Part shown: positions 1 through 64,000 of the stretch, one piece after another | Layout of the letters: every line of letters starts with the position of its first letter | Position numbering within the stretch: the first letter of the stretch is position 1 | IMG/VR virus record: IMGVR_UViG_3300037070_005035 | Location: 4,261-68,260 of that record | Strand: one strand, 5' to 3' | Length of the DNA stretch: 64,000 nucleotides | Origin: a virus | The notes under the pieces: model-generated | Seen by the model: the letters and a program-made list of their open reading frames with translations, nothing else | Database searches by the model: none | What the model was told of the DNA's origin: nothing | Program-made: the position numbers and the translations under genes

Positions 1-141
1 GTTCCAGCCATAAATCGAGCTAAGTCCGCCATAGGGCTGCGGGCCTGTCGCGCGGCACGTCTCGCAGATGACAACCGATCGGTCGGGGTCCAGGTGTAGG
101 TCATTTTCCCCGCAAAAGGGGCATGGAAAGAGGGCTGGCAT
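1..141 (-). CDS. Lar-like (restriction alleviation) zinc-ribbon protein, 3' end truncated by window
   Basis: Hand-translated from ATG at 141: MPALFPCPFCGENDLHLDPDRSVVICETCRATGPQPYGGLSSIYGWN; PCPFCG...CxxC-A-GP...WN pattern; absent from ORF track. Confidence 0.6.
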   Translation of the reverse strand, partial: MPALFPCPFCGENDLHLDPDRSVVICETCRATGPQPYGGLSSIYGWN

Positions 142-144
142 CCG

Positions 145-1914
145 TCAGTTCCTCTTGCATTGTCCTCTGGAAATAGACTCCCCCACACTGCCGTGGAGCT
201 GGTGATCGGCAATCGGTTCGTCCAGCACGGCGACAGTAACGCCACTCACTGGAGCATCCAGGTTGTTGCCAATGATATTCCCGGCCGTACCAGCGCCGTA
301 AGCACCGGGCAATGGAGTGGTCCAGGGATCACCAGCCGAACCAGCCGCGTTCAATGCCGCGCCAGTCGAGCCGGGTCCGAGATGACTAACGATCAGCTCG
401 TCCCAAACCTCATCCACGATCTGATCGATATCGGCTGCCGTCACGATCCAAGCCGCATCGCCTCGATCGCGAATGGCTTCCAGCGAATCGGTTGTCTGAT
501 CGTAAGTGAATGATCCAGCCGTCTTGGTCATCAACTCGTGAAACACACTGCCCACCGTTGGCGGAGCGGCTCCGTCGATATCCGAGTCCGCAGCCAGCAG
601 CTCATCCAGGCGGACGTCGGCCAGAGCGGTGTCGATCTCAGTATTGACCGATGCCTTCATAGTAGCCGTCAGGTCTCCAGCGGTCGGAGCATTGGTCAGA
701 TTTGTGACGGTGGTAATCGTGCCGGCCGTGATATTCGTCGTGTTCGCGATCGTACCGCCGGGGAAGGTCGCCGCCAGGAATCCGGTCGGCTGGGTGTAGG
801 TTGCCATGCGGCTGGAGATAGCCGCGTCTAGATTCGTGTTGACCAGACCCCAGATCGTATCTGTGTCGGCGACTGGATCGCCAATGGCTTGACCGAAACT
901 GCCTTGCGTCTGGTGACCAGTGGCATCCTCGTCCCAAACGGCGTCAGCAATATCCGCGACGGTTGGACCACCGAATCCAACTGCATCTGGGACACTCCTG
1001 AAGCCGACACCAGTACCGTTGCCGAGTCCGTTGAATCCATCGGAATCCGTGCCGCCGGTAGCGCAGATGCCATGCCCACCACCAGAAACGCCGCCAGCCG
1101 CCAATAGTCCATGAGTGGTACTCGATTGAAACGACACTGCCACACCCGCCGAATTGGTCACTAAAAACGCCGCTGTGGCTGACGATGAACCAAGTCGTAA
1201 CTTCGCCGTCGAGCCGCCGTGGTCGACACCATCCGCAAGCGTAACACCAGCCACGACCGAGCCCACGGAACCCGTCACATTTCCTCCAACGTTGCCAGTC
1301 ACCGAACCGACAGCACCGGTCACACTCGCTATGGTTACGTCGCTGGCGACCTTCGCGTCGGTAATTGCATTAGCTTGAATCGAAGCTGCGGTAATCACAT
1401 CCGTTGCCATGTCCACTGACCTCGTATCAACTCGACCGTTGGCGTCCTGATTGATTTGTCCAGCCCCCGTGCCGCGTGTGTAAAGTCCGCCAGCGGCTTC
1501 AGCGCTGGCGTTGGGCAAGGCCGTTAGCCCCATGCGAACCGTGTCGAACTTATCGACCGCCACAATTTCCAGTTCGATGGCTACCGGCGCCATGGCCGTT
1601 GCCCCTTTCAGCATGATCGTCAGCATGCCAGTAGCGGCAACCATCGTGTCGGACAGGTCCAGGCGGTACATGCCAGGCATATTGGCGCTTGACAACTCCA
1701 CGAAGCCCCCGTCGCTGTGCGCGCCGGTGACGGTTTGCGTCGCCAGTGTAAGTTGCGTGACGGCCCCCGTGGCACCCTTGCGGTAATAACAAACTAAGCT
1801 GGCCGTGTTGAACACTAAGCCCGTCAAACCAGCCCCGGTAGTCGATGTCGAATCGTTGACGAAGATGTCAATTGTTTGGTCGACAACACCAGCCTTGACT
1901 TCGCGTTTGGCCAT
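145..1914 (-). CDS. Virion structural protein with repeated (A/V)DxVWDE motifs
   Basis: 589 aa, Ala/Gly/Thr-rich; VTGxVG repeats; GDPWxTPLPGAYGAGTAG block shared with the ORF at the right window end. Confidence 0.6.
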   Translation of the reverse strand: MAKREVKAGVVDQTIDIFVNDSTSTTGAGLTGLVFNTASLVCYYRKGATGAVTQLTLATQTVTGAHSDGGFVELSSANMPGMYRLDLSDTMVAATGMLTIMLKGATAMAPVAIELEIVAVDKFDTVRMGLTALPNASAEAAGGLYTRGTGAGQINQDANGRVDTRSVDMATDVITAASIQANAITDAKVASDVTIASVTGAVGSVTGNVGGNVTGSVGSVVAGVTLADGVDHGGSTAKLRLGSSSATAAFLVTNSAGVAVSFQSSTTHGLLAAGGVSGGGHGICATGGTDSDGFNGLGNGTGVGFRSVPDAVGFGGPTVADIADAVWDEDATGHQTQGSFGQAIGDPVADTDTIWGLVNTNLDAAISSRMATYTQPTGFLAATFPGGTIANTTNITAGTITTVTNLTNAPTAGDLTATMKASVNTEIDTALADVRLDELLAADSDIDGAAPPTVGSVFHELMTKTAGSFTYDQTTDSLEAIRDRGDAAWIVTAADIDQIVDEVWDELIVSHLGPGSTGAALNAAGSAGDPWTTPLPGAYGAGTAGNIIGNNLDAPVSGVTVAVLDEPIADHQLHGSVGESISRGQCKRN

Positions 1915-1917
1915 AGG

Positions 1918-3063
1918 TTATCCTCGCACGCCTCCCACAAGTCCTGGATGTATAATCATTCCCCCCCCTCCAGAGGGATCGGCATGGCGCAGCGGTCCGA
2001 TGTCGGAATACCCTGTGCCAAATAATGTCACGCCGGGATAGCCGGCATTCCGGCACAACGCACCCTCGTTGGTGGTATTATCCAAGCTGAAGTCCGGCGT
2101 AGAGACGTTTGTCCATGGATCACCGGTAATGTCGACGTCGTTTACTCCAGTCGGCCAACCAATCCGTTTCGAACCCGTATGCGTCCCGTATGCGTTATTG
2201 GAATTCACGCAAGGAACGACCTTGCCAGCCGCGACGTTAACACCGTTTACGTTGTCATGAAAGATCGTATTCATGATGTTAAACGCAGCCAGTGTAGCCG
2301 TGTCCTTGTAGACACCCTGACTCGTATTGGAATAAATCGCGCAGCGGTCCAGACCTAACGCACCCTGTGAAAAGTGAATCGCCCGGTCGCAGTCGCGGAT
2401 AACCGATCCCATCACCGATACGTTCTGCGAAACAGTAGCATGTTCCGACTTGATGCCATCGCTTGTCACGTCGTGGATATAGCAGCTCCGAATCAGGCCC
2501 GAACCGGCACTAATCCAAATGCCGTGTTCATTGCAATTCTTGATTTCAGTTCTCTCGATTAACAGATTTGTGAATGTGTAAGTGACCAGAAAATTGCCGG
2601 AGAGGGCACTCTTTAGATTTTCAAAGACACAATCTGAAATCACCATCATGTTCGCGTTGCCTGTCCCGGCTGGAATGAAAGCGTTGCCTCGGGTGGCGTG
2701 CTGGTGATCGAATTTCAAATGCACAAAGCACAAGCCGGTCTTGCCACTGACGTCGAATAAATTGACGCCTGAACTGTTGCACGTGATCCTCGGCCTGCCG
2801 TCGTCGGCACCGGGCGTAGTCGTATATCCACGGTAAGTAATAGCGCCGTTGGTGGCGTTGCCGGAATTGGTGAAAACCTGGGCCGTTGTCAGCGTGTAAG
2901 TCGCGCTGGCCTTGATGTGGACCAAGTCCCCAGCAACCGCGATGGGAGTCCCCGCCGCCGTGTTCGCCGCCCGGTTGATCGTGGCCCAGGCATTACCGGC
3001 ACCGGCAGTAGTACCGGCATTGGCGTCGTTTCCCACCGCACCGTCAACGAAATATGTGGCCAT
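1918..3063 (-). CDS. Right-handed beta-helix (pectin-lyase-like) virion protein
   Basis: N-terminal YFVDGAVGNDANAG...AWATI motif and IxNC/GI repeats. Confidence 0.65.
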   Translation of the reverse strand: MATYFVDGAVGNDANAGTTAGAGNAWATINRAANTAAGTPIAVAGDLVHIKASATYTLTTAQVFTNSGNATNGAITYRGYTTTPGADDGRPRITCNSSGVNLFDVSGKTGLCFVHLKFDHQHATRGNAFIPAGTGNANMMVISDCVFENLKSALSGNFLVTYTFTNLLIERTEIKNCNEHGIWISAGSGLIRSCYIHDVTSDGIKSEHATVSQNVSVMGSVIRDCDRAIHFSQGALGLDRCAIYSNTSQGVYKDTATLAAFNIMNTIFHDNVNGVNVAAGKVVPCVNSNNAYGTHTGSKRIGWPTGVNDVDITGDPWTNVSTPDFSLDNTTNEGALCRNAGYPGVTLFGTGYSDIGPLRHADPSGGGGMIIHPGLVGGVRG

Positions 3064-3066
3064 CGA

Positions 3067-3387
3067 CTACTGCCCTGGTGAGACGATATGCACGGGCCGC
3101 ACGCAGCCATCCATGATCACCGGCCATTCGCCATTTCCTTCAATGAACGTGACAAAGGCCACCATGAATGCGTTGTACGCCAACACATCGTTGGAAGTCA
3201 TCAAATGCGGCGGTGCGTCGTCGCGCGCATCCGTCCAAGTGGGACTGGTCGTGAGATTGGCATAGACATCGTCGATCTGCGCCTGATCGTCTTTGCAGGC
3301 CAGATAGACATGCCGAAGTTGTTCGCATCGCACGCGAACCCGTTCGTTGACGAATTGTTGGACTTGCTCATTCGAGGCGGCAGCCAT
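3067..3387 (-). CDS. Hypothetical phage protein
   Basis: 106-aa ORF with GGAGG RBS, operon-packed. Confidence 0.6.
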   Translation of the reverse strand: MAAASNEQVQQFVNERVRVRCEQLRHVYLACKDDQAQIDDVYANLTTSPTWTDARDDAPPHLMTSNDVLAYNAFMVAFVTFIEGNGEWPVIMDGCVRPVHIVSPGQ

Positions 3388-3415
3388 TTAACCCTCCATG
3401 GTTAAGTTGTTTTAC

Positions 3416-3865
3416 TTACGGAGATTGTAACCGTTTCTCAATCGCCTCGCGGGTCTTCTCGTGCTCTTTCTGATTGTGATTTCGCACATCAACGCCATCT
3501 TTCAACAATGCCTCACGGGTCTTCCCGTGCTCAGACTGCATAACCGCCGTGGCTTCCAGCTCAGTCGAGGTAATCACTTCGCGGGTCTTAGAGTGCTCGG
3601 TCGTGAACGTCGCATTCAGCGCTTGCAACAGAGCTGGCAGTTGAGTGCTGTTCTCGGCGACCTTCTCAATCGATTTTGCCTGCATAGCATTCGTCGACTC
3701 GACGGAATCGATAAATTTATTCTGTCTTTCAATCATCGTGCTGCCCAGCACGTATACCACAAAGCCCAACGCGATACTCGTAAAAATCGGGAACCCCAAA
3801 TCTCGAATCGCGGACACCACGAGTTTTTGCTTCTCTTCATCTGGCATGTCGCCAAATCCAATCAT
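3416..3865 (-). CDS. Membrane protein, one TM plus coiled coil (holin-like candidate)
   Basis: IRDLGFPIFTSIALGFVVYVLG TM followed by helical region; start uncertain (track starts at 4021). Confidence 0.45.
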   Translation of the reverse strand: MIGFGDMPDEEKQKLVVSAIRDLGFPIFTSIALGFVVYVLGSTMIERQNKFIDSVESTNAMQAKSIEKVAENSTQLPALLQALNATFTTEHSKTREVITSTELEATAVMQSEHGKTREALLKDGVDVRNHNQKEHEKTREAIEKRLQSP

Positions 3866-4149
3866 GGAAAAAGTGTGTGAGCTATCCAAGCGGGTAACAA
3901 TTGAATTCAGTAGACCATGAACAGACGAATACCACCAACGTCTAGTTCGTTCCCGGTAACTTGAACTGCCCGACAACAAAGGCGAAAAATCCCGCCGCGA
4001 CTCCTTTTTCAATTTCATCATAGGATGGGTCCGATGCTAAAAACATCAACACCGCGATCGCGCAGATTGTGATCACGGCCAATTCCACCAAGCGAGCCCA
4101 CCACGGATTTGGCTTGACTATCTCATCCAGCTTCATTCGCCCCCCCCAT

Positions 4150-4398
4150 TCATTTTGCGTTTCTTGGGCCATCGTGCGTATCAATCCACCGCCCCAGCAA
4201 GATGAACATAAATGCGAAAATAGAAAGACAGACCGCCGAATTCGGCGCCATGCCCTCTATATGCTCATCACCCCAACGATACAGTACCTGCAATTCCAGC
4301 AAGTAACCAATCCAGGTGGTAAGGCAAATCACCCATACCACGACACTGCCGAAATATAAAACGCCAACAGTGAATTTACGCATGCCCCGACTTACCAT
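4150..4398 (-). CDS. Small two-TM membrane protein
   Basis: Two hydrophobic segments; overlaps neighbouring ORFs. Confidence 0.45.
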   Translation of the reverse strand: MVSRGMRKFTVGVLYFGSVVVWVICLTTWIGYLLELQVLYRWGDEHIEGMAPNSAVCLSIFAFMFILLGRWIDTHDGPRNAK

Positions 4399-4619
4399 TT
4401 AACAATTGGATGCCCCACAAACGCGAGTAGCACATTGATTATCAAGAGCACAGCACCTACGACTAAAATAACCCGCACAACCTTGTTGAAAGGCTCCGGC
4501 AGCTTCAAGTAGTCGCACAACCAGAATAACAATCCGAAGATCAATCCAAAAATAATCAGGTAGACAATGGTGTGGACGATCGCGGCGCCTTCGATTTGTA
4601 GCAGCAGCATGGATATCAC
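4392..4619 (-). CDS. Small two-TM membrane protein (Thivi_2564-like, holin candidate)
   Basis: IVYLIIFGLIFGLLFWL...LPEPFNKVVRVILVV pattern. Confidence 0.55.
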   Translation of the reverse strand: MISMLLLQIEGAAIVHTIVYLIIFGLIFGLLFWLCDYLKLPEPFNKVVRVILVVGAVLLIINVLLAFVGHPIVKW

Positions 4620-4969
4620 GATTTCCCCTGAAAGTAGTTCAAGACAATTTGAATCAAGGCTTGCACGACAAAATCCATCCGTGGTATGAAGTCCCCACCG
4701 CCAATTGATCTTGCCGCTTCTCTCGTGGGCATCTCTTTAGCTAGAAACTCGTCAATCGTCTTGGATAGCGCCGGGTCCGCGTCAACCTCGGTCTCCAGGC
4801 CACGACTCCCGAATACCATACCACCATGGCCTGACGAAAGTGCCAGCCAGCCGCCAGCAACATACTGTGCATGAGGCAAGGCTTCAGCAGTCAGCAACTT
4901 GCCTTGGCGCCACAGTGGGAACAGGTCATTCCGCAAGCAGTCTAGGATTTCTGGATAAGTCAGATTCAT
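4616..4969 (-). CDS. Hypothetical protein
   Basis: Start reassigned to ATG 4969 (MNLTYPEI) after AGAGAG. Confidence 0.5.
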   Translation of the reverse strand: MNLTYPEILDCLRNDLFPLWRQGKLLTAEALPHAQYVAGGWLALSSGHGGMVFGSRGLETEVDADPALSKTIDEFLAKEMPTREAARSIGGGDFIPRMDFVVQALIQIVLNYFQGKS

Positions 4970-5074
4970 TGGATTCTCTCTGATTGATGTCGTGATATAA
5001 TGGGCGAACCAAACGGGCGTTGAAGCACCCGTTGGTTCTGACCACAACTGTCCTTGAAACGGAAGGAGCTTGTC

Positions 5075-5566
5075 ATGGCTAAGCGCCAGTCTAACAAAAG
5101 TCGCGCTGACTCACTTGCAAAGCGATTCAAGAAACGCACATCAGACTCGCATTCAAACAATGGATGCATAATATGGCTTGGATGCTCGGACGGAAGATAC
5201 GGAAAAATCAACGACAACGCCACTCGCAAAATGCTTTACGCCCATAGGGTGGCCTACGAATTGAAGTTCGGACCAATTCCAGACGGAATGCATGTTCTTC
5301 ATAAATGCGACGTCCCGCTGTGCGTGAATCCAGATCATTTGTTTTTAGGAACCAACGACGATAATCATGCGGATTGCGTTACAAAAAATCGGCAATCAAA
5401 AGGCGAACATCGACCTAATTCAAAACTAACTGATCTGATTGTTGCGGAGATGCGAAAGCGACATTACGTGAACAAGGAAACAATTCGGTCTTTGGCAAGT
5501 GAATTTGGAGTCTGTCAGCAAACTGCGGAAAAGGCGATTTATGGACAAACATGGAAGCATGTCTAA
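5075..5566 (+). CDS. Free-standing HNH homing endonuclease with C-terminal HTH
   Basis: CIIW...YAHRVAYE...VLHKCDVPLCVNPDHLFLGTNDDN, then SKLT...LASEFGV; GGAG RBS; antisense to surrounding operon. Confidence 0.9.
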   Translation: MAKRQSNKSRADSLAKRFKKRTSDSHSNNGCIIWLGCSDGRYGKINDNATRKMLYAHRVAYELKFGPIPDGMHVLHKCDVPLCVNPDHLFLGTNDDNHADCVTKNRQSKGEHRPNSKLTDLIVAEMRKRHYVNKETIRSLASEFGVCQQTAEKAIYGQTWKHV

Positions 5567-6840
5567 ACGAGTGGCTTAGGGACAATGTTGTACACTCCGC
5601 TGCTCCCCACCTTTGGGATGACTATGTAGTAGTTTTGGTCTATCTTTAATTCACCACGAATCGCTATCTTGGCTCCTACTTGCTCCGCGTACAAGTCACC
5701 GGAGATGTTAACGCCGGGAGCGGGCGTTGGCCCTACGGCGGCAAATCCAACTGCCCAAGGCAGCCACGAATAATCAAGGCTAGCGTGTCGCACTATTTGC
5801 GATGCGGTCCAGACCCATGTCCCTTGTGGTTTTTCGCCATACAAATGTCGCGGCCAATACTCGTCAGCGCATTCACCCTTCCACCCCGCGCCCCATGTCT
5901 GTCCCATCAGCACGATACTGTCATCATCACCAATGACTGTTCCCACTTTATCCCTAAACCACTTCTTGCCTTCATCGCTATCGTCGCAGCCGACAAGGCT
6001 TTGCATGTGCGGGCCAACAGGCCCAACCACAAATGGTTTACTGCTGCCACTTGTTTTGGTGCCACTCGTATGCAACACGCCGCCAGCCGCACAAAGCTTT
6101 CGAATTTCTTTTACTCCACCCTGGAATTTCGTAATCGCCCCGTCCGCGTAAGCATGGTGGGCGGCGGTGTATTCCTTTATCCAACTCGGAATGCCAGTCC
6201 TGCACCACTGGCGGGCGACAATCCGTTCGTTCTCATCGTCGTCAGTAAAGTCGATTGAGTTACTAGCCAGGTCGTACTTGATTCGGAAAGCAACGCCAAC
6301 CCTGCGGGCCACCGTAGCAATTCCCGAGCCACTCCAACCGTCCGAACAATAGCCGCGATCGGCGTATTTATACCAAGCGCTGCAATGCTTAAACGTTTCT
6401 GGTTTATCGCCCCTAGCCGCCAGGGCTTCGGGGTGCGCCGCACGCCACCCAAATAGGGCAGTTTCGTGTTCACCACAAGAGGCATCAACACATGACCCAA
6501 AATCTTGCGCGTTGGAAAAAGGCTTTATTCCCTTGCCGTCCCACAACTCCAACGCATGCCTAAAATTCGCACTGCACTTACCAATCCCATCATCCGCCAA
6601 CAGCGGGGCCACATCGCCAAATAGCTTGATCCGGCCAGGGGTGTCATGCAGGAATTCGTCGGCTGTGAATTTAGCCGCGCGCCGGGACCACTCCGGATGT
6701 TCTTCGGTGTCCTGGAAAGCCCCGATGAAGTTCGATTTGTAGCAAGACTCCAGCAGCTCGGCCGAGTCGCCGTTGCCATTGGCAAACGCGATGTCGAAAC
6801 GGTTGGATTCCGGGATTATATCAGCAAGGAAATTACTCAC
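5563..6840 (-). CDS. Papain-like (peptidase C1-type) cysteine protease
   Basis: QDFGSC nucleophile motif, GPHMQSLVG His, MGQTWGAGW equivalent of NSWG-W. Confidence 0.6.
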   Translation of the reverse strand: MSNFLADIIPESNRFDIAFANGNGDSAELLESCYKSNFIGAFQDTEEHPEWSRRAAKFTADEFLHDTPGRIKLFGDVAPLLADDGIGKCSANFRHALELWDGKGIKPFSNAQDFGSCVDASCGEHETALFGWRAAHPEALAARGDKPETFKHCSAWYKYADRGYCSDGWSGSGIATVARRVGVAFRIKYDLASNSIDFTDDDENERIVARQWCRTGIPSWIKEYTAAHHAYADGAITKFQGGVKEIRKLCAAGGVLHTSGTKTSGSSKPFVVGPVGPHMQSLVGCDDSDEGKKWFRDKVGTVIGDDDSIVLMGQTWGAGWKGECADEYWPRHLYGEKPQGTWVWTASQIVRHASLDYSWLPWAVGFAAVGPTPAPGVNISGDLYAEQVGAKIAIRGELKIDQNYYIVIPKVGSSGVYNIVPKPLV

Positions 6841-7544
6841 GGCTTCAGCCTCGCAATCAGCTCCAGGATGATCTTGATGATTTCCAGAATCATTGCCAGA
6901 TCGATCGCCTGTACATCCGCAGGTACACTGGCTTCCAGTCCGTCCGAGACCTCAGTAAGAAGCTTCGCGTAATCCTGAACAGTCCCGCCCTCCTGGGCGA
7001 CGGCTACCCACAGCGTGCTGATCGCATCACGGGTTGGCTGCCACGCCGACCGGGCTACTGACGAGGTCAGCAATAGATCCGCGCCCGTGCGGACGCCGAA
7101 TAGCAACGCTTCCGGGCTCGTGATTTTCCCAGAGGCTACCTCTTTTGCCAAACCGTCGTAGAGTGCCGCTAGTTGCTGTGCATTCTTGGCTCGGTCGGGA
7201 TCGGAGACGATCAGGGCCAGTCGCTGGACCGTCTTGGCCCTCTCCGTCAACTCGACCGGGCCTGGCGGAGGGTTTGGCGGGCCTGGCGGCTTTCCAACTT
7301 CGACCACTTGTGCCGGTACAACGGATGCCACGCCGTTCTTAATGGTCAGTACATAAGTTCCATCAGTCTCGTACAAGACCACCACGGCCTTGGATTCCGA
7401 GTAGGCCGCGGAATTGACGGACAGGGCGACTAGAACCGCCAGGGTTTGCCGTAACGATGATTTCCGAATGACCAGCAGAGGAAATAAAAGCAGGCCACCA
7501 GCCCCGTCACGAACCCGATCAAGAACACTCCGATCAGCGACCAC
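6837..7544 (-). CDS. Putative exported protein with Pro-rich linker
   Basis: Hydrophobic N-terminus, KPPGPPNPPPGP linker, amphipathic C-terminus. Confidence 0.55.
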   Translation of the reverse strand: MVADRSVLDRVRDGAGGLLLFPLLVIRKSSLRQTLAVLVALSVNSAAYSESKAVVVLYETDGTYVLTIKNGVASVVPAQVVEVGKPPGPPNPPPGPVELTERAKTVQRLALIVSDPDRAKNAQQLAALYDGLAKEVASGKITSPEALLFGVRTGADLLLTSSVARSAWQPTRDAISTLWVAVAQEGGTVQDYAKLLTEVSDGLEASVPADVQAIDLAMILEIIKIILELIARLKP

Positions 7545-7667
7545 ATGACACCTTCCTTTTCATTGCCGAAAGATAAGCAATCCAATCCACAGTAGCAGCA
7601 ACACAATCAAAAGCAGCGAGGGCCAGGACATGGATATACATATAATGGGTGGCCTTGCGCCACCAGA

Positions 7668-9377
7668 TCAATGCTCCGTTCTTGACAATTCATACCAAGT
7701 TGTTGTACGCAAAATAAATATCATCCCGCAATGTCCGCTCGGTGTGAAGTTAGTCCCGCCAGCCAACTGGATATCGGCAGTGGAGTCCACAATCGTATCG
7801 TCACTGTCCAGCAACACATACAGGATCTGACCCTCAACGCCATTGATGAACTTATCAACAGTCGTAGGACCGGACGCCATGGTAATAAAACTCTTGTTGC
7901 TGACATCCAGGTCGTTTGAGCCATCCGGTGTCTGGGCTGGATTGTGTTCATGAACCACGGCATTGTGCAGATAGTTGCGATTTACTTCAGATCGCATTGT
8001 CTCCGCACCGCCAACAGAGATGCCAACTTGATCAGCCGCTGGAGAATAGACGCCAGTATTGGGATCGCCATTAAAAGACACTGACGGCGAACCGACTGTA
8101 CCCAGATGAAGAGTGCTGATTCGGTTATTCGTCATTGCTAGTGTCGTCGTGGCGATGTGATTGCCTAGGTTGTCGGCGCCGCCGACCTGCTCACGCCACA
8201 CCGAACCATCAAGTGCGAACAACCGCACGGCCGGACCAGCAATATTGGCACCGCTGATTGTCGCGATCGTCGCCCCATTATTGACCTGATGAGTACTGGC
8301 GATCAAAACGGTCAACTCCTGCCCTTCCACACCGCCCGTGAAGTTGGTGATCGCCGTCGTCCCGCCCGTCTTCACTCGCACCGAGCCCTGTGTGCTGGGT
8401 GTCGCGCTGTTGGCCATCGTGATCCAACGGAAGCCACCCATTCGCATCCAGGCCGACCAACTAGTTCCGTTGTGATTTCGCTGAGCGGTCATCATGACGT
8501 CGTTGGGACCATCAATTAGCTCCGCTTGCTGAAGTATGTTATTCGTCGATCCATTACTTTCCGCACGCACGGTAAGCCATACCGTATCGTCGATCAGCGT
8601 GTCAGGCTGATTGGAAAACCAGCTTGGACCATTGGCGATATTGTCGGCGGTAATCTCGAATCGGCCGGGAGTTAAATACGAATCCAAGGTAATGGTGGCG
8701 GATAGATCATGGATCAAATTTCCGCCAGGACCTTGTTCCATCCAGACCGTGCCATCCCGCACGAAGGCGCGCAGACCAGGACCATTGATAGCTGCCCCAT
8801 TCGTGGTGGCAATTGTGGCATTGTTGGCAATGGACTGACCAGCCGTAAGATCCACATACAGTAACTGCCCGTCGACACCGCCATTGAAATTCGTGACCTG
8901 GGTTGCACCTCCAAGCTTGACAGTAGTCAAACCCGCAACACTGGGCGTTGCTCCGTCGGGTAGCGTGGTCCAGGTAAAATCGATCGCTTGAGTACCCATC
9001 TGAAGAGTTGTGGTGGCGATGTGGTTGCCGAGATTGTCCGCACCGCCAGAGGTAACTGGTACCCAGCCGGTAGCAGCCGCCCCAGTTTCCTTCAGGTAGA
9101 GAATGGTTCCCGCAACACCGTCCGTTCGCATGTAGACCGAACCAACTGGTGCAGTGACCACAGTTTCCGGCGACCCCGTCCCCGCTGCGATCGTCGCACT
9201 GACGCCGTCGATCTGAACCACTCGGCCATTGGTATCGACCTTCATCAGATCCACGCCAGCCAGCGTTCGAATTGTGTAGGACGTGCCGCGATCCTCCAGG
9301 CGAAACCCAGTGCCGTGGTAAACGGACACGGCGCCCAGCGACGCAATAACAGCAAAAAACAGCAGCCAGCGTTTCAT
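7668..9377 (-). CDS. Tail-fibre-like protein with internal duplication and N-terminal signal peptide
   Basis: GTGSPETVVTAPVGSVYMRTDG module; GGADNLGNHIATTTL and ATPS...TNFxGGVxGQ repeated. Confidence 0.65.
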   Translation of the reverse strand: MKRWLLFFAVIASLGAVSVYHGTGFRLEDRGTSYTIRTLAGVDLMKVDTNGRVVQIDGVSATIAAGTGSPETVVTAPVGSVYMRTDGVAGTILYLKETGAAATGWVPVTSGGADNLGNHIATTTLQMGTQAIDFTWTTLPDGATPSVAGLTTVKLGGATQVTNFNGGVDGQLLYVDLTAGQSIANNATIATTNGAAINGPGLRAFVRDGTVWMEQGPGGNLIHDLSATITLDSYLTPGRFEITADNIANGPSWFSNQPDTLIDDTVWLTVRAESNGSTNNILQQAELIDGPNDVMMTAQRNHNGTSWSAWMRMGGFRWITMANSATPSTQGSVRVKTGGTTAITNFTGGVEGQELTVLIASTHQVNNGATIATISGANIAGPAVRLFALDGSVWREQVGGADNLGNHIATTTLAMTNNRISTLHLGTVGSPSVSFNGDPNTGVYSPAADQVGISVGGAETMRSEVNRNYLHNAVVHEHNPAQTPDGSNDLDVSNKSFITMASGPTTVDKFINGVEGQILYVLLDSDDTIVDSTADIQLAGGTNFTPSGHCGMIFILRTTTWYELSRTEH

Positions 9378-9378
9378 A

Positions 9379-11610
9379 TCAAAATTCCAGATAGTAAATT
9401 CTCAACCGCAAGTCATCCTCGACCTGCCCGATGCCATTATCGGCCCGCCAGACTTCCAGGTAATCGCCAGCCGAGTACCAAGACTTCTCGCCGCGAATGT
9501 TATCGAAACCGGTGAAGGGAGCCGTACCGGCATCGGCCGTGAATGCGACCGCTCCGAATGCTACATCGTCCGGCGAGATCAATCCCTCGCAGGTGAAGTA
9601 ATCAGTATTGGCAGTACGTGCCGCATAGGTCTGTACCGGCAGGATCGTAATGCTGGTTTTGACTGTCGCCACGTCACGACGAACGATGTAAACGTTGTTG
9701 TTCGTGGCGTCGTTCTGAAAACCCTTGTGAACGAATTCGTATCGTGGAATGTAGCGACGGGTGGGAACCCTCCAGCGAAAGATCAATGGCGAGGCACTGG
9801 CAATATCAGATTCGTCACCAACGATGCGGAGTTCCTCCGATTTCAGCCAGCGCGGCGTTGGAATGCCAGGTGTGCCGGTTGGTGCGGCGGCAGATAGAAT
9901 CTCTTGATCAGCAGCGACTGGACCAGGCAGCTTGGAATCAGCCGACCAGTTGTAGATCTTCAGTCCAGATATTTCATCAATGCCAGCATGATCAAATACA
10001 TCCATGGCGCGGCTGAAATCGGTACTAATCGGATTGTCACAGGGATTATCAAGCAGCAGGTTCTGTATTCGAAATCCAGTTAAAGAATGAGTCGCCGCGG
10101 ACGGAAACTCAGACTTGATGATGAACCCGCCGCCCAGGTCCCTGATTTGAACATTGCGAATCGTGACATTCCTTACATCCGACTGTCCGGCGTCCGGCGT
10201 GTCCTCGACAATTCGCAGCCCTTGCTGAATGTGTCGTCCGTCAGTGGCGGGAGCGCCGTTGATTCCATTCTTCGCATCGTCCATCACGATGTCATGAATG
10301 TCGATATCCTGGATCGTGTTGGTGAACCCTACTTCGTCAAAGGATTGAATCTGCATGAACGAAGAACCGGACGCGGCGCCATTTAACTGGCGAGCGGAGA
10401 TAATGCCATTACCAACACTAACCTTGCGCAGTGTCGAGTTCTTGCGGGCAGTCAACCAAATCAAATGATCCGCACCTACCTTAGTTGGATCACTGGTACG
10501 AAATGTAAATCCATTCACCGTGATGTTCTCGATTGTACCGCCCAGATAAGCTGGATCGGTCGCACTGTAGCCCGCCTTGAAAAACACTAAGCTGTTGCAG
10601 TTTTCAGCAATCAGATTGGTCATCGTCACGTTGCGAATAAAGCCTGTGATCTGAGAGCCCAGGGTGAGACCGGCAAATGATCCTTTGACATAGATATTGC
10701 TCAGCCGCCAGTTCTCGCAATCACCACCGGTCGTTGACTTTAAGGCAATGCCGTCATCGTCCTGTGCGTAATCCAAGTACCAACTATCACAGTCGATATT
10801 CTTTCCGATTAATAGCACGCCGGCACTACCAGACAACGGGCTAAAGTAGAAATTCCGGAGCACGCAACGATTGGCGTTGATCACCCGAATCGCATTCTCG
10901 CCGTCAATGTCAGCCGGCTCGAAAGTCGGCCCTGGATCTGGAACTGTGAACCGGAGATTCTCCAAGAGACAGTCAGATCCCGACAGTGACTGGATACCGT
11001 GGTATCCCAAACCATCAATCAAAGCCTCATCCGTGCGATGCATTGTCAAATTACGAACGACGCAGTTATTGTTCGGAACATTGACATGCACGTTCTCGAA
11101 TGTCGAACCCTGGCCGTCAAGTGTGACGTTCGCTGGAATCGTGATCACCGCGTGTCCGCAGTCATATATTCCACGCGGACAGATCACCAGTCCGCCGCCA
11201 AGATTTCCAATAGCAGTCAGGGCTGCTTGGATTTCCTGGGACTGATCGCCGCTTCCATCAGGCACCGCGTTAAACCACTGGATGTTGGCATACGATTTGT
11301 CGGCGGCAAACAATCGAGCATTGGCGCCGCCGGGCGCGGCATATAAAAACCCGTTATCAGCCGTGCCGCCCAACCCCGCCGAATAGATCAACACCTGGCC
11401 ACTGCCATCGCCAACTGTATGAGCTGTCGACCGACGCAGGGTAACAAGCTTCTCGCCTTCTCTTAAATTAGTCAGTGCCATCAGTGTGGCGGATTCAGCG
11501 TTGGCCACCGTGCGATACCTGCCGTCAACAGCCTGTCCGCTGACTGGCAGCGGCTGCGCGTAGGCAGTCCCGGAAAAGAGCAAAGCAAATAAGATCAGCC
11601 AGCGTTTCAT
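9379..11610 (-). CDS. Beta-helix tailspike/depolymerase-like protein with signal peptide
   Basis: NIQWFNAVPDGSGDQSQEIQAAL...GGLVICPRGIY (pectate_lyase_3-like), DDGIALKS (GH28-like); MKRWLILFALLFSGTAYA leader. Confidence 0.75.
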   Translation of the reverse strand: MKRWLILFALLFSGTAYAQPLPVSGQAVDGRYRTVANAESATLMALTNLREGEKLVTLRRSTAHTVGDGSGQVLIYSAGLGGTADNGFLYAAPGGANARLFAADKSYANIQWFNAVPDGSGDQSQEIQAALTAIGNLGGGLVICPRGIYDCGHAVITIPANVTLDGQGSTFENVHVNVPNNNCVVRNLTMHRTDEALIDGLGYHGIQSLSGSDCLLENLRFTVPDPGPTFEPADIDGENAIRVINANRCVLRNFYFSPLSGSAGVLLIGKNIDCDSWYLDYAQDDDGIALKSTTGGDCENWRLSNIYVKGSFAGLTLGSQITGFIRNVTMTNLIAENCNSLVFFKAGYSATDPAYLGGTIENITVNGFTFRTSDPTKVGADHLIWLTARKNSTLRKVSVGNGIISARQLNGAASGSSFMQIQSFDEVGFTNTIQDIDIHDIVMDDAKNGINGAPATDGRHIQQGLRIVEDTPDAGQSDVRNVTIRNVQIRDLGGGFIIKSEFPSAATHSLTGFRIQNLLLDNPCDNPISTDFSRAMDVFDHAGIDEISGLKIYNWSADSKLPGPVAADQEILSAAAPTGTPGIPTPRWLKSEELRIVGDESDIASASPLIFRWRVPTRRYIPRYEFVHKGFQNDATNNNVYIVRRDVATVKTSITILPVQTYAARTANTDYFTCEGLISPDDVAFGAVAFTADAGTAPFTGFDNIRGEKSWYSAGDYLEVWRADNGIGQVEDDLRLRIYYLEF

Positions 11611-11615
11611 ATCTA

Positions 11616-13259
11616 TCAGTCCGTGATGTTCTTGGCGGCGTAAGCCGTGTTGTAGTTCCCGGTCTCCGGCGCGGCCACGCCAATGCTGCCGGCACCATAG
11701 TCCCGCATTTGATTGTTATAGATGCCAAGATCGGCAACGGCCGCACCAGTAAGTGCGATAATCGATGTCGCATTGGCGGTTTTGTCTAAGTTATTGGCAC
11801 GGATAACATTTCTCGTAGTGGCAGTTGATCCACCAATCAAAATTCCACTGCTTCCACCAGGTATTTCCAGCTTTATTTTAGTGGCGGCTCCCGCATGGCC
11901 AACACACTGATTTCCATCTATTTGTATGCCGCGCCCGTCTTGAATAAGCACTTCAGTCAGACATCGACGAAAAACGTTGTTCTTAATGATCGTGCGATCG
12001 GTATGTGCTGAGGGATTAGTGATGTCATCAACTGAGTTCTCGATACCATACACGGAATCTTCGAATACATTCCCCTCCACGACGCAGTCCGGCGCGGTAA
12101 TCTTGCAGCCGTGTGAATTGAATGGAGAAGCGGAATCAAGTCTGGCGTAGTTGTTGCGAACAATTGATGCGCGCCCTCGCATATTAAACGCATAGAGCCC
12201 AGTCGTCGTCGCATGCCGACCGCCAAAGACCTGATTGTTCTCGAATCTGGCCCCGTAACTTTCAGCATGCGTATCAAACATCGTTGTCGATGCTGGCGAA
12301 ACATATCCTTCTCCACCGCCCTTGGCTGTGCAGTGGTGAATATAATAGCCCTTACCAGTCCCGTATCGATTGGCGCCACTGTCCCATCCGCCGGTTGTGA
12401 CTGGATGCCTGGAAAAGCCGAATGTACAGCCACGAATTTCCACGTTGTTATTGATGCCAAGCACAATGCCGTAGGTCAGCGAAGGCGATGGCATCCTGAC
12501 CCTCACGATCTGGCAATCATCAATCAGAACCGTGTCACAGAAGCTGACCGAAATCTGTCCACCACCATCGATTTTAATTCCCTGAATGGAAGAATCACCC
12601 AGACTGTACAAGGCGATTCCAGCCGCACCGTTCGTCCCGTCACCCAGTAGCTCGAAATTCTCAATGCGAACGCGCTTGTAATCTTCGATTAAGTAAATCT
12701 TTGGATTCGTCGTGGTCATATCATCAATCGCACGAGTGTCGAGATAAACCGTAGAACCAGGCGTGGGTTTCTCAATCACCCTAAAAACTTCACCCGGCCT
12801 GTTCTGACCACCGGTCGACCAGACATGCGAAACAAACTTACTGTTGAGAGAACTGTCGTCCCAGATCAGCACAAGGTTTCCCTGCATTAAGCTAAGACCG
12901 GGATCAGTGATGGTATTGGAGTTTTCGGCAATGCCGCCAGTTAAAACTGTTGGTGTAATTGAGTCGGGATGAAAGTACCGCCCAAATAGCAGATTCCCAG
13001 TACCACTCAATGTGATTGTTGAACGATTCGATCCAACCAAAGATGCCGTGGTGAATGGCGTAGTGGCCTTGGTGAAATTGAGTTCTGCATTGACCGCCAA
13101 TGTAAAACCAGTCTCAACCAACTTGATCATGCCGCACGGATTGTTGTGAATGTGCGTGATCGCCGCATTCATGTTGGCCATGTCTGTTGTCGGATTGCCT
13201 GTCGGCTTGACGTGGATCGTCTCTTCCACATCAGTCGGGATCGTGAATTTCTCAGTCAT
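11616..13259 (-). CDS. Beta-helix tailspike-like protein
   Basis: Start reassigned to ATG 13259 (MTEKFTIP); YGIVL...RHPVTTGG...FDTHAE, repeated IxNN turns. Confidence 0.7.
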   Translation of the reverse strand: MTEKFTIPTDVEETIHVKPTGNPTTDMANMNAAITHIHNNPCGMIKLVETGFTLAVNAELNFTKATTPFTTASLVGSNRSTITLSGTGNLLFGRYFHPDSITPTVLTGGIAENSNTITDPGLSLMQGNLVLIWDDSSLNSKFVSHVWSTGGQNRPGEVFRVIEKPTPGSTVYLDTRAIDDMTTTNPKIYLIEDYKRVRIENFELLGDGTNGAAGIALYSLGDSSIQGIKIDGGGQISVSFCDTVLIDDCQIVRVRMPSPSLTYGIVLGINNNVEIRGCTFGFSRHPVTTGGWDSGANRYGTGKGYYIHHCTAKGGGEGYVSPASTTMFDTHAESYGARFENNQVFGGRHATTTGLYAFNMRGRASIVRNNYARLDSASPFNSHGCKITAPDCVVEGNVFEDSVYGIENSVDDITNPSAHTDRTIIKNNVFRRCLTEVLIQDGRGIQIDGNQCVGHAGAATKIKLEIPGGSSGILIGGSTATTRNVIRANNLDKTANATSIIALTGAAVADLGIYNNQMRDYGAGSIGVAAPETGNYNTAYAAKNITD

Positions 13260-13266
13260 GAATAGC

Positions 13267-14817
13267 CTATACGGGATACATGAAATGAATGACTTCCCCC
13301 GTCGCCAGGGGAGGATCGCCAGCCCCTGGGGCTGACACATTGGGCGGGGTATTCCAGACAATCGAAGCGCCGGCCTGTAGAAAATGCACACTTACAACGC
13401 AACCCGCCAAGTTCGGCCGCGTAATATGGACGGTATTCAAGGCCAGTGGAGTTGATGGCAGCAGAAAGCTTTGTGAAGCGGCCTCGCCCACGGTGATCGT
13501 GTGAATCCCAAACGTCACGCCGCCCACTGCTGGAGAAAACCACTCCTGGGCCGTCGCCCCGGCATTCATACGAAGCTGCTGGAGACCGGTACCCTTGGGG
13601 ATGCGGATTAAGTCGGTACCGTCGTGGCCCAACAAGTCGCCCTGTGTTGTAAGCGGCAGATCAAGACCAGTGGCGCCAGTGCCGCGCGGATAATCCAACA
13701 CGAAGACCTGGGAGTGCAGCGCGATATCACTCACGCCGATATAGTAGAAGACTTCCTCTTCGCCTTCATCAGCATGTTCGTAAAGCTCAGTCGTGCTATT
13801 CCAGGTATATAGCCGGTCGTTGTCATTCGCTCCATAAATGAGCGGGCTACCAGGCAGGAGCGAAGTCAGGACGTTGGCGACTTCAGACGAGGAAAAAACT
13901 TCGATGTGATTGACATCCGGCACACCGCGCAATGTGGCGATCTTCTGCACGTCATTATCAATCGCGGAAACCACCACATACGGCTTGCCATCAGCCGCCC
14001 AGGCGATTTGCTTGCCATTCGAGGCCGTCGTTAGGCCGTGAGCTGGACTGTATACAGTCTGTACGGCAGTGCCATCCGCACCATCCGCTCCATCGGCTCC
14101 ATCGGCGCCCGGATCGCCCTGTGGTCCAGGATCGCCCTGGATACCCTGAATGCCCTGGAGGCCCTGGATACCCTGAATGCCTTGAATGCCCTGTGCGCCG
14201 TCTTCGCCATCAACTCCATCAATGCCATTGGTGCCGTTGGTGCCGTTGGTACCATTAGTTCCAGGAATGCCCTGTATCCCCTGGATACCTTGCGTCCCGG
14301 GAGCACCCGCAATTCCCTGGATTCCCTGAACACCTTGAATGCCTTGCGGACCTTGCGGACCAACGATCTGGCCGACGTCGACGTAGATCGAGCCATTGCA
14401 GACCCACAGGTGGCCAGTATCCTCAGTGATGAGCCCCTCTCCAGCAACAGCACAACTTCCCGGCAAGCTCCCGGCATCCGGCACACTGCCGGTAATGGTG
14501 ACACTGGAGCCATCCATTCCGTCCATGCCTGGAACACCCTGCGCTCCCGCCACGCCCTGGATGCCCTGGATACCCTGTAAGCCGTCCGCGCCGTCCTCGC
14601 CATCAATACCATTGGTGCCATCAATACCATTGGTGCCGTTGGTGCCGTTGATGCCATCCTGGCCATCGACTCCAATCGGCCCCTGGGTGCCTTGCGGGCC
14701 CTGCTCACCCGGAAGACCTTGCGCGCCTTGTGGTCCCGGCGGACCTTGCGGACCAGTTCCACCACCGCCTCCACCACCATCGCAACAGTGGCTTTGCCAC
14801 CAGTCATTGAGATACAT
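13267..14817 (-). CDS. Collagen-like (Gly-X-Y) fibre protein
   Basis: Long GPQ/GIQ/GTN triplet runs; LTTQGDLL motif. Confidence 0.85.
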   Translation of the reverse strand: MYLNDWWQSHCCDGGGGGGGTGPQGPPGPQGAQGLPGEQGPQGTQGPIGVDGQDGINGTNGTNGIDGTNGIDGEDGADGLQGIQGIQGVAGAQGVPGMDGMDGSSVTITGSVPDAGSLPGSCAVAGEGLITEDTGHLWVCNGSIYVDVGQIVGPQGPQGIQGVQGIQGIAGAPGTQGIQGIQGIPGTNGTNGTNGTNGIDGVDGEDGAQGIQGIQGIQGLQGIQGIQGDPGPQGDPGADGADGADGADGTAVQTVYSPAHGLTTASNGKQIAWAADGKPYVVVSAIDNDVQKIATLRGVPDVNHIEVFSSSEVANVLTSLLPGSPLIYGANDNDRLYTWNSTTELYEHADEGEEEVFYYIGVSDIALHSQVFVLDYPRGTGATGLDLPLTTQGDLLGHDGTDLIRIPKGTGLQQLRMNAGATAQEWFSPAVGGVTFGIHTITVGEAASQSFLLPSTPLALNTVHITRPNLAGCVVSVHFLQAGASIVWNTPPNVSAPGAGDPPLATGEVIHFMYPV

Positions 14818-14852
14818 AGCGATAATCCATTATCTTTTTTGCATCGATCATC

Positions 14853-15395
14853 CTAAACGACACGCAGCCAGTGCATGATCGAACCCGCGTTGGCATATGA
14901 CTTGAGTATGATCTCCGTGGACTCCAGGGAAGATACAACCAGGTCTATCGTACATGGACCCAATACAAAAGCCTTAATCGAGGCACACACAATATACCCG
15001 CTCCGCTTCATGCTGAGGAAATGCTTGGCCACCGATCCACCATCCCGCCGCAATTCGACTTCCGTCGTCTGGGCCGCGCTAAGAACTGTATTCGGGAATT
15101 CCACAAACATCACGGCCGATACCAACCAGGTCCCAGTCTCCTCAATCTCGAAAGTATCAATGGGATCTGTTGAAGTAGTGAGGGCCACGTCACTGGCCAA
15201 TTCCTGCTGGCCATACCCAGGCGCCGGGCCGACTGGAAACGCGATCCAATCCGCCCCATCGAAGTAACGGAACTTGTCGATCGTGCTATCGTACAGCCAG
15301 GAGCCGACCTGAGCCGCCGGGGGATCGGTCAGTGCATTGATCTGTGTCGTCGTGCCACGGGCCGGTCGCTTTTTCCCACTGGTGATAATGGCCAT
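14853..15395 (-). CDS. Minor virion protein, paralogue 1 of 3
   Basis: TTTQINAL...YDSTIDKFRYFDG then beta-rich domain. Confidence 0.6.
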   Translation of the reverse strand: MAIITSGKKRPARGTTTQINALTDPPAAQVGSWLYDSTIDKFRYFDGADWIAFPVGPAPGYGQQELASDVALTTSTDPIDTFEIEETGTWLVSAVMFVEFPNTVLSAAQTTEVELRRDGGSVAKHFLSMKRSGYIVCASIKAFVLGPCTIDLVVSSLESTEIILKSYANAGSIMHWLRVV

Positions 15396-15940
15396 TAGAA
15401 ATCGATCCTTTGCCAGTCGGCCTTGGTCCCACCATTGGTCTCGGAAAGGATCTTGGCCGTCGTCGTCAGCGAGATCGCCCGCAGCTTGACTATCTCATCC
15501 GTGGTGGTCGTGGTCACGTGTCGCCGCAAGGTGGCTGGGAAAATCACCTGGCCCGTATCTGAGCTTTTCAGGACCGCTTTGGCCAGCTCGACATTGGATG
15601 AATCAGTCAGTTTGAGCGTGACTGTGTCCGGATCATTCATCTCACACGTGGCATATACCGAAACCCGCCACACGCCAGGTGTTGGCAGCGTATACGAGTC
15701 GATATCCTGCTCCGTGCTGGCGACCGTAATTGCCACGTCAGATGGCAGCCCCTCAATCTCGATACCAGTCAGCGGAAAGATCGTCAGCGGCAGCCAGGCC
15801 GTGGCCGAGCGATAGTACCAAGTATCGTTGGTCGTGTTGAAAATGAAGTAGCCTTCATCGGCCGCACCCAAACCGGTAATCGCATCACGCTGAGTCTGCG
15901 TCATGCGCGCCGGTCGGAAGGGGCCCAGGCACTTCACCAT
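15395..15940 (-). CDS. Minor virion protein, paralogue 2 of 3
   Basis: Start ATG 15940; MTQTQRDAI...IFNTTNDTWYY. Confidence 0.6.
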   Translation of the reverse strand: MVKCLGPFRPARMTQTQRDAITGLGAADEGYFIFNTTNDTWYYRSATAWLPLTIFPLTGIEIEGLPSDVAITVASTEQDIDSYTLPTPGVWRVSVYATCEMNDPDTVTLKLTDSSNVELAKAVLKSSDTGQVIFPATLRRHVTTTTTDEIVKLRAISLTTTAKILSETNGGTKADWQRIDF

Positions 15941-15944
15941 GAAA

Positions 15945-16523
15945 TCACTCCAACACCTTGTGGCAATACATTTGCGACCGAGATCCGCCAGTGGCTTGCA
16001 CACCACCCAAAGGAGTACCAGTGCGAATAGCACGAGTCTTGATCGTCTCGCTGCCGCCAGTCGTATCGACGATCGTATTAACTGTCACACTGAAGTAATA
16101 CTGCTCGCTGGTGGAGGCTGGTCGCTTGGCCTTCACAAGCGCGTGTGATAGCTCAACATCAGCGCTATCAGTCAACTTCGTTAGTACACTGGTGTCGGCG
16201 TCGTCCAAGAAGGTGGCGCCGATGGCCATCGTCAGCAGGCCCTCGACAAAGAAGATTCCGCCAGCCGGCACGACCAGACTCATGATGTCGGTATCGACGA
16301 GATTGATGCCGACATTCGGCGAGAGTTGGACGAATTCGGTGTCACCAGGAAAAGATTGATCGAATGGCAGCCACTGGGCCTCAGTCACACCCCAGTATTC
16401 TAGCCTGGCCAGCGTACTATGCCAGATAATCGGCCCGCCTTCATGGGCATCCGGTGTCCCGATCGCATCCCGCTGAGCGGTCGTCAGGATCACTGGTGAT
16501 ATTTTGCCTAAAGTGGCGGTCAT
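15945..16523 (-). CDS. Minor virion protein, paralogue 3 of 3
   Basis: LTTAQRDAI...WHSTLARLEYW; KLTDSxxVEL shared with paralogue 2. Confidence 0.6.
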   Translation of the reverse strand: MTATLGKISPVILTTAQRDAIGTPDAHEGGPIIWHSTLARLEYWGVTEAQWLPFDQSFPGDTEFVQLSPNVGINLVDTDIMSLVVPAGGIFFVEGLLTMAIGATFLDDADTSVLTKLTDSADVELSHALVKAKRPASTSEQYYFSVTVNTIVDTTGGSETIKTRAIRTGTPLGGVQATGGSRSQMYCHKVLE

Positions 16524-18142
16524 GGCAACTCACATTTCACCATCACGACTTTACCATCGAATTGAGAACCATCGGTGACCCGCATGTGCAGGTCTCCACC
16601 ACTGGCCGGAACAACCAAGGCCCGATCGATATTCACCAGTTCATAACCATCGCCGAAGTCGGCATAGAACTGCACCGTGTAATGCTCGCCACAACCATGG
16701 GTCGATTCCGGAATCGTCATCGCCGAGTAGCCGCCGCTCGGCGTGCCCCAATCAGCAATCAGGAACTCCTCGACGTAAGTCGTCGCACCGGCGGCTGTGC
16801 TGGTGAATGTGATCTCATCAGGATTACTGAGCGTGATCGTCATCCCAGTACCAGGAACCAGCGTTAGCGTATCCGTCACGGAATCCGCCACCGCACTGCC
16901 ACCAGTCGAAATAGCGATCGTCTCGAAAAGATTCTGATTCGTATTGGGCGATGAGTTAGTAATCGTGATCGTATCAGCCGCGCTAAGCGTGATCGCGATA
17001 CCAGTCCCTGGAACAAGAGTGAGCGTATCTGTCGGAGAATCCGCCACCGCACTGCCACCAGTCGAAATCGCCACCGTCTCAAATAGATTCTGATTGACGT
17101 TCGGTGCCGTATTGGTGATCGTAATCGTGTCAGTAGTCGCATTGGTAGTAATCGCGATCCCCGTGCCATTCACCAGCGTCAGCGTATCGGTTGCGCTATC
17201 GGCCACAATGCTCGATTGGGTGGCCACCGCAATTGTCTCGAATAAATTCTGATTCGTATTCGGCGCCGTGTTAGTAATCGTAATCGTGTCAGTAGCCGCA
17301 TTAGTGGTAATCGCGATTCCAGTACCGTTGACCAACGTTAACGTATCGGTCGCACTGTCAGCCACAATACTGGACTGAGTAGCGACGGCGATTGTTTCGA
17401 ATAGATTCTGCACACCGCCCGGCGAGGTGTTGGTGATCGTGATTTGGTCAGCCGCGCTGAGAGTGATTGCTATGCCAGTTCCCGGAACAAGAGTCAGCGT
17501 ATCAGTTGGGGAATCGGCTACCGCACTACCACCAGTGGAAATGGCTACAGTCTCGAAGAGATTTTGATTCGCTCCAAACGGCGCATCAAAATGAAAGTCC
17601 CAAGCGGCCCCATCGTATGTCCAGGCACGCACTAGATTATCGTACCGCTCAATGTGCGAATCACCCTCGATCGGCCCCGCTGGCGGAGTAACCGGTGCCG
17701 CGCCAGGAGCACCGGCGGCACCTACCTCGACTGAGAATGTCTGGTTGCCATCCGCTTCGGCGTCACTGCCATCAACGCCATTTGTACCGTTGGTGCCATT
17801 GGTGCCATTCGTGCCATTGGTACCATTGGTCCCATTAACGCCATGGCAGATGTAGAACAATTGATCGACTTCGCCGACCGCCAATGTGCCGTCGCCGTTA
17901 TCGTCCACGCCGACTTCGATCTTCCAGCCGCCGCCCGGGCAATTCACGCCGACCGCCTCGACCGTGGCCTTGATCAGACTGTTATTGCCATCATCACCGT
18001 CGATGCCATTCGTGCCATTCGTGCCAGCCGTGCCGGGATTACCTTGTGGGCCAGTCGGGCCAGGCGGACAATCCTCGCACGTACCCGTGCCACCACCACC
18101 CGTCGTGCAATCAGTAATCCACCAATCATTTATTACTGGCAT
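16520..18142 (-). CDS. Fibre protein with short collagen stretches and five ~51-aa tandem repeats
   Basis: QNLFETxA...ADSxTDTLTLVxGTGxxIT unit x5; GTN runs. Confidence 0.75.
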   Translation of the reverse strand: MPVINDWWITDCTTGGGGTGTCEDCPPGPTGPQGNPGTAGTNGTNGIDGDDGNNSLIKATVEAVGVNCPGGGWKIEVGVDDNGDGTLAVGEVDQLFYICHGVNGTNGTNGTNGTNGTNGTNGVDGSDAEADGNQTFSVEVGAAGAPGAAPVTPPAGPIEGDSHIERYDNLVRAWTYDGAAWDFHFDAPFGANQNLFETVAISTGGSAVADSPTDTLTLVPGTGIAITLSAADQITITNTSPGGVQNLFETIAVATQSSIVADSATDTLTLVNGTGIAITTNAATDTITITNTAPNTNQNLFETIAVATQSSIVADSATDTLTLVNGTGIAITTNATTDTITITNTAPNVNQNLFETVAISTGGSAVADSPTDTLTLVPGTGIAITLSAADTITITNSSPNTNQNLFETIAISTGGSAVADSVTDTLTLVPGTGMTITLSNPDEITFTSTAAGATTYVEEFLIADWGTPSGGYSAMTIPESTHGCGEHYTVQFYADFGDGYELVNIDRALVVPASGGDLHMRVTDGSQFDGKVVMVKCELP

Positions 18143-18578
18143 GGTTGAATACCCGTTCGATAACTAATGGATCAGCACTATCAGCACCCATCCAGCGGCG
18201 CTTAAATCGCCGGTCGTACTCCTCACGCACTTGTTTAATATTCGAGGTGTGGTCGTACTCCGAGAAATAAATCGGGGCCTTGCTGGGATCGGTCACATAT
18301 CGCTTATCGTACACACGATAGGGATACTCTCCACGAAATCGCTGCTGCAACCAGCCTTGTACCATCTTGATAGCTTGCAGTTGCACATCATCTGGGTCAG
18401 TCCGCTGATGAAAGAAAGTCCCCACCGCCTGCCGCATGGAAACAATCGTCTGCTTTAGGTCGTTGACTTCGTTCAGCAACTCCTTGACATCCGGTTCGGA
18501 TTCGCGAGCTGGCTTGACCTTGATCTTAGGGGCCGGCTTTTCATCAAAAGGCACTTCATCCATGAAACTCAACTCCAT
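18126..18578 (-). CDS. Hypothetical protein after capsid gene
   Basis: 150-aa ORF, operon position. Confidence 0.55.
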   Translation of the reverse strand: MELSFMDEVPFDEKPAPKIKVKPARESEPDVKELLNEVNDLKQTIVSMRQAVGTFFHQRTDPDDVQLQAIKMVQGWLQQRFRGEYPYRVYDKRYVTDPSKAPIYFSEYDHTSNIKQVREEYDRRFKRRWMGADSADPLVIERVFNHASNK

Positions 18579-18638
18579 TTTTGAAAAAAGCCGGCAGCAC
18601 AGTCAGTCGCGCTACCGGCTGGCGAACCAGGGTTGCTT

Positions 18639-20057
18639 TTAAACAATCGGGTTGATCGAGGCATCGAAGCCACGAACCAGAACCGTCATCCAGGGACGGG
18701 ACCAGCCTGGACCTCGCTTGTAGCGATAGACCCGGCGGAAGAGGATGCCGCGCTCGAGGTAGGCTTCGGTATCAGTACCGGACAGCTCATCCGTAATGAT
18801 GTCGAAGTCGACCATCCACGAAAACGTGTCTTTAAAGTTCTTGGAGACAAGGTAAGTATTGGCCGACCAGGCTTCCGCCGTGGCATCATTCTCAGCCGGG
18901 CCGAATTCCGTTACACCGCCCGCCCCATCCGGGCACTCAAACGTGCAGGTGCGGTAAAACTGGGTCAACTCGTCTTTCATGTAGGCCGAGTATTTTACAG
19001 CCGCCGACCAGCCATCACGCGCGGCGCGGGGAGTCGTAATTTCAGTCGTGCAGGCATCACCTGTATGCACAAGCTGGGAACCAGCCGCGATCAAGTGTTG
19101 ATAGGAGTTGATCTGGCATCGCCAGGGAATAGCGAGCTGGAAATCTCCAGGACAATCCACTGGATCACAAGAGAATGGATCACGGGCCTTTTCCCAAATC
19201 TGCTCGATCGCGCACAACAGGGCGTCGTTGCAGCCAGTCAGTTTGTACTGTGGCCCGCAGACCACATTCGACCACTGACCGCCTTGCGACGCTTGGTAGC
19301 CGGATTGGAAGATCACGTCGTCAAGCTGGAATGGATAGGAACATCCAAGGCAACCATCCAGGCCAAACATGATCCGCACCCGCGACTTCTCATCCTCACG
19401 ACCAAAGCCGCGCCGAATCGCCCCGTCCATGAGATCAGATACTTGTTCCGTGCCACCCACGCAACGCAGGTTGCGATGGAGGGCGAAGCCGATCTTACTG
19501 GTACACAGCCGCGGCATCTTCCAGCAACGGGTGTCACCCAGGCCGACCCACAGGATTTCCATGTCGTCTTCGGAATCCTCATCGCAGGGGGCTGCGATAC
19601 GCGGTTCGATGATCTCGCAGACTCGGCGGTTATCAAAATCTGAGCAAGTTCGATCGACCCGCGTAAAGCAGTCGGCCAAGTTGAACGGTGATGCCTGACA
19701 GGCAAGCTGAGAAAAGGTTGTCTGCACACACCGATCAAAATACTGATCCCAGTTGGAAGCCTTGATCGCGATAGCCGCTTCCCGCAACTCGGAAGCATTC
19801 GGGCTACGGGCAAAGATACCAGCCGGGTTGTGGGGAAGCTGAGCCAGCGTTCGTTCAAAGACGTAATCCAGATCAACGTTTTGAATCCTCCACGGCTCAG
19901 CCTTCTTGTCCTGAAAGCCTTGCGTGAATTCATCCTCGAATCGTTCGAGCACGGCTCCCGCCGCCTCTTCAGTCTTGCACTCCTTGATGGCGGTGCCACC
20001 GTCCAGGCCATCCTGGAAAGACTTGACTAGAAAATCATTGACATTGACGGTGGGCAT
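18639..20057 (-). CDS. Major capsid protein (putative), Cys-rich
   Basis: 472 aa, AAGGAGG RBS, position after portal/protease/cement genes; C-terminal RYKRGPGWSRPW. Confidence 0.7.
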   Translation of the reverse strand: MPTVNVNDFLVKSFQDGLDGGTAIKECKTEEAAGAVLERFEDEFTQGFQDKKAEPWRIQNVDLDYVFERTLAQLPHNPAGIFARSPNASELREAAIAIKASNWDQYFDRCVQTTFSQLACQASPFNLADCFTRVDRTCSDFDNRRVCEIIEPRIAAPCDEDSEDDMEILWVGLGDTRCWKMPRLCTSKIGFALHRNLRCVGGTEQVSDLMDGAIRRGFGREDEKSRVRIMFGLDGCLGCSYPFQLDDVIFQSGYQASQGGQWSNVVCGPQYKLTGCNDALLCAIEQIWEKARDPFSCDPVDCPGDFQLAIPWRCQINSYQHLIAAGSQLVHTGDACTTEITTPRAARDGWSAAVKYSAYMKDELTQFYRTCTFECPDGAGGVTEFGPAENDATAEAWSANTYLVSKNFKDTFSWMVDFDIITDELSGTDTEAYLERGILFRRVYRYKRGPGWSRPWMTVLVRGFDASINPIV

Positions 20058-20102
20058 CTCTTCCTCCTTGAAGACGAACGTAAACGAGTGAAAACGAATT
20101 AT

Positions 20103-20681
20103 TTAGTCAGTCGCGCAACCACAAGCCGGGTTGCACCAACGAGCCACAATCTTTTGGCCGAGCGGATACACATGGGCCGCAAAAGCGGTACCAGTCGAGA
20201 CATCGATCTTGGCAGCGTCGACAGCACAGCCATCATCAGCGAACGGGCCACACAGCGGAGGGTCCTGGCAGACCGTCAAGACCGCGTTGGCGCCGCCCGT
20301 GACGGCGAATTTGTGATTGGAGACATTGCCATCGGTATCAATGAACGGAGCCAGCAGCGTACCTTTCGGCGCGGCCACCGCTGCCGAGAGATAAACCTCC
20401 ACGGCGCCGGCATGATAAACAGTGACCTTCTTACCACTCGTGACACCAGTTCCGCGGGCATGCCAACTCGCATCCGAGTAACCCACGAAAGCGGCGGCCG
20501 CGGCGGCTACCGTGGTAAAGCTGGAGAACGGCCGCACCATGCCATTGGCATCCGCACCCAACGGCGGACGATCGACACCCACACCATAGTGCGGGTCAGT
20601 CAGATAACGAGATTTGCGGGAATCGTCGTCCGATACCCACATGCCGAGAATATCACTACAAACACCAGGCAATAGCGCCAT
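20103..20681 (-). CDS. Head decoration/cement protein (putative)
   Basis: Between scaffold and capsid genes; AAGGAG RBS; AFVG motif. Confidence 0.5.
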   Translation of the reverse strand: MALLPGVCSDILGMWVSDDDSRKSRYLTDPHYGVGVDRPPLGADANGMVRPFSSFTTVAAAAAAFVGYSDASWHARGTGVTSGKKVTVYHAGAVEVYLSAAVAAPKGTLLAPFIDTDGNVSNHKFAVTGGANAVLTVCQDPPLCGPFADDGCAVDAAKIDVSTGTAFAAHVYPLGQKIVARWCNPACGCATD

Positions 20682-20706
20682 AATAGGCTCCTTTTTCAGT
20701 ACGCGG

Positions 20707-20726
20707 CTGTGGAATATATTCCACAG
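20707..20726. promoter_or_regulatory. Palindrome CTGTGGAATATATTCCACAG (operator family copy 1)
   Basis: Perfect 20-bp inverted repeat, intergenic. Confidence 0.6.
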
Positions 20727-20738
20727 CGATGGTTAACT

Positions 20739-21740
20739 TTAGCGCGAGCTTTTATGCAAAAATGGCTGGCGCTTATAGGACGAAATTTGTGCCTTGAGAT
20801 CGGCATCAACAAAGCCGCTGCCTTGTTTGGGAGTCTCGCTGGCCGGCTTTTTATCAGCATCAGCCACCGACTCGCGAATCTCTTCTTGTGATTTAATGAT
20901 GGCCGTAATCTTGGTCTGACGATCAGCCGTCTCAGGCAGGGCCAGCAGGGCATCGGCCAGCTCATTGGTCAGCTTGCGATTCAGAGTGGCGGCTTCTTGG
21001 ATCAGGGCATCCTTTCGCTCGCGGACGGTAATGGAATCCGTTAGTTCGGCGACCTTCAGTTCCAGCTCCTTGATCTTGGATGCGCGGGAGTCTAGCTCCG
21101 ATTGGAGATTAACGACTTTCTCGAGCGCGCCGCCGGTCTGTTGGCAGGAACACTCCTTCAGGCTTTCCTTATTGAGCTGCTCGTAAACGGCCGGATAGTG
21201 CTTCTTCACATCGGCCGCTTCGCGAATTTCGACTTCCATGTCCTGCTTCCCTTCATAGAGACCTTTGTTAACACCGCCAGCCCCGATGATCAGGCACATC
21301 TGGCGAACTTCGGTTACATCATCAATCACCCGACCCCGGCGAGTCTCCTCGAAGACAGCCTTGCCGGTCGGAATCTCGTGCGAGAATTTTATGAGATGCG
21401 GACGGCGCTCGGCGTCGTCAACGAGTTTATCATACAGAGAATCCTTGCGATTCAGCTCGGCATCGCCGCGAATTTCCCAATTACCAGACGGATCTCGACC
21501 CAACACGGGACGCCGCACACAGCCGATGAGATGCTCGTATCCCTTCGAGTCGTGATTGCGGACGATAGCCAACCCGTCATAGAAACCAACCAACTTCTTC
21601 ATCGCTTTTTCAGAATAACGATAGCCGTTGGTCGAGACTTCGCCGTGCAGCCGCACGCTGGGCAGCACCCCATTAGACGGGTCTGGTTTGATATCACGCT
21701 GGACGTGACCAGCTTCGATGATCGTTTCGGAGTTGAGCAA
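20739..21740 (-). CDS. Prohead protease/scaffold protein
   Basis: STNGYRYS...RNH...FSH protease-like N-domain plus C-terminal coiled coil; TTG start with GAGG. Confidence 0.65.
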   Translation of the reverse strand: MLNSETIIEAGHVQRDIKPDPSNGVLPSVRLHGEVSTNGYRYSEKAMKKLVGFYDGLAIVRNHDSKGYEHLIGCVRRPVLGRDPSGNWEIRGDAELNRKDSLYDKLVDDAERRPHLIKFSHEIPTGKAVFEETRRGRVIDDVTEVRQMCLIIGAGGVNKGLYEGKQDMEVEIREAADVKKHYPAVYEQLNKESLKECSCQQTGGALEKVVNLQSELDSRASKIKELELKVAELTDSITVRERKDALIQEAATLNRKLTNELADALLALPETADRQTKITAIIKSQEEIRESVADADKKPASETPKQGSGFVDADLKAQISSYKRQPFLHKSSR

Positions 21741-21798
21741 GATGGCCTCTTCCCTGGATCGCCATTTTGTCTACTCACACCTTGTTTGTCGGTGGTTT

Positions 21799-21996
21799 TC
21801 AAATGATTGTCAATACCGCGTCACCACCACCCACCACGAATTCGCCCGTGCCGGTATGGGCAGCCAGCTCGGCGCTGGCATCCAATAAGGTATCAATCAA
21901 TACTACGTTCGGCGCATTCAAGCGGCTCGTCAAGCAAGTCCAATACAAATTCAAATCGTATGGCAAGAAGGCATCACTGTTCCATATTTCCGCCAT
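21799..21996 (-). CDS. Hypothetical protein
   Basis: ATG 21996 (MAEIWNSD) after GGAGGG. Confidence 0.45.
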   Translation of the reverse strand: MAEIWNSDAFLPYDLNLYWTCLTSRLNAPNVVLIDTLLDASAELAAHTGTGEFVVGGGDAVLTII

Positions 21997-23428
21997 TATC
22001 AGGCCCTCCTGGCGATGAATTGGGCTCCGGCTCCTTGGGCTCCTGGTCGAGATCGAACTCGGCCTGGACGTGATCCACGCCCACCGACTGCCGCACCTGT
22101 CGCTTGGATTTGATGCCAGCTTCAAGCAGGCTTAGCTCGCTCTCGACATCCTTATTATGGTCGCGGGAATGAGCAATCGGGTAATTCGGAATCAGTTCAT
22201 AGGTCATGCGTAGATTGTCTTCATCGGCGCCCACGATCTTCCACAACACCTCCCTGTCCGCATGAAATAGCTTGGCCTGATCACGCTGGACACGGCGGTC
22301 GAATGGATCTCCGGCGGCCACCAACGACGAACGGTTGCCGGTATTGGCGTCCGCCGTGATCATGAATTCAGGAATATCACTGACGTTGCCAATAAACCGC
22401 TGCTCCTGCTGAATGATCTCAACGTTATCTTTCGCCGAAGTTGAAATGCCTGGCATTTCGACTCTGAATCCCTTGGCATGCGTCACACCCGGCGATTGCG
22501 GCCGACCTTCGTTCTCATCCTGCTTGATCTTTTTATTGCGGGCGATCAACTCGATATCCGAAATCATCGTGCTCTGGTCGTAGTTGTAGATGGCCGCATG
22601 CTCCGCCTGCACAAGAGCTAGGTCAATCATGGCGCCATTGATCTCATCGATACCAGCCACGTGACACAACGCCCAGTAGAACCTGGGGATGCCGCGAGGA
22701 TCATTGCGATCAACACCATCCTTGCAGTGCTGGACCTTGCGGCCGTCAATCCACTCCCAGACATCACCGCCATCTCTACCCTGCTTTGGGAGTAGATGCC
22801 AATAGCCTAAGACAATCCGGACATCCTGTGGATCAAAGACAATGCCGAGCATGCCGACCGGTTGATTCAGTTTTTGCATCGCCTGGATGATTGGCGTTGG
22901 CACTTCTTCGATATTGGTGATCCGCTGAATATCAGTCGGATTCTCGATGTGTTCCGGCTCCAGGAAAGTGATATCAATCCCCGTAGCCGTATCCCAGACG
23001 CGGCGGAAGAATTCGCCATCCCGAATGAATCGATAAAAGCTCTCCTCTTGAATCTGGTACCAGAACAGCGCCTCCAGGGCGAGTTCGAGCCGGAGGGTGA
23101 GGGCGTCCGCGCCGGCCAGTTGCGTCTTGAGCAGCCGCTTGTTCTTGACCGGGAGCCGCCTCGGGGAGAAGCGATAGGTGTGCCCGGTGCAGATCACGTA
23201 AGAGAGTAGCTTTTGGGTGGCCGCGATGATGGTCGGCTTGGTGGCCGCCCAGCGGCCGGAGTCGCGGACCTTGCGAAGGGTCGACTTGCACTTGTAGGGC
23301 AGCGTCCGCTTCTTGCCGGCATCGCCCCAGTCGATGGAGATTCCGAACTTCTCAGCTAGAGAGTCGGCGCTGAGGCGATGCTGGCGAGCCTCGAAACGTT
23401 CACGTATTTCCTCGACTGTGATCGGCAT
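21974..23428 (-). CDS. Portal protein (putative)
   Basis: 484 aa; IRDGEFF, VQH...DPRGIP, IPEFMITADANTGNRSS motifs. Confidence 0.8.
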   Translation of the reverse strand: MPITVEEIRERFEARQHRLSADSLAEKFGISIDWGDAGKKRTLPYKCKSTLRKVRDSGRWAATKPTIIAATQKLLSYVICTGHTYRFSPRRLPVKNKRLLKTQLAGADALTLRLELALEALFWYQIQEESFYRFIRDGEFFRRVWDTATGIDITFLEPEHIENPTDIQRITNIEEVPTPIIQAMQKLNQPVGMLGIVFDPQDVRIVLGYWHLLPKQGRDGGDVWEWIDGRKVQHCKDGVDRNDPRGIPRFYWALCHVAGIDEINGAMIDLALVQAEHAAIYNYDQSTMISDIELIARNKKIKQDENEGRPQSPGVTHAKGFRVEMPGISTSAKDNVEIIQQEQRFIGNVSDIPEFMITADANTGNRSSLVAAGDPFDRRVQRDQAKLFHADREVLWKIVGADEDNLRMTYELIPNYPIAHSRDHNKDVESELSLLEAGIKSKRQVRQSVGVDHVQAEFDLDQEPKEPEPNSSPGGPDNGGNMEQ

Positions 23429-23451
23429 GTGACATCCTTGTCGTCAATGAA

Positions 23452-23658
23452 TCAGGCCATTTCCTCAACATGGCCATGGCGTCGCATTAAGTTATTCCTG
23501 GCGGCACTCAATGCGACAATAACCTGTTTCAGCCTGTCGATTTCGTCTTCCATATCCATATTGCGGGCTGTGTCATAACCAAACTTCGCAACCGGATCTT
23601 TGGCCATAACTGACTGGAAATTATATTCTAGAGACCGGCGATAGAATTGATTATCCAT
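23452..23658 (-). CDS. Hypothetical protein
   Basis: Member of abutting small-ORF operon. Confidence 0.45.
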   Translation of the reverse strand: MDNQFYRRSLEYNFQSVMAKDPVAKFGYDTARNMDMEDEIDRLKQVIVALSAARNNLMRRHGHVEEMA

Positions 23659-23919
23659 TTACTCACCACGGTTCCAGTTTCCATCACCAAGCGTGTAGCA
23701 GCGCTTAGTATAGGCCCTGCTCGATGAATCAGGAACTTCCGCGCGCAGAAATTCAGTCCACGATCGACCGTGCCTGAATTCGACGTGCTTCCTCATTAGT
23801 CTGGCTGCCTGGACTCCAGACCCTGGATCTTTTCCACGCTGGCCTCGCGCGTTGACGATGATCTTCCATTCGCACCATGGGCACAAGAGATCCCAGGCGG
23901 ACGGCTGTTCACGCGGCAT
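23659..23919 (-). CDS. Small Zn-finger-like protein
   Basis: CPWC...HVEFRH. Confidence 0.5.
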   Translation of the reverse strand: MPREQPSAWDLLCPWCEWKIIVNARGQRGKDPGSGVQAARLMRKHVEFRHGRSWTEFLRAEVPDSSSRAYTKRCYTLGDGNWNRGE

Positions 23920-24127
23920 CGTTCTTCTCCCGTTCCTTCAGCATCGAATCTTGCTTTCGTTCCGCTTCAATTTGCCGGACTGCGTATTCGATATCTTGTC
24001 TCACGGAGTCATAAACACATCTCAGCAATGCCCTCTCGCAACTCCCTTGGGCGAGGGCCTTCTCTAAACTGAGGACGCGGAACGGAATGTCTCGCAGAAC
24101 TCTAATCGCGTCCGCTGGCTCACACAT
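23909..24127 (-). CDS. Hypothetical protein
   Basis: Overlapping start/stop with neighbours. Confidence 0.45.
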   Translation of the reverse strand: MCEPADAIRVLRDIPFRVLSLEKALAQGSCERALLRCVYDSVRQDIEYAVRQIEAERKQDSMLKEREKNDAA

Positions 24128-24398
24128 GTTTTTCCCGTTCCTTCATCATCGCGTCGGCCATCTTGTAACACCTTGCGGCGGCAACCTCGTCAGATTCGTA
24201 TGGATAGTCCATGGTGCCTTGCATCGCCAGCCCCGCGAAGTGATCGCGCAGACTGTGCGAAGAACACTTATGCTGGGCTATCCATTCCCGCGACAGTTGC
24301 AGTTTTTCGCACGTCAGTTGCAATCCAAAGTGGTCCACAAACGGGACGCCGCACGCTTTGCAAACTGGATTGGGATCTACTAGTTGTTCAAGCGGCAT
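24120..24398 (-). CDS. Conserved small phage protein (LRDxFAxxAMQG family)
   Basis: SLRDHFAGLAMQG...CYKMADAMMKER. Confidence 0.65.
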   Translation of the reverse strand: MPLEQLVDPNPVCKACGVPFVDHFGLQLTCEKLQLSREWIAQHKCSSHSLRDHFAGLAMQGTMDYPYESDEVAAARCYKMADAMMKEREKHV

Positions 24399-24588
24399 CG
24401 TTTCCTCCGGGCGGCTTGTCGATAAAGTATTCCACCAGATGCTCGTCCGGCTGCTCCTGTTGGATCTTCACGAAGAATCCTTGCAGGGCCTCATCCATGG
24501 TAGCGCCAAGACCGCGGCTATTGTATCCCTTAGCCCAAGCCGACCAGCGACCGGCCTTGCCCTGCTCGACGTGGATAATGATTTTCAT
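24388..24588 (-). CDS. Small protein, HicB-N-like
   Basis: ATG 24588; WSAW...GATMDEAL. Confidence 0.35.
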   Translation of the reverse strand: MKIIIHVEQGKAGRWSAWAKGYNSRGLGATMDEALQGFFVKIQQEQPDEHLVEYFIDKPPGGNDAA

Positions 24589-24918
24589 CTTGGCCACCAC
24601 AAGTACACAACATACAACAGCACCCCCAGCACGCCGCAAAGTACGCCAACCATAATAAATGCAATAGCCTTCATTCTTCACAGGCTCCTCCGGAGCCTCC
24701 TCTTTTGGGTGGTCAGCCGCGGCGCCTCCACTGGGGAACTTCGACTTTCACAAATTCGTTACCACGCTTGCGCCACCAGGCACTGGCTCTCTGAGTTCCA
24801 TCCATTTCATACTCCCGCAGGCAGAGCGGGCACATTAGAAACACCAGATCGGCACGTCCCTCAGTCCGCCGCATGCGGAACGTCAGCAGCTTCCGATCGC
24901 AACACAAACCATCCGTGA

Positions 24919-25152
24919 TCATTTTGCGATAACCCTGATTGGTGGTTTGACATAGGTCAGTAAGTCAACATCCTCGCCGAGAATAATATCGTAAGCTCCG
25001 TACAGGATCTTGCCGGTAACGACATTGCAACGAAGCACAGAGTCATAATCTCTTCCATCCTGATCAAAAACATCACAGGGAACTGGCAAAGACGCATCCA
25101 TATTCCAGTCATGCGTCCACTCGCCGGTCCTGTTAGGAGGAACTTCTTTCAT
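24919..25152 (-). CDS. Hypothetical protein
   Basis: Coupled start/stop. Confidence 0.45.
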   Translation of the reverse strand: MKEVPPNRTGEWTHDWNMDASLPVPCDVFDQDGRDYDSVLRCNVVTGKILYGAYDIILGEDVDLLTYVKPPIRVIAK

Positions 25153-25568
25153 CAGTATTGCTGAATCACGCCCTTGGTCACCAACTCGTTCCTGAGATTC
25201 TGCATCGGCCCATGGAACTTATTCTCGATATGTGTCATCACCATCTTGAAGACACCGCCAGCAATCGCATCGTCAATCAGCCGCTTGCACTCGTCCGAGT
25301 GCTCGACTAGCCAGACGTCGACGGACTTCTTGACTTGCTCCTCCAGCAGCTTCTTGATTTCCTGGACGATCAACGGCGGGCCAGTACGGGTCGTCGAGCC
25401 GCCGTGGTACCTAGCTGGCTCGTACTGGTCGGTGAAAAACGCCTTCTGCATCGCGGCGTTGACGAGCAGCTTGAGATCGTCATCCGACATCAGGTCGCCG
25501 ATTGATTCCCGGATACGCTCAAAGACTTTCTCGTTGAATGATTTTGTCAGTTCCAGATCAGTTGCCAT
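25152..25568 (-). CDS. Hypothetical protein
   Basis: 138 aa, GGAGG RBS. Confidence 0.6.
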   Translation of the reverse strand: MATDLELTKSFNEKVFERIRESIGDLMSDDDLKLLVNAAMQKAFFTDQYEPARYHGGSTTRTGPPLIVQEIKKLLEEQVKKSVDVWLVEHSDECKRLIDDAIAGGVFKMVMTHIENKFHGPMQNLRNELVTKGVIQQY

Positions 25569-25877
25569 TTAATCCTCCCAGTCCAAATCCTCAGCCTCCG
25601 CCAGCCAGAGCGGAATCTGGACGTGCGTAAGATGGTCATCCACTTCCACGTCATCGGCATCGAAATCTCCTGTGCTATCACCCTCCTTAATCGTGGCCTG
25701 CTTAATCTGCGAGATGGGAATCCACAGCAGGTGGCCCTGCTCGCCCAGGCCCCAAGCCTTCTCGGTGATGTGGTAGATCTGCAGATCGATCTTGGCCCAC
25801 ACCAGCCGCTTGGTATCTTCGAAGTCGTCGGAATCATGCTCACGAAACTTATCCGGCCACTGGGACAGTCCCATCAT
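25569..25877 (-). CDS. Hypothetical acidic protein
   Basis: TEKA...WIPISQI...IPLWLAE phage motif; GGAGG RBS. Confidence 0.6.
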   Translation of the reverse strand: MMGLSQWPDKFREHDSDDFEDTKRLVWAKIDLQIYHITEKAWGLGEQGHLLWIPISQIKQATIKEGDSTGDFDADDVEVDDHLTHVQIPLWLAEAEDLDWED

Positions 25878-26067
25878 AGCCCTCCCCTAGCATCACTCCG
25901 ATGTAGTTCCCCAGCGTTCCGTAAGTCGGCATCGGCGAGGTTCCGAATTCCTTCCTGATCCTGTTTAGAACAGATCGCAACGTCACCTCACGCGGAGTCG
26001 TGGCATTGGTGAACTGGGCCAGCTCCAGGAAAAGCTGGTCAATCACGGTCGTCTCGTTTCTCAACAT
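25849..26067 (-). CDS. Hypothetical protein
   Basis: Operon-packed ORF. Confidence 0.45.
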   Translation of the reverse strand: MLRNETTVIDQLFLELAQFTNATTPREVTLRSVLNRIRKEFGTSPMPTYGTLGNYIGVMLGEGYDGTVPVAG

Positions 26068-26527
26068 GGCAAAGCCTCTTCCAGTGTCGGCACAGCGTCA
26101 ATTGGCAATCTTTAAGCGGGGCCTCATTGCCATGGTTCGCAAAATGGTAACCAATGGCGTACTTCGTCGCCAGATCGGCCAGATCATTCAGGCGACAGAG
26201 CACAGCGATATCCGAGAAGTGGAAATCAAAGCCGCCGGGGCCTATGACGTGGCCATTGAGTGAGTTATGCCGGTAGAGTTCTCCACTCCTCTCTGAGGAA
26301 GGAAAGGTTTCCGCCGCGGCCACGTGGTCCGGCGGGATCGGCTGCTGGGGCGGGGCGACGGGGGGCAGACGCACGTACGTCTCCGGGCCGTCCGGGGTAT
26401 CGACAATGAGATTCGGCGATGAACCCTGCAATCGCCGCTCGATTCGCTCCAGTCGCCGCGACACATTCATGACGTATCTCATAAAGATGTCAACCAAGTC
26501 GTCCATTTCCTTTTCAGTACCGCTCAT
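26039..26527 (-). CDS. Hypothetical protein, paralogue of 27558-27995
   Basis: QPIP...AET...HVIGPGGF...LxRLN...CxxxxCR shared. Confidence 0.55.
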   Translation of the reverse strand: MSGTEKEMDDLVDIFMRYVMNVSRRLERIERRLQGSSPNLIVDTPDGPETYVRLPPVAPPQQPIPPDHVAAAETFPSSERSGELYRHNSLNGHVIGPGGFDFHFSDIAVLCRLNDLADLATKYAIGYHFANHGNEAPLKDCQLTLCRHWKRLCHVEKRDDRD

Positions 26528-26742
26528 AGGTCGTTTGTCGCCTCTTGCCTCTCACTGAGCGATTCGATGTACTCGCCCAGTGCCTTGATTACATTCGGCT
26601 CCAGGGCGATACTCTCCCAGCGGTACTCGCGCCTCGTCCGCAGCCAGATATGGTAACCATCGTGCGAGGCATACACTCCATCACCGATGTAGACCAGCCG
26701 CGTCTCACCCACGACGGACGGCATATCATATTCAAGCATCAC
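26524..26742 (-). CDS. Conserved small phage protein
   Basis: YIGDGVYASHDGYHIWL...IALEPNV. Confidence 0.6.
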   Translation of the reverse strand: MMLEYDMPSVVGETRLVYIGDGVYASHDGYHIWLRTRREYRWESIALEPNVIKALGEYIESLSERQEATNDL

Positions 26743-27214
26743 TAGGCTCCTTGTTTTTGACTTCAGCCAACTGGCGAGCTAGCTTACGGCACTGGTCCTG
26801 GACGTAATCGAGAGTTCGGTAAATTCCGCCACTCAGAAATGAAAAGCTACTGAACGGCGGCAGGTCTCCATAGTGACTACAATCGAATCCCAGCCACCAC
26901 ACATCGTGCGGCTCCCCATCTCCCGGCACGTGGCAGATGCCGCGGCCTTCACCAATCTCATGCGACCGGCAAAAATCAGAGTACGTCAGGCCGCCATGCA
27001 CATCGACATTCAGCTCCATATAATCGACTTCGAAGAGCGTGTGCGACGCATCGACGCCGACGTATCCACACCACGCACCACTGCTTGGCGATCGCACCGC
27101 CAGGCACGGCAAGCCAGTCTCTTCGTCTGGCCACTGGACCTTGTCCGGCTCGTCATCCCACTCGCCATGCCCCCAACCGGAACGATCAAGCGTCTTGTAC
27201 GTCTTAGTTTCCAT
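26732..27214 (-). CDS. Conserved phage protein (VHGGLTY/GFDCxH family)
   Basis: WCGYVGV...DVHGGLTY...WWLGFDCSH. Confidence 0.7.
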   Translation of the reverse strand: METKTYKTLDRSGWGHGEWDDEPDKVQWPDEETGLPCLAVRSPSSGAWCGYVGVDASHTLFEVDYMELNVDVHGGLTYSDFCRSHEIGEGRGICHVPGDGEPHDVWWLGFDCSHYGDLPPFSSFSFLSGGIYRTLDYVQDQCRKLARQLAEVKNKEPSDA

Positions 27215-27554
27215 CGCCAGGCTCCTTGATCAGCTTCCACAACTCACACTCCGGCATGTGCCCGCGGCCGTGCTCATGGCTGCCGGCGCCCATATCAAGC
27301 GATGCGCCATCCGGCAGCCCGTCGCAGATCGGGCACCTGGGGCAAGTATCACCCGCAAAACCGTAAGCCGTGGCGATCCACTGCAGCCGCTCCAGCATCC
27401 GGGCCATATCACGATACCGCTCCAGGAACTTGCCGTGCAGCTTATCAGCGACCAAGGCGGCCTGGCTGGAATCAAAAACGCCCTTCGGCGCCGGCGTCCA
27501 ACACATGGATGCCTCGCCAATAGCCATCAGGATCTCGGATTTCAACGTGCTCAT
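27204..27554 (-). CDS. Hypothetical Zn-binding protein
   Basis: IGEASMCW...CPIC...GHMPEC. Confidence 0.55.
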   Translation of the reverse strand: MSTLKSEILMAIGEASMCWTPAPKGVFDSSQAALVADKLHGKFLERYRDMARMLERLQWIATAYGFAGDTCPRCPICDGLPDGASLDMGAGSHEHGRGHMPECELWKLIKEPGDGN

Positions 27555-27557
27555 TTC

Positions 27558-27995
27558 CTAATCCCCTTCATGAAGTAAGTCACCCAGCAGCTCCCGCATC
27601 CGCCGGCAATCAGCATACTCACAAGCCATGATTGGCCCGGGGTGGCGAGTATTGTGTAACCAACTGGAGTACCGCAGTAGCCAGACGTGCTGCTCATTGA
27701 GCCGATCAAGTAAATCCTGGTTGCTATAAGCCTCGAACCCCAGAGGCCCATGAATGTGATGGTGGCTGAGATAGTACGCCAACTCCTTCCCGGAAGGCGG
27801 AACGGTAGTCTCCGCCGGGACGGCCCGGGGCGTGGTGGCGGGGATCGGCTGGTCCCATAATTCGGAAGAAATAGTTCTCGCCTGATTAACCGGGTCGATC
27901 CGCAAGCACTGCTCCACCTGGCCGATAGCGCTCACGATCGAGTACAAAGCCGACACAATCCGGTCGGTCGACTCTCGAATAGCCTCGTCATTCAT
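27558..27995 (-). CDS. Hypothetical protein, paralogue of 26039-26527
   Basis: Shared C-terminal His/Cys domain. Confidence 0.55.
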   Translation of the reverse strand: MNDEAIRESTDRIVSALYSIVSAIGQVEQCLRIDPVNQARTISSELWDQPIPATTPRAVPAETTVPPSGKELAYYLSHHHIHGPLGFEAYSNQDLLDRLNEQHVWLLRYSSWLHNTRHPGPIMACEYADCRRMRELLGDLLHEGD

Positions 27996-28239
27996 TGATA
28001 ATCTCCGCCAGCCGAATCAGCTCATGCGCCATGCCAGGCTCAAGGTCGCCCTCCTTGAACAGCAGCACCCGTTCGCAATTCTCCCAGATGGCCTCCCGCA
28101 AGCACCCACCAGAATCCCGCTCATGCTCCAATACCACAACTCTCCTGTACCACCCCAGCGACTTGCATGCTGCCTCAAACTCCTCCCGGATCGGGTTCAG
28201 CTCAGCGGGACTCATGTGCCGCCTCCCTGGCCAAACCAA
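27988..28239 (-). CDS. Hypothetical protein
   Basis: Operon-packed ORF; start may be 28215. Confidence 0.45.
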   Translation of the reverse strand: MVWPGRRHMSPAELNPIREEFEAACKSLGWYRRVVVLEHERDSGGCLREAIWENCERVLLFKEGDLEPGMAHELIRLAEIINE

Positions 28240-28453
28240 TCACCTGCTCAGCCGGCTCGGCGGCCATCTCAAACCCCGATCGATACCCAAACCAGTAGCC
28301 AATCCCACAGCCAAGCAAAATCCCGCAAACCCACACTACGAACAGACACAGCCGGCGCGCGGCAGCATCCTCCCGGACCAACCGACCTGCCAGTTGCCGC
28401 ATCTCAGATCCCTTGATCGTCTCCTGTAACTCAACCTCATTTAGATCCGGCAT
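28202..28453 (-). CDS. Small single-TM protein
   Basis: ATG 28453 after AAGGA; LCLFVVWVCGILLGCGIGYWF. Confidence 0.5.
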   Translation of the reverse strand: MPDLNEVELQETIKGSEMRQLAGRLVREDAAARRLCLFVVWVCGILLGCGIGYWFGYRSGFEMAAEPAEQVIGLAREAAHESR

Positions 28454-28464
28454 CGTATTTTCCT

Positions 28465-28731
28465 TTACAGCCCAAGGCGAGCAGCCTCGACGACAGTCTC
28501 GGCATCCTTGAATGTCATGTAAACTTGCTCCCACGGTACCATCGGAAAGGAATGCAAACACCAGCAACAAACCAACCCATCAGGAAACACACCAGACTTC
28601 AATCGATACGTCCATATCGGCCGCCCACAGGCAGGACACATTAACCTCTTGAACTTTTCCCCGTCCACAAAACATGATTCTTCCATTTTCGTCATACCAT
28701 TTCGCGGCATTATACCAATCCGGCTTTTCAC
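28465..28731 (-). CDS. Small Zn-ribbon protein
   Basis: CPAC...CCWC. Confidence 0.45.
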   Translation of the reverse strand: MKSRIGIMPRNGMTKMEESCFVDGEKFKRLMCPACGRPIWTYRLKSGVFPDGLVCCWCLHSFPMVPWEQVYMTFKDAETVVEAARLGL

Positions 28732-29591
28732 GTCAACCAGGCTGGTATGATTCCATCATCCCAATGCGAGTTAACATGAAACCCCGAGGGTATCGCCCAC
28801 GCCGGGGTGGATAAAAACTCAGACCAATTTCCACCACTAACCAAACTCAATAGAAACTCCTTGTTTTTAAGCCTAAACATCACTTCTACACAACTTTCTT
28901 GGCAAATCGCTTTACCAACTAACACCAACCACCGAGATAACCCCGAATCGCTCCCCAATTTTCCCACCACTTTTTCCACTCTTTTCATCCCAACCAGGTC
29001 AAATCGGCACCCATTTCTACCCCCCTTCCTTGTCCTGCTGGTACAGCGATTCTCCTTGGCGCCTAGAACGCCATCAATTCCTTCCACCCCGTGAAAATCG
29101 ACTCTACTGGTATGATAGCCAAAACCAATGAACCAAACAAAGACACCACCCAGACACCCCCGACGCCGCAGCTTACCGAAGCGGCCGACAGAATCTCCCT
29201 CCCCATACCGCAAACCACCACAAGACTACTCAGAACCCTAGAAGGGACCCATAAACAAGCAATAAAGCAAACAATAGCCTCAATAACAGCTCCTAGGTAG
29301 AACTAAGCACAAATATGCAAGAAAAGGCCAGAAAAGGAAGACTAAATAGAGTCAACAATAGAACCAAGAACAGACAAAGAAACAGAAACTCAGGATAAAA
29401 CAGGAACCGCCGATAAACACCGCCTCCAGTGGCGCGAGGGTCCCTCTCCACCCACTGGGCTTTCTGTGTGTGTGGAGGGTCCCTGATTGAATCAAACACC
29501 TGCCGTCCGCCAGCAGCCAGTAGCGTCACGATTCTTAGCTAGATTCGAAATAGACTGGAAAACAAGCTGGTTTTGATGAGAAGCAAGGCAA

Positions 29592-29628
29592 TTGACAAGG
29601 CGGAGTTGTGGAATAGTGTTCCACAACT
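29592..29628 (+). promoter_or_regulatory. TTGACA -35 box with palindrome AGTTGTGGAA-N5-TTCCACAACT over the -10 region (operator copy 2)
   Basis: TTGACA 29592-29597; inverted repeat 29604-29628. Confidence 0.6.
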
Positions 29629-30027
29629 ATTGGCCGATGACGGAAGGAGATGGCGCAACGTAGTGGCCTAGGAATGCATATAGAGAGCATCTAATGGGCG
29701 CATCGCCTTTTGCCACTACTGGTTTCTCTTGCTTCTCTGTTGCTTCTCTTGAGCGACTTTCGCCCCCTTTGGCTACTCTTCTACCTTCACTCAAATTCCC
29801 CTCCCTGCTTCATGCTAGCTTAATTCCTTGTGGCCTAGCCTACTAGTCTTCCGCTCTTAGTGGTCGATCCGCTGGTTTTAGTCTTGTGGCGCTGACTGGG
29901 ATTCTGATCGGCCGCTAGCCTTGGACCTTGCATCTTCCTTGCAGATAGCCTTTTTCTACTGGGAATGCCGCTTATTTTGGAATTCCTGTAAAAAGGAAAT
30001 AATACCGCTTGTGTTAATTCACCGATA

Positions 30028-30036
30028 TGGTATAAT
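30028..30036 (+). promoter_or_regulatory. Extended -10 promoter TGGTATAAT for rightward early arm
   Basis: Consensus TGnTATAAT upstream of first + strand gene. Confidence 0.55.
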
Positions 30037-30190
30037 ACATGGGTCAAAGCAAAACGATCCTCTGAAACCGAACTAAAACGATCTCGTCATAGAACAGATC
30101 ACGGTGTATTCAAGATAACGGGTTGTTTGGACGATCTTTCGGATGACGAGATGGTAAACGATTGACCTACAAAACAAATCGGAGAATAGC

Positions 30191-30457
30191 ATGTCTTCCA
30201 TAACTGGAATCTACCGCTGTCCAGATAAAACCATCGACAATTGGGTCATTAACTGGATGTACCGGCCGGCCGATAGGGATTGCTTGGCGGATCAGCTTAG
30301 GCAAATTCGGCAACGTCTAGGTCGGCGCGAAGCTAAAGAATTCCGCAACTACTTGCTTTGGATCGGGTGTTATCCGAAATGCGGTCTTTCCGATCGTTCC
30401 CGGCGCGAATTGAGAGGAAACCAGTCTGTACTGCGACGACTGCGGGGGTCGAATTGA
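30191..30457 (+). CDS. Hypothetical early protein
   Basis: GGAGA RBS. Confidence 0.5.
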   Translation: MSSITGIYRCPDKTIDNWVINWMYRPADRDCLADQLRQIRQRLGRREAKEFRNYLLWIGCYPKCGLSDRSRRELRGNQSVLRRLRGSN

Positions 30458-30536
30458 ATCGGCTTATGGCGATGATTAGGCAAGTGCGGTTCAGCCTATT
30501 CAATGGGCCGCTATTGAAACGATTGGAGAATTTGAA

Positions 30537-30938
30537 ATGGCAAAGTGCATGTCATTCAGCGACGAATTTTACACTGGCAATTATGAGACTTACGATTGCG
30601 TACCTAAGTCGAAAAAGCCGACTAGCGTGATTCAAGCGTTGTATTCCATGGCCGATGATGATTGGAAAACATTGTGCGACGACACTAGACACGATCCCGA
30701 AATATGCGATCCGTGGGAGCTACTGGCGGAGCTACAAGATAACGAATCGATGTCTTGTGATCAGTACTCGTCGCCTATTCGGGTTTATCTAAGCGCTTTT
30801 GTAAGTGTATTGGTGCATGATTCAAAGCCGCCGCGCGGTTGGGATAGTGTCGAAACGTCAGTTGAATCCGAATTAAAACTTCCCAATCGACTAGCGCACT
30901 TAAAGCTCGGCGAAATGCCATTAAGACCGCTTGACTAG
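30537..30938 (+). CDS. Hypothetical early protein
   Basis: GGAGA RBS, 133 aa. Confidence 0.55.
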   Translation: MAKCMSFSDEFYTGNYETYDCVPKSKKPTSVIQALYSMADDDWKTLCDDTRHDPEICDPWELLAELQDNESMSCDQYSSPIRVYLSAFVSVLVHDSKPPRGWDSVETSVESELKLPNRLAHLKLGEMPLRPLD

Positions 30939-31041
30939 TTCGGATCGCGCCCAGTGCGCTGGGCGTCATTCCGCGCTATTGCGGACTAGGTGAATCGGTC
31001 GACCTACAAAACGACCGAATTGAAACGCAAAGGAATTTGTT

Positions 31042-32190
31042 ATGTCCACGAATCTCTACGAAGCTTCCAATCAATGGGCGGTACGTCCGGCGGATCAACG
31101 TTACGAAACGCTAGACGCGATGTATGACGCATCGCGGGGCTATCACGCTTCCGCTCGTGTTGCGTCGATACCTTATCGGGATTTGGAATTATCCGATGAT
31201 GATGGAGAGCTATTACTACTAGGCAAGGAGCGGATCGCGCGCTTTACCAACTGGTCATTCGGCCAAATTTGTTCGCGGGTTGGCGCGCCGGCCGGATATC
31301 TGCGGAGTGTACCGGCGTCGCTTGCGGCGAGTTGCATAAATCACGGGTTGTCTGATTTCCCGTTCGACGACGTCGCGCAGATTCTCATGCATGAAAACGG
31401 CACGTTGCTGTGCCGAGCGTTTACGTCGGATGACTACTCGCGGATTTGGAACTGGGAAGTGATTGACCGGCTTCGTGGGCTCGTTGGTGATGGTTGGAGC
31501 GTTCCGCCGGCGCGGCCCGCGCAAGCTGGCGCTCCGGGTTCGCGAGTGGCGACAGCGGCCGATATCGGTCCGCGCACGATCAATCTCCACGTTGGCGATA
31601 CGATAGCGCCAGCGGGACTCTACGCAAGTGATCACGACATGTTCGCGTTTCTGGTCAATGAGCAAGTCACGATTGATGATGGCACCCCAGGTGGATTAGC
31701 TCGTGGGGTATTCGTTTCGAATTCCGAAGTCGGCGCGGCCGCGCTTAAGCTGACTAGATTCCTTTACCGATCGGTTTGTGGAAACCATATCGTTTGGGAT
31801 GCCAAAGATGTGGAAGAGTTGCGGATCGTTCATCGCGGCAATGCTAGCTCGCGATACGGCTACAAACTCACGGCCGAGTTACGCAAGTACGCCTTTGGCA
31901 ACGTCAGTGACGACGAGTTGCGCATTGTCGAATCCAAGAAAATTCAGATCGGCCAAACAAAGGATGAAGTCCTCAATACTTTGTTCGCAAAGCGATTGCT
32001 TCCCCGTAAGACGCTCGAACTAGCGTACGATCGCGCCGTCGATGAAGCCGATACGTATCGGGATTTCTCACCCAGGTCCGTGTGGGGTATGGTGCAAGGA
32101 ATCACGGCTCATTCTCAGACGGAACAATTCGCAGAGAAACGAGTTGAGCTAGACAGGGCCGCTGGCAAGCTGATGTCGATGTCCTTCTAA
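31042..32190 (+). CDS. DUF932-family phage/plasmid protein
   Basis: FTNWSFGQIC, YASDHDMFAFL, RGVFVSNSEVG, YRSVCGNH. Confidence 0.8.
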   Translation: MSTNLYEASNQWAVRPADQRYETLDAMYDASRGYHASARVASIPYRDLELSDDDGELLLLGKERIARFTNWSFGQICSRVGAPAGYLRSVPASLAASCINHGLSDFPFDDVAQILMHENGTLLCRAFTSDDYSRIWNWEVIDRLRGLVGDGWSVPPARPAQAGAPGSRVATAADIGPRTINLHVGDTIAPAGLYASDHDMFAFLVNEQVTIDDGTPGGLARGVFVSNSEVGAAALKLTRFLYRSVCGNHIVWDAKDVEELRIVHRGNASSRYGYKLTAELRKYAFGNVSDDELRIVESKKIQIGQTKDEVLNTLFAKRLLPRKTLELAYDRAVDEADTYRDFSPRSVWGMVQGITAHSQTEQFAEKRVELDRAAGKLMSMSF

Positions 32191-32305
32191 GTCGGTTTCG
32201 AATTCGCGCTCACTGGTTTTAGCAGTGAGCGCATATTCGCAACCTTGCGGAAACGGTAATAGGTCGACCGATACAACGATCGGATTGAAATGAAGGAAAC
32301 GAACC

Positions 32306-32842
32306 ATGGCAAGCTATTACAAATTCTTAGGGTATCGTTGCTACATCCAAAAAAGCGGCAGCTACGATGACTACCGAAAGTTCTACATTGAGCCAATCTC
32401 CGGTTACGTGGCGGACGCCGCCAAGCGATACGACAGCGAACCAAACGAGTACAACCTCGAACGGCTCAAACTAATCAGGGAACTAGGGCAGAGCGCGAAG
32501 TATCTTGACGGCGCGTTCGACGGATCATTCGAAATTCACTGGCAAGCGGATCGCGAAAACTGGCGCAATAATCAAGGCTGGTACGCGCCGCGGATTGAAA
32601 CCCGCTTTCACGCTGATTCAATCGCGTTCATGGGAAAGCTGTCTAAGTTGCTAGGCCATGAACCATCGCCATCGCTCGTAATTGAGACGCTAAACAAGCT
32701 GGGACTTAAGCCGGTTTTCCATCGCGGAGAATGCCCGTACGGTGCGTGGATATTCGGAGATATGGAAGTCGATCCGGCTGATTGTCCGTTCGAGGATATG
32801 GTAATTGAGGAAACCGAAGCCGAGAAAGTCGAGATGGCATAG
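32306..32842 (+). CDS. Hypothetical early protein
   Basis: 178 aa, AAGGA RBS. Confidence 0.6.
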   Translation: MASYYKFLGYRCYIQKSGSYDDYRKFYIEPISGYVADAAKRYDSEPNEYNLERLKLIRELGQSAKYLDGAFDGSFEIHWQADRENWRNNQGWYAPRIETRFHADSIAFMGKLSKLLGHEPSPSLVIETLNKLGLKPVFHRGECPYGAWIFGDMEVDPADCPFEDMVIEETEAEKVEMA

Positions 32843-32974
32843 ATATTTAGCGCCAGTGCCACGTGGAAGTGATTCCGTGTTTTTAACTACAAGGCTAGGT
32901 GAATTGTCACAACGAAAAGATTCAACAACTTGCATCGGCCATCAAGGGAATGCAATTAAAGGAGGATAAGTAAT

Positions 32975-33394
32975 ATGGAACGACGCGCCATGTGGATTTA
33001 CCAAACGTACTTATTGAACGACAGCGAGAAGCTGATTAAGTTCTTCTACGATCACGCGGGGTCGTCGCATAACCCAAGCGTGGAAACGCTAGAGCAAGGT
33101 CGATTGCGGGGCGCAAAGGAATTGGCCATCGCGGCGTATCGCGCTATCGACGAGGGGTTGTCGTTCGAATGGAATATCGACCTCGGCGACGACTCGTCTA
33201 GTTTCAACGACGACCCGGACCCGTGGCAATTGTGGTACTGCTGGTGCCGAGATGCGGACGGCAAGGTAGTTGCATCGCTATGCAGTATCGATTTCGGTCG
33301 CGATGGTGCGCCATGGGAAGATCCGTATCGGCGCGTCGTCGAGGCTGAGCTGGCGCAAGAATACTTCGCGTCGGTCGCGGATGAATCACGATAA
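32975..33394 (+). CDS. Hypothetical early protein
   Basis: AAGGAGG RBS. Confidence 0.65.
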   Translation: MERRAMWIYQTYLLNDSEKLIKFFYDHAGSSHNPSVETLEQGRLRGAKELAIAAYRAIDEGLSFEWNIDLGDDSSSFNDDPDPWQLWYCWCRDADGKVVASLCSIDFGRDGAPWEDPYRRVVEAELAQEYFASVADESR

Positions 33395-33397
33395 AGT

Positions 33398-33415
33398 TGT
33401 GGAACATATTCCACA
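33398..33415. promoter_or_regulatory. Palindrome TGTGGAA-CATA-TTCCACA (operator copy 3)
   Basis: Intergenic inverted repeat. Confidence 0.55.
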
Positions 33416-33473
33416 CTGGCAATCCGGACAGCCAGTTTCAATGGTCGGGAATTGAAGCAAAGGAAATTTAAAA

Positions 33474-33869
33474 ATGGCAACCGTAATCCACCTGAATTCC
33501 ATGCTTGGCGCTATCGTCGAAGTCAAGCGACTATGTCAATGCAAGCCAAGTCACAGCGATTCCGTCCAAGTCGAAGTCAAAATTCTATTGCCTTGCGTTG
33601 GCCCGTATGGCCCGGAATCAAAGCGGACGGCGTTGCATCCCGAATTGGAATTCGGCAAACGATTGTACATTGCCGGTGAGTCGCTCGATTGCGATTGGGG
33701 ACTCTACGAAATCAGCGACTACCGATCACGCTCCGAAACGTTCATTGACGAAACGTATCACGCGGCGGAGCTGCGCGGGCTGAAGTGGGCGCAAGCGGAA
33801 GTTAAGAAGCTGGTCGACGCGATGTTTGTCCGCTCGCAATCGCTAGTGTGCGCTGGAGTGGAAGCATGA
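33474..33869 (+). CDS. Hypothetical early protein
   Basis: AAGGA RBS. Confidence 0.55.
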   Translation: MATVIHLNSMLGAIVEVKRLCQCKPSHSDSVQVEVKILLPCVGPYGPESKRTALHPELEFGKRLYIAGESLDCDWGLYEISDYRSRSETFIDETYHAAELRGLKWAQAEVKKLVDAMFVRSQSLVCAGVEA

Positions 33870-34129
33870 AAACAACAATTAGAGATGGCTTTTGCTTTAT
33901 CGAAGCTTGCGGCCTGTTACTTAAATTCCCTGCAACTGATGATTCCATGTCGGATGATCGCGTGGAAATTCGTTGCGGTGGCTCGCGAGTATTTGTCGAG
34001 TATCACGACGACGGGCCATGTGTCGGGAAAGTCGAGTACATAACCAATGAGGAACATTGGTCGTCGCCAAATGGCTGTCATGAAGATTGTCCGGCATGCG
34101 CGGCGGAAAGTGAAGGATGGAATGATTAA
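33866..34129 (+). CDS. Hypothetical protein
   Basis: ATGA overlap; C-terminal CHEDCPAC. Confidence 0.5.
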   Translation: MKTTIRDGFCFIEACGLLLKFPATDDSMSDDRVEIRCGGSRVFVEYHDDGPCVGKVEYITNEEHWSSPNGCHEDCPACAAESEGWND

Positions 34130-34526
34130 GCTTAACCGCAGCGGACTAGCTCCGCTCGAATTCAATGGCGAAGTTCTCGCGCAAGTCTCCACGGAAAACT
34201 TGCGCGGCGATAAACAAATGCGTTGGTGGGAAATCGGCCTGTACATGTTGCCGCAACCAAACAAATGGCACGATAAAATCGTGGCGCATATCGGCTATCG
34301 AACGCGCTGGAAAGGGGAAGTGGATAGCGACTGGTCGGAATCATTCGAATCGGTCGAAGAAGCAAGTGAAGAACTTTCACAGCGCGATCCAATCCCGGCC
34401 CGCATCGGCTGGCCGCCACGGAAGGAATACGAGACGAGGCAGAAAATCCTCATCGATGACTTGCTGGCACAATACGATTGGGCGGTTTCGAAGGTGCTGG
34501 AGGAATTCCCGGAGGTACTGAAATGA
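34122..34526 (+). CDS. Hypothetical protein
   Basis: MIKLNRSGLAPLEFNGE...RWWEIGLY. Confidence 0.55.
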   Translation: MIKLNRSGLAPLEFNGEVLAQVSTENLRGDKQMRWWEIGLYMLPQPNKWHDKIVAHIGYRTRWKGEVDSDWSESFESVEEASEELSQRDPIPARIGWPPRKEYETRQKILIDDLLAQYDWAVSKVLEEFPEVLK

Positions 34527-34615
34527 CGGATCGCCTGACAAGGCCACGGATGGCCTATATTTTGAAACAATCTGTGGTCAGTTGACCACAAACCAAGAAA
34601 GCAAAAGGTGAAAAC

Positions 34616-35530
34616 ATGAAATGCTTAATGATTCTGATGGCGTGCCTGATTGCGCCACTTAGCGCGCAGGCGCAACGGTATGGCGGATCGATGCAAGCTG
34701 GCCGGCTGGGAATGGAAGTTGGCGGCGGACAGTCATCGTTCCGTTTCCAAAACCTGATACCGACCTGGCAAGCCGAAATATCGGTGGACAAGACACAGCG
34801 CGTCACGCTTCACGAGCTGACGATAAACTACGCCGGGCGACTGGATTTTCAAGCCCATGACGGACTGGTCTACATGGATGTCGAGATGACATTGACAGCA
34901 CCGGATTCGCTCGATCTCAATCCGATTCAAATAGCTCCGCATGCATTTGCCATCGAGCGATTTGATTTCGATATGGCGATTAGTGGAACTTACGTCAACC
35001 ATGGATTTGAAAAACAATTCAGCGCTGATTTTACCGAATCGACCAGCACGAATGATCTACAACTTTCGTTTGCCAATTTCCCGGCTTCGCTTGTGCTGAG
35101 TGAGTTTAGTACGGCTGGTGGAGCTAGATACTGGTCACTTAATGGACCAATCGAGCTAGAACCGCAGCTATTCATTTACTATGCGACGCATGGCCATGCG
35201 GCGGATCTGAACCTGATGCTCCTGCCACTGCCGCCAGAGGAATTGGAAGATCCGCTGGGCGATTCTAATCGCGACGGACGATTCGATTCCGGCGACTTGG
35301 TAGTGGTCTTTCAAGCTGGCCAATATGAGGACTCGCTGATATTCAATTCCACCTGGGAGACGGGCGACTGGAACGGCGACAAGGAATTCGATTCGGGCGA
35401 TCTGGTCGCGGCATTCACGGCGGGCGAGTATGTCAACCAAGCGGTTGCCGTGCCTGAGCCAGTGTCGATCGGGCTCGTGGTGGGAGCATTCGTGTGGATG
35501 GCATCGCGCATCAGGAAGAGTGTGAAATAA
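34616..35530 (+). CDS. Secreted PEP-CTERM protein with dockerin-like duplicated Ca-binding motif
   Basis: Signal peptide; GDSNRDGRFDSGDL and GDWNGDKEFDSGDL; VPEP-TM-RIRK tail. Confidence 0.88.
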   Translation: MKCLMILMACLIAPLSAQAQRYGGSMQAGRLGMEVGGGQSSFRFQNLIPTWQAEISVDKTQRVTLHELTINYAGRLDFQAHDGLVYMDVEMTLTAPDSLDLNPIQIAPHAFAIERFDFDMAISGTYVNHGFEKQFSADFTESTSTNDLQLSFANFPASLVLSEFSTAGGARYWSLNGPIELEPQLFIYYATHGHAADLNLMLLPLPPEELEDPLGDSNRDGRFDSGDLVVVFQAGQYEDSLIFNSTWETGDWNGDKEFDSGDLVAAFTAGEYVNQAVAVPEPVSIGLVVGAFVWMASRIRKSVK

Positions 35531-35546
35531 TTCGGAATCACCGGGG

Positions 35547-35587
35547 CCTCCGTCCCGGTTGTAGTAGCGCGTCCCCGTCGACTGCGG
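35547..35587 (+). terminator. Probable intrinsic terminator
   Basis: GCGCGTCCCCG...CGGGGCGCG followed by TTTT. Confidence 0.45.
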
Positions 35588-35620
35588 GGTCAGGCGGGGC
35601 GCGTTTTAGGATGTGATGCA

Positions 35621-36532
35621 ATGAAGCTGACTAACGACCTAGGGCTACCCGAACCGCTCGTGGAAGCTGTCAGAAATGATCCGTACTATAGCGCCGGTGA
35701 TATCAGCGTAACGCGATTGATCAACCCGCCGCAGATTACGTCGCTGCTGGCCAAGCATCGCGACGAGTTGGTGGAAGATGCGAGCGAGCGGATTTGGTCG
35801 CTGGATGGCCAGTCGGTACATGCAATTCTGGAGCGAGCCCAAACGAAGCGGACGGTGATTGAGCACCGGATGTATATAAAGCGATTGGACTGGATTATCG
35901 GTGGTCAACTTGACGTGCTCGACTTAGAAAGCGGGACGCTGTGGGACTACAAGAAAACATCCGTCTGGAGTGTGGTCGACGGAGTCAAAAAGGAATGGGA
36001 ACAACAATTAAATCTGCTCCGTGTATTGGTCGAGGAAACGACTCCGTGGCTAGTCAAGGAGCTACGGATTTGCGCGATCCTGCGCGACTGGTCACCGACC
36101 AAAGCGGGATTCGATAAGGGCTACCCACAGCGACCCGTGACGGTCGTCAGGCCGAAGCTATGGTCGATCAGCGAGGCTCGGGAATTCCTCTATGACAGGG
36201 TAGAGGCTCACCAATGGGCTATGGCGGGCGACGTGGCTCCCTGCACCGATGAGGAAAGATGGATCAGCGGCGGGAGCTGGGCCGTGATGAAATCCGGCAG
36301 GAAGAAAGCACTGCGATTACTGGAAACTGAGGAAGAGGCCCGCATGTGGGCCATCAATAACGATTATCGTCTCGCGGATGACGAGATTACGATCGTGCGG
36401 CGTGAAGTAAGTTTCAAACGCTGCGAAGCATATTGTCCCGTTCGGACAGTATGCACACAACCAAGAGAACCCTTAACAAACGAAGGAAACCGAAATGGAA
36501 TCTCTCTTACAACAACCGCAAGTCATACCTAG
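35621..36532 (+). CDS. PD-(D/E)XK (Cas4/RecB-like) exonuclease
   Basis: ISVTRLI, GQSVHAILE, GGQLD...LWDYKKT, QQLN, C-terminal RCEAYCPVRTVC. Confidence 0.8.
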   Translation: MKLTNDLGLPEPLVEAVRNDPYYSAGDISVTRLINPPQITSLLAKHRDELVEDASERIWSLDGQSVHAILERAQTKRTVIEHRMYIKRLDWIIGGQLDVLDLESGTLWDYKKTSVWSVVDGVKKEWEQQLNLLRVLVEETTPWLVKELRICAILRDWSPTKAGFDKGYPQRPVTVVRPKLWSISEAREFLYDRVEAHQWAMAGDVAPCTDEERWISGGSWAVMKSGRKKALRLLETEEEARMWAINNDYRLADDEITIVRREVSFKRCEAYCPVRTVCTQPREPLTNEGNRNGISLTTTASHT

Positions 36533-36935
36533 TCTGCATGAGCAAGTAGCGACACTGGCCGCCAGCAAGCTCGTGCCAGATTCCGACGTCGCGGCGGCGC
36601 GCAAATCGGTCCCGGATGGATCGAGCTATCTCGTGTCGGTCGAATGCGCCATCGACGTCAATGGCCAGGGCTGCCTAATCATCTCCAAGCGGGGCGACCT
36701 GTGCTTCGGCCATCGGTCTGAACGGAAGAACAAAAAGCTCGATGTCGAGCGGCTGATTCGAGCAGTCGTCACGAGCTGCGATGGTGCCACGCTGGATTTG
36801 ATTAGTCTGAATTACGACTTAGACAGCAATCCTGATCAAGATGTCTACTACCGACAAGTATTGCTTGACATGATCACAACCAAGTCAAGCAGCGATGTCT
36901 CAGCACCCATCACATTCAATCAACGGGGGGTGTGA
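36495..36935 (+). CDS. Hypothetical protein
   Basis: AAGGA RBS, 146 aa. Confidence 0.5.
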   Translation: MESLLQQPQVIPSLHEQVATLAASKLVPDSDVAAARKSVPDGSSYLVSVECAIDVNGQGCLIISKRGDLCFGHRSERKNKKLDVERLIRAVVTSCDGATLDLISLNYDLDSNPDQDVYYRQVLLDMITTKSSSDVSAPITFNQRGV

Positions 36936-37254
36936 GATGCTGCTGATTCTCGGGATTGTCTTGCTGCTGGCCGCCGGTCAAGCCAAGGGGAAGGACGCTG
37001 TCCTGCTGGCTGCCATCGGCGCCGGCATAGTGGTCTGGGTGATACATCCGGGCTGACCGCGACGTGATTGTTCTGCGGCGATGATGAACGTAATTCTGCT
37101 CGTGACAGCGCGGGCAGCGGGCTGGCTGATTAGGTAGACGGTACAGGTCCGTAGTTTCCAGTCCGCAATCTTTACAGGCATTCGATTTATCCACATTTAG
37201 CTGGCGATTACCGTATCTTTTTGCCATTGACCTACTCACACGATTGGTATTATT

Positions 37255-38271
37255 ATGTCGAGTCTGACGAAACGACCGAGCGGCATTTACTGGCTGCAAT
37301 TTACCCTTGACGGACGGAAGCATACAAGGAGCCTGGGCCGGATAGATCGCGGCCTGGCGATGAGCATTTGTGGGAAGTTTGAAACATTGATGAGCGAAGG
37401 AAAGACGGGGCAAGCCATGGAGACAGTCACCGCTCAGGTCGCTCCCGAGCAGCGACAGTCAATGATTCATCTATGGGTGCAAGAATATCTGAAGGCCCTG
37501 GGCTGCAAGCCAGCCACGATGAAGACGCACTACCAAACCCTGGACCTGCTAACGGCTCAGTTCGGCACGTGCTCATTCCGGGATGTGGATTTCACTGGAG
37601 CACAAAAATTCGTAGCGTCACTCGGTCGATTCGCCGGGTCGACGCGGGCGAAGCATATCAGTCGAACCCGGCAATATTTCGATGCCGCAATCGATAGCGG
37701 AATCATCAGCAAGAATCCGTTTGAGTCATTTAAGTGCGGTAGTCAGCACAACCCGACACGATCACATTTCGTCAGCCGGGAGGACTACGAGAAACTCATG
37801 GCAGCCGCACCGAACCAAACGCTGAGGACAATCATCTCCTTGTCGAGAATCGGCGGCCTACGAATTCCGAGCGAGCTGCGCGGGCTCAAGTGGACAGATA
37901 TCGAAGCGGAAAAGATTTCGATCACGGGACACAAGACAGCCAGTCGCGCGTTCCCGATGTTCCCGGAGCTGAAGGAAGAACTAAACGCGCTCAGTAGGAA
38001 TCGCATGAACAATGGTACAGTAATCTCATATGACGGATGTTTGACCTATGCACTCCGGCAAATCATCCAACTGGCCGGATTGAAACGGTGGCCGAGAATT
38101 TGGCACAACATGCGAGCCTCTCGGATTACCGAGCTGAGTGACAAATTCCCTGTCCAAGTCGTGTCTACCTGGATGGGAAATTCGCCTGAAATCGCACTTC
38201 GACATTATCTCTCAGTGACAGATTCCCACTGGGAACAAGCCTTAAACGAGACGCGACAGGACAGAACATGA
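37255..38271 (+). CDS. int: Tyrosine recombinase/integrase
   Basis: SRIGGLRIPSE (R), WHNMRASR (HxxR), WMGNS...LRHY (Y); upstream TTGACC...TATTAT promoter. Confidence 0.9.
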   Translation: MSSLTKRPSGIYWLQFTLDGRKHTRSLGRIDRGLAMSICGKFETLMSEGKTGQAMETVTAQVAPEQRQSMIHLWVQEYLKALGCKPATMKTHYQTLDLLTAQFGTCSFRDVDFTGAQKFVASLGRFAGSTRAKHISRTRQYFDAAIDSGIISKNPFESFKCGSQHNPTRSHFVSREDYEKLMAAAPNQTLRTIISLSRIGGLRIPSELRGLKWTDIEAEKISITGHKTASRAFPMFPELKEELNALSRNRMNNGTVISYDGCLTYALRQIIQLAGLKRWPRIWHNMRASRITELSDKFPVQVVSTWMGNSPEIALRHYLSVTDSHWEQALNETRQDRT

Positions 38272-38349
38272 CACGACAAGACCGGACTGGGCAAGACCAG
38301 ACTTGGTCCGACATGACCAGACGTGACGTGACACGACAAGACTTGATTT
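38245..38349 (+). repeat. GAC-NN pentamer array 1 (21 units), putative guide RNA
   Basis: NN = GA GC AG AG AT AC AA CG TG AA CA TT CC AT CA GT GT AC AA TT TT; overlaps integrase stop. Confidence 0.9.
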
Positions 38350-38354
38350 TCAAC

Positions 38355-38372
38355 TGTGGAATATAAACCACA
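38355..38372. promoter_or_regulatory. Imperfect palindrome TGTGGAA-TATA-AACCACA (operator copy 4)
   Basis: Directly after array 1, upstream of csrA-like gene. Confidence 0.45.
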
Positions 38373-38394
38373 ACTTTAACCGAAGGATCAACCA

Positions 38395-38649
38395 ATGCTA
38401 GTTTTAGGACGACGAAGAAATGAATCAATTACCGTAGTAACTCCGAGCGGCGAGCGGATCGATTTTAAAATCGTGACCATCGATGGCGGATACGCGAGAA
38501 TTGGCATCACGGCCGAGAGGACGATACAAATTTACAGAAGTGAACTAGGAGAACGAGAACATGGGACTGAAGGACAGATCGGGCGCGAAATGGCTGCAGC
38601 TAACACGGGGCCGCTTAGTCCTCAAATCAAAGGACGGAACGACCAGTGA
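38395..38649 (+). CDS. csrA: CsrA/RsmA-family RNA-binding regulator
   Basis: MLVLGRRRNESI...ARIGITA...IYRSEL. Confidence 0.85.
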   Translation: MLVLGRRRNESITVVTPSGERIDFKIVTIDGGYARIGITAERTIQIYRSELGEREHGTEGQIGREMAAANTGPLSPQIKGRNDQ

Positions 38650-39310
38650 ACATGATTCATTGGAAGGCCGGATAATCGGAATCGATTTCCGTGACAACGT
38701 CTACGACGGCAAGACGACCAGACAGATTCATCTGATATTCGATGATGGAGATGACCAATATCAACTTGCGATCGCGGTTGGGAGCGGATACGGGAAACAG
38801 TTGATTCTGAAGCTTGCGACAGCGGACCTGCTCCAGCCAGTGGAAATCACTCCGACTTTTGCGGAGGATGGGCCGCGCAAGAACTCCGGGATGTTCGTCA
38901 GCCAGTTCGGCCAGCATCTAAAACAGCTTTGGACGCGAGACAACCCCGGGCCACTACCGCCACTGAAAGAGGTTGTCGTGAAGGGTCAAACAGTCTGGGA
39001 TGACACCGAGCAGTGTGAGTTTCTGGAAGAGTACGTTACCAGCCAGCTTGTGCCACAGATTAAGCAGGGCATCACGGTTGAACCAACTGATATGCCGCCA
39101 GCAGGCGGCGACACCGAAGCGACCACGGAGCTACTAAAGCTGATCAGCAAGACTCTGAAGGATGTCCAGCCCGGCGACAACTCGAAGCTGGCAACGATCA
39201 AGGCTCGGATCGAGGCCAACAAGGACAAGCTAGGCGGAGATTACCCGTTGGCATTGGAGTTGTGGTCGGGAGCGGTCGACAGATTGAAGGAAGATCATAC
39301 ACCGTTTTAA
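38561..39310 (+). CDS. Putative ssDNA-binding/recombination protein
   Basis: Beta-rich N-domain, KGQTVWDD, acidic EDHTPF tail typical of SSB-like proteins. Confidence 0.5.
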   Translation: MGLKDRSGAKWLQLTRGRLVLKSKDGTTSEHDSLEGRIIGIDFRDNVYDGKTTRQIHLIFDDGDDQYQLAIAVGSGYGKQLILKLATADLLQPVEITPTFAEDGPRKNSGMFVSQFGQHLKQLWTRDNPGPLPPLKEVVVKGQTVWDDTEQCEFLEEYVTSQLVPQIKQGITVEPTDMPPAGGDTEATTELLKLISKTLKDVQPGDNSKLATIKARIEANKDKLGGDYPLALELWSGAVDRLKEDHTPF

Positions 39311-39314
39311 TCCT

Positions 39315-39394
39315 GACGCGACCTGACGAGACTTGACTGGACGAGACGGGATGCGACATGACCCGACCTGACGGGACGCGACAAGACTTGATTT
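39315..39394 (+). repeat. GAC-NN pentamer array 2 (16 units)
   Basis: NN = (CT) GC CT GA TT TG GA GG GC AT CC CT GG GC AA TT TT. Confidence 0.9.
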
Positions 39395-39628
39395 ATGATC
39401 ACCAGCAAAATCGGACAACTGCTGTATCAGCGAGATGGTTATCGAGAACTCGGCGAAGCCGAAAACATGCTGCGAGTACGCGACAAGCTGACCGCGATTG
39501 ATTCGCTGTTCGAGGAGATGGTGGAGTGCATTGAGGAGTCAAACTGCAAGTGTAACCACCCTGTCTACAATCCGTGCCGGCGTTGTCGACTGATGCCGCG
39601 AATCGAAGAACTCAGAGGGAACGAATGA
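39395..39628 (+). CDS. Small Cys-rich protein, tandem paralogue A
   Basis: MITSKI...KLTAIDSLF...CKC...CRRC. Confidence 0.6.
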   Translation: MITSKIGQLLYQRDGYRELGEAENMLRVRDKLTAIDSLFEEMVECIEESNCKCNHPVYNPCRRCRLMPRIEELRGNE

Positions 39629-39861
39629 TCACCAGCAAGATTCGCGAGCTGTGGAAAACCATCGACGTCAGCGATGAATACCGGGATCGATACGACGCCA
39701 ATAGAAAGCTGACCGACATTGATTCGCTGTGGGACGACATGGTGGAGTTCGTTGAGGGATCTGGTTGTGCCTGCTTCGACGCATGCGGTCGCAGATGGAC
39801 AGACGCACCATGTGAGTTCTGTAGTCTGATAACGAGAATCAAGGAACTCACTGGGAAGTAG
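39625..39861 (+). CDS. Small Cys-rich protein, tandem paralogue B
   Basis: ATG 39625; MITSKI...KLTDIDSLW...CAC...CEFC. Confidence 0.6.
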   Translation: MITSKIRELWKTIDVSDEYRDRYDANRKLTDIDSLWDDMVEFVEGSGCACFDACGRRWTDAPCEFCSLITRIKELTGK

Positions 39862-39868
39862 GGTCAGC

Positions 39869-40087
39869 ATGTCGATTGAAATGAATACAAGCGAAGAAGT
39901 TGAGTTGCTGAACGGCGAATGCTGGCGGGCAGTTTCCGTCTGGCACGGGAAAGGCGATTCTTGGTTAACCATCCAAAAAATAATCGACGGAATTGTCTTC
40001 ATCCGACAAGTTGAGAGATGTGACCTGAAACATCCAAGTCACTGTAATTTTATGCTCATTAATCTATGGGAACCCATGGACGAGTGA
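39869..40087 (+). CDS. Hypothetical protein
   Basis: Operon-packed ORF. Confidence 0.45.
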   Translation: MSIEMNTSEEVELLNGECWRAVSVWHGKGDSWLTIQKIIDGIVFIRQVERCDLKHPSHCNFMLINLWEPMDE

Positions 40088-40109
40088 AGCTAGGACAAGG
40101 AGCTGCGAA

Positions 40110-40334
40110 ATGGTATTCGCGTTTGTGTTTTTTGTGATTCTGATTGGCTCTTGGGCGGCCTGGGAATTTATTTCATCGCCAGTCGTCACTGATGATAGAT
40201 ATGAAGAATTCTCGACCCGACATGACATGACGCGACGAGACGAGACCGGACTAGGCGAGACGAGACCGGATGGGACAAGACAGGACGTGACGAGACAAGA
40301 CTTGATTTTTTCCGGAGATAACGACGCCGCATAA
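40110..40334 (+). CDS. Small single-TM protein whose reading frame runs through array 3
   Basis: AAGGAG RBS; hydrophobic N-terminus. Confidence 0.5.
   Translation: MVFAFVFFVILIGSWAAWEFISSPVVTDDRYEEFSTRHDMTRRDETGLGETRPDGTRQDVTRQDLIFSGDNDAA
40214..40308 (+). repeat. GAC-NN pentamer array 3 (19 units)
   Basis: NN = (TC) CC AT AT GC GA GA CG TA GA GA CG GG AA AG GT GA AA TT TT. Confidence 0.9.
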
Positions 40335-40452
40335 CTCGACCTGACTCGACAGGACATGACGGGACGCGACTTAACTGGACAAGACTCGATCAGACGTGAC
40401 TCGACCAGATGCGACAGGACCCGATGCGACAGGACCCGACAAGACTTGATTT
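40333..40452 (+). repeat. GAC-NN pentamer array 4 (24 units)
   Basis: NN = TC CT TC AG AT GG GC TT TG AA TC CA GT TC CA GC AG CC GC AG CC AA TT TT. Confidence 0.9.
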
Positions 40453-40470
40453 ATTTAGAAAGAGGCAAAA

Positions 40471-40803
40471 TTGATGGAAATGGGTATCGTGACAATCGAC
40501 GGGGCAATTCATGGCGAGCGAGGTGAAACACAAAGACTAATTGCCGATGAGGGCGTGCGGTGGATCTGCCTGCTGCTCAAAAAGAATGCCGACTACGGCT
40601 GCTCTATCTGGGACGAGCCAATGCTATGTCCAGGCATGTCGTCCTCGTCGGCAATCCTAGTACGGATGGGGGATAAGATCAATCGATTGAAATCGCTGAT
40701 GGCCACTCATGCCGAAGTATCTGATGAGTCGATCGACGACACGCTACGGGACCTGGGAGCGTACTGCCTACTGCTACTGGCCAATCCGAACAGGAATAAA
40801 TGA
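40471..40803 (+). CDS. DUF1599-like (nucleotide-modification-associated) protein
   Basis: KKNADYG...VRMGDKINRL...ESIDDTLRDLGAY. Confidence 0.75.
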   Translation: MMEMGIVTIDGAIHGERGETQRLIADEGVRWICLLLKKNADYGCSIWDEPMLCPGMSSSSAILVRMGDKINRLKSLMATHAEVSDESIDDTLRDLGAYCLLLLANPNRNK

Positions 40804-41027
40804 AAGGAAAGGTGAACATGAAGAACCTGCGCATTGAATTCCAGGAATACCGCCAAGCCTGTTACGGCGATCAGGAAATTTCTGATGGCCCACTCAGAGA
40901 GATCGAGCAGGCATTTCTATCAGGTATACACCTGGCGCTGAACCGGCCACTGCTGAAGCCGAACATGATCAGCATTCAGAAACAGATCAAAGCCCGCCTA
41001 CTTGAATTAGGAGCCATCACGAAATGA
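40800..41027 (+). CDS. Hypothetical protein
   Basis: ATGA-coupled ORF. Confidence 0.5.
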   Translation: MKGKVNMKNLRIEFQEYRQACYGDQEISDGPLREIEQAFLSGIHLALNRPLLKPNMISIQKQIKARLLELGAITK

Positions 41028-41581
41028 AACACGAAGTCGAACTAGGGAAGCTAATCGAATCGCTGCAGCAGCGGGACGCCGTGCATGTGGCAGTGGCGCC
41101 GGTAATGGCTGCTGAGGAACTGTATCCAGGTCAGCACATCGGTTTTGTGGAAGGAACGAATGAACAAGTCAGAGGAGTCGCGAGGCTGATTGGAGTCGTG
41201 GACCCATTTCTGGAAAATAATGTTTTACCCGGCCAGAGGTTCTGGATGTTCCTTTATCCAAATACAATCACTGGCCTGCGGCACGACTGGTCACATCCGG
41301 CATTCAATAGCGAGGCCAGCAATCCCACTGGCGATCTAAATTTCGATGCCGCCTGTATCGTGGCCAGGATGTGCGGCAAGACATACGAAGCCCTCATGGA
41401 CGACGCCTATCGATGCGTTGGCAATGGGACCAATAAGTACGGCGACTATATCATGGACAACTCCGAGCGGTACAAGGGCGTCGGATATGACTTGTGGAAA
41501 CAGTTCTGGAAACACTACGAGCAAGTCCATGATGTAAAGCTGGAAGAAGAATACGACGCGCCTTACACGTGCAGTTGCTAA
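41024..41581 (+). CDS. Conserved phage protein (RDAxHVAVAPV family)
   Basis: RDAVHVAVAPV...GVVDPFL...FLYPNTITGLRHDWSHPAF...CSC. Confidence 0.7.
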   Translation: MKHEVELGKLIESLQQRDAVHVAVAPVMAAEELYPGQHIGFVEGTNEQVRGVARLIGVVDPFLENNVLPGQRFWMFLYPNTITGLRHDWSHPAFNSEASNPTGDLNFDAACIVARMCGKTYEALMDDAYRCVGNGTNKYGDYIMDNSERYKGVGYDLWKQFWKHYEQVHDVKLEEEYDAPYTCSC

Positions 41582-41583
41582 AT

Positions 41584-41788
41584 GACCAGGCTCAACTCGA
41601 CATGACAAGACCGGACACGACAAGACTCGAATCGACTTGACGTGACAAGACCGGACTGGGCAAGACATGGCGAGACATGGCGCGATGCGATTAGACGCGA
41701 CGAGACAAGACACGACCCGACTCGACGAGGCCAGGTTAGACATGACTAGATTAGGCCAGACCCGACCCGACGAGACTTGACTTGATTT
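41584..41788 (+). repeat. GAC-NN pentamer array 5 (41 units)
   Basis: Uninterrupted 5-bp phase; ends GACTTGACTTGATTT. Confidence 0.9.
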
Positions 41789-41812
41789 TTTTGAAAGGGG
41801 ACACATGAAACA

Positions 41813-41902
41813 AACCTGACAAGACTAGACGAGACGCGACAGGACAAGACAGGACCCGACTGGACTAGTTTCGATTTGATCTGATCTGACAAGACTTGAT
41901 TT
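41813..41902 (+). repeat. GAC-NN pentamer array 6 (18 units), directly upstream of RAMP-like gene
   Basis: NN = CT AA TA GA GC AG AA AG CC TG TA TC TT CT CT AA TT TT. Confidence 0.9.
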
Positions 41903-41921
41903 TTTTCAAAAGGAAAACCAA

Positions 41922-42497
41922 ATGAAAGCCGCGACTGTATTATTGAAAAGCTTACCGGGCAGCGAACTATTCTTCGGCAAGCCCAAGACCTCCAAGAAGC
42001 TGGCCAACGAGACGCACGACCAATTCGACCAGAGGACTTGGAAGGAATCGGTATCGCACCACGAAGGCAAGCTGTTTATCCAGCCATTCGCTTTGAAGAA
42101 CGGTCTGGAGTCATCAGCAAAATGGCTATCGATACCGATTCCCGGCGAGGGGAAGAAGACATTCACGAAGCGTTTCGTGAGCGGAATCCTGGTCGTCGAT
42201 AAGCTGTGGCTGACAGACGACACGGGCAAGGCATTGACCATGGAGGACGTGGAACCGCTATCGCTATTCGTCCCCTCCGATGGTGTACGCGGAAGCGGCA
42301 AGCGGGTATTTAGGATCTTCCCTTCCGTCAAGTCATGGATGGCTTACGCGGAAATTCATGTTATTGATCAGAAGATCGATAAAAAAATTCTAGAGGAGCA
42401 CCTGACGTGCTGCGGCAATTTCGTTGGATTCGGCTCGATGCGAGCGCAGAATGGCGGGATCAACGGACGATTCTCGATTGAAGAATTGCAGTTTTAA
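41922..42497 (+). CDS. Stand-alone RAMP/Cas7-like RNA-binding protein, putative effector of the pentamer arrays
   Basis: beta1 ATVLLKSL; LFIQPFALKNGL (like Cas7 xIPxxxxKGxxR); C-terminal Gly loop GNFVGFGSMRAQNGGINGRF; arrays on both sides. Confidence 0.75.
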   Translation: MKAATVLLKSLPGSELFFGKPKTSKKLANETHDQFDQRTWKESVSHHEGKLFIQPFALKNGLESSAKWLSIPIPGEGKKTFTKRFVSGILVVDKLWLTDDTGKALTMEDVEPLSLFVPSDGVRGSGKRVFRIFPSVKSWMAYAEIHVIDQKIDKKILEEHLTCCGNFVGFGSMRAQNGGINGRFSIEELQF

Positions 42498-42580
42498 CCT
42501 GACGCGACACGGCATGACCAGACATGACATGACGAGACGCGACAAGACATGACGAGACCGGACGCGACAAGACTTGATTT
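42496..42580 (+). repeat. GAC-NN pentamer array 7 (17 units)
   Basis: NN = CT GC AC AT CA AT AT GA GC AA AT GA CG GC AA TT TT. Confidence 0.9.
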
Positions 42581-42588
42581 TACAAATC

Positions 42589-42723
42589 AACACGACAAGA
42601 CGAGACGCGACACGATAGGACAACACAAGACCGGACTCGACGGGACGTAACTGGACTGGATCGAACTAGACATGACCCGGCTCGACCTGATTCGACAGGA
42701 CAACACCTGACAAGACTTGATTT
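42589..42723 (+). repeat. GAC-NN pentamer array 8 (27 units)
   Basis: NN = AC AA GA GC AC AG AA AA CG TC GG GT TG TG CG TA AT CC TC CT TC AG AA CT AA TT TT. Confidence 0.9.
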
Positions 42724-42745
42724 TCAACCTACAGGATAAAAAAGC

Positions 42746-43267
42746 ATGGAATCATATTCATTTCGACACGGATTGCATCACTCAACCTCGCTGGCCATCG
42801 ACCTGCTGGAAAAAGGCAAGCCGGGCGACACGATCGACCGGTCGCGGATGGCTGAGCAGATCGGCGAGCCGTGTGAATGCGGCGAGGTTGGCTATCAGCA
42901 CGTGCGGAGCGCGATCAATCACGTACTGAACCGATCGGGGGTGGCCTGGGAATGGGACAGGAATTTGAAAGTCTGGCTATGCCTGGACGATCCGCAGCGC
43001 GTGAACAGCCACTCCAGAACCAATAAGGCGGTATCCAGGAAGGCCCGCAAGGGGCTGCGGCTGGCATCCACGATTAATACGAAAAAGCTATCCAACGACG
43101 AGCGGCGCGACCATCAACTGAATATCGTATCCGGCTCGCTTTCGGTGGCGGCGATTTCGTCGCCATTCAGGACACGATTGGCCAATAGTGGAGTAGGAGA
43201 CAGGTTGCTGAATACCGACCAGCTCGCCAATCAACTGGCGGCGATGCTGTCCAATGGCTCAACCTGA
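42746..43267 (+). CDS. Hypothetical basic helical protein, candidate partner of RAMP-like protein
   Basis: 173 aa, wHTH-like N-half, between arrays 8 and 9. Confidence 0.6.
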   Translation: MESYSFRHGLHHSTSLAIDLLEKGKPGDTIDRSRMAEQIGEPCECGEVGYQHVRSAINHVLNRSGVAWEWDRNLKVWLCLDDPQRVNSHSRTNKAVSRKARKGLRLASTINTKKLSNDERRDHQLNIVSGSLSVAAISSPFRTRLANSGVGDRLLNTDQLANQLAAMLSNGST

Positions 43268-43465
43268 CCGGACTGGACATGACATGACTCGATTTGACAA
43301 GACTCGACAGGACGAGACTCGGTAGGACATGACAAGACTGGACGCAACACGACGTGACGGGACAAGACATGACTTGATGAGGCGCGACTGGACTTGACTC
43401 GACCTGATAAGACCGGATGCGACACGGTGAGACTTGACGAGACTTGACTAGACAAGACTTGATTT
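43261..43465 (+). repeat. GAC-NN pentamer array 9 (41 units)
   Basis: Uninterrupted 5-bp phase; ends GACAAGACTTGATTT. Confidence 0.9.
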
Positions 43466-43489
43466 TTTCAAAACGAAAGGAACAAACAA

Positions 43490-43705
43490 ATGGCTTGCCA
43501 AACATGCGATCACACGATGCAAGGAATATCACGAGTGTTTTGGTGTCCGCGCTGCGGAACAATCAAGATGCCTGGCTCGGCACCTGAATTCGAAGCCCCT
43601 TCGATCGTTGACAGAGTCCATGCATTCATGAAGTACGCCAAAGTTGATGGATCAGATCCGTTCGTGGAAAGCATCTACAGGTCACTGGTGGAGTGCGTTG
43701 GATGA
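43490..43705 (+). CDS. Small Zn-ribbon protein
   Basis: CQTC...WCPRCG; AAGGA RBS. Confidence 0.6.
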   Translation: MACQTCDHTMQGISRVFWCPRCGTIKMPGSAPEFEAPSIVDRVHAFMKYAKVDGSDPFVESIYRSLVECVG

Positions 43706-43714
43706 AATAATCCA

Positions 43715-43794
43715 GACATGACATGGCACGTCACGACTCGACATGACAGGACCCAACATGACGGGACGAGCCCTGACAAGACAAGACTTGATTT
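43715..43794 (+). repeat. GAC-NN pentamer array 10 (16 units)
   Basis: NN = AT AT AC AC TC AT AG CC AT GG GA CT AA AA TT TT. Confidence 0.88.
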
Positions 43795-43813
43795 TTTATT
43801 GAAAGAACACCCG

Positions 43814-44167
43814 TTGAATACGGCAATCAAAATAATCGGAAGCCAAAGTGCTGAGCGACTGGCCGCGATCCGTGGACCGATCCGACCCATTTGGATAAGT
43901 GATCAAGAATTAGAAATCATGATTCAGTGTTTGCAGCCAAGCCCAACCGACATCGACTTCCTGGCTGAGCGGAATATCCGATGGTCAGGGTCTATGTTGG
44001 AATCATTGAAGCGGGAGCAGGAGCTACGCAGGAGTAAGAAGTTGATCCACGACCTGGGAGGGAAGCTGCAATACCAGCTAAAGGCCCATGTCGACACAAC
44101 GGACACTGTTAAGGAGATCTTAAGTGCCCAGGAAAGAATTAACGCTATCGAATCATCAGCCATCTAA
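43814..44167 (+). CDS. Hypothetical protein
   Basis: Start placed at TTG 43814 after array 10 (track start 43718 lies inside the array). Confidence 0.5.
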   Translation: MNTAIKIIGSQSAERLAAIRGPIRPIWISDQELEIMIQCLQPSPTDIDFLAERNIRWSGSMLESLKREQELRRSKKLIHDLGGKLQYQLKAHVDTTDTVKEILSAQERINAIESSAI

Positions 44168-45029
44168 AGTCGACTTGGCCTGGATGCCGCCTGGCAAGCG
44201 GACTCGGCTGGGAGAGATCTCAAGCAGGCTAAAGGAGAATGATATTCAAGGGGCCAGGTGGCTAATCATCAAAGCGGAGCTGGTTGCGGAAGCAAAGGGG
44301 ATTTTCGATGCCCACTCAGGCAAGACGGAAACCTGGGGTGGCTGGTGTGAGCAGAATGATATGGATCGCAGTTTATCGTACCATCTGATATCGATTTGGG
44401 AGAGATTTTCCACCGCCAGTGGGCTGCTGGAGAATTTCAGCGTATCGGCCATTCGGCATCTGGGGGTGTGTAGCTCGGACCAGCCGGCCAAGCATGCCAT
44501 CATATTGGCCACGGATGGCGAGTTCGTTTCATTTTCAACGGCCAAGCAGATTGTATCCAAGTGGACGGAAGGCGGAGCGGCGGCGATGAGCCAAGCTGCT
44601 GATGATGACGAAGCGGACGAGGCGCCAGTTAGTAGCGCCCCCGCCGCTCCGCGGCAACTCCTTCCTGGAGGAAATGATAGTCCTGGGGGAGGCGGGCGGG
44701 AGCCGGTGCGGTCTGCCGGAGGAGGCAGGGAATCGGCGCCGGCCATTAACCGTGGCACGACCGTTTCGTACACACCAGCGACGACTGCAAAACCAATCAA
44801 GGAATCCTGCATAGGCAAGGAATTCAATCCGATCAATCAAATCATACGTGCGAAGGAAAAGATCAACCAACTAATGCGGATTCTGGATGAAGAGGATCTA
44901 AAGCCGACATTAGGCCAGAGGTGGAACGCCGGACTTGTGAATCTCTGCGATCAATTACTTAAATCATTGGGAGACGCGGAGAAAAATGTCTATCGAAAAC
45001 TCGAACAACGGCAGGGGAAAAGAAATTGA
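44124..45029 (+). CDS. DUF3102-like DNA-binding protein
   Basis: LVAEAK...TWGGWCEQN-MDRSLSYHLISIWERF helical domain, disordered linker. Confidence 0.55.
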   Translation: MPRKELTLSNHQPSKVDLAWMPPGKRTRLGEISSRLKENDIQGARWLIIKAELVAEAKGIFDAHSGKTETWGGWCEQNDMDRSLSYHLISIWERFSTASGLLENFSVSAIRHLGVCSSDQPAKHAIILATDGEFVSFSTAKQIVSKWTEGGAAAMSQAADDDEADEAPVSSAPAAPRQLLPGGNDSPGGGGREPVRSAGGGRESAPAINRGTTVSYTPATTAKPIKESCIGKEFNPINQIIRAKEKINQLMRILDEEDLKPTLGQRWNAGLVNLCDQLLKSLGDAEKNVYRKLEQRQGKRN

Positions 45030-45039
45030 TTTTAGGTCC

Positions 45040-45222
45040 ATGATAGCCCGTGAGCTGAAGCGCCAAGAAAAGAGCGTGACTTGGTTGGCCCAACAGGGTG
45101 GGTGTCCACATCGAAATAGCATTTATCGATTTCTGCGCAAGGAGCGGGACGTGAGATCAGCGTCATTGGCGGCGATGCTGCGAGCCCTGGGACTTCACAT
45201 GATCGGACAATATGGAAAATGA
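45040..45222 (+). CDS. Cro/XRE-like HTH protein
   Basis: SVTWLAQQGGCPHRNSIYRFLRKERD...LAAMLRALGL; start may be 44986. Confidence 0.7.
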   Translation: MIARELKRQEKSVTWLAQQGGCPHRNSIYRFLRKERDVRSASLAAMLRALGLHMIGQYGK

Positions 45223-45227
45223 CAGAT

Positions 45228-45312
45228 AACATCACGCGACTAGACCGGACTAGACATGACGAGATTTGACCGGACTGGATGGGACCAGACGAGACGCCAC
45301 AAGACTTGATTT
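45228..45312 (+). repeat. GAC-NN pentamer array 11 (17 units)
   Basis: NN = AT GC TA CG TA AT GA TT CG TG GG CA GA GC AA TT TT. Confidence 0.88.
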
Positions 45313-45323
45313 ACATTTGAGAC

Positions 45324-45498
45324 AACCCGACGCGACTCGGCACGACCAGAAGCGACTTGACAGGACGAGACCTGACTAGACAAGACTTGACTAGACCGGA
45401 CGAGACAAGACTGGACTGGACTTGACCAGACGTGACCTGATGGGACTAGGTCTGGCCCGACAAGATGCGACCAGACGAGACGCCACAAGACTTGATTT
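45324..45498 (+). repeat. GAC-NN pentamer array 12 (35 units)
   Basis: Shares 3' end GACCAGACGAGACGCCACAAGACTTGATTTAC with array 11. Confidence 0.9.
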
Positions 45499-45501
45499 AC
45501 C

Positions 45502-45744
45502 ATGGAGCTTGCAATGGATTTCCTGGCTGACCTCCGCACCAAGCGTGATCAATTGATATTTGACGACTGGATGGGAGATCGATACGGCATCCTGGTCCGG
45601 CCAGACAGTAGCCTGCCGGACTGGGGTGCCAGGCTGGAAAGCCACGGAGTGGCCGTGGGAGTGGAGGCACATCGATCACTGCTGGAGTACCAGGAGTTCA
45701 TCCGCAAAGGCCGCTGCTCGATCTCGGATGCCGAGCTGAATTAG
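45502..45744 (+). CDS. Hypothetical protein
   Basis: ORF directly after array 12. Confidence 0.5.
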   Translation: MELAMDFLADLRTKRDQLIFDDWMGDRYGILVRPDSSLPDWGARLESHGVAVGVEAHRSLLEYQEFIRKGRCSISDAELN

Positions 45745-45748
45745 GGCC

Positions 45749-45943
45749 ATGCCTAAGCGGAAAGAAATAGATTGGGCTCACTGCATCATGTGCGGCATGC
45801 CGAGAGTATTTTCCGAAGACCCTGACTTGTGCGCTTTGTGTTGGTTTGGATGCCAACCCGACGAGATCGCCAATCTTATGACCATCGAATCCGATTGGAC
45901 TCCAGAACAGGATGCGGAACCGGGATGGCTCGACGAACGATAA
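45749..45943 (+). CDS. Small Zn-finger protein
   Basis: CIMC...CALC. Confidence 0.5.
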   Translation: MPKRKEIDWAHCIMCGMPRVFSEDPDLCALCWFGCQPDEIANLMTIESDWTPEQDAEPGWLDER

Positions 45944-46236
45944 AACACAAGCCAAGAACCGTCAATTCACCGCAATACCGCCATTCAGATGGATCGGTGA
46001 ATACATTGTTTGACGCCTTGTTGGACTTCGAATCAGATCAGCACTTCCGCCCACGCCGTACCAAGCCCACCGATGCCCCGCCTGGCACACCGGAAAAGAT
46101 CTCCGTGCTCTCCACTCGCCTCGAGCGCGGCGAGGAGCTGCACCACGAGAATGATTACCGCTACCCGACTCCGCCGCATTGGATGATGATCATCCAGGAT
46201 ATCGAAGATGAAGTATTTCAGCAGAAAATGAGGTAA
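45829..46236 (+). CDS. Hypothetical protein (PTxAxPGxxEK...LHHxxD motif); start uncertain
   Basis: PTDAPPGTPEKISVLSTRLERGEELHHEND, a motif I associate with planctomycete proteins. Confidence 0.5.
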   Translation: MRFVLVWMPTRRDRQSYDHRIRLDSRTGCGTGMARRTIKHKPRTVNSPQYRHSDGSVNTLFDALLDFESDQHFRPRRTKPTDAPPGTPEKISVLSTRLERGEELHHENDYRYPTPPHWMMIIQDIEDEVFQQKMR

Positions 46237-46237
46237 A

Positions 46238-46262
46238 AGTTGTGGAACAGTATTCCACAACT
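46238..46262. promoter_or_regulatory. Palindrome AGTTGTGGAA-N5-TTCCACAACT (operator copy 5)
   Basis: Between convergent transcription units. Confidence 0.6.
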
Positions 46263-46272
46263 AACGAAAGGG

Positions 46273-46337
46273 AAATCAAGTCTTGTCGCGTCCTGTCGAG
46301 TCAAATCGGGTCTTGTCGTATCCTGTCAAGTCGCGTC
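46273..46337 (-). repeat. GAC-NN pentamer array 13 (13 units), minus strand
   Basis: NN = GC TT AG AC AA CC TT TC AG GC AA TT TT; follows minus-strand gene 46366-46848. Confidence 0.88.
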
Positions 46338-46365
46338 TTAATTCAGTCAACGTTGCGTCAGCGCG

Positions 46366-46848
46366 CTATTCTCCCCACGTACTTGGTTCCTGCAGTAAAT
46401 CCAGCAGTAGTTTCAACCTAGGATCACGCTTGGCCGGCTGCGCTGCCAACCAGATTAAATACTCACGATCAATGGCCATGACTTCGGCTACTGATTTTCC
46501 TTTGTACTTGCCAAACCAGAATTTTAGCTCGTCGCCATTAGGAGCAACATTCGAATCAGCTAGCTCGAAATTACCACTTGCTCGTGCGCGACGGCCAAGA
46601 TCGCGATCATTGTATTTCGACCAATCATCACGCGGCATCTCAGCGTTCCCTTGCCGCATCCCAATACGTCTCATACGCTTCGTACAAACATCACGTACAT
46701 CGATCGCATCCCTACATCGCTTCCAAATCCGTCTCGCGCCCCGAACCCCAAGCTCGCCGAAGACCGTCGAAGCTGGTACCAACTTTCCGACTTGGAAGGC
46801 GCGGGCAACCAGCGTGAGTCGTGTCGTTTCCACTGTTATTTTCTGCAA
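46366..46848 (-). CDS. Protein with DUF3820/ExoX-C-like domain
   Basis: FWFGKYKGKSVAEV...REYLIWL. Confidence 0.7.
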   Translation of the reverse strand: MQKITVETTRLTLVARAFQVGKLVPASTVFGELGVRGARRIWKRCRDAIDVRDVCTKRMRRIGMRQGNAEMPRDDWSKYNDRDLGRRARASGNFELADSNVAPNGDELKFWFGKYKGKSVAEVMAIDREYLIWLAAQPAKRDPRLKLLLDLLQEPSTWGE

Positions 46849-47200
46849 TTAGGCAATTGCTAGCATAAAGGGGGCCTAGGAAATAATGTGTAAGTCTTAG
46901 CCAGATGGCCCTTTGGCCCCTTATTACCGTCCTAACGAGAACGGGCGAGTGCCGCGACCCCTGCGGTCGAAGTTATCTTCGGTTCACCCGGCCTAGATCA
47001 TGTCATCGTGCCGGTTGTGCATGACTGGCCGGCTTGCCAAGCCAGCGCTTACAGCCAAGAATTTCATATTGCCAGGCGACCGAACCACCAGCGACCTGGC
47101 AATAATCTTTTCACAGCCGTTGTTAGTCATGCTCTCGCGCTACCACCGAGCTACTAATTACACCGGGAATTCTAACTGTACACGCTTCCCGGACGCGCAT

Positions 47201-47355
47201 TAAAAAACCCCCAGCTTTTGAGGGCTGAGGGCTGTTTTTGCGTTGTACACGGCCACGTGCAAGGACGCAAAGCTTCAAATTGTACATGTCGCCATCCTTG
47301 TGATGTGGCCGTGTCTTCCTGACAGAATCTTATCTCACCTTCACCATCGCGTCAA
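47201..47355 (-). ncRNA. Putative ~120-nt small RNA or attenuator with own promoter and terminator
   Basis: TTGACG (47355-47350)-17 bp-TAAGAT (47332-47327); long hairpin 47314-47247; CCCTCAGC/GCTGGGGG stem then T6. Confidence 0.5.
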
Positions 47356-47529
47356 CTTTCCTCTTGTAAAATTTCACGAACATTTCAGATAATCAATCTT
47401 AACCGCCCGCGTGGGCGGTTAGCTGTGCCCGCAGCGGAGGTCGATTAGTTTGCCCCATCGGCCTCCAATTTTTCCATCAAAAGCGAAATTACCATCGAAA
47501 TAGATCGCCGTCTAGTTTTTGGTGAATAA

Positions 47530-47758
47530 TTAAATTTCGTTTCTGTCTAGGCATATTTCAACGACTTTTCGGCACATTTCAATGTCAAAGAAGCCGATGT
47601 AACAATCACCAACTGGTATTTCTAACTGACGTGCGAGCCAGGACTTAGCGGCACGCCGATCTTCTATATCACCAAAGCTCCAGATCCTGTCGAACGCGGC
47701 AATTGCCCTCTTTCTGGCTCCATCAAGCACCATCTCTTGACCAAATTCGCACATGCAC
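47530..47758 (-). CDS. DUF3268 C-terminal-like protein
   Basis: RKRAIAAFDRIW...AKSWLARQLEI...CYIGFFDIEMC. Confidence 0.65.
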
Positions 47759-47792
47759 ATTGATAGATTTCCTTTGACATTCGGTTGAAAGT

Positions 47793-47848
47793 TGTGGAAC
47801 ACTATTCCACAGATGGCTACTTGCCAATTATAACCTGATTGGTATTAT
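47793..47848 (+). promoter_or_regulatory. Operator copy 6 (47793-47811) and promoter TTGCCA...TGGTATTAT upstream of array 14
   Basis: TGTGGAA-CACTA-TTCCACA; GATTGGTATTAT identical to integrase promoter region. Confidence 0.55.
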
Positions 47849-47918
47849 TCTCACAGTGGCGGCCGAGTACCGAAAGCGGAAAATTCCCATGCGCGGAAAG
47901 GCCGCCTATTTTCTTCCT

Positions 47919-47988
47919 GACGTGACCTGACGTGACGTGACCTGACCAGATCCGACCAGACAGGATGTGACGAGACAAGACTTGATTT
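47919..47988 (+). repeat. GAC-NN pentamer array 14 (14 units)
   Basis: NN = (CT) GT CT GT GT CT CA CC CA AG GT GA AA TT TT. Confidence 0.88.
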
Positions 47989-48024
47989 TCTCATCCAGAC
48001 GGAATTCATTTAAGGCCAACTAAA

Positions 48025-48252
48025 ATGATCGACAGCGTCAATGGTTGCGAAATCTGCGGATGGAATCTTGGTTCTCTTGACTTAGATCCAGAAGCTGCTG
48101 ATGAAATCGACCAGCTAATGCTGGAAAGCCTTAGCCAGCCGAAAGCTCGCTGGACCTGCAGGCAGTGCGGAACAGTCCACAGGAAATTCCTCCAAAAACA
48201 GAAGCTGCGACCGCGTCTTGACCATTGCGTCTCTTCAACCATTCTGGTATGA
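48025..48252 (+). CDS. Small Zn-ribbon protein
   Basis: CEICG...CRQCG. Confidence 0.55.
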   Translation: MIDSVNGCEICGWNLGSLDLDPEAADEIDQLMLESLSQPKARWTCRQCGTVHRKFLQKQKLRPRLDHCVSSTILV

Positions 48253-48285
48253 TCCCGTCATCTCGAAAATGACCCCATCAGGACG

Positions 48286-49641
48286 GTGGCACGGATGGCC
48301 GGAAAAGGATCGATTACGGAAAAGTTCGTTGCCCTACTGCGGGAGAAATCGATACCGGGGGCGGACCTCTCCCTTGAATATCGCTTTCATTCCTCTAGAA
48401 TATTGAGATTGGATTACATGTTTTTAAATCTCTGTATTTTTGAGGAGAAAATGGGAAAGCCTGGACTGCACTTAACAGCCGTTTGTGAAATATGCAAAAG
48501 CACGTTTCGACAAGCAAGAATCGATCAGATTTATTGCAGTTCAAAATGCGGAGGCATTGCTTGGAGGAATCGAAACGAGGCAAGGATTGGGACTAGGACC
48601 GGGGTTCTACCCCCCAGATGCAGACAGTGCTTGTCCATATTCAAAAGAGAACGTCGCGGCCAGTTTTACTGCTCGAAAACTTGTTGTGAAAAATCGTACA
48701 GAGAACGACTGAAAAAGCGAAGCAAATACGGAAAGGGCAAGAGCTGGGCGAGCGGCACGATTAAAGTGGATCGAGCCGCCTGTGTTAAATGCGGAAACAA
48801 GTTTTACTGTCCACCAGTGAGACGGAGGAGGTCTGTATCTGGAGATGTGTTTTGTTCAGAAAAGTGCAGGGCTCTAGTGATCGCTGAAAAAATTAAGCGA
48901 AACCGTCCTGTCCTTGTGTGCTCGTGGTGCGGAATTGAATTCACGATTCCACAATGCCTTCGCGGCCGTCGCAAATTTTGTCGAGACGAGTGCCGTCGTG
49001 CTGCTAAATCAGCCAAGCCGAAAGCCTGCAAGCAATGCGGCAAAATGTATGTTGGACCAAATCAGAACTACTGCTCGATGGCTTGTTATGGATTATCAAA
49101 TACAAAATCCATCAAGGCGAAGGATAAGCAGTGCGTCTGCGAAACATGCGGGAAGAAATTTACCGGATCGTCTTACGACGCACTGAAAGGCATGTCGAGA
49201 TTTTGTGGCAGGCGATGCTTCGCGGCTTATAGATCAAAAACAGCCAGTGCATCACACAGCTACGCCAAGGGCGGACGCAGGACGGACCTTGACGGGTTAT
49301 ATGTTAGGTCGTCGTGGGAGGCGAATTACGCTCGCTATCTTAATTTGCGAGTCTCGCGTGGCGAAATCTCTGGGTGGAGTTACGAATCAGATACGTTCGA
49401 GTTTCACAAATACAAACGCGGCGTTCGATTCTATACGCCAGACTTCAAGGTCGTGCTGATTAACGGCGAGATTGAATATCACGAAGTGAAGGGCTACATG
49501 GACGGTAGAAGTGCAACGAAGTTAAAGCGAATGGTTAAGCACTACCCTGAAGTAAAGGTGGTACTGATTTGTAAGGAAGAGTATTGGGCAATAGAGCTCT
49601 CGCATAGTGCTGATATCAAACTATGGGAAAGAAAGAAATGA
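48286..49641 (+). CDS. Multi-Zn-finger PD-(D/E)XK endonuclease (homing-type)
   Basis: Six CxxC...(Y/F)CxxxC repeats; RSSWEANYARYL...YTPDF...HEVKGYMD nuclease domain. Confidence 0.8.
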   Translation: MARMAGKGSITEKFVALLREKSIPGADLSLEYRFHSSRILRLDYMFLNLCIFEEKMGKPGLHLTAVCEICKSTFRQARIDQIYCSSKCGGIAWRNRNEARIGTRTGVLPPRCRQCLSIFKRERRGQFYCSKTCCEKSYRERLKKRSKYGKGKSWASGTIKVDRAACVKCGNKFYCPPVRRRRSVSGDVFCSEKCRALVIAEKIKRNRPVLVCSWCGIEFTIPQCLRGRRKFCRDECRRAAKSAKPKACKQCGKMYVGPNQNYCSMACYGLSNTKSIKAKDKQCVCETCGKKFTGSSYDALKGMSRFCGRRCFAAYRSKTASASHSYAKGGRRTDLDGLYVRSSWEANYARYLNLRVSRGEISGWSYESDTFEFHKYKRGVRFYTPDFKVVLINGEIEYHEVKGYMDGRSATKLKRMVKHYPEVKVVLICKEEYWAIELSHSADIKLWERKK

Positions 49642-49934
49642 AGATTCTCTTCTATGTTATACCGGAAGGAAATTCCGTTAGTTACGCAAGCGAGTTCATC
49701 CCAAGAGTTGGAGAAAAGATTGTCGTCTTTTATCGTGACGATTCAGTTTCATTCAAAGTATTGGAAGTCGCACATTATGTTGATCGCGCCGTGAACGAAG
49801 TGGAAGTTGTGTTGAAGGTCAGGAAGTTGGAAGCGGCGGCCGAGATGGTCAACGAGTTGCTTTGCCTGCCAATGGAACAATTTGTCGAATTGCACCAAAA
49901 AGTGGAGCGTCTTGATGGCCGCAAGAATCATTGA
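49638..49934 (+). CDS. Hypothetical protein
   Basis: ATGA overlap; IPRVGEKI. Confidence 0.5.
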   Translation: MKILFYVIPEGNSVSYASEFIPRVGEKIVVFYRDDSVSFKVLEVAHYVDRAVNEVEVVLKVRKLEAAAEMVNELLCLPMEQFVELHQKVERLDGRKNH

Positions 49935-50133
49935 AGTGTTTCAACCAGGTTGCCCGGTAATGATAGGCGAAGGTGTTCGGGCCATCATTACTGGAGTTTC
50001 AATTCGCGAGCATTGTTACGTCCAGTACGAGTGTTCGTGGTGGAATGGACGCGATCATAAATGTGAATGGCTGGCGCAAATTGAAGTGGCGAGAATGGAC
50101 GAGTCGGAATCAATCAAACTAGGGTTTTTATAA
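49915..50133 (+). CDS. Small SH3-like protein
   Basis: ITGVSIR...YECSWWNG...KLGF. Confidence 0.5.
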   Translation: MAARIIEVFQPGCPVMIGEGVRAIITGVSIREHCYVQYECSWWNGRDHKCEWLAQIEVARMDESESIKLGFL

Positions 50134-50152
50134 TCGAAAGGAAACGCATTGA

Positions 50153-50407
50153 ATGAAAGTTCTACCCACTAACGGCAAGGTCGTATTCGCCTCCGACGAC
50201 TTGCGATGTATGGACAAACACATCGACTACTTGTTCGCCATCGAGCGGCAGTTCACCAAGGAGTCGGCCGTGCTCTCCCGCGCCCAGTCAGCCCGCAACG
50301 CCGTGATGGAACTTCGCAAGGAAGTCTCCGTCTTGGTCAACGGCAAGGTCAAGCCCGACCTGCGGCAGCGGGACCTGCTTCAGGATCGCGAGGAAGAAAC
50401 CGTATGA
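50153..50407 (+). CDS. Hypothetical protein
   Basis: AAGGA RBS. Confidence 0.5.
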   Translation: MKVLPTNGKVVFASDDLRCMDKHIDYLFAIERQFTKESAVLSRAQSARNAVMELRKEVSVLVNGKVKPDLRQRDLLQDREEETV

Positions 50408-50664
50408 TGGCGGAGCTGAAGGCTTACAACGAGTCTCTCGACATCGCGCTGGAGGATTACATGTCCGGCGACGGCACGTCCTTCGAAGAGCATTGTGATA
50501 AATGGGGATTGTCAGACAAGATTCCAAATCATCCACTGGCCAAGCACGGAGCGATTATGAAGATGGTCACAGCCAGGACATCGCTTCCGATGGAGATTAG
50601 GCGAAAGGCCAAGGTGTGGCTGGTTGAGAATGGCTTCAGATCGTGGGATGACGGGGACGTTTGA
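50404..50664 (+). CDS. Hypothetical protein
   Basis: ATGA overlap (MMAELKAY). Confidence 0.5.
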   Translation: MMAELKAYNESLDIALEDYMSGDGTSFEEHCDKWGLSDKIPNHPLAKHGAIMKMVTARTSLPMEIRRKAKVWLVENGFRSWDDGDV

Positions 50665-50667
50665 TTC

Positions 50668-52161
50668 ATGGTCGAGCTGACTGATTTGGAATTCTTGACC
50701 GGCGCGCGGATCGCCGATTTGCCAGTCGAGCTGATCCGCCACTTGATTGCGGCCAGCCCCCTCTCACTGGGTATGGTCGCCAGGGATGGGCGGATCAAGC
50801 CGCACATGCTGCATCAGCATATCGACCGCCATTTCCTGGCCCTGGGCTACGAGCCGGATAAGCCCAAGCGGATGAGCTTGAACATGCCGCCGCAGACTGG
50901 CAAGACATCGAGTCTCATCCACTTCATTATCTGGCACATCTACCGGCACCCGAATCGCCGGATCATGTACATCACGTACGGAGACAAGCGGGCCATCACC
51001 GTGGGCGTCGATACCAAGGGGGTTTTCCAGGAGACGCTCGGCAAGTACATGGGGCTGGAGCTGGATGCTGATTTAGCTTCCCGCAAGGAATGGAAGCTAA
51101 AGGGATTCCATGGCGGATTCATCTCGCGCGGCATCAACGAATCGATCTCCGGCTACGAAGCCGACTTGATCATCTTCGACGATCCGTACAAGGATAGCTC
51201 GGATGCTTGGTCGGCTACGATGCGGGAATTCATCTGGAATCAGTGGAATGCCATCGTCCGATCCAGGCTCAGGCCGCACACCATGATCATCTGCTGCCAC
51301 ACCCGCTGGCACCAGGAGGATCTGACGGGCGAGCTGGACCGGCTGGAAGAAGCGGGCGGCGACCAGTGGCAACGGCTGAGGGTTCCAGCCATTGCCGACC
51401 AGGGCGACGTCTATGATAGTTTCGGCGAACTAATAGTGGCCGAAGGCATGAGCCCAGAGTGCGAGATCAGCCCGGAGTTCTTCGCGCTCCAGCAGCTCAA
51501 CCTGCCGACGTTCATCTGGGAGGCGATGTTTCAGCAGCGGCCCTCCGCGCCGAGTGGTGTTCAGTGGGGGACTAACTGCTTCCCACCGGAAGTCTTCGTG
51601 GACGAGTTCCCGACTTGCCTAGAGATCGCGATCGGTGTCGACCCGGCTACTGGGAAGGATCTCAGTGACGGCGACTACGCGGCCATCGTCTGCGTCGGCC
51701 AGCGTGGCGACGGATTTTTGTATGTCGACGCAGAGATCCAGCGCGGCGGTCCTTCTGATACCATCGATCTCTTGATTTCATTTATCCGCAAGCTCCATCA
51801 GACGGTCAGCATGATCGGCATTGAAAGCATGTCATTCCAGGATTTTATTCGCCAGATCGGTATGGAGCGATTGATTTCTCACGGTATCTACTCGCCCGTC
51901 AAGGGCATGATGCCGACCATGCGTGATCTCCGCACTGGCAAAGACGTTGTGGTCGACAAGGAAACCCGCATTCAGAGCGGATTGGATTATTGGATCATGG
52001 GCAAGCGGCTGCGGTTCGTCCGTGGCGCCGGTACCAGTCTCTTGGTGAAACAGCTCGAATCCTTTCCAATGAAGGGAAACAAGCGTGATGGTCCCGACGC
52101 CCTGGAGATCGCCCTGCGGACTCTCCGGGACTACCGGCTCATCCAGGAGGGAATCATCTGA
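50668..52161 (+). CDS. terL: Terminase large subunit
   Basis: MPPQTGKT Walker A, LIIFDDPYKD Walker B, TRWHQEDL, FQQRP, GVDPA and DGPDAL nuclease motifs. Confidence 0.92.
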   Translation: MVELTDLEFLTGARIADLPVELIRHLIAASPLSLGMVARDGRIKPHMLHQHIDRHFLALGYEPDKPKRMSLNMPPQTGKTSSLIHFIIWHIYRHPNRRIMYITYGDKRAITVGVDTKGVFQETLGKYMGLELDADLASRKEWKLKGFHGGFISRGINESISGYEADLIIFDDPYKDSSDAWSATMREFIWNQWNAIVRSRLRPHTMIICCHTRWHQEDLTGELDRLEEAGGDQWQRLRVPAIADQGDVYDSFGELIVAEGMSPECEISPEFFALQQLNLPTFIWEAMFQQRPSAPSGVQWGTNCFPPEVFVDEFPTCLEIAIGVDPATGKDLSDGDYAAIVCVGQRGDGFLYVDAEIQRGGPSDTIDLLISFIRKLHQTVSMIGIESMSFQDFIRQIGMERLISHGIYSPVKGMMPTMRDLRTGKDVVVDKETRIQSGLDYWIMGKRLRFVRGAGTSLLVKQLESFPMKGNKRDGPDALEIALRTLRDYRLIQEGII

Positions 52162-52372
52162 TGACCAAGCGCACTGTCGACGACCGCCGCGGCATCCTCT
52201 ACGAGAAAGAGTACATCGAAATCATGCCCCACGATAAGTTCCGCGAATGCTTTTTCAATCAATGTGTATTCACCGGCCTGGGCGGAGGAAAGTTCATCCG
52301 CTGCCGGGTGGTCCATTGCTCAAGCATCACCAAAGAACAGATCATTTGCGAACAGTGCGAGATCAAATCGTA

Positions 52373-52711
52373 ATGCTGGACCTGCTTCTGTTATCCCTGT
52401 TCACGTTCCGGATCGCCAACTTATTCTCCAAGGAAGATGGCCCCTGGGATATGTTCAAGGGCCTACGGTGGTTGGTCGATGATACAAAATTCTTCAAGAA
52501 CCTGCTGGATTGCTTCAAGTGTACTTCGGTGTGGGTGGCCGCTGGACTGGTCGCCTGTTACGATCCGGGCGACTGGGTCAGGATGACTTTCGTCGTATCC
52601 GCCGGCGCTATGGTCATTAAGGTCATCTACGATTGGTTCGACCATGCCGCCGACCTCCAGGAAATCATGGTGAAAAGTGCCACTCCGCCCGTACCAACAG
52701 AAGACAGTTGA
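52373..52711 (+). CDS. DUF1360-like membrane protein
   Basis: FRIANLFSKEDGPW...LLDCFKCTSVWVA. Confidence 0.7.
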   Translation: MLDLLLLSLFTFRIANLFSKEDGPWDMFKGLRWLVDDTKFFKNLLDCFKCTSVWVAAGLVACYDPGDWVRMTFVVSAGAMVIKVIYDWFDHAADLQEIMVKSATPPVPTEDS

Positions 52712-55253
52712 GCAGCTCCTGCATCTGGTTCACGGACCCAGCCGGATACCTCACTGCGTCTTCGGCCCGACCGGTTCTGGTAAGTCGCACATCATCCGCG
52801 AGTTCATCGCCCATGCGCATGTCCCGACCGTCGTCTACACCAACCGCAAGCTTCTCTTTGACCAGATCCGTGACCACCTGGCCACTGCGGGAGTGGTGGT
52901 CGGTCTTCGTGCCGCCGGCCATGACAAACGACTACTGGAAGATATCCAAGTCGCCATGGTCCAAAGCGAGACCAAGCGGGTCGCCATTGGCCAGCACCGT
53001 ATGCACAGCGCCAAGCTCGTGATCGTCGACGAAATCCACGATAATTGCCAAGGCGGCATTTTGGCTTTGATGCAACAGCACATTCAGCAAGGCGCCTTGG
53101 TTGTCGGCTTCACCGCTACGCCGCTGGACATCAACCACATCATTAAGAAGATCATCGTCTCGGTGACCTACGACGAGTGCTATCAGAATGGCTGGCTGCT
53201 GCCTTGCCACATCTATGAAGTGCAGCGCCCGGATAACAAGTGGATCAAGAAGGTTCCGGTGGGTGAAGTGCTGATCGAGGGGAAGTATCGGGTCCAGTTT
53301 CGGCAACAGATTGTGGGCCGCGTGCTGGATGCCTATCGCCGTCTCAACCCGCTCCAAGTTCCAACGCTGCTCTTTGCCCCTGATCGTCCCAGCGCTACTT
53401 GGTTCGCGCAGCAATTCTGCGACGAAGGAATTAAAGCGGCTGCCATTGATGGACAAAAGTGCTGGGTGGATGATCGCGACTTTCACGGTACGAAGAAGCG
53501 GGAGGAAATCATCCAGCGGCTGAAGGATCGCGACATCAAGGTGGTCTGCAATCGCTTCGTGCTCACCACGGGCGTCGATATCCCGGAGGTCGGCCACGGC
53601 ATCTGCGCGACTCCATACGGATCAGTAAAGGTGTTTAGACAAGCTTTCGGAAGGATTTTGCGGCCGCACCAGACGCTCAGAAACAGCGTATCCTGGGCTG
53701 ATCACGGCGGAAATTGTCTCGATGAAATCACAGAGGTGCTTACCAGCAACGGATGGAAGTCACGAGTTGCAATCGACCAATCCGATCTTGTCGCCGCTTT
53801 CAATCCGGAGGACTATTCCGTCACTTGGCAGCCAATCAATGAAATCATCAACCGGACATTGCGTGATGGCGAAGAGATGTTCGAGGCCGTTGGTAGGCAA
53901 TGCGATATTCGTGTTACATCAGGACATCGCATGGTTTTCAAGAAAAGAAAGAACGCTGGTCGATTTGTCTATTACCCATGCTCGTTCCAAATCGAAACGG
54001 CAAAGTATCTTTTCGACGGCGGAAGAAGATTTAAGCTTCCAGTTTCAGGTTATCAAAAAGCCCCTGGTGTTCCATTGCGCGATTGTGAAATTGAATTTCT
54101 CGGCTGGTGGATAACAGACGGGAATCTGTACAGGAATGAAATTGTCATTGGCCAGGCAAATCACCAGCCGCACTTCAAGAGATTGGTGAAGTGTCTTGAC
54201 GAATGCGGGTTTAGTTATCGCCAAGCGGTCGTTCCAGCACTTGCGAGGACAATTCACGGCCGCCCAGCCATGTTTCGTGAAACAACTCGATTTGCGATTC
54301 CAAAGGGAAATTCCCTTTCGCGTCCACGTTCAGGCTGGGAACATCTCGAACCCTACCTCGACAAGAACCTATCGCCTCTGTTGGAAAATTTAGACCACAG
54401 GCAGTTTGAGATCTTTCTTCACGGCTGTCATCTAGGCGATGGAGACAAGAAAAAAGGAACAGGTGGGTCTTATCGCATTGCAAAAGGTTGCAAGGCATTC
54501 ATCGAGAGATTGCAAAGCTTGTCCGTCAGGCGGGGCTTTAAAGCGAATTTAAAAGTCGAAGAATTCATAGATCGCAAACCAATGTACTGTTTGAATATTC
54601 AGAAAAAGACTGACCAAAACATTCTTGGCCCAAGTGCCAGTGTTGGCCAGTGTTATTGGAGGCGATCCACCACCACTCCAGGTGAACGAGTTTGGTGCGT
54701 CTCAAATCCAATCGGGACTATCTTCATTCGCCGGAACGGCAAGGTGGCGGTAGTTGGCAACTGCTTCCGTCTGGGCGACCCGCGCGTCGATATTGATTGG
54801 ACTCAGACCCCGACTGACCTTGTCATCCAAGATACGATCAAGGAGCGGATGAAGAGCAAGCCGGAGAGCGAGCCGATCATTTGTCCCAACTGCCACGAGA
54901 TGCGATTCCCAGGAGAGAGCCAGGAATACAACATGGTCTGTCCGGCCTGTGGATTCGCCGCCAAGGGTCGTGTGCATCATGTGCTGCAGGTCGACGGTAC
55001 GCTGCTTCGCAAGACCGGCTACTACTATCCCAAACGGCGAGTGGCCTCGGAGGATTTGCGTGACAAGTGGCGGAAGTGCTTTTACCGCTGTAAGAACAGT
55101 GGCCGCACGATCGCACAGGCCCGCGCGCTCTTCAAGTACGAGAACTTTTGCGAGCCTGACCCGAACTGGCCGCTGATGCCGAAGAGAATGATCGATCTAA
55201 GGCGTAAGATAAAAGATATCCCCAAGGAACATCTTGTGGAGGATACGAAATGA
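52677..55253 (+). CDS. Superfamily 2 (YejH-like) helicase with Zn ribbon, interrupted by an intein
   Basis: LRPYQ, GPTGSGKS, DEIH, TATP, TGVDIP, QAFGRILR; CPNC...CPAC. Confidence 0.9.
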   Translation: MPLRPYQQKTVEQLLHLVHGPSRIPHCVFGPTGSGKSHIIREFIAHAHVPTVVYTNRKLLFDQIRDHLATAGVVVGLRAAGHDKRLLEDIQVAMVQSETKRVAIGQHRMHSAKLVIVDEIHDNCQGGILALMQQHIQQGALVVGFTATPLDINHIIKKIIVSVTYDECYQNGWLLPCHIYEVQRPDNKWIKKVPVGEVLIEGKYRVQFRQQIVGRVLDAYRRLNPLQVPTLLFAPDRPSATWFAQQFCDEGIKAAAIDGQKCWVDDRDFHGTKKREEIIQRLKDRDIKVVCNRFVLTTGVDIPEVGHGICATPYGSVKVFRQAFGRILRPHQTLRNSVSWADHGGNCLDEITEVLTSNGWKSRVAIDQSDLVAAFNPEDYSVTWQPINEIINRTLRDGEEMFEAVGRQCDIRVTSGHRMVFKKRKNAGRFVYYPCSFQIETAKYLFDGGRRFKLPVSGYQKAPGVPLRDCEIEFLGWWITDGNLYRNEIVIGQANHQPHFKRLVKCLDECGFSYRQAVVPALARTIHGRPAMFRETTRFAIPKGNSLSRPRSGWEHLEPYLDKNLSPLLENLDHRQFEIFLHGCHLGDGDKKKGTGGSYRIAKGCKAFIERLQSLSVRRGFKANLKVEEFIDRKPMYCLNIQKKTDQNILGPSASVGQCYWRRSTTTPGERVWCVSNPIGTIFIRRNGKVAVVGNCFRLGDPRVDIDWTQTPTDLVIQDTIKERMKSKPESEPIICPNCHEMRFPGESQEYNMVCPACGFAAKGRVHHVLQVDGTLLRKTGYYYPKRRVASEDLRDKWRKCFYRCKNSGRTIAQARALFKYENFCEPDPNWPLMPKRMIDLRRKIKDIPKEHLVEDTK
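53715..54761 (+). mobile_element. Intein (349 aa) with LAGLIDADG homing endonuclease
   Basis: DHGGN|CLDEITEVLT...VTSGHRM...LGWWITDG...FLHGCHLGDG...VWCVS...VVGN|C. Confidence 0.92.
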
Positions 55254-55573
55254 GGACTCTCGATAATTTGACCTGTCCGCAGTGCAAGTCTCTGTTCGTG
55301 AATTTCTCATTCCATAGCGGCTATCCACTGGGTCACGGGAAGCTGCATCGGTTCATGGATCTTGGCGAGCTATGTCTGACCATCCAGACGCAAATCCCGA
55401 TTGCCGAGCCAGTCGAAGGGAGGCGGATTGGTCGCTACAAGGTAGGCAGCTATTTCGTCCGGGTCGTGCGCGCCATAGGCTGGAGAAACGCCGCCAGGTT
55501 ATTCGAGGCTGGCGAGTGTGTGGCCAGATTCAAGTCAATCAAAAGCGGATTCGGACTCTACGAAATAGTCTGA
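55250..55573 (+). CDS. Hypothetical protein
   Basis: ATGA overlap with helicase; GGAGG RBS. Confidence 0.5.
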   Translation: MRTLDNLTCPQCKSLFVNFSFHSGYPLGHGKLHRFMDLGELCLTIQTQIPIAEPVEGRRIGRYKVGSYFVRVVRAIGWRNAARLFEAGECVARFKSIKSGFGLYEIV

Positions 55574-55587
55574 AAGAACTGGTAATC

Positions 55588-56013
55588 ATGGATCATCACA
55601 ACTCGCGATCACACCTTTCTCCCAGGACCCAGGAGGATAGGAAAGCTTCCAAGCGGACTCGCTCCGAGCTACGGATGAGGGCCTTGGCGCTCACCAACGC
55701 CTGGGACATGCCGGCTGATCTACAGCAGGAAATCGTGTCAGAGATGCGTAACATGCTCAACAACGGCACGCCCAAGGAGAAGTACCTGGCCGCTTGTACG
55801 TTCATCAAGATGGGCGAGATGAATGTCAAGCTCTGCTCGCTGGATGACGAAGAGGAGACTGGCACGGTCAACCTGACTCAAGTCAATATCTCACCCGAGA
55901 ACGCACCTCAACTGCACCGCATCCTGGAGCAGATATCCGGCATCAAGCGGGCGGTGGCACCTGTCGAAGAGATTACGCCGGACACGGACCAGTCACTTCC
56001 AGAAACACACTGA
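55588..56013 (+). CDS. Helical protein, possible terminase small subunit
   Basis: Size and helical core followed by VNLTQVNI strand; weak inference. Confidence 0.35.
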   Translation: MDHHNSRSHLSPRTQEDRKASKRTRSELRMRALALTNAWDMPADLQQEIVSEMRNMLNNGTPKEKYLAACTFIKMGEMNVKLCSLDDEEETGTVNLTQVNISPENAPQLHRILEQISGIKRAVAPVEEITPDTDQSLPETH

Positions 56014-56239
56014 ACATATTGGCGTGAATCTCGGGCAGGCAGAACGGCGCCATGCCCGGATTGATGACGAGTAGCTTCCCGCCGGGAATGGCCAATGATC
56101 GGGAGATGACGACACTGGATTTGACTGATACCATCACCCTCGCGCCGGGCGCCGTAATGGCCGCTGGCTCCATGGCCAAGCTCTTGGGAGTTGATCGCGG
56201 GGCCGCACGAGCAGCCACACCCTGTCCGCAACAAGCCAT
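55973..56239 (-). CDS. Hypothetical protein (MACCG N-terminus)
   Basis: GGAGG RBS. Confidence 0.5.
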   Translation of the reverse strand: MACCGQGVAARAAPRSTPKSLAMEPAAITAPGARVMVSVKSSVVISRSLAIPGGKLLVINPGMAPFCLPEIHANMFSVFLEVTGPCPA

Positions 56240-56242
56240 GGG

Positions 56243-56350
56243 TTACCTCCAGGAGTAGCCTTTCTTCTTCTTGGTTGATCGTTTCTTGGTCGCGACCTTG
56301 CGACTGCCGCAGGTCTTACATTTCTTCTTGATCATGAATTTACCAGGCAT
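56243..56350 (-). CDS. 35-aa highly basic peptide
   Basis: MPGKFMIKKKCKTCGSRKVATKKRSTKKKKGYSWR after AAGGAG; below track cutoff. Confidence 0.5.
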   Translation of the reverse strand: MPGKFMIKKKCKTCGSRKVATKKRSTKKKKGYSWR

Positions 56351-56360
56351 TTGATTCTCC

Positions 56361-57290
56361 TTAAACCGCTGCCACATCGACGACGTTATCAAGTTCATCG
56401 AGCATGTATAAATCACTTTGGAAAAAGCACTGCTCTCCGGATATGGATGCCTCTAGTTTTACCAGATGCCAAGCATTAACTGGACCGACCAAGGCGTTGA
56501 TGTAGCCTGTTATATCCAGCTCCCAAAAGTAATTACCAGTGGTAAAGGTCACTGGCACTAACGAGACTGTCCCGGTGGCTGCCCGGAACTCCGGATGCGT
56601 CGGAGCGCTAAGATTCGGCCATATCCCGGAGAGTGTTACCTTGACTTCCGTAATGGTTGGCGAGACTTGGACTGGGAAGGAGCTTTGCACGCCGCGCAGC
56701 CTCCGTTCCGTGACTGGTCGCACCGGGACCATGAACATATTGGCCACAAAGTCAGTCAGCCGCGGGAAGCTGTAGTCACTGACCAGCCAGCTTCCAAAGC
56801 CGGCTGCCATATTGGTTTCCGTAAATCCCAGCAGCGTTTCGTCTTCCGGCTCTGGCCCACTCCATTGCGAGCTGTAATTCTTGTACAGACCAATCGGATG
56901 AGTCGGCACGTCAGGCTCGTCCGGCGGGCAGCAGAACGGGAAGGCCATAAAGCGACCTGTTGTCCATTCCCGGTGGACTGGAATTGGCCGATCCGCCAGG
57001 GCCTTGAAGTCCAGGAAGTTGTAGACCTTCGTCGTGTAGAGCTGGACGAACATACTGCCAGAGTAGTGATAGATCTTGGCATCCCCGGAAACCGGCATGA
57101 TCGATGTCGGGCCGATCGTGGCCGCCGCGATATCAGCCAGGGGCATGGCGATATACATATCATCCCGTCGCAAATTGCCGGTTAGTCGATCCTGCTGCCC
57201 CTCCACGATTGCCAGTCGCGATCTGAGGTTGGCAATAGCTTCACCCAGGCGGTTGGCGGTCTCTTGGCTGAACAGTCCTAGCTCGGGCAT
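56361..57290 (-). CDS. Tail-tip protein (putative)
   Basis: Second gene after tape measure. Confidence 0.5.
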   Translation of the reverse strand: MPELGLFSQETANRLGEAIANLRSRLAIVEGQQDRLTGNLRRDDMYIAMPLADIAAATIGPTSIMPVSGDAKIYHYSGSMFVQLYTTKVYNFLDFKALADRPIPVHREWTTGRFMAFPFCCPPDEPDVPTHPIGLYKNYSSQWSGPEPEDETLLGFTETNMAAGFGSWLVSDYSFPRLTDFVANMFMVPVRPVTERRLRGVQSSFPVQVSPTITEVKVTLSGIWPNLSAPTHPEFRAATGTVSLVPVTFTTGNYFWELDITGYINALVGPVNAWHLVKLEASISGEQCFFQSDLYMLDELDNVVDVAAV

Positions 57291-58453
57291 TACGGTGGTA
57301 GTATCAGTGGAAAGAGACCAAGGGCGGCGTCTTGGAAATTAGATGTTGGCAATCGCCAGCGCAGGTAATACTGCACATCCGCAAAGGCCGGAATTGGCTG
57401 GCCGTTCAGGTCGAGATTGAATTCCTCGCCGGTATGACCGTCTCGCTCGATCGGTTTTTGGGGCGGCACTCCGGCAGGCAATGGGGTAGCTGGAATCGTT
57501 CCTCCGAAGCCATCTGGTTGACTCGGGCCGGCATTGCGCATCTTGCCGGCATTGGCAATATCAAAATACCAGCCGCTCGGCCTGTAGAGCATGATGTATT
57601 TCTTTTCCCAGTAGAGCCTGGTCTGCTCCCCAGCGCTTGTTCGCCAGCGGCGCTGCTTCAGCTCCTTGGTAACAGAAGTCAGCTTGAGCGTATGCTTTTT
57701 GAAGTTCTGCTTGAACAATTGTGTTGTCGATAAGTCGAACAACAAGTCCTCGTGATTGATTGTGTTTTTGTAGCAAGCGGCGTCATCCGCCTCTAAAACA
57801 CTGGCTGAGAATTTCGTCAATGTGATCTCGTCATCAATGCGATCAATTTCAGGCGGTCGTTCAAATAGCGTTCCGGCGGAGTTCTTGATCGCGGTGCATT
57901 CGCCTTTCGTTAGGACCACAGAGGCGTTACTGACGTTGCTCAAGCTTCCATCCGCGATTTCAGTTAGACATGCCTTGCAACTATTGGTATCCAAATCGAC
58001 GAACGCCCCTAGGAAAATCAGACTACTGGCGCCCATGGATCGCGATACTTCTCGAATTGTAATCCGCGGTTCCCATTCCAATGGGTCCTGCTTGTCTTCG
58101 CCAGTTGGCGGTTCGTTGCCAGCGGCCCGTTCAGTGTCGTACTTGATCGTGACATCCCGGAATGGCACTAGCTCATCATCGCATTCGAGATCGCCAATCT
58201 CGATGGTTTTGATAAAGGCGGTTATGTCTGGGTCGTCTGAATCAAAGCCGGAATAGTCGTTGTTTATCGGCAAAAACGGCGCTGCGGGAATTGCTAGATG
58301 CGTCAGGAGCTTGTTTGGTGACAGGGCTTCGCGATCATTGGCATCGTCATAGCACTGGATCACAACCGTATATTCGGTCGAATTGCCACCAGTTCCACCG
58401 CTGCCAACCTTCTCCATGCCTGTCAGTGATCGCAAGGTGCGCTTAATCGCCAT
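57290..58453 (-). CDS. Distal tail/hub protein (putative)
   Basis: Follows tape measure; IKNSAG..FERPPE...LDLNG motif. Confidence 0.55.
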   Translation of the reverse strand: MAIKRTLRSLTGMEKVGSGGTGGNSTEYTVVIQCYDDANDREALSPNKLLTHLAIPAAPFLPINNDYSGFDSDDPDITAFIKTIEIGDLECDDELVPFRDVTIKYDTERAAGNEPPTGEDKQDPLEWEPRITIREVSRSMGASSLIFLGAFVDLDTNSCKACLTEIADGSLSNVSNASVVLTKGECTAIKNSAGTLFERPPEIDRIDDEITLTKFSASVLEADDAACYKNTINHEDLLFDLSTTQLFKQNFKKHTLKLTSVTKELKQRRWRTSAGEQTRLYWEKKYIMLYRPSGWYFDIANAGKMRNAGPSQPDGFGGTIPATPLPAGVPPQKPIERDGHTGEEFNLDLNGQPIPAFADVQYYLRWRLPTSNFQDAALGLFPLILPP

Positions 58454-58456
58454 TCG

Positions 58457-60463
58457 TTACAGCCCTGGAATAAGAAGGTCAACAAGGTTGAGAGCCACGC
58501 TCGCGCGTTCACTGGGCTTGGTCACCAACTTGGCAACTCCAGCAGCGATATTCTCCAAGGCAATAAAGCTATCTCGTTGCACATTGAGTTGCTGGTGCTC
58601 CACGGCGAGTTGCTGATTTTGGGCATTCGCGGAAATTCTGGCCTGTAGGGATCGTTCTTCCACAGAGCCACGCAAGACGGCATCCGGAGCTTCAACCAGA
58701 CCTCGCCTGGCTTGCTGAGCGAATGCTTGACCAGCCACTCCAGCGCCTTCGGTCAGAAATGCGATTGCTTGCCTGATTCCACGCACCAATGGATTAGCGA
58801 TGTTATTGAAGATCCTCTCGGTATTGAATTCAGCCATCGCTGCTGGAATGTTTGTACGCAACTTGGTTTCTAGTTTATCTATCAAGTCTTGGTTTGCTTT
58901 AATATCGTCGCGATTCTTTTCATTCGTGTCGTCCTGTATTCTCTTCAAATTACCTGCCAGCCGCTCCAGTTCTGGCAATAACAATCTTTCAAGAAATCCG
59001 GTTGATTGAATATTCAAAAACTCAATGAAATTCGTTCTAAGTTCGTTTAACTTACTCTGTGCCTTTAAGATCGCTTGATCGAACTTAAGGCCAATCAAGT
59101 CTGTGGCATCACCAAGATTTGTCATAAGACCAACGGCAAATGAAATCGCTTGATTGAAAGTGTCAATCCTGGTCACCCCAAAGCTGTCCTTGATAAATCT
59201 ATTCACGTTCTTTAGCACTGGACTAGCCAACTCCCTAGCCTTGTTTAAAACGCTCACAAACGCAGCTACGCCAATCGTGTTGACCGTTATCATAAAGCTC
59301 ACCATCGTCTCCAAGCCACTTGCAGCCGCATTAAATGCCGCCTTCAGACTAGTCCCATTTCTAGATATCGCGGCAGTCGCGACTTGTAGGATGGAGACTA
59401 GATTCGCCACTGCCGCCCGGATCTTTTCAATACCACCCACTTGCTGAAACGCATTGACGAGCGTCTCGACAAATTTCACAACAGGCGCTGCCACCAGAGA
59501 AGCCAATGTCGCCCGGACCTCGTCGAAGCGATTGCGAAGGGCGTTTAACCTCCCCTCCAGGCGGGCTGATGCCCTGCCTGCCTCGTTACCGAAAGTTCGG
59601 ATCAGTTCGGCGGAAAAGACCTTCCCGAATTCCTGAGCGGTAATCTGGCCGGTTTTTGTCAGTTGTTCTAGACGTGCCGTCGTGACGCCAAAGGCCCTGG
59701 CCGCAATGGCCACCGCTCCTGGCAGGGCTTCACCCAACTGCCCACGAAGCTCCTCGGCCGTTAGTCGGCCTTTAGAAAAGACTTGTTCCAATGCCTTGAA
59801 TGAATTCTTCGCCTCTTCGGGTGATCTGGATAGCACCACGATAGCGGAGGCCATGCCGCGAAACAGATCCTGGGTTTCCCTGACTGTCGCACCGGTTTGA
59901 AGCATGGAGGCCGAGAGTGTGGAGAATTGTCGAGCTGAATCAACCGCCACTAGTCCTAGGTCGCTGGCTAATTTATTGACGAACTCGATTTGCGATTGGG
60001 TATCACGGCCAAACGCGAATCTCATGGTGGCATTAATTCGCTCCATGGCGATTTGAAACTGGACCAAGTTTCGCACGGCTAGGCCACCAAAAACTAAAGC
60101 GATTTGCGGAGCAAATGCGATTAGTTGTCGTAGCCCCTGAACTACAGCCAGTATCGGAGAGAATAGCCCTCTTAATCCTTCACCGAGTGCCCGGAAGGGA
60201 AGAAGTATGATTTGCTGGGCAAGTTGTCGGATGGTAATGAACAAGGCCGACATGGCGATTCTGAATGGAGCTAAAGGCACCTGTGCGATAGCCGAACCGA
60301 GTCGACGAAATGCGTTATTGGCATTGTTGATGGCGCCACGTGGAACGCCGATATCAAGATTGGTCTTAGCTGATGCAAGACGGTTTCTTAATGCCGTTAG
60401 GTCGGCCCGCATCTTATCGGTCTTGAGCCTAACGGTTACAAATGCTTCCAGCAGTTCGAACAT
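58457..60463 (-). CDS. Tape measure protein
   Basis: 668 aa helical; ALEQVFSKGRLTAEELRGQLGEALPGA motif. Confidence 0.9.
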   Translation of the reverse strand: MFELLEAFVTVRLKTDKMRADLTALRNRLASAKTNLDIGVPRGAINNANNAFRRLGSAIAQVPLAPFRIAMSALFITIRQLAQQIILLPFRALGEGLRGLFSPILAVVQGLRQLIAFAPQIALVFGGLAVRNLVQFQIAMERINATMRFAFGRDTQSQIEFVNKLASDLGLVAVDSARQFSTLSASMLQTGATVRETQDLFRGMASAIVVLSRSPEEAKNSFKALEQVFSKGRLTAEELRGQLGEALPGAVAIAARAFGVTTARLEQLTKTGQITAQEFGKVFSAELIRTFGNEAGRASARLEGRLNALRNRFDEVRATLASLVAAPVVKFVETLVNAFQQVGGIEKIRAAVANLVSILQVATAAISRNGTSLKAAFNAAASGLETMVSFMITVNTIGVAAFVSVLNKARELASPVLKNVNRFIKDSFGVTRIDTFNQAISFAVGLMTNLGDATDLIGLKFDQAILKAQSKLNELRTNFIEFLNIQSTGFLERLLLPELERLAGNLKRIQDDTNEKNRDDIKANQDLIDKLETKLRTNIPAAMAEFNTERIFNNIANPLVRGIRQAIAFLTEGAGVAGQAFAQQARRGLVEAPDAVLRGSVEERSLQARISANAQNQQLAVEHQQLNVQRDSFIALENIAAGVAKLVTKPSERASVALNLVDLLIPGL

Positions 60464-60502
60464 ATCACTTATCCGTCAACTGACGTTATTGTTCTTACCC
60501 CG

Positions 60503-61164
60503 TCACTTATTTGGCTTAGGCAGCATCTGGAGCTGCTGAATCATCTGTTCCTTGGACAGCGCCGGTTGCTCGACCTTGACGGTCCAACCCATCAGCAGCC
60601 GCTTCTCGTACACATTCATCTTGCGGATTTCAGTTAGTGACAGCCCAAATTCAGAGGCCAGGACGGTATTCACCTCGTCGGGATGCAACCGGCGGGTGTC
60701 GCCCTTCTCCTTGGACTTGGGCGGTACTAGTTTTTTTCAGCTAGGTCGACCGCCTCCTGGCCTGACGAGAAGATGATATTCACCAGCTCACTGATATTCC
60801 GGTAGGATGAGATCACCTGACGAGCCTCCGCTTCGTTTTTGATCTCATCGCAGCAGTCGGTCAGCACGATGCAAAGGGCGTCCGTATCCATCGATTGCAT
60901 GGAGTCCACGGCTTCCGCCCAGCCGATCATGGAGGTCTGTTTGGAGTCCTCCATAATGCCGTGCATGGCCGCCTCCATTTGCTCCTTGTTCAACCCGGCA
61001 CCGGCGAAGTCCTTGATCAGCAGGCTCCGCTCCTCCCGCCGCTTGGATTTTACTAATGCCGCTAGTCTTTGGATCGTATAGTCCGAAAAGACGTTGGGCT
61101 TGATGTGGTAAATTTTCTCCTGACCATTGACTTGGACTTTGATAACTTCCCCGGTTGGCTCCAA
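60503..61164 (-). CDS. Tail assembly chaperone pair (G/GT) joined by -1 frameshift
   Basis: ORF 61164-60727 ends GAA AAA AAC TAG; heptamer A AAA AAC (60736-60730); -1 frame open to 60503. Confidence 0.8.
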
Positions 61165-61190
61165 AAATCACCTCCATGCGAATGAAAGAA

Positions 61191-61799
61191 TTACGGGACT
61201 TCAGGCGTGAATGCCGGGCACTCCGTATCCGGCAGATAAGGGCCGGCCGTCATTGCTATCGTGAAGCTCGCGGTGGCCACATCCTGATTCGTATTGTCGA
61301 TTCCGAAGCCAGGCGCATTGACCCTGCCACGGAATACGACACCAGCAGCGACCGCGGGACTAAAGCTAGGAATAGCACCAACGACATTGCCGACTTTTGT
61401 GCTGGCTGGATCAAGCTGATTTGCTCCTGTGCCAAAATCAGCGGCAGCCGCATTAGTATCAGGGGCCACACCAGCGGCTCCGGCGTTCAGGCAGTCGAAC
61501 CCCAGAAACCACCAGACCTCGCGACCACCGCTCATGACACGAGGGTCTGTCAGAAGGTTGCAAAACAGCCAGCCCTTATCCGGACAAAGAGTGGTTACAA
61601 CCTCGACCTCAAAGGATGTGCTTCCGCCGCAGAAAGCTTGTTCGATCTGATTGGTGTGACTGGTGACCTTCTTATTGGGCTCCGTCACATTGGCGGTGAT
61701 GTTCCAGCTATCGACATCGATAAGCTGGTCCCAGCCGGTGCCAGCGGCATTCTGGACCCAGACATTCGCACACCCTGGACAAATACAAGCAACAGCCAT
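61191..61799 (-). CDS. Major tail tube protein
   Basis: ATG 61799 after AAGGAGG; precedes chaperone and TMP; beta-rich. Confidence 0.7.
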   Translation of the reverse strand: MAVACICPGCANVWVQNAAGTGWDQLIDVDSWNITANVTEPNKKVTSHTNQIEQAFCGGSTSFEVEVVTTLCPDKGWLFCNLLTDPRVMSGGREVWWFLGFDCLNAGAAGVAPDTNAAAADFGTGANQLDPASTKVGNVVGAIPSFSPAVAAGVVFRGRVNAPGFGIDNTNQDVATASFTIAMTAGPYLPDTECPAFTPEVP

Positions 61800-61828
61800 G
61801 ATTCTTCCTCCTTGAAGAGCGAGATTCC

Positions 61829-62254
61829 TTAAATTGGATGCCGCAGCACGGCTCCATAAAGAACTTGAGTCACAAACACACCCTCGGCTGTTAGTATCGT
61901 ATTGGGCCACTGTGCCGAGTGGATACAGTAGCTGCCAATTCTTGTGAGTCGGCACGCTTTGTCCATCAGGACGGGCGTGATCAAAGCGGCAATTTCTCCA
62001 CCGCCTGATTTAATCTTATCGTACACCCTGATTCTGACTGATCCCGTACTATGCCAACAAGTATCGCCCAGCCTGCGGCCGCCATCAATCGGACGCAGGC
62101 CAATCACCAGGTACGGATGCACTGGATTGACCGCCATGTGAGTGAACACCGTGACCCCCACCGGCAGGACTGGTGTGATTCTCTCAACAACATCATCCTC
62201 AACAGTGCAGGGGCCGTCTTCATCGATTTCGCAGCCACAGTAAAGGATTGTCAC
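61829..62254 (-). CDS. Tail terminator protein (putative)
   Basis: PYLVI...VRIRVY pattern, position. Confidence 0.6.
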   Translation of the reverse strand: MTILYCGCEIDEDGPCTVEDDVVERITPVLPVGVTVFTHMAVNPVHPYLVIGLRPIDGGRRLGDTCWHSTGSVRIRVYDKIKSGGGEIAALITPVLMDKACRLTRIGSYCIHSAQWPNTILTAEGVFVTQVLYGAVLRHPI

Positions 62255-62673
62255 AGCACCCTGGCCTTATTGAAAATTTCAGCGGCGATGTCATCACGGT
62301 CCTCCAAGAACGAATCATCGATTCCCAGTCGTCCAGTATTTTCCTTGAGGTAATGGGCGTGCAATCCACCAATGTTATCAGGCACCCAGCGATTACCAAG
62401 AAACGGACGTGGAGTATTTCTTCCATAAACGCCAACTCGACCGACAGTTTCCACATTCTTCATATGGGCCGCGATGTTGTCCACGAGCTGTCCGGAATCG
62501 ATATGTGGAAACTCACCAGGCGAGCTAGTTGGAGGCGAAATAGCCTGACTGTATCTACCACGCATTCTATCGGCAGCTAGTTCCAAACCGGCCTGGATGC
62601 CAATCCGCATTCGTTTGTGAATCAATATCAGAAGCTTGGTGCTGTTATTATTCTTGATTTGCATGATTTTCAC
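62251..62673 (-). CDS. Neck/tail completion protein (HK97 gp10-like)
   Basis: SSPGEFPHIDSGQL motif. Confidence 0.65.
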   Translation of the reverse strand: MKIMQIKNNNSTKLLILIHKRMRIGIQAGLELAADRMRGRYSQAISPPTSSPGEFPHIDSGQLVDNIAAHMKNVETVGRVGVYGRNTPRPFLGNRWVPDNIGGLHAHYLKENTGRLGIDDSFLEDRDDIAAEIFNKARVL

Positions 62674-63264
62674 TTAGGCTCGCGGCCAGGGAACTTCCAC
62701 CGCCTCGACAATCGTCAAATGGGATTCATCGCCCGCCTGCGTCGTCTTGTCAACCTTGTAGATATTCGCACCGGCCTGGATGATATGCTCGTGGCCCAGT
62801 GACGGCACGGCATCGAAACAAAACTCGTAGCGGCGGTCGTTAAAGATTGATTCATTCCGCTCCGCCTTAGCAATTTCCATCAAATGCCAGGAAGCACCGA
62901 CGTTATTGTGGACGACCGATGTCGTTCGCTCGCCGTCGCACTCTTCGGCCTCCGCCAGCTCCAGGATATCAACGGTCGTCTTGCAGGCCGCCAGCTCCGC
63001 GCGCCTGAGCGTAATGTGCGACCAGTCCGCCATCTCCCAATACTTCATCTTGACGATCCACCACTCCTTGTCGTGAAAACTGGCCCGGCAGCCAGGCACC
63101 GCGGTATCATTCACGCAATACAGATAAGCACTGACCTCCTTGATCAGGCAACGTGGATCGTCTTTATCCGGGATCGAAAATGACGCACCGATCACCACGG
63201 GTCGTTCGATGCGATCGCCGCAGTAGGTGTCATAGCTCAAAGTTGCCGGCGTCGGACAGGGCAT
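62674..63264 (-). CDS. Head closure protein (putative)
   Basis: Position and beta-rich composition. Confidence 0.5.
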   Translation of the reverse strand: MPCPTPATLSYDTYCGDRIERPVVIGASFSIPDKDDPRCLIKEVSAYLYCVNDTAVPGCRASFHDKEWWIVKMKYWEMADWSHITLRRAELAACKTTVDILELAEAEECDGERTTSVVHNNVGASWHLMEIAKAERNESIFNDRRYEFCFDAVPSLGHEHIIQAGANIYKVDKTTQAGDESHLTIVEAVEVPWPRA

Positions 63265-63273
63265 GCGTCATCC

Positions 63274-63606
63274 TCATCTACAGAGACAAGCCCCGGCCTG
63301 GGCACGCGCGATAGCCCGCCAATCGGCACAATCATCCGGCACATTCAAGTCGCACCGCTCGACCGGTGTGGCACACCAATAAGCGCCTTCATTCGATCGC
63401 AGCTCCTTGATCGCCTCCAGCATGTACTTGAGTGATCGGCCAGTGTCGAAGTGCAGGCCATCGATTTGAGTGATGGTTGGATCGCGATTCGTGATGGCGC
63501 ACTTGATCGCGTCCTCCAGGATGGTCTGGAGAATCCGGGATCGGGCATTGTGGCAGTGTGTCGGCGGAGGAGGACAATCGGAGCAGCAGTCGTTAAGTAT
63601 GCTCAT
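63274..63606 (-). CDS. Head-tail connector (putative), Cys-rich
   Basis: PTITQIDG...YMLEAIKEL. Confidence 0.45.
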   Translation of the reverse strand: MSILNDCCSDCPPPPTHCHNARSRILQTILEDAIKCAITNRDPTITQIDGLHFDTGRSLKYMLEAIKELRSNEGAYWCATPVERCDLNVPDDCADWRAIARAQAGACLCR

Positions 63607-63609
63607 GTA

Positions 63610-64000
63610 TCACCATTGGAAAGTTGTGCAAACCTCACCCGGCCAGTCGGCACACTCGCCGCATTCTCCACCGGCCCCGGCCGCGCAGACACAAGCCCCG
63701 TATGATCCCTCGACGTCATGGTCGACTATCAATTCGTCCCAGACGGCGTCCGCGATAGCCAGGATGTCCCCGGGAGTAAGCACGCCACCGCCAGCCGCAC
63801 AGACGCATTCACCAAAGGTCCCGGCGGTGACGTGCCCGGCGATTGCCTCGTCCCAGACCAGGTCCGGCACGCCAGCCACGGCGGTCAATACGGAACTGAT
63901 GGATGCATTCAGATTTGTCCCGAGAATAAATCCGGCGGTACCGGCACCGTAGGCGCCCGGGAGAGGGGTCACCCAGGGATCGCCTCCGGCGCCAGTGTCT
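63610..64000 (-). CDS. Virion protein C-terminal part, paralogous to 145-1914; truncated by window end
   Basis: Frame open to window edge; GDPWVTPLPGAYGAGTAG, ADAVWDE repeats. Confidence 0.65.
   Translation of the reverse strand, partial: DTGAGGDPWVTPLPGAYGAGTAGFILGTNLNASISSVLTAVAGVPDLVWDEAIAGHVTAGTFGECVCAAGGGVLTPGDILAIADAVWDELIVDHDVEGSYGACVCAAGAGGECGECADWPGEVCTTFQW

Follow-up and report, generated by a model that had tools for sequence, protein, structure and literature searches.

VIPR (Viral Interference Programmable Repeat) is a phage system of RNA-guided DNA silencing described in preprints of 2026 (10.64898/2026.04.26.720920, 10.64898/2026.04.26.720927, 10.64898/2026.10.15.759431). In the available portions of these reports, guides follow a 1-nt skip rule in which the wobble base of either DNA strand is skipped, and the targets are competing mobile elements, with self matches falling below non-self matches (10.64898/2026.04.26.720920, 10.64898/2026.10.15.759431). 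Guides against other vrRNAs likewise match self more poorly than non-self in the part available (10.64898/2026.10.15.759431). The threshold for a target in the published work is an 80% NN match. The NN two-base code as such is already known, having been in print since April 2026, and the available text of a later preprint lists GAC/NN among the non-canonical VIPR motifs (10.64898/2026.10.21.760802).

The window analysed here (the whole 64-kb stretch of viral DNA, 64,000 nucleotides) contains 14 (GACNN)n arrays between 38250 and 47988, with 299 units in total and 12–40 per array. The carrier is probably a temperate soil phage with a Planctomycete host, making this a well-resolved natural example of GAC/NN VIPR outside the enterobacterial phages. 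With the type II system of Escherichia phage SUSP1 (Vipr, vap1, vrRNAs), as presented in the available sections of its description (10.64898/2026.04.26.720920, 10.64898/2026.04.26.720927), the locus shares: a small RAMP protein (E 2.5e-11); tandem 5-nt units, each a fixed triplet plus a hypervariable NN, to either side of vipr; a 3' end that is constant, here in most arrays; an accessory gene of small size downstream, here a candidate; and wobble-aligned matches on either strand, here partial. It differs in the fixed triplet (GAC in 79% and GAY in 88% of units, as against GGY in SUSP1), in the number of guides (four vrRNAs of 9–16 units around vipr in SUSP1), in their dispersal among unrelated early genes along 10 kb, in the tail (a pseudoknot of ~40 nt in SUSP1, whereas the constant end here is about 15 nt long without consistent predicted structure), and in the G-loop residues at the G1/G2 contacts. 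The guide set is unusually large and dispersed for VIPR.

Clusters with GAC/NN or CAC/NN motifs (10.64898/2026.10.21.760802) share the fixed triplet and a Vipr-like fold beside the arrays. In its available portion that source reports motifs and neighbouring folds without targets; the present analysis adds partial targets, their codon register and the position of the guides with respect to genes. The backbone filaments of class 1 CRISPR systems (Cas7, Csm3, Cmr4) share the fold (E 1e-6 to 1e-4 in Foldseek) and, by analogy, would share one protomer per RNA period with periodic base flipping; their period is 6 nt with five pairing bases, whereas that of VIPR is 5 nt with two. A tandem-repeat scan of 38–48 kb returned only multiples-of-5 periods and no CRISPR repeat-spacer array (period about 60–79 nt).

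The Vipr homologue and the repeat arrays

A 21-sequence Vipr profile (A1) matches PDB entry 36pp_D, 'SUSP1 Vipr protein', in hmmsearch at E 2.5e-11, and the alignment spans profile positions 82–182. The AlphaFold (AF2) model of Vipr has a pLDDT of 95.2 and finds type VII Cas7 and Csm3 as its best Foldseek matches (E 1e-6, probability 1.0). These results agree with a minimal RAMP protein (a kind with RRM core, G-loop and thumb) homologous to a described Vipr, and its C-terminal G-rich motif, G.G..R...G..GRF, is conserved. In the alignment, the G-loop residues D177 and W178, which hold G1 and G2 in SUSP1, are S and M here, and R179 is retained; this would fit an altered fixed triplet.

The protein collection holds 119 Vipr homologues. 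In 27 other loci homologues adjoin GACNN arrays, which lie on both sides of vipr as they do in the window; an array begins no more than about 10 nt from the vipr stop in most of the 24 of these loci with listed ORF ends. Taken together, the homology of Vipr, its Cas7/Csm3-like fold and the arrays beside its homologues in 27 loci identify a VIPR system, with the GAC/NN repeats as its predicted guide RNAs. The parts recognised by homology are Vipr, the 14 arrays and a conserved neighbour gene, perhaps Vap (Table 1).

The fixed triplet is GAC in 236 of the 299 units, GAT in 26 and the canonical GGY (GGC or GGT) in only 19. As GAC/NN is itself a published non-canonical VIPR motif, this scarcity excludes the canonical subtype and not the family. 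All 16 dinucleotides are in use at the NN positions. Each of the 14 arrays ends at its 3' side in GACTT GATTT, and the constant end, the 15-mer GACAAGACTTGATTT, occurs unchanged in 11 arrays, with one mismatch in two and as a variant in array 5. Folding of eight arrays with their flanks gave z-scores of −2.8 to +0.9 without a common structure. Array 12 is possibly two guides, given the AAGACTT in its interior.

Table 1. Positions of the predicted VIPR components and of the own-gene sites matched by five arrays (p, shuffle test)
Feature	Position	Strand	Remarks
vipr gene	41922..42497	+	191 aa; RAMP/Cas7-like predicted guide-binding protein; profile, fold, synteny
Candidate vap accessory gene	42746..43267	+	173 aa; N-terminal half winged-helix-like; synteny and model
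Array 1	38250..38349	+	19 units; spells diverged integrase box II segment; p 2.5e-4
Array 2	39315..39394	+	15 units; p 0.024
Array 3	40214..40308	+	18 units; within ORF 40110..40334; p 0.004
Array 4	40323..40452	+	25 units
Array 5	41584..41788	+	40 units; degenerate triplets frequent
Array 6	41818..41902	+	16 units; immediately 5' of vipr
Array 7	42501..42580	+	15 units; 4 nt past vipr stop; spells variant of Vipr residues 143–157; p 0.007
Array 8	42594..42723	+	25 units
Array 9	43266..43465	+	39 units
Array 10	43715..43794	+	15 units
Array 11	45238..45312	+	14 units; matches antisense strand of upstream 78-aa gene; p 1e-4
Array 12	45329..45498	+	33 units; tail-like AAGACTT inside, at unit 11
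Array 13	46273..46337	-	12 units; 3' of minus-strand ORF 46366..46848
Array 14	47919..47988	+	13 units
Own-gene site, array 1	38116..38172	+	integrase codons ASRITELSDKFPVQVVSTW; 8/19 units, 26/38 bases
Own-gene site, array 2	39251..39295	+	C-terminus of 249-aa ORF; 6/15 units
Own-gene site, array 3	40179..40207	+	PVVTDDRYEE; 6/10 units
Own-gene site, array 7	42348..42392	+	vipr, AEIHVIDQKIDKKIL; 8/15 units
Own-gene site, array 11	45103..45128	-	codons CPHRNSIYR, ORF 44986..45222; 8/9 units

The mechanism proposed here follows that of SUSP1. The arrays would be transcribed and each 5-nt unit bound by one Vipr protomer. With the fixed triplet GAC hidden by Vipr, two variable bases would be displayed; the dinucleotides of the filament would pair with double-stranded DNA, every third target base being skipped, and this pairing would block transcription. 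Because the skipped base is the wobble position, synonymous third-position changes would give the target no escape.

Guide matches to the genes immediately upstream

Arrays 1, 2, 3 and 7 (sense) and 11 (antisense) resemble the final codons of the immediately upstream gene, all five sites lying within its last ~50 codons. The genes spelled are an integrase at its catalytic box (array 1), the 249-aa protein (array 2), a small membrane ORF (array 3), vipr (array 7) and a 78-aa ORF that gives a weak helix-turn-helix match (array 11). In array 11, where the codons were read by hand, the sole mismatch in nine units is a Ser AGC versus TCN swap.

An unbiased, ungapped NNx scan of all 64 kb on both strands (128 kb of strand) places the single best match no more than 150 nt before the array itself for arrays 1 (38125–38162), 3 (40179–40207) and 7 (42354–42379) and likewise, on the opposite strand, for array 11 (45103–45128). 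For these four, no distal diagonal equalled the upstream score on either strand of the 64 kb; the best match of array 2 (39251–39273) tied with four distal places. In 20000 shuffles of NN order, scored over the upstream 300 nt on both strands with a 1-nt gap, five arrays beat the null (p ≤ 0.024), all of them wobble-aligned, with array 12 next at 0.06 and the remaining eight above 0.3. The match to the neighbouring gene is not above chance for arrays 4, 5, 6, 8, 9, 10, 12, 13 and 14. Array 8 has a weak 6/7 in-frame match at 42929–42949 (p 0.031), equalled ten times elsewhere in the window. The first-pass annotation had read arrays 1, 2, 3, 7, 8, 9 and 11 as spelling diverged versions of neighbouring genes with the wobble base skipped, and arrays 4, 5, 10 and 14 as doing so more weakly; the reading stands for arrays 1, 2, 3, 7 and 11, is faint for array 8, and is not borne out for array 9 (neighbouring genes) and the weaker four.

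In five of the five self matches the skipped base coincides with the third codon position in the ORF upstream, a register derived by hand from the coordinates. Among the 59 units compared, 28 are exact and 31 mismatched. The mismatches are protein-conservative: six-fold synonymous swaps make up five of them and conservative changes 12, five of the latter Val-to-Ile, with a permutation p of 2.5e-4 for each class. This bears out the earlier remark that the mismatches are often six-codon swaps or conservative, with Ile for Val at least five times. Over whole arrays, self matches cover 33–57% of units (best 8/14 for array 11 and 8/15 for array 7), and the own genome contains no self-target at ≥80% NN match.

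Some sequences outside this phage fit two of the guides better than its own genes do. In array 7, 12/15 units are compatible with the Vipr of a relative, P0003 (61% identical), versus 9/15 for self, and none of 200 shuffles reaches 12. The conserved units of array 1 match at least 120 stretches, nearly all in Planctomycetota tyrosine recombinase genes as judged from record titles, and the best external match among those listed covers 12/19 units versus 8/19 for self. Neither the exact-block scans nor the recombinase matches of array 1 contained an external target at ≥80%. Those scans, whose sensitivity is low because no mismatch is tolerated, returned no match for array 7, none for array 1 in IMG/VR and only six chance-like matches for array 11. 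The arrays do not target the two closest relatives, whose Vipr is 58% identical.

Alternative readings and the allele-linked arrangement

Probably, the locus is a non-canonical GAC/NN VIPR system in which five guides would be set against rival alleles, the phage's own copies lying below the binding threshold. The five guides (1, 2, 3, 7 and 11) spell variants, at the protein level, of the gene that directly precedes them, and would be aimed at rival alleles carried by related phages or by other elements. With 33–57% of units matched, the own copies would remain under the threshold because of the conservative substitutions and six-fold codon swaps. That guides pair in an NNx register, blind to wobble changes, against homologous genes of rivals while sparing self was proposed from the first reading of the DNA; by analogy, the published VIPR mechanism, the homology and fold of Vipr and the arrays abutting vipr support it. 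Local support comes from the excess of the 1-nt gap only, the wobble alignment, the conservative mismatches and the P0003 fit, within these limits: the neighbour relation holds for 5/14 arrays, and no external target at ≥80% emerged from the scans. At the sequence level this supports, short of proving, an extension of the 1-nt skip and its wobble logic to the GAC type.

One alternative is that the partial self matches are functional: a nascent guide RNP would bind the imperfect site about 5–150 nt upstream weakly in cis, throttling early-operon read-through. A parallel is offered by regulatory CRISPR RNAs that match their targets in part. Such autoregulation would account for the position of all five sites in the last ~50 codons, which linkage alone does not need; transcriptional repression by Vipr RNPs from either strand is published, and array 7 adjoins vipr itself. 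It is nonetheless unlikely, as the self matches are far under the published target level, protein-conservative mismatches are unneeded at a site selected for binding only, and a guide beside the own allele was found neither in 118 arrays of 49 other contigs nor in seven arrays of two relatives. The string 'autoregulat' does not occur in the main text of two VIPR papers.

Chance matches through shared NN and codon 1–2 composition, the guides having unrelated targets, are a still poorer account, to which we give little credence. Nine of the 14 arrays show no relation, top local scores of 14–16 are common in 3.5 million positions of other contigs, and the pattern is without replication in other phages. 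Against this, four of 14 best matches in 128 kb of strand fall inside a 600-position zone, with a probability of about 5e-7 by our own arithmetic. In the swap control, scores of at least 12 occur in 4/14 diagonal versus 5/182 off-diagonal cells; of the latter, four stem from upstream regions that overlap, and the remaining one pairs array 9 with the vipr antisense strand. Tests with a 1-nt gap reach p ≤ 0.004 in 5/56 cases versus 2/168 with gaps of 0, 2 and 4; both control tests had a 2-nt gap, a point in favour of chance. The wobble alignment in five of five and the conservative mismatches argue against it.

Least credible is a periodic binding platform in place of guides (a sponge or leader for the CsrA-like protein at 38395..38649, a platform for a TRAP-like ring protein, or, on the opposite strand, a tandem series of 5'-NNGTC-3' primase sites): a CsrA-family gene does follow array 1 (PF02599, E 2.8e-13), GGA arises from units ending in G, the 3+2 nt period is like that of TRAP sites and the pentamer is similar to the T7 primase site, but Vipr homologues abut arrays in 27 loci, NN-to-codon matches would be meaningless for a spacer, and the sponge RNA was rejected on co-occurrence, PF02599 being present in only 2/34 array-bearing viral records and in 0/5 of those at least 90% complete.

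Returning to guides against rival alleles, a further reading is possible though rather doubtful: that for at least five early genes the post-stop guide represents a rival or ancestral allele of the gene's own 3' part, with conservative substitutions and six-fold swaps (Ser AGY/TCN, Arg AGR/CGN, Leu CTN/TTR) making the resident allele immune. Six-fold swaps are the sole synonymous escape from a wobble-blind guide. A layout in which a guide directly follows the diverged copy of the spelled gene that the phage itself carries, with six-fold codon swaps among the differences between guide and own gene, seems undescribed in print. In the available text on vipr-targeting solo vrRNAs of SUSP1-family phages (10.64898/2026.10.15.759431) the arrangement differs; here the guide directly follows the phage's own vipr, in a vipr-positive phage, and the guide-after-gene order recurs for four other genes. 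If the allele-linked reading is true, gene and guide would form a poison-antidote cassette surviving mosaic recombination. Alternatively, the layout may mark the birthplace of new vrRNAs from adjacent coding sequence, an idea that bears on guide origin without Cas1-Cas2, a subject not addressed in the available text of the VIPR papers. Were the layout general in some clades, it would inform both guide origin and the avoidance of self-silencing.

A candidate accessory gene

The 173-aa neighbour gene may be Vap, as synteny and a weak fold resemblance suggest. Its AF2 model (pLDDT 82.5) has the order helix-strand-helix-helix-strand-strand; Foldseek gave no match at E ≤ 0.001 (best E 0.026), the weak rows being mostly wHTH regulators, and the ORF has no Pfam match. 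By tblastn it matches six stored loci, L034 and L191 being one contig, and these include the vipr-bearing L181 and L108. Position relative to vipr was established for the homologues of L191/L034, L192 and L110, all of which lie downstream of vipr.

A GAC/NN-type VIPR system in the early region

Parsing of positions 37800-48400 delimits 14 arrays of 5-nt GACNN units, in which NN is a variable dinucleotide; 13 lie on the plus strand and one on the minus strand. Array length ranges from 12 to 40 units, and every array closes with GACTT GATTT. Across all 299 units, the triplet is GAC in 236, GAT in 26, GGC or GGT in 19, and another triplet in 18, and all 16 dinucleotides are used at the variable positions. 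The exact terminal 15-mer GACAAGACTTGATTT is found in 11/14 arrays, with a one-base difference in two more and a variant end in array 5.

Analysis of related loci identifies the protein that accompanies these arrays. When runs of eight GACNN units were sought in IMG/VR, at least 118 stretches were obtained; among the matches listed, about 40 variable-NN loci carry two or more arrays. When all ORFs of the window were compared to array loci by tblastn, a single protein stood out, the 191-aa product of the gene termed here vipr. Homologues are present in 26 array loci and in one "control" locus, itself found to be a relative. In 27 loci the homologue and the arrays share a strand, and an array usually starts within ~10 nt of its stop codon (24 loci with ORF ends examined). 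Among the collected loci, vipr is present in 25/42 with two or more arrays versus 2/140 without. A 21-member family profile matches PDB chain 36pp_D, "SUSP1 Vipr protein" (E 2.5e-11), and the AlphaFold model (pLDDT 95.2) resembles the Cas7-type RAMPs found in CRISPR effectors of types VII and III (E 1e-6).

Published VIPR systems comprise a Vipr protein and vrRNAs, the guide RNAs, built of GGY/NN pentamers (10.64898/2026.04.26.720920). As described there, pairing follows a 1-nt skip rule in which the wobble base is skipped, occurs on either strand and needs no PAM; the effect is transcriptional repression; targets lie in rival phages and satellites; and seven types are distinguished, with vap accessory genes. 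Companion work presents the structure of the filament, along with the residues in contact with G1, G2 and Y3 (10.64898/2026.04.26.720927), and non-canonical VIPR-like motifs, GAC/NN and CAC/NN, have been described adjoining Vipr-like folds (10.64898/2026.10.21.760802). This locus therefore belongs to a kind already in print, GAC triplet included, and the system is VIPR of the GAC/NN type. A CsrA sponge, a TRAP-like ring protein and tandem T7-type primase sites were considered and dropped after a co-occurrence test found the CsrA family in only 2/34 array-bearing viral records, the association being with Vipr instead.

The guide set is large and scattered, with 14 arrays across 10 kb between unrelated genes; the arrays occupy intergenic gaps in an early region that starts with the tyrosine integrase and CsrA-family genes. 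Some arrays probably hold more than one guide, array 12, which has a tail-like motif inside it, being an example. The constant array end is short and has no consistent predicted structure. No Rfam family reached its gathering score across 36-50 kb, with Trp_leader and sR33 as the only sub-threshold rows. In IMG/VR, the terminal 15-mer occurs once apiece in 63 contigs; one of these (L034) is a relative with vipr and arrays, and the matches in the remainder are taken for chance. Unit runs common to different arrays amount to just two of four units, near chance expectation. Units 6-9 of array 1 equal units 13-16 of array 5 (GACAA GACCG GACTG GGCAA), including the same variant GGC triplet, which suggests a duplicated piece.

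Features of the early region, in window coordinates
Feature	Position	Strand	Remarks
Tyrosine integrase	37255..38271		
Imperfect inverted repeat	38140-38190		integrase 3' region
Arrays 1-14	38250-47988		
Minus-strand array	46273-46337	-	
Imperfect palindrome GTTGTGGAA...TTCCACAAC	38352-38375, 46239-46261, 47791-47812		three copies
CsrA-family protein	38395-38649	+	PF02599, E 2.8e-13; phrog_9500; directly after array 1
74-aa ORF	40110-40334	+	hydrophobic N-terminus; open through array 3, the guide array encoding the C-terminal half
DUF1599 "nucleotide modification associated domain 1"	40471-40803		E 2.6e-5, just under cut-off
vipr	41922..42497		
173-aa ORF	42746..43267		
ExoX-like C-terminal domain protein	46366-46848	-	
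HNH/DUF1064 endonuclease-like protein	48286-49641		

Correspondence between arrays and adjacent genes

The first-pass annotation had proposed that the NN strings, read as the first two bases of successive codons, spell diverged versions of neighbouring genes. The strings, with one free base between dinucleotides, were scored against each strand of the entire window by ungapped local matching, the earlier alignments being unused. Arrays 1, 3 and 7 each have their best match in the window 6-125 nt upstream and on their own strand; that of array 11 is 110 nt upstream, on the opposite strand. No distal diagonal equals the top scores of these four arrays on either strand of the window. The upstream match of array 2 is equalled by four other places.

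Shuffling of NN order (20000 times; 300 nt upstream, both strands) gave p values of 1e-4 for array 11, 2.5e-4 for array 1, 0.004 for array 3, 0.007 for array 7 and 0.024 for array 2, with array 12 at 0.06 and the other eight above 0.3. When arrays and upstream regions were swapped, a score of at least 12 occurred in 4/14 own pairs versus 5/182 foreign pairs; four of the foreign pairs recover the own sites again through the overlapping region of an adjacent array. The window scan, shuffles and codon register together uphold the proposal for arrays 1, 2, 3, 7 and 11, which resemble the integrase, a 249-aa ORF, a small ORF, vipr and a 78-aa ORF, respectively. It is not confirmed for arrays 4, 5, 9, 10 and 14, and array 8 is weak, with 6/7 units matching the downstream gene (p 0.031).

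The wobble-skipping frame that had been postulated is supported at the level of sequence. At p<=0.004, a 1-nt gap yields 5/56 tests, versus 2/168 for gaps of 0, 2 and 4 nt together. By hand reading, the base passed over at 5/5 sites is the third of a codon in the upstream ORF; at the antisense site of array 11, the dinucleotides complement codon positions 1-2. The mismatches, earlier described as often synonymous or conservative, are non-random: the 31 mismatched units of the four sense alignments include 5 six-fold synonymous swaps and 12 conservative differences (permutation p 2.5e-4 each). In a 9-unit block of array 11, the sole mismatch is a serine codon-family swap.

Two further matches were observed. 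The fifth foreign pair places units 17-28 of array 9 on the vipr antisense strand (42294-42328, -; score 12); it is wobble-aligned by hand count, and its score is equalled at four other places in the window. Units 11-17 of array 1 fit both arms of the inverted repeat in the integrase gene, sense at 38146-38162 and antisense at 38161-38180 (score 12, p 0.003).

Self matches, outside targets and guide layout

Over whole arrays, the phage's own genes match 8/19 units of array 1, 6/15 of array 2, 6/18 of array 3 (6/10 before the diagonal enters the array), 8/15 of array 7 and 8/14 of array 11. All five are below the published target threshold of 80%, a level at which the published account reports no self hits (10.64898/2026.04.26.720920). 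Conflict with satellites and guides that target vipr have been described, and vrRNA-targeting guides match self more poorly than non-self (10.64898/2026.10.15.759431).

A better outside match is seen for array 7. Among 119 Vipr homologues, one that is 61% identical (P0003) has ATIHIMDDKIDEAVL at the homologous place. Judged from protein, array 7 is compatible with this homologue at 12/15 units versus 9/15 for the phage's own Vipr, and none of 200 shuffled versions of the array reached 12; in most of the residues concerned, the amino acid fixes the first two codon bases. Of 53 integrase homologues, the best is compatible with array 1 at 11/19 units. A pattern of the nine family-conserved units of array 1, searched in species-representative genomes, returned at least 120 stretches, nearly all from Pirellula or other Planctomycetota by record title and nearly all in recombinase genes. 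Of the 132 matches listed, 81 encode the identical 19 residues ASRQTELQREFPLHVVCSW, and the best full match is 12/19. These loci (L199-L318) represent a multi-copy tyrosine recombinase family of Pirellula and other Planctomycetota MAGs, often with several copies per assembly.

Exact blocks of arrays 1 and 7 have no match in IMG/VR, nor do those of array 7 in JGI metagenomes. Exact blocks of array 11 have none in IMG/VR and six in JGI metagenomes; in 4/6 of these, a stop codon interrupts or directly adjoins the matched codons, and around the match 0/6 resemble the 78-aa protein. As exact-block scans tolerate no mismatch, failure to find targets is weak evidence. The window arrays gave no p below 0.18 against L191 and L192, the two closest relatives. 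For 136 arrays against 1.75 Mb of collected loci, a 1-nt gap is no commoner than a 2-nt gap, and the top hit is an artefact of a simple GACTG repeat; against 26 vipr genes, the same arrays gave none at p<=0.01. The codon register, the conservative mismatches and the better fit of P0003 to array 7, together with the same mechanism in published VIPR (10.64898/2026.04.26.720920), support the earlier suggestion that NNx guides would act against the homologues of rivals.

The gapped code itself is already known; the point of interest is the layout, together with the six-fold-codon differences. Here, each of five guides immediately follows the diverged copy, in the phage itself, of the gene that it spells. 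This neighbour-gene relation was found at p<=0.01 in 0/118 testable arrays of 49 other contigs and in 0/7 arrays of the relatives L191 and L192, and word searches in the main text of two VIPR papers gave nothing relevant to such a layout. An IMG/VR clade (L075, L089, L120) has 21-24-unit GACNN arrays with a conserved ~34-nt spacer between them containing AAGGAGG, an array-of-arrays unlike the arrangement here. Judging from sequence, the layout may mean either that a guide is linked to a resistant allele or that it arose where it now lies. Both are favoured over weak cis autoregulation, in which the guide would act on the adjacent gene of the phage itself, because the differences at the sites are protein-conservative.

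Candidate accessory gene and other observations

The 173-aa ORF is a candidate Vap, or accessory protein. A homologue lies downstream of vipr in L191/L034 (one contig), L192 and L110, and further matches occur in L181 and L108, which also carry vipr. Its model has a winged-helix-like N-terminal half (pLDDT 82.5); Foldseek returned nothing at E<=0.001, the weak rows being mostly wHTH regulators.

The three palindromes could be operators or bidirectional terminators; the 46239 copy separates two convergent genes and has a T run after it.

The window belongs to an IMG/VR virus record of 68,260 bases. The phage was found in DNA runs labelled soil metagenome, and no RNA run was listed as containing it. 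When contigs from two DNA runs were compared with the window, the phage stood at a depth of 88 in one possible source run, and nothing was gained on targets. In comparison to window positions 37000-48200, soil run X1 also contains short contigs that carry different GACNN arrays, with loose ends and joints at array positions, so further VIPR-type arrays co-occur in that soil sample.

What the first reader, a model, noticed from the sequence alone, without database searches (positions are those of the whole stretch)
40176..40308. Array 3 decodes to the 11 codons immediately preceding it and lies inside that ORF
NN TC CC AT AT GC GA GA CG TA GA GA against tcg cca gtc gtc act gat gat aga tat gaa gaa (40176-40208): 7 of 11 exact, one Arg synonymous. 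Decoded SPIIADDRYEE versus SPVVTDDRYEE. The array begins 3-5 bp after the matched site and the ORF reads through it, as if the guide were inserted at its own target. This echoes homing-endonuclease logic, where an element sits next to the site it recognises in element-free alleles.
Basis: partly seen in the sequence, partly recalled or inferred. Interest (0 to 1): 0.8.

Follow-up and report, generated by a model that had tools for sequence, protein, structure and literature searches.

The report
Phage VIPR guide resembling neighbouring gene
The five-base repeat tract is a guide RNA gene of a recently described phage gene-silencing system (VIPR), and its variable letters really do spell a near-copy of the small gene just upstream, most likely because it is aimed at a rival phage's version of that gene.

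Summary
Observation confirmed. Array 40212-40306 has 19 NN-GAC units. Read two letters per codon, units 1-11 match 40176-40208 at 7 of 11. That is the only such score among about 128,000 window positions. The four mismatches are synonymous or conservative, and only 1 of 40,000 unit-order shuffles does as well at protein level.

The "decoding" is not new. It is the published "1-nt skip rule" of VIPR systems (bioRxiv 10.64898/2026.04.26.720920), and GAC/NN variants are named in 10.64898/2026.10.21.760802. This scan has noted GAC-type VIPR arrays on other DNA before.

The window carries a stand-alone Cas7-like protein (41922-42497), a conserved partner gene and about 19 such arrays.

What is unusual: 5 of 17 guides resemble their own neighbouring gene (p<0.01), always skipping the wobble base and always below 80% match. 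Related VIPR loci do not show this.

Best reading: the guide targets foreign alleles of the adjacent gene, and the phage's own allele escapes through mismatches.

The "inserted at its own target / homing" idea is not supported. The rest of the guide has no counterpart after the array, and no array-free allele was found.

The parts
The last three units (GA AA TT) belong to an end shared by most arrays.
   Evidence: The period-5 scan and unit list show 16 GAC, 1 GGC and 2 GAT.
40302..40312 (+). Shared 3' end of the arrays: a TTGAT unit followed by a T-run. It may be the 3' tail or the end of the vrRNA.
   Evidence: Of the 19 arrays listed, most end in the same AAGAC-TTGAT-T-run string. No hairpin terminator was called here.
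40176..40208 (+). Partial, target-like site in the phage's own gene. These are 11 codons whose first two bases match guide units 1-11 at 7 of 11. The skipped base is codon position 3.
40110..40334 (+). Small ORF (74 aa) with a hydrophobic N-terminus and a ribosome-binding site. Its last 40 codons are array, tail and a short stretch beyond. No homologue is on record.
   Evidence: No Pfam or PHROG family matched. Only the ORF itself was found among 5.8 billion proteins.
40152..40196 (+). Second, weaker target-like site in the same ORF. It is matched in antisense orientation by the next array (40336-40450) at 6 of 15 dinucleotides, in the ORF's frame.
   Evidence: One search gives p = 0.018. One search gives the alignment WAAWEFISSPVVTDD.
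40336..40450 (+). Next vrRNA array, 23 units, with the same shared end.
41922..42497 (+). vipr: a stand-alone Cas7-like RAMP protein of 191 aa.
   Evidence: AlphaFold2 model with mean pLDDT 95.7. The best PDB folds are Cas7 of type VII, Csm3 and Cmr4, with E about 1e-6 and TM 0.55-0.59. There are 119 homologues. Relatives sit beside GAC/NN or GGC/NN arrays.
42746..43267 (+). Candidate vipr-accessory (vap) gene, 173 aa. It has no family assignment.
   Evidence: It is 39% identical (E 6e-35) to the gene in the same place after vipr in L127. No Pfam or PHROG hit.
42499..42578 (+). vrRNA array directly after vipr. Units 2-12 match vipr codons 42348-42380 at 8 of 11.
   Evidence: (p 8.5e-4). One foreign Vipr (P0004) fits the decoded guide at 11 of 14 against 8 of 14 for the phage's own protein.
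45236..45295 (+). vrRNA array whose units 3-11 match, in antisense, codons of the upstream small gene 45040-45222 (site 45102-45128) at 8 of 9. The one mismatch is a synonymous Ser.
   Evidence: (p <= 5e-5).
39313..39392 (+). vrRNA array after the SSB-like gene. It matches codons 39251-39274 at 6 of 8. Decoded L-A-L-E-(F/L)-W-(D/E)-G-A-(I/M) against the gene's LALELWSGAV.
38248..47986 (+). The whole guide-bearing early region. It holds 18 plus-strand NN-GAC arrays and one minus-strand array (46280-46339), interleaved with the integrase, CsrA-like, SSB-like, vipr, vap and small genes.

Best explanation
The tract at 40212-40306 is a guide-RNA (vrRNA) gene of a GAC-type VIPR system carried by a temperate soil phage.

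By analogy with the published GGY-type systems, copies of the small Cas7-like Vipr protein (41922-42497) would line up along the transcript, one per five-base unit. They hold each GAC and present each variable dinucleotide. The filament would then bind double-stranded DNA whose sequence reads NN-x-NN-x, with x falling on the codon wobble base, and silence transcription there.

The 11 codons just upstream look like the guide because the guide is aimed at a foreign allele of that same small gene, carried by a competing relative. The phage's own allele is spared. Only 7 of 11 (8 of 19) dinucleotides match, and the second half of the site is absent.

The guide therefore sits beside the resistant allele of its own target. 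The same holds for at least four other guides of this phage: the SSB-like gene, vipr, the small gene at 45040, and more weakly the vap candidate and the integrase.

Shown here: the array anatomy, the Cas7-like fold, the non-chance similarity, the wobble skipping, and that every match to the phage's own genes stays below 80%.

Inferred: transcription and processing of the array, Vipr binding, silencing, and the existence of the rival allele.
For: Anatomy and family:
- 19 arrays of NN+GAC in strict 5-base phase, on the strand of local genes.
- Stand-alone RAMP with pLDDT 95.7. Its best folds are Cas7, Csm3 and Cmr4 at E 1e-6.
- A conserved vipr-partner pair and same-tailed arrays in L127.
- Of 79 newly fetched loci (80 kept) encoding relatives of this protein, 24 carry GAC period-5 seeds. 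Others carry GGC (the canonical GGY), GTT or CAC.
- The rule and its biology are published. GAC/NN arrays beside Vipr-like folds are published.

This array:
- The 7 of 11 match is unique in the window.
- Protein-level shuffles: 0 of 5,000 and 1 of 40,000.
- Top of 2.25 million positions.
- The skipped base is codon position 3.
- The neighbouring array hits the same ORF from the other strand.

The rule holds in this phage. Testing 0, 1, 2 and 3 skipped bases, 1, 6, 2 and 0 of the 18 arrays reach p<0.05 against their flanks. Fisher p is 0.70, 0.0015, 0.59 and about 1.

Rival-allele reading:
- Mismatches are synonymous or conservative, as expected between homologues: Arg CGN/AGA here, Leu CTN/TTG in array 39313, Ser TCN/AGC in array 45236.
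- For the guide after vipr, a foreign Vipr (P0004, 61% identical) fits the decoded guide at 11 of 14 against 8 of 14 for the phage's own protein. The other 117 homologues fit at 8 or fewer.
- All matches to the phage's own genes are below 80% NN over the whole array. This agrees with the papers' report of no self-targeting hit at 80% or more, and of self-match scores below non-self scores.
Against: - No actual target was found. There is no homologue of ORF 40110-40334.
- The allele-tolerant gapped pattern gave 0 hits in viral contigs and 0 in genome contigs. It gave 1 unrelated, eukaryote-like hit in metagenome contigs.
- None of the window's guides reaches a convincing match in 79 loci of the Vipr family. 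The best scores, 13-15, are in the range the null gives.
- A gapped search for the allele predicted by the vipr guide gave 0 hits.
- Neighbour-gene similarity is not a general VIPR property. It was seen in 5, 3 and 1 of 92 arrays of other GAC loci at p<0.05, 0.01 and 0.001. It was seen in 2, 0 and 0 of 90 arrays in 33 Vipr-family loci. Both are about chance.
- 11 of the window's 17 arrays show nothing at p<0.05.
- At nucleotide level alone, this array's local p is only 0.037.
- The P0004 comparison is at protein level only. Its DNA could not be fetched.
- Expression of the array and binding by Vipr are untested for the GAC type.
Confidence: 0.6

Rival explanations
1. Guide birth from local sequence. 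New guides are somehow written from, or copied beside, the gene next to them. The present mismatches are later drift in the guide or in the gene. Neighbourhood would then reflect how guides arise, not what they target.
For: Five of 17 guides resemble a gene within about 200 nt, four of them the gene immediately upstream. In the parts I read, no paper states how vrRNAs acquire matches of 20 or more specified bases. The only related wording found is 'acquisition of a new vrRNA'.
Against: No writing enzyme is known or evident in the window. Matches occur in both orientations. Array 42592 matches the downstream gene instead. Relatives show no such neighbourhood effect. The vipr guide fits a foreign Vipr better than the phage's own, which points to a foreign template or to selection on a foreign target.
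Confidence: 0.15
2. First reader's reading. The array inserted into its own recognition site in the small gene, like a homing element that disrupts and so protects its target.
For: The matched site ends 3 bases before the array. The match stops where the array begins. The ORF has no stop before the array.
Against: The remaining 8 units are not found after the array: 1 of 8 in the ORF frame, at best 3 of 8 nearby. The other guide-gene pairs lie 39-208 nt away. Abutting or overlapping gene ends is the norm for arrays here. No nuclease or mobility gene is attached to the array. Contigs from three soil runs show no array-free junction.
Confidence: 0.1
3. Self-regulation. The imperfect match lets the Vipr-guide complex bind the phage's own small gene weakly and tune the early genes, for example during lysogeny.
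For: Two adjacent guides converge on 40152-40208 from both strands. The phage is temperate, since it carries an integrase. The strongest case, array 45236, matches 8 of 9 consecutive units.
Against: In the published system, perturbing NN pairing abolished silencing. Natural targets were called at 80% NN match or more, and no self hit passed that level. Here the match is 7 of 11, or 8 of 19 over the array.
Confidence: 0.1
4. Chance resemblance between a composition-biased array and a nearby coding stretch.
For: The nucleotide-level local p is only 0.037. Most arrays here and elsewhere show nothing.
Against: 1 of 40,000 shuffles at protein level. Top of 2.25 million positions. Three other arrays reach the floor of the test (p about 1e-4). 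Only the 1-nt skip register gives a signal. All hits skip codon position 3.
Confidence: 0.03

Closest known systems
VIPR systems (Vipr + vrRNA + Vap), type II of Escherichia phage SUSP1 and the Pseudomonas fulva prophage clade (bioRxiv 10.64898/2026.04.26.720920; structures in 10.64898/2026.04.26.720927)
   Same: - A phage-borne, single small Cas7-like RAMP of about 20 kD with a partner gene.
- Guides built of five-base units with a fixed triplet and a free dinucleotide.
- The match to targets skips one base per unit, and that base falls on the codon wobble.
- Targets lie on either strand.
- Matches to the phage's own genome stay below 80% NN.
   Different: - The fixed triplet is GAC, not GGY.
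- The tail is a short TTGAT plus T-run, not a pseudoknot.
- About 19 arrays of 5-25 units (as called) are spread over 10 kb between nearly all early genes, instead of a few vrRNAs beside vipr.
- Several guides resemble the gene next to them.
- Nothing here has been tested experimentally.
Non-canonical VIPR arrays (GAC/NN, CAC/NN and others) found by entropy periodicity (bioRxiv 10.64898/2026.10.21.760802, section 2.3 and Fig. S10 legend; passages only)
   Same: GAC/NN five-base repeats next to a protein with a Vipr-like fold.
   Different: That paper describes clusters in which the motif repeats about 10 times. In the passages I saw, it reports no targets. Here the array lengths vary, and partial matches to the phage's own neighbouring genes are seen.
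Solo vrRNAs of SUSP1-family phages that target relatives' vipr genes and vrRNAs (bioRxiv 10.64898/2026.10.15.759431, section 8)
   Same: Guides are aimed at the homologous locus of close relatives. Self-match is lower than non-self match, which avoids autoimmunity. Guides sit at the locus homologous to their target.
   Different: There the targets are vipr, vrRNAs and satellites. Here the apparent targets include an SSB-like gene, a small membrane-type ORF, a small regulator-sized gene and perhaps the integrase, each with its guide directly alongside.
Free-standing homing endonucleases of T-even phages
   Same: An element sits beside a gene whose alleles in related phages it attacks, while the linked allele is resistant.
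   Different: No nuclease, no cleavage and no evidence of insertion at the site. Any spread would come from selection on recombinants, not from break repair.

Membership tests
VIPR system | Stand-alone small RAMP (Cas7-like) protein with no other cas genes or CRISPR array | tested here: met
   The 191-aa protein has a model with mean pLDDT 95.7. Foldseek against PDB puts Cas7 (type VII), Csm3 and Cmr4 on top, with E 1.4e-6 and TM 0.59. No Rfam family, CRISPR repeats included, reaches threshold in the window. TRF shows no CRISPR-like array.
VIPR system | Tandem five-base units with a fixed triplet and a hypervariable dinucleotide, next to vipr, on the transcribed strand | tested here: met
   One search found 18 plus-strand arrays and 1 minus-strand array. 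The triplet is GAC rather than GGY. The GAC/NN variant is named in the literature.
VIPR system | One-base-skip pairing rule, with the skipped base on the codon wobble and either strand targeted | tested here: met
   Only the 1-nt skip gives an excess of flank matches: 6 of 18 arrays, Fisher p 0.0015, against 0.70, 0.59 and about 1 for 0, 2 and 3 skipped bases. All seven near hits skip codon position 3. Both orientations are seen. These are partial matches to the phage's own genes, not confirmed targets.
VIPR system | Accessory (vap) gene beside vipr | tested here: inconclusive
   The 173-aa gene after vipr is conserved in the same place in L127, at 39% identity and E 6e-35. It has no Pfam or PHROG family and was not compared with the published vap1-6.
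VIPR system | Sequence kinship with published Vipr proteins | tested here: inconclusive
   Relatives of this protein at 37-44% identity sit beside canonical GGC/NN arrays. No published Vipr sequence was compared directly. P0034 is UniRef A0A0F9LW03, which is not one of the five seed accessions named in the paper.
VIPR system | vrRNA is expressed, binds Vipr and silences matching DNA | not testable with these tools
   No RNA run is listed for this DNA. This needs small-RNA sequencing, a pull-down and a reporter assay.
VIPR system | Natural targets in competing mobile elements at 80% NN match or more | tested here: not met
   No such target was found in 79 Vipr-family loci or in about 120 array-bearing loci (which was dominated by low-complexity false arrays). 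Gapped pattern scans also found none. The collection scans allow exact patterns only, so this is weak negative evidence.
Homing element / homing endonuclease logic | The element is inserted within its own recognition site, so that the flanks together rebuild the site | tested here: not met
   The upstream half is present at 7 of 11. The downstream half is absent: 1 of 8, at best 3 of 8.
Homing element / homing endonuclease logic | An associated nuclease that cuts element-free alleles | not tested
   No nuclease was looked for beyond the ten ORFs scanned, and none was seen there.

The most novel reading that the evidence does not exclude
In this phage the early genes are organised as 'gene plus guide' cassettes. 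Each guide silences foreign alleles of the gene it sits beside, and the linked allele is resistant. A co-infecting relative can then rescue its silenced gene only by recombining in the resistant allele, and with it the guide. The guides would spread through a phage population like a nuclease-free homing or gene-drive element. Alternatively, the neighbourhood records how new VIPR guides are made from local sequence, which would bear on the open question of how vrRNAs acquire specificity.
Probability: 0.3. Interest if true: 0.8.

Novelty: new member of a known kind. Interest (0 to 1): 0.55.

Why it matters
VIPR was described only in 2026. In the parts of the four preprints I read, guides are reported to hit satellites, prophages and rivals' VIPR loci. 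Hits to the guide's own genome are mentioned only as absent above 80%.

Here a single phage shows guides interleaved with its early genes. Five of them are near-copies of the gene next door, below the targeting threshold, with synonymous and conservative differences.

If this reflects rival-allele targeting with a linked resistant allele, it is a concrete case of self/non-self discrimination by a few codon changes. It would also be a possible route by which guides spread.

If it reflects guide birth, it gives a first handle on how vrRNA specificity arises.

Either way it offers ready-made pairs, each a guide with a naturally mismatched site, for measuring the mismatch tolerance of a GAC-type VIPR.

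Tried and rejected
1. TRAP-like or CsrA-like protein-binding RNA array. This was my first reading, prompted by the period-5 triplets and a phage CsrA homologue. I dropped it once the VIPR papers and the Cas7-like fold explained the arrays.

2. Known RNA families and tRNAs: none in the window.

3. Homologues of ORF 40110-40334: only the ORF itself. Lengths of 40-130 aa were searched. The native part is only 34 aa, so distant alleles could be missed.

4. Gapped pattern admitting both the guide-like and the self-like allele: 0 in viral contigs and 0 in genome contigs. The 1 hit in metagenome contigs (L129) is an unrelated stretch with many in-frame stops under table 11 and no arrays. About one chance hit is expected for that much specified sequence, by my own estimate.

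5. Gapped pattern for the allele predicted by the vipr guide: 0 in viral contigs.

6. The shared array end as a pattern: 0 in viral contigs and 0 in genome contigs.

7. blastn of 38400-45300 against cultured phages: no match.

8. All-against-all guide search in about 120 array-bearing loci. The top scores came from low-complexity false arrays, so the comparison of skip lengths there (steps 2-5) was not informative and is not used.

9. Window guides against L127/L128 and L127's guides against the window: nothing above background. The exception is L127's guide 2, which matches its own vipr at 8 of 13.

10. Homologues of the SSB-like protein (6 besides the query) do not share the C-terminal stretch that array 39313 resembles, so there is no test there.

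11. Sequencing runs. No RNA holder is listed. Contigs of three soil DNA runs, which may be the source of this record, are identical to the window over 38000-45312. The listed joints link array-like repeats at low depth, and none removes array 40212-40306. Contigs cannot show rare variants.

12. Array 38248 gave p 0.34-0.96. A different, antisense hit of array 38308 to integrase codons 38161-38178 gave p 0.0027.

13. Supplementary files of the papers are closed. Data S3, fig. S10 and fig. S17 of the first preprint, and Supplementary Tables 14-18 of the October preprint (which hold self-targeting scores), may already record partial self matches or GAC-type targets. I could not see them.

Full report
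**What is there.** The window is most of a 68,260-base IMG/VR virus record: linear, with a CheckV completeness estimate of 58%. Between 38.2 and 48 kb, next to an integrase (37255-38271), lie 18 plus-strand arrays and one minus-strand array. Each is built of five-base units in strict phase, a free dinucleotide followed by GAC (sometimes GAT, GGC, AAC or CAC). Most arrays end in the same AAGAC-TTGAT-T-run string. They fill the gaps between small early genes: a CsrA homologue, an SSB-like gene, several orphans and a DUF1599 protein. The finding concerns the array at 40212-40306 (19 units) and the 33 bases before it.

Units 1-11 (TC CC AT AT GC GA GA CG TA GA GA) match the first two bases of the 11 codons at 40176-40208 at 7 of 11.
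- Sliding this 11-unit guide over both strands of the window gives one position at 7 (this one), four at 6 and 57 at 5.
- With a local ungapped score and shuffling of unit order, the nucleotide-level p for a hit this good within 300 nt on either strand is only 0.037.
- The four mismatches are not random. CG against AGA is Arg/Arg. AT against GTC, twice, is Ile-or-Met/Val. GC against ACT is Ala/Thr.
- I scored each dinucleotide by the best BLOSUM62 value of its four possible codons. No shuffle of 5,000 (plus strand) and 1 of 40,000 (both strands and orientations) reaches the observed score.
- The site is the best diagonal among 2,249,400 positions in the window plus 120 other loci (40 against 35).

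**ORF and array.** The ORF 40110-40334 has a ribosome-binding site and a hydrophobic N-terminus. It reads through the array in the only stop-free frame.

**What the arrays are.** A literature search and earlier notes of this scan led to the VIPR preprints.
- In 10.64898/2026.04.26.720920 I read the Results, the Discussion and some method passages. VIPR is a phage-borne system of a Vipr protein of about 20 kD, related to Cas7, plus vrRNAs of 9-16 five-base repeats (GGY plus NN).
- The NN dinucleotides pair with double-stranded DNA under a "1 nt skip rule". The skipped base mostly falls on the codon wobble position. Either strand can be targeted and there is no PAM.
- Natural targets are competing phages, satellites and other VIPR loci. 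No guide hit its own contig at 80% NN match or more.
- A later preprint (10.64898/2026.10.21.760802, passages only) names GAC/NN and CAC/NN variants beside Vipr-like folds.

**The protein partners are present.**
- ORF 41922-42497 (191 aa) has 119 homologues. It folds with mean pLDDT 95.7. Its best PDB matches are Cas7 of type VII complexes, Csm3 and Cmr4 (E about 1e-6, TM 0.55-0.59).
- The next gene (42746-43267) is conserved in the same place in a related contig, which also has same-tailed GAC arrays.
- IMG/VR holds 372 relatives of the protein, and the best 80 loci were kept. Of the 79 newly fetched, 24 have GAC period-5 seeds. Others have GGC (16 by my count of the listing), GTT or CAC.

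**The rule applies here, and this array is one of several.** I compared each of the 18 plus-strand arrays with its own 300-nt flanks under 0, 1, 2 or 3 skipped bases. The numbers of arrays at p<0.05 were 1, 6, 2 and 0. Fisher p was 0.70, 0.0015, 0.59 and about 1.

At protein level, 17 window arrays were tested (600-nt flanks, null from other loci). Six, five and four of them fall below p 0.05, 0.01 and 0.001. The cases are:
- Array 39313 against the end of the SSB-like gene: 6 of 8, with Leu CTN/TTG swaps.
- Array 40212 against ORF 40110, which is the finding.
- Array 42499 against vipr: 8 of 11.
- Array 45236 in antisense against the small gene 45040-45222: 8 of 9, the one mismatch being Ser TCN/AGC.
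- Array 38308 in antisense against integrase codons.
- Array 40336 in antisense against the same ORF 40110, at 40152-40196: 6 of 15, p 0.018.
- Array 42592 against the downstream vap candidate: 6 of 7, weaker (p 0.009, 0.017, 0.07).

In every case the skipped base is codon position 3. No match to the phage's own genes reaches 80% of the array's units.

**Most likely meaning.** Synonymous and conservative mismatches are what one expects if the guide matches a homologue of the neighbouring gene rather than the gene itself.

For the one pair where homologues exist, this can be seen. The guide after vipr decodes to L-A-T-(I/M)-(H/Q)-(I/M)-(I/M)-(D/E)-A-(K/N)-(I/M)-(D/E)-R-A. The phage's own Vipr fits 8 of these 14. 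One foreign Vipr (P0004, 61% identical) fits 11. The remaining 117 fit 8 or fewer. This is protein-level evidence only and merely suggestive, because two of the three gained positions are common in the family.

It agrees with the October preprint (10.64898/2026.10.15.759431, section 8). There, guides aimed at relatives' vipr genes and vrRNAs have lower self-match than non-self match.

I therefore read array 40212-40306 as a guide against foreign alleles of the small gene upstream. The phage's own allele is spared by four mismatched units and by lacking the second half of the site.

**Against this reading.** I found no target.
- ORF 40110 has no homologue on record.
- Gapped pattern scans were empty or unrelated.
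- The window's guides have no convincing match in 79 Vipr-family loci.
- Neighbour-gene similarity is not a general VIPR feature. Among 92 arrays of other GAC-bearing loci, 5, 3 and 1 fall below p 0.05, 0.01 and 0.001. Among 90 arrays of 33 Vipr-family loci, the counts are 2, 0 and 0.
- An earlier nucleotide-level survey gave 12 of 128 arrays at p<0.05, six of them the window's.

So this phage is exceptional, and the reason is not known.

The match does stop at the array, but three points count against insertion.
- The remaining eight units are not found after the array: 1 of 8 in frame, at best 3 of 8 nearby.
- The other pairs lie 39-208 nt from their arrays.
- Arrays here routinely begin at or inside the stop codon of the upstream gene.

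Three soil runs hold the phage at a summed contig word depth of about 88-186, with contigs identical over 38000-45312 and no array-free junction. Contigs cannot exclude rare variants.

A linkage version of the homing analogy remains possible and is given as the novel case. In it, the guide stays beside the resistant allele, so recombinants that escape silencing also inherit the guide.

**Verdict.** This is a real and statistically strong observation. Its code and its system are already known (VIPR, GAC variant), and this scan has noted such arrays on other DNA. The unusual part is that guides are interleaved with the early genes and that several are sub-threshold near-copies of the gene next door. 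I did not find that in the parts of the four preprints I could read. Their supplements were closed.

Noticed in passing
window 38395-38649 (+): A phage-encoded CsrA homologue (Pfam PF02599, E 2.8e-13). It lies between the first arrays and overlaps the start of the SSB-like ORF call by 89 nt. Its role beside a VIPR locus is unknown.
   Followed up: partly
window 38561-39310 (+): A 249-aa protein whose six homologues end in an acidic tail plus (I/V)PF, while this one ends in TPF, as in SSB C-termini. It carries an extra C-terminal stretch, absent from the homologues, that array 39313 resembles.
   Followed up: partly
window 39395-39628 and 39574-39861 (+): Two overlapping ORFs encode paralogous Cys-rich small proteins that share an MITSKI start and C-x-C motifs. 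Neither has a family assignment.
   Followed up: no
window 46280-46339 (-): The only minus-strand NN-GAC array, with the same shared end. It lies where the local ORFs are also on the minus strand, so arrays follow the direction of transcription.
   Followed up: no
loci L130-L208 (IMG/VR relatives of the Vipr protein): Within one protein family (37-58% identity to the window's Vipr), the fixed triplet of the neighbouring arrays switches between GAC, GGC, GTT and CAC. This could be used to map which residues read the triplet.
   Followed up: partly
L127 3292-3361 against 2860-2897: In the closest IMG/VR relative, the guide after vipr matches its own vipr at 8 of 13 units over the conserved G-E-G-K-K-T-F motif. 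This is a possible anti-VIPR guide.
   Followed up: partly
L087 7457-7561 against 8091-8129: The one strong neighbour-gene match outside the window: a 13-unit antisense match about 530 nt downstream, at the floor of the test (p about 1e-4).
   Followed up: no
window 14072-17844: Runs of 9-, 18-, 27- and about 156-base tandem repeats inside the late region. These are probably repeat-rich tail-fibre or collagen-like coding sequence.
   Followed up: no
window 40239-40309 and 47917-47986: Array 40212 and array 47917 share a similar 3' part, with 13 differences over 71 bases in the laid contigs. This suggests that blocks are duplicated or exchanged between arrays.
   Followed up: no

What the first reader, a model, noticed from the sequence alone, without database searches (positions are those of the whole stretch)
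42345..42580. Array 7 encodes a variant of the RAMP-like gene itself
Array 7 NN GC AC AT CA AT AT GA GC AA AT GA against gene codons gcg gaa att cat gtt att gat cag aag atc gat (42348-42380): 8 of 11 exact, ungapped. Decoded ATIHIIDAKID versus the gene's AEIHVIDQKID. This is the strongest single match. It suggests a guide against a rival phage's effector gene, or autoregulation of the system.
Basis: partly seen in the sequence, partly recalled or inferred. Interest (0 to 1): 0.85.

Follow-up and report, generated by a model that had tools for sequence, protein, structure and literature searches.

The report
Phage VIPR guide matching own vipr
The repeat array is a guide RNA gene of a phage VIPR system, a CRISPR-like DNA silencer described in 2026, and its two-letter code spells a variant of the phage's own silencer gene, most likely to hit that gene in rival phages.

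Summary
Array 7 (42501-42575) matches codon positions 1-2 of 42348-42380, in frame, at 8 of 11 units. Only 2 of 20,000 shuffles do this in that gene.

The system is already in print as VIPR: a lone Cas7-like Vipr protein plus pentamer vrRNAs whose NN dinucleotides read DNA while skipping the wobble base (bioRxiv 10.64898/2026.04.26.720920). GAC/NN repeat units (10.64898/2026.10.21.760802) and vipr-targeting guides (10.64898/2026.10.15.759431) are also in print.

Evidence found here:
- The 191-aa gene folds as Cas7/Csm3 (Z 11.7).
- It co-occurs with GACNN arrays in 24 of 118 pattern-fetched loci.
- The guide matches its own vipr at 0.65 identity, under the published 0.8 cut-off. It matches a natural allele (P0003) at 0.88, 11 of 13 units. 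That allele's DNA was not seen.
- Three further guides resemble the gene directly upstream of them, and a fifth does so in antisense.
- No such signal appeared in 142 arrays of other phages.

Verdict: a new member of a known kind, probably an anti-rival guide. This scan had already found VIPR systems on other DNA.

The parts
41922..42497 (+). vipr gene: 191-aa lone Cas7-like RAMP protein
   Evidence: No Pfam hit; phrog_4652 of unknown function. AlphaFold model pLDDT 96.5. Foldseek top hit is type VII Cas7 8z4j_J, E 3.7e-6. VIA-align top hit is Csm3 6ae2_B, Z 11.7, rmsd 2.6, 145 residues aligned. 119 homologues found.
42348..42386 (+). Near-cognate (sub-threshold) target-like site of array 7 inside vipr, codons 143-155 (AEIHVIDQKIDKK)
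   Evidence: 8 of 11 units exact (8 of 13 over the informative guide), in frame, with the skipped base at the wobble position. 17 of 26 NN letters match, 0.65.
42501..42575 (+). Array 7: vrRNA repeat tract, 15 pentamer units (14 GAC, 1 GGC) plus NN
   Evidence: The tract is largely unpaired in the centroid fold.
42566..42581 (+). Conserved 3' tail motif GACAAGACTTGATTTT
   Evidence: AAGACTTGATTT closes 13 of 15 arrays and GACTTGATTT closes 14 of 15 (my count).
42574..42590 (+). 7-bp hairpin directly after array 7 (TTGATTT / AAATCAA, 3-nt loop)
   Evidence: Present in both the MFE and the centroid structure. Not shared by all arrays.
42594..42728 (+). Array 8: next vrRNA tract (25 units plus tail), between vipr and the accessory gene
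42746..43267 (+). Candidate vap (vipr-accessory) gene, 173 aa
   Evidence: Found with vipr in 22 of 35 vipr-bearing loci; in the rows printed it lies on the same strand just downstream. 258 homologue clusters. Model pLDDT 93.9 with H-strand-H-H-strand-strand then long helices. Only weak Foldseek rows (E 0.09 or worse), mostly winged-helix DNA binders.
38250..38342 (+). Guide array after the integrase gene; near-cognate site at 38116-38166 in the integrase (ASRITEL...FPVQVVS)
   Evidence: Upstream test reached by 0 of 5000 shuffles. 8 of 19 units exact plus many second-letter matches. It is the best six-frame hit in the window. In frame by my arithmetic.
39315..39387 (+). Guide array after the 249-aa gene; near-cognate site at 39251-39277 (ALELWSGAV)
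   Evidence: p = 0.0022. 6 of the first 9 units exact. In frame with ORF 38561-39310.
40214..40301 (+). Guide array; near-cognate site at 40179-40208, 5 nt upstream of the array (PVVTDDRYEE)
   Evidence: Reached by 0 of 5000 shuffles. 7 of the first 10 units exact; the other 3 differ only in the first letter. The ORF 40110-40334 that holds the site has no real homologues in my loci.
45238..45305 (+). Guide array whose NN are antisense to 45102-45131 in the upstream ORF 44986-45222 (weak HTH_31 hit)
   Evidence: 8 of 9 consecutive units exact on the minus strand. Antisense test p = 0.003. The skipped base falls on the wobble of the + ORF (my arithmetic). HTH_31 E 0.041, below cut-off.
40323..40445 (+). 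Guide array; its best window hit is integrase codons 193-202 (IISLSRIGGL)
   Evidence: Not significant window-wide (p about 0.1).
41584..41893 (+). Three arrays (41584, 41694, 41818) upstream of vipr
   Evidence: No local match.
43266..43458 (+). 39-unit array, probably more than one vrRNA (internal GACTTGAT)
43715..43787 (+). Guide array
45329..45491 (+). 33-unit array
46280..46337 (-). The only minus-strand array, in the sense of the minus-strand ORFs beside it
47919..47981 (+). Guide array

Best explanation
Array 7 is a vrRNA gene of a GAC-anchored VIPR system. By analogy with the published SUSP1 system, Vipr protomers (the 191-aa Cas7-like protein) would polymerise along the transcript, one per pentamer. 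They would bury each GAC and present each NN. The NN would then pair with one strand of double-stranded DNA, two bases out of every three, and block transcription. All of that is inferred, not shown here.

The guide's code spells codons 143-155 of a vipr gene, but not of the resident one. The resident copy differs at 5 of 13 units (identity 0.65). At least one natural allele (P0003, 61% identical protein) differs at only 2 (0.88). The likeliest use is therefore to silence the vipr, and perhaps the downstream vap, of related competing phages, while the resident allele escapes.

Shown here: the match and its significance, the fold, the link between arrays and the gene, the preference for a 1-nt skip, and the absence of any self hit at 0.8 or more. 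Inferred: RNA expression, filament formation, DNA binding, and the identity of the real target.
For: - System identity. The fold is Cas7/Csm3. There are 15 strand-consistent GACNN arrays with a shared tail. 24 of 118 loci fetched only by a 7xGACNN pattern encode a clear homologue at E < 1e-40, and 9 more a weak one. A conserved downstream partner gene is present. GAC/NN arrays beside Vipr-like folds are in print (10.64898/2026.10.21.760802, passages seen).
- Code. Comparing skips of 0, 1, 2 and 3 bases against the 300 nt upstream on both strands, 0, 4, 1 and 0 guides reach p < 0.01.
- This guide. 8 of 11 units match in frame, reached by 2 of 20,000 shuffles. Against 119 homologues it matches 11 of 13, which 0 of 20,000 shuffles reached. 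It is the only one of 15 window arrays, and none of 5 L007 arrays, that matches this family at p < 0.01.
- Self versus foreign. Identity is 0.65 to self and 0.88 to P0003. No guide reaches 0.8 anywhere on the window; the maximum is 0.75. The paper's own-contig control gave the same result.
- Precedent. [quoted passage not shown]
Against:
- No target with the 10 fixed units was found in IMG/VR (0 hits).
- The same pattern in JGI metagenomes hit 8 unrelated genes: 6 sugar N-formyltransferases, 1 YjgF-like and 1 epimerase. Each matches 10 of 13 units, so matches of this grade arise without any relation in very large databases.
- 93 GAC-type guides from 25 loci found no 9/10 target in a 2.4-Mb pool apart from those pattern-fetched loci, and counts at 8/10 equal shuffles (33 v 32.8).
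- In SUSP1 a GGY>GAY change was among the scaffold substitutions tested, and the text says that perturbing GGY abolished silencing. The mechanism is therefore transferred from a clade with a different anchor.
- How many mismatches this system tolerates is unknown.
Confidence: 0.6

Rival explanations
1. Autoregulation. The partial match lets the Vipr-vrRNA complex bind weakly inside the resident vipr gene, 120 nt upstream of the guide's own gene, and damp expression of vipr, the guide and vap. It would act as a built-in brake.
For: The site lies in the same transcription unit, just upstream of the guide. Four other guides also resemble the sequence just upstream of themselves. Partial-match autoregulation by CRISPR guides is known to me from the literature (recalled, not read here).
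Against: Identity of 0.65 is under the 0.8 used in print for targets, and the paper says that perturbing NN pairing abolished silencing. The closest relative L007 keeps no match between the array after its vipr and its own vipr or the family (p 0.16 and 0.43). A foreign allele fits better than self. No local signal appeared in 142 arrays of 71 other loci.
Confidence: 0.15
2. Relic of guide birth. The guide's NN were written from, or recombined in with, the neighbouring gene at some time. They have since drifted, and the guide may have no present target.
For: Four sense matches all begin at unit 1 of the array and lie 5 to 120 nt upstream of it, in frame (my arithmetic). The matched stretches have a similar share of exact units: 8/11, 6/9 and 7/10.
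Against: No mechanism is known that writes NN from codons. The mismatched units of array 7 coincide with natural alternative residues of the family: T at position 2 in 21 of 119, I at position 5 in 39 of 119. That fits a real foreign allele better than random drift. Arrays at the same positions in L007 show no trace of their neighbours.
Confidence: 0.13
3. Chance resemblance to vipr. The guide's real target is elsewhere, for example a sugar N-formyltransferase gene whose GATIHIMDxKID motif fits 10 of 13 units.
For: 6 of the 8 metagenome hits to the gapped pattern are N-formyltransferase genes, in frame. Window-wide, 8/11 hits arise in 46 of 100 shuffles once all arrays are pooled.
Against: The match lies in the adjacent gene, in frame: 2 of 20,000 shuffles and 16 of 1000 after local look-elsewhere. 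Four other guides show the same local pattern; Fisher p over all 15 guides is 4e-8, against 0.45 for the downstream control. The metagenome hits come from a search space many orders larger than the 119-protein family.
Confidence: 0.07

Closest known systems
VIPR systems, type II exemplars Escherichia phage SUSP1 and a Pseudomonas fulva prophage (bioRxiv 10.64898/2026.04.26.720920; structure 10.64898/2026.04.26.720927)
   Same: A lone RAMP of about 20 kDa in a phage, followed by an accessory gene. Pentamer arrays of a fixed triplet plus NN end in an invariant 3' tail. The NN match coding DNA with the wobble base skipped, on either strand. There is no self hit at 0.8 or more.
   Different: The anchor is GAC, not GGY. 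The tail is a short AAGACTTGATTT with no evident pseudoknot. 15 arrays are interleaved with small genes over 10 kb instead of flanking the two genes. No sequence similarity to GenBank phages by tblastn. No expression or binding data.
Non-canonical VIPR arrays with GAC/NN or CAC/NN units (bioRxiv 10.64898/2026.10.21.760802; passages seen only)
   Same: The same repeat unit beside a Vipr-like fold.
   Different: In the passages I saw, that paper reports the repeat pattern and the fold but no targets and no test of the skip rule for these clades. Whether this phage's clade is among its 21 clusters cannot be told without the supplements.
vipr-targeting vrRNAs of SUSP1-family phages (bioRxiv 10.64898/2026.10.15.759431; section 8, Discussion and Methods 17, 25, 26 read)
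   Same: A guide aligned to the wobble of a vipr coding sequence near the gene's end, with a self score lower than the foreign score.
   Different: There the vipr-targeting guides are described mostly as solo guides on phages that have lost vipr. Here a VIPR-positive phage carries the guide directly behind its own mismatched vipr.
Type III / type VII CRISPR backbone subunits (Csm3, Cmr4, Cas7)
   Same: Fold: Z 11.7-11.1, with the top Foldseek and VIA-align rows all Cas7-type chains.
   Different: No CRISPR repeats or other cas families among the genes scanned. The period is 5 nt, not 6, and three of every five guide bases are fixed.

Membership tests
VIPR | Lone RAMP (Vipr) with RRM core, glycine-rich loop and thumb, outside a CRISPR-cas locus | tested here: met
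   The model matches Csm3, Cmr4 and Cas7 over residues 1-191. Glycines G165, G169, G171, G179 and G182 are nearly invariant. 20 neighbouring ORFs gave no cas family. No CRISPR-like repeats in TRF.
VIPR | vrRNA: tandem pentamers of a fixed triplet plus a variable NN (canonical GGY/NN) | tested here: met
   Of 290 units, 234 are GAC, 21 GAT, 13 GGC, 8 AAC and 5 GGT, and all 16 NN are used. 88 pattern matches against 0.01 expected. The triplet is GAC rather than GGY; GAC/NN is listed in print as a non-canonical VIPR unit.
VIPR | Invariant 3' tail after the repeat tract | tested here: met
   AAGACTTGATTT closes 13 of 15 arrays. No conserved pseudoknot was looked for beyond one fold.
VIPR | NN read the target with a 1-nt skip, the skip on the codon wobble, on either strand | tested here: met
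   Skips of 0, 1, 2 and 3 give 0, 4, 1 and 0 guides at p < 0.01. Four sense matches are in frame, and one antisense match has its skip on the wobble (my arithmetic). This rests on sub-threshold matches to the phage's own genes. No target at 0.8 or more was seen as DNA.
VIPR | No self-targeting at 0.8 NN identity or more on the own contig | tested here: met
   The best self identity per guide is 0.59-0.75. That scan covered the 64-kb window, not the first 4,260 bases of the record.
VIPR | Accessory gene (vap) beside vipr, predicted to act on DNA | tested here: inconclusive
   The conserved 173-aa neighbour is present in 22 of 35 vipr loci. Its fold gives only weak winged-helix rows, E 0.09 or worse.
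VIPR | Carried by a virus or provirus | tested here: met
   IMG/VR virus record of 68,260 b, with integrase, exonuclease and HNH/resolvase PHROGs.
VIPR | Placement within the published Vipr phylogeny or one of its seven types | not testable with these tools
   No published Vipr sequence was at hand. tblastn against GenBank phages found nothing. The supplements are closed.
VIPR | vrRNA is expressed and co-purifies with Vipr; the RNP binds dsDNA and represses | not testable with these tools
   No wet data. See Tried and rejected for the search of sequencing runs.
CRISPR-Cas type III | CRISPR repeat-spacer array plus Cas10 and other subunits | tested here: not met
   No such repeats and no cas families in the scanned neighbours.

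The most novel reading that the evidence does not exclude
In this phage each of four or five guides sits directly behind the resident, mismatched copy of the very gene it is coded for: integrase, a 249-aa gene, a small ORF, vipr and an HTH-like gene. Guide and resistant allele may form tightly linked 'poison-antidote' cassettes. Such a cassette would silence the sensitive allele of a co-infecting relative and would travel together in recombination, much as homing endonuclease genes sit beside their resistant sites (that comparison is recalled, not tested). Alternatively the adjacency records how VIPR guides are born without Cas1. The main texts of the VIPR preprints that I read or term-searched do not describe this, but their supplements were closed. 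An earlier unchecked note of this scan (e1-5759963) reports one similar case on other DNA.
Probability: 0.3. Interest if true: 0.7.

Novelty: new member of a known kind. Interest (0 to 1): 0.4.

Why it matters
VIPR is a months-old discovery, and its code has been shown at the bench only for GGY-anchored systems of enterobacterial and Pseudomonas phages.

This soil phage gives statistical evidence that a GAC-anchored clade uses the same skip-the-wobble rule. It also shows a VIPR-positive phage carrying a guide for its own gene family while its own copy stays under the targeting threshold.

Several guides lie next to their near-cognate resident genes. If that arrangement is not an accident of one genome, it offers a handle on two open questions: how VIPR guide repertoires arise and are inherited without an adaptation machine, and how self-targeting is avoided.

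Tried and rejected
- My first idea was a TRAP-like ring protein binding GAC triplets in 5' leaders, with the NN as inert spacers and the match as chance (stated). I dropped it once the local statistics, the Cas7 fold and the VIPR papers came in.
- Promoter or terminator reading of the tail: consensus scans were no better than shuffles, 10 v 9.4 and 12 v 11.3.
- Rfam: nothing for the arrays; one sub-threshold Trp_leader row at 47199-47300. No tRNAs.
- Megablast and tblastn against GenBank phages found no match.
- Two early literature searches were blank or irrelevant.
- Planted or artefactual sequence: rejected by the identical public contig.
- Generality of the local match: absent in other phages. 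146 arrays at 8/11 or more gave 4 v 3.2 in shuffles. Of 142 arrays in the upstream test, 0 reached p < 0.01 and 2 reached p < 0.05. Of 78 arrays in 24 vipr loci tested locus-wide, 5 reached p < 0.05.
- Natural targets: none in the 2.2-2.4 Mb pool and none in IMG/VR for the array-7 pattern. The metagenome hits were unrelated genes.
- Integrase and 249-aa homologues gave no allele at 0.8 or more for their guides; the best were 11 of 17 and 7 of 13.
- Genome contigs: P0003 found no relative. A 12-sequence alignment found 5 distant MAG homologues of 35-43% identity, not analysed further. The host remains unknown.
- Sequencing runs: no RNA holder listed, so nothing can be said on expression.
- Runs X4-X6 gave only single 151-nt contigs.
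- The supplements of all four preprints are closed. Their type logos, target tables and self-score tables may already cover this clade or the adjacency.

Full report
WHAT IS THERE. The window is bases 4261-68260 of a 68,260-base IMG/VR virus record. Between 38250 and 47981 lie 15 arrays of five-base units, 14 on the + strand and one on the - strand. Each array runs in the sense of the gene that follows it. Of 290 units, 234 carry GAC, 21 GAT, 13 GGC, 8 AAC and 5 GGT, and the other two letters use all 16 dinucleotides. A four-unit GACNN pattern matches 88 times against 0.01 expected. AAGACTTGATTT closes 13 of the 15 arrays. It starts three bases after the stop codon of ORF 41922-42497 and is followed by a 7-bp hairpin.

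THE OBSERVATION. The NN of units 1-11 match the first two letters of codons 42348-42380 at 8 of 11 places, ungapped and in frame.
- Shuffling the NN order reaches 8 in that gene, in frame, in 2 of 20,000 trials. For this 11-mer it is the only 8/11 hit on either strand of the window.
- The look-elsewhere cost is real. Pooling all arrays, all sub-windows and the whole window, an 8/11 hit occurs in 46 of 100 shuffles, and the counts at 6 and 7 equal the shuffle means. The same holds in a 2.2-Mb pool of 120 other loci.
- What is not expected is the place. Within 600 nt of its own array, any strand and frame, at least one array reaches 8/11 in 16 of 1000 shuffles and two arrays in none. The real data have two.
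- The DNA is genuine: a public contig assembled independently covers 41900-43300 without a difference.

THE SAME PATTERN IN OTHER GUIDES OF THIS PHAGE. I scored the decoded NN string against the three-frame translation of the 300 nt upstream, using BLOSUM62 ungapped segments and 5000 shuffles.
- Arrays at 38250, 40214 and 42501 were never reached by a shuffle. The array at 39315 has p 0.0022 and the one at 45238 has p 0.022 in sense and 0.003 in antisense.
- Fisher's p over all 15 guides is 4e-8, against 0.45 for the 300 nt downstream.
- In a six-frame scan of the whole window, three guides have their best hit within 155 nt upstream on the same strand, and two more have their second best there.
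- The four sense matches are in frame with the upstream ORF (coordinates, my arithmetic). The antisense match puts the skipped base on the wobble of ORF 44986-45222.
- Trying 0, 1, 2 or 3 skipped bases gives 0, 4, 1 and 0 guides at p < 0.01.
- The matches are to the integrase (ASRITEL...FPVQVVS), the end of a 249-aa gene, a small unverified ORF, vipr, and a gene with a weak HTH_31 hit.

WHAT THE GENE IS. Pfam finds nothing and PHROGs only an unnamed family. With 44 homologues the model has pLDDT 96.5. The listed Foldseek rows down to E about 4e-4 (71 matches in all at E 0.001 or better) and the VIA-align rows down to Z 7.0 are CRISPR RAMP chains, nearly all Cas7-type. They are led by type VII Cas7 (E 3.7e-6) and Csm3 6ae2_B (Z 11.7, rmsd 2.6, 145 aligned). 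So 'RAMP-like' is right.

The link to the arrays is genetic. Of 118 viral loci fetched only because they hold seven GACNN units in a row, 24 encode a clear homologue (E < 1e-40) and 9 a weak one within the flanks held. A 173-aa gene just downstream recurs in 22 of 35 vipr-bearing loci. Its model suggests a winged helix followed by long helices, but no strong structural match.

WHAT IS KNOWN. A search for Cas7-like phage repeats and earlier notes of this scan led to four 2026 preprints.
- 10.64898/2026.04.26.720920 (Results, Discussion and four Methods sections read) describes VIPR. It has a lone Vipr RAMP, usually a vap gene, and vrRNAs of 9-16 GGY/NN pentamers with an invariant tail. The NN pair with dsDNA by a '1-nt skip rule' whose skipped base falls on the codon wobble. 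Either strand can be targeted and there is no PAM. Natural targets lie in competing phages, satellites and prophages, 'some' in other VIPR systems. Targets are called at 80% NN match or more, and no self hit reaches that threshold.
- 10.64898/2026.04.26.720927 (two Results sections read) shows one protomer per repeat, the triplet flipped out and held by thumb and G-loop, and the NN presented.
[quoted passage not shown] Self scores are lower than foreign scores, and a guide on a recombinase active site is shown at work.
- 10.64898/2026.10.21.760802 (passages only) lists GAC/NN among non-canonical VIPR repeat units beside Vipr-like folds.
The system and the code are therefore in print, and so are the GAC unit and the idea of guides against vipr.

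ARRAY 7 IN THAT LIGHT. Over the 13 informative units the guide matches the resident vipr at 8 units, 17 of 26 letters or 0.65, which is under the published threshold. No guide reaches 0.8 anywhere in the window; the maximum is 0.75.

Among 119 homologues, P0003 (61% identical) reads ATIHIMDDKIDEA, which fits 11 of 13 units, while all others fit 8 or fewer of the first 11. None of 20,000 shuffles reaches 11 against this family. Every residue concerned fixes its first two codon letters, so this implies 23 of 26 letters, 0.88.

The units that differ from the resident gene carry residues common in the family: T in 21 and I in 39 of 119. Array 7 is the only one of 20 arrays tested that matches this family at p < 0.01. 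The array behind the vipr of the closest relative, L007, does not (p 0.43). This favours a guide against rivals' vipr over a conserved self-brake.

AGAINST AND OPEN.
- The gapped pattern with 10 fixed units finds nothing in IMG/VR.
- In JGI metagenomes it finds 8 unrelated genes, 6 of them sugar N-formyltransferases whose motif happens to fit. This is a warning that 0.77-0.88 matches arise in very large searches.
- No natural target of any of 93 GAC-type guides was found in the DNA I held.
- The local guide-gene resemblance is peculiar to this phage. It is absent from 142 arrays of 71 loci (0 at p < 0.01), from L007 (p 0.11-0.62), and from 78 arrays of 24 vipr loci tested locus-wide.
- The reason these guides sit directly behind their near-cognate genes is not explained by the papers as far as I could read them. 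Linkage of a guide with a resistant allele, or a trace of how guides arise, are the readings I keep open.
- Expression, RNP formation and DNA binding are all inferred from the SUSP1 work, in which a GGY>GAY change was among the scaffold substitutions tested.

VERDICT. It is a new member of a known, very recently described kind. This scan had already met VIPR systems on other DNA.

Noticed in passing
window 38116-38166 and 37831-37860 (integrase 37255-38271): Two guides (arrays at 38250 and 40323) have their best hits on two conserved stretches of the phage's own tyrosine-integrase gene (ASRITEL... and IISLSRIGGL). Integrase homologues fit the first about as well as the resident gene does, 10-11 of 17. 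This recalls the published SUSP1 guide on a satellite recombinase active site.
   Followed up: partly
   Followed up: partly
L127, L128, L129, L130, L131, L132: Sugar N-formyltransferase genes (PF00551, with PF18216 in four of them) carry GATIH(I/M)MDxKID. In frame this fits 10 of 13 units of array 7. It could be coincidence or a second target class.
   Followed up: partly
window 43266-43458 and 45329-45491: Arrays of 39 and 33 units exceed the published 9-16 repeats. The first contains an internal GACTTGAT, so these may be two or three vrRNAs end to end.
   Followed up: no
window about 38343-38390 (+) and about 46225-46280 (-): The same hairpin-forming element (GTGGAATA...CCACAAC followed by T's) follows the tail of the array at 38250 and of the minus-strand array. 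It may be a shared terminator.
   Followed up: no
L062, array at 2431-2566 of the reverse-oriented locus: A 27-unit array in another vipr-bearing contig has a strong hit (segment score 44.5, p 0.01 or less in 100 shuffles) about 1.25 kb away on the opposite strand of its own locus.
   Followed up: no
window 14072-14754 and 17777-18067; 16830-17410: Runs of 9-base tandem repeats and a 156-159-base tandem repeat in the presumed structural region.
   Followed up: no
window 40471-40803, 46369-46848 (-), 48286-49641: Neighbouring genes with a DUF1599 'nucleotide modification associated' domain, an ExoX-like C-terminal domain, and an HNH/DUF1064 resolvase-like protein.
   Followed up: no
L008: A 58%-identical vipr with its vap partner but no strict GACNN run. 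Only two loose chains appear by a laxer rule, so its repeat unit may differ.
   Followed up: no
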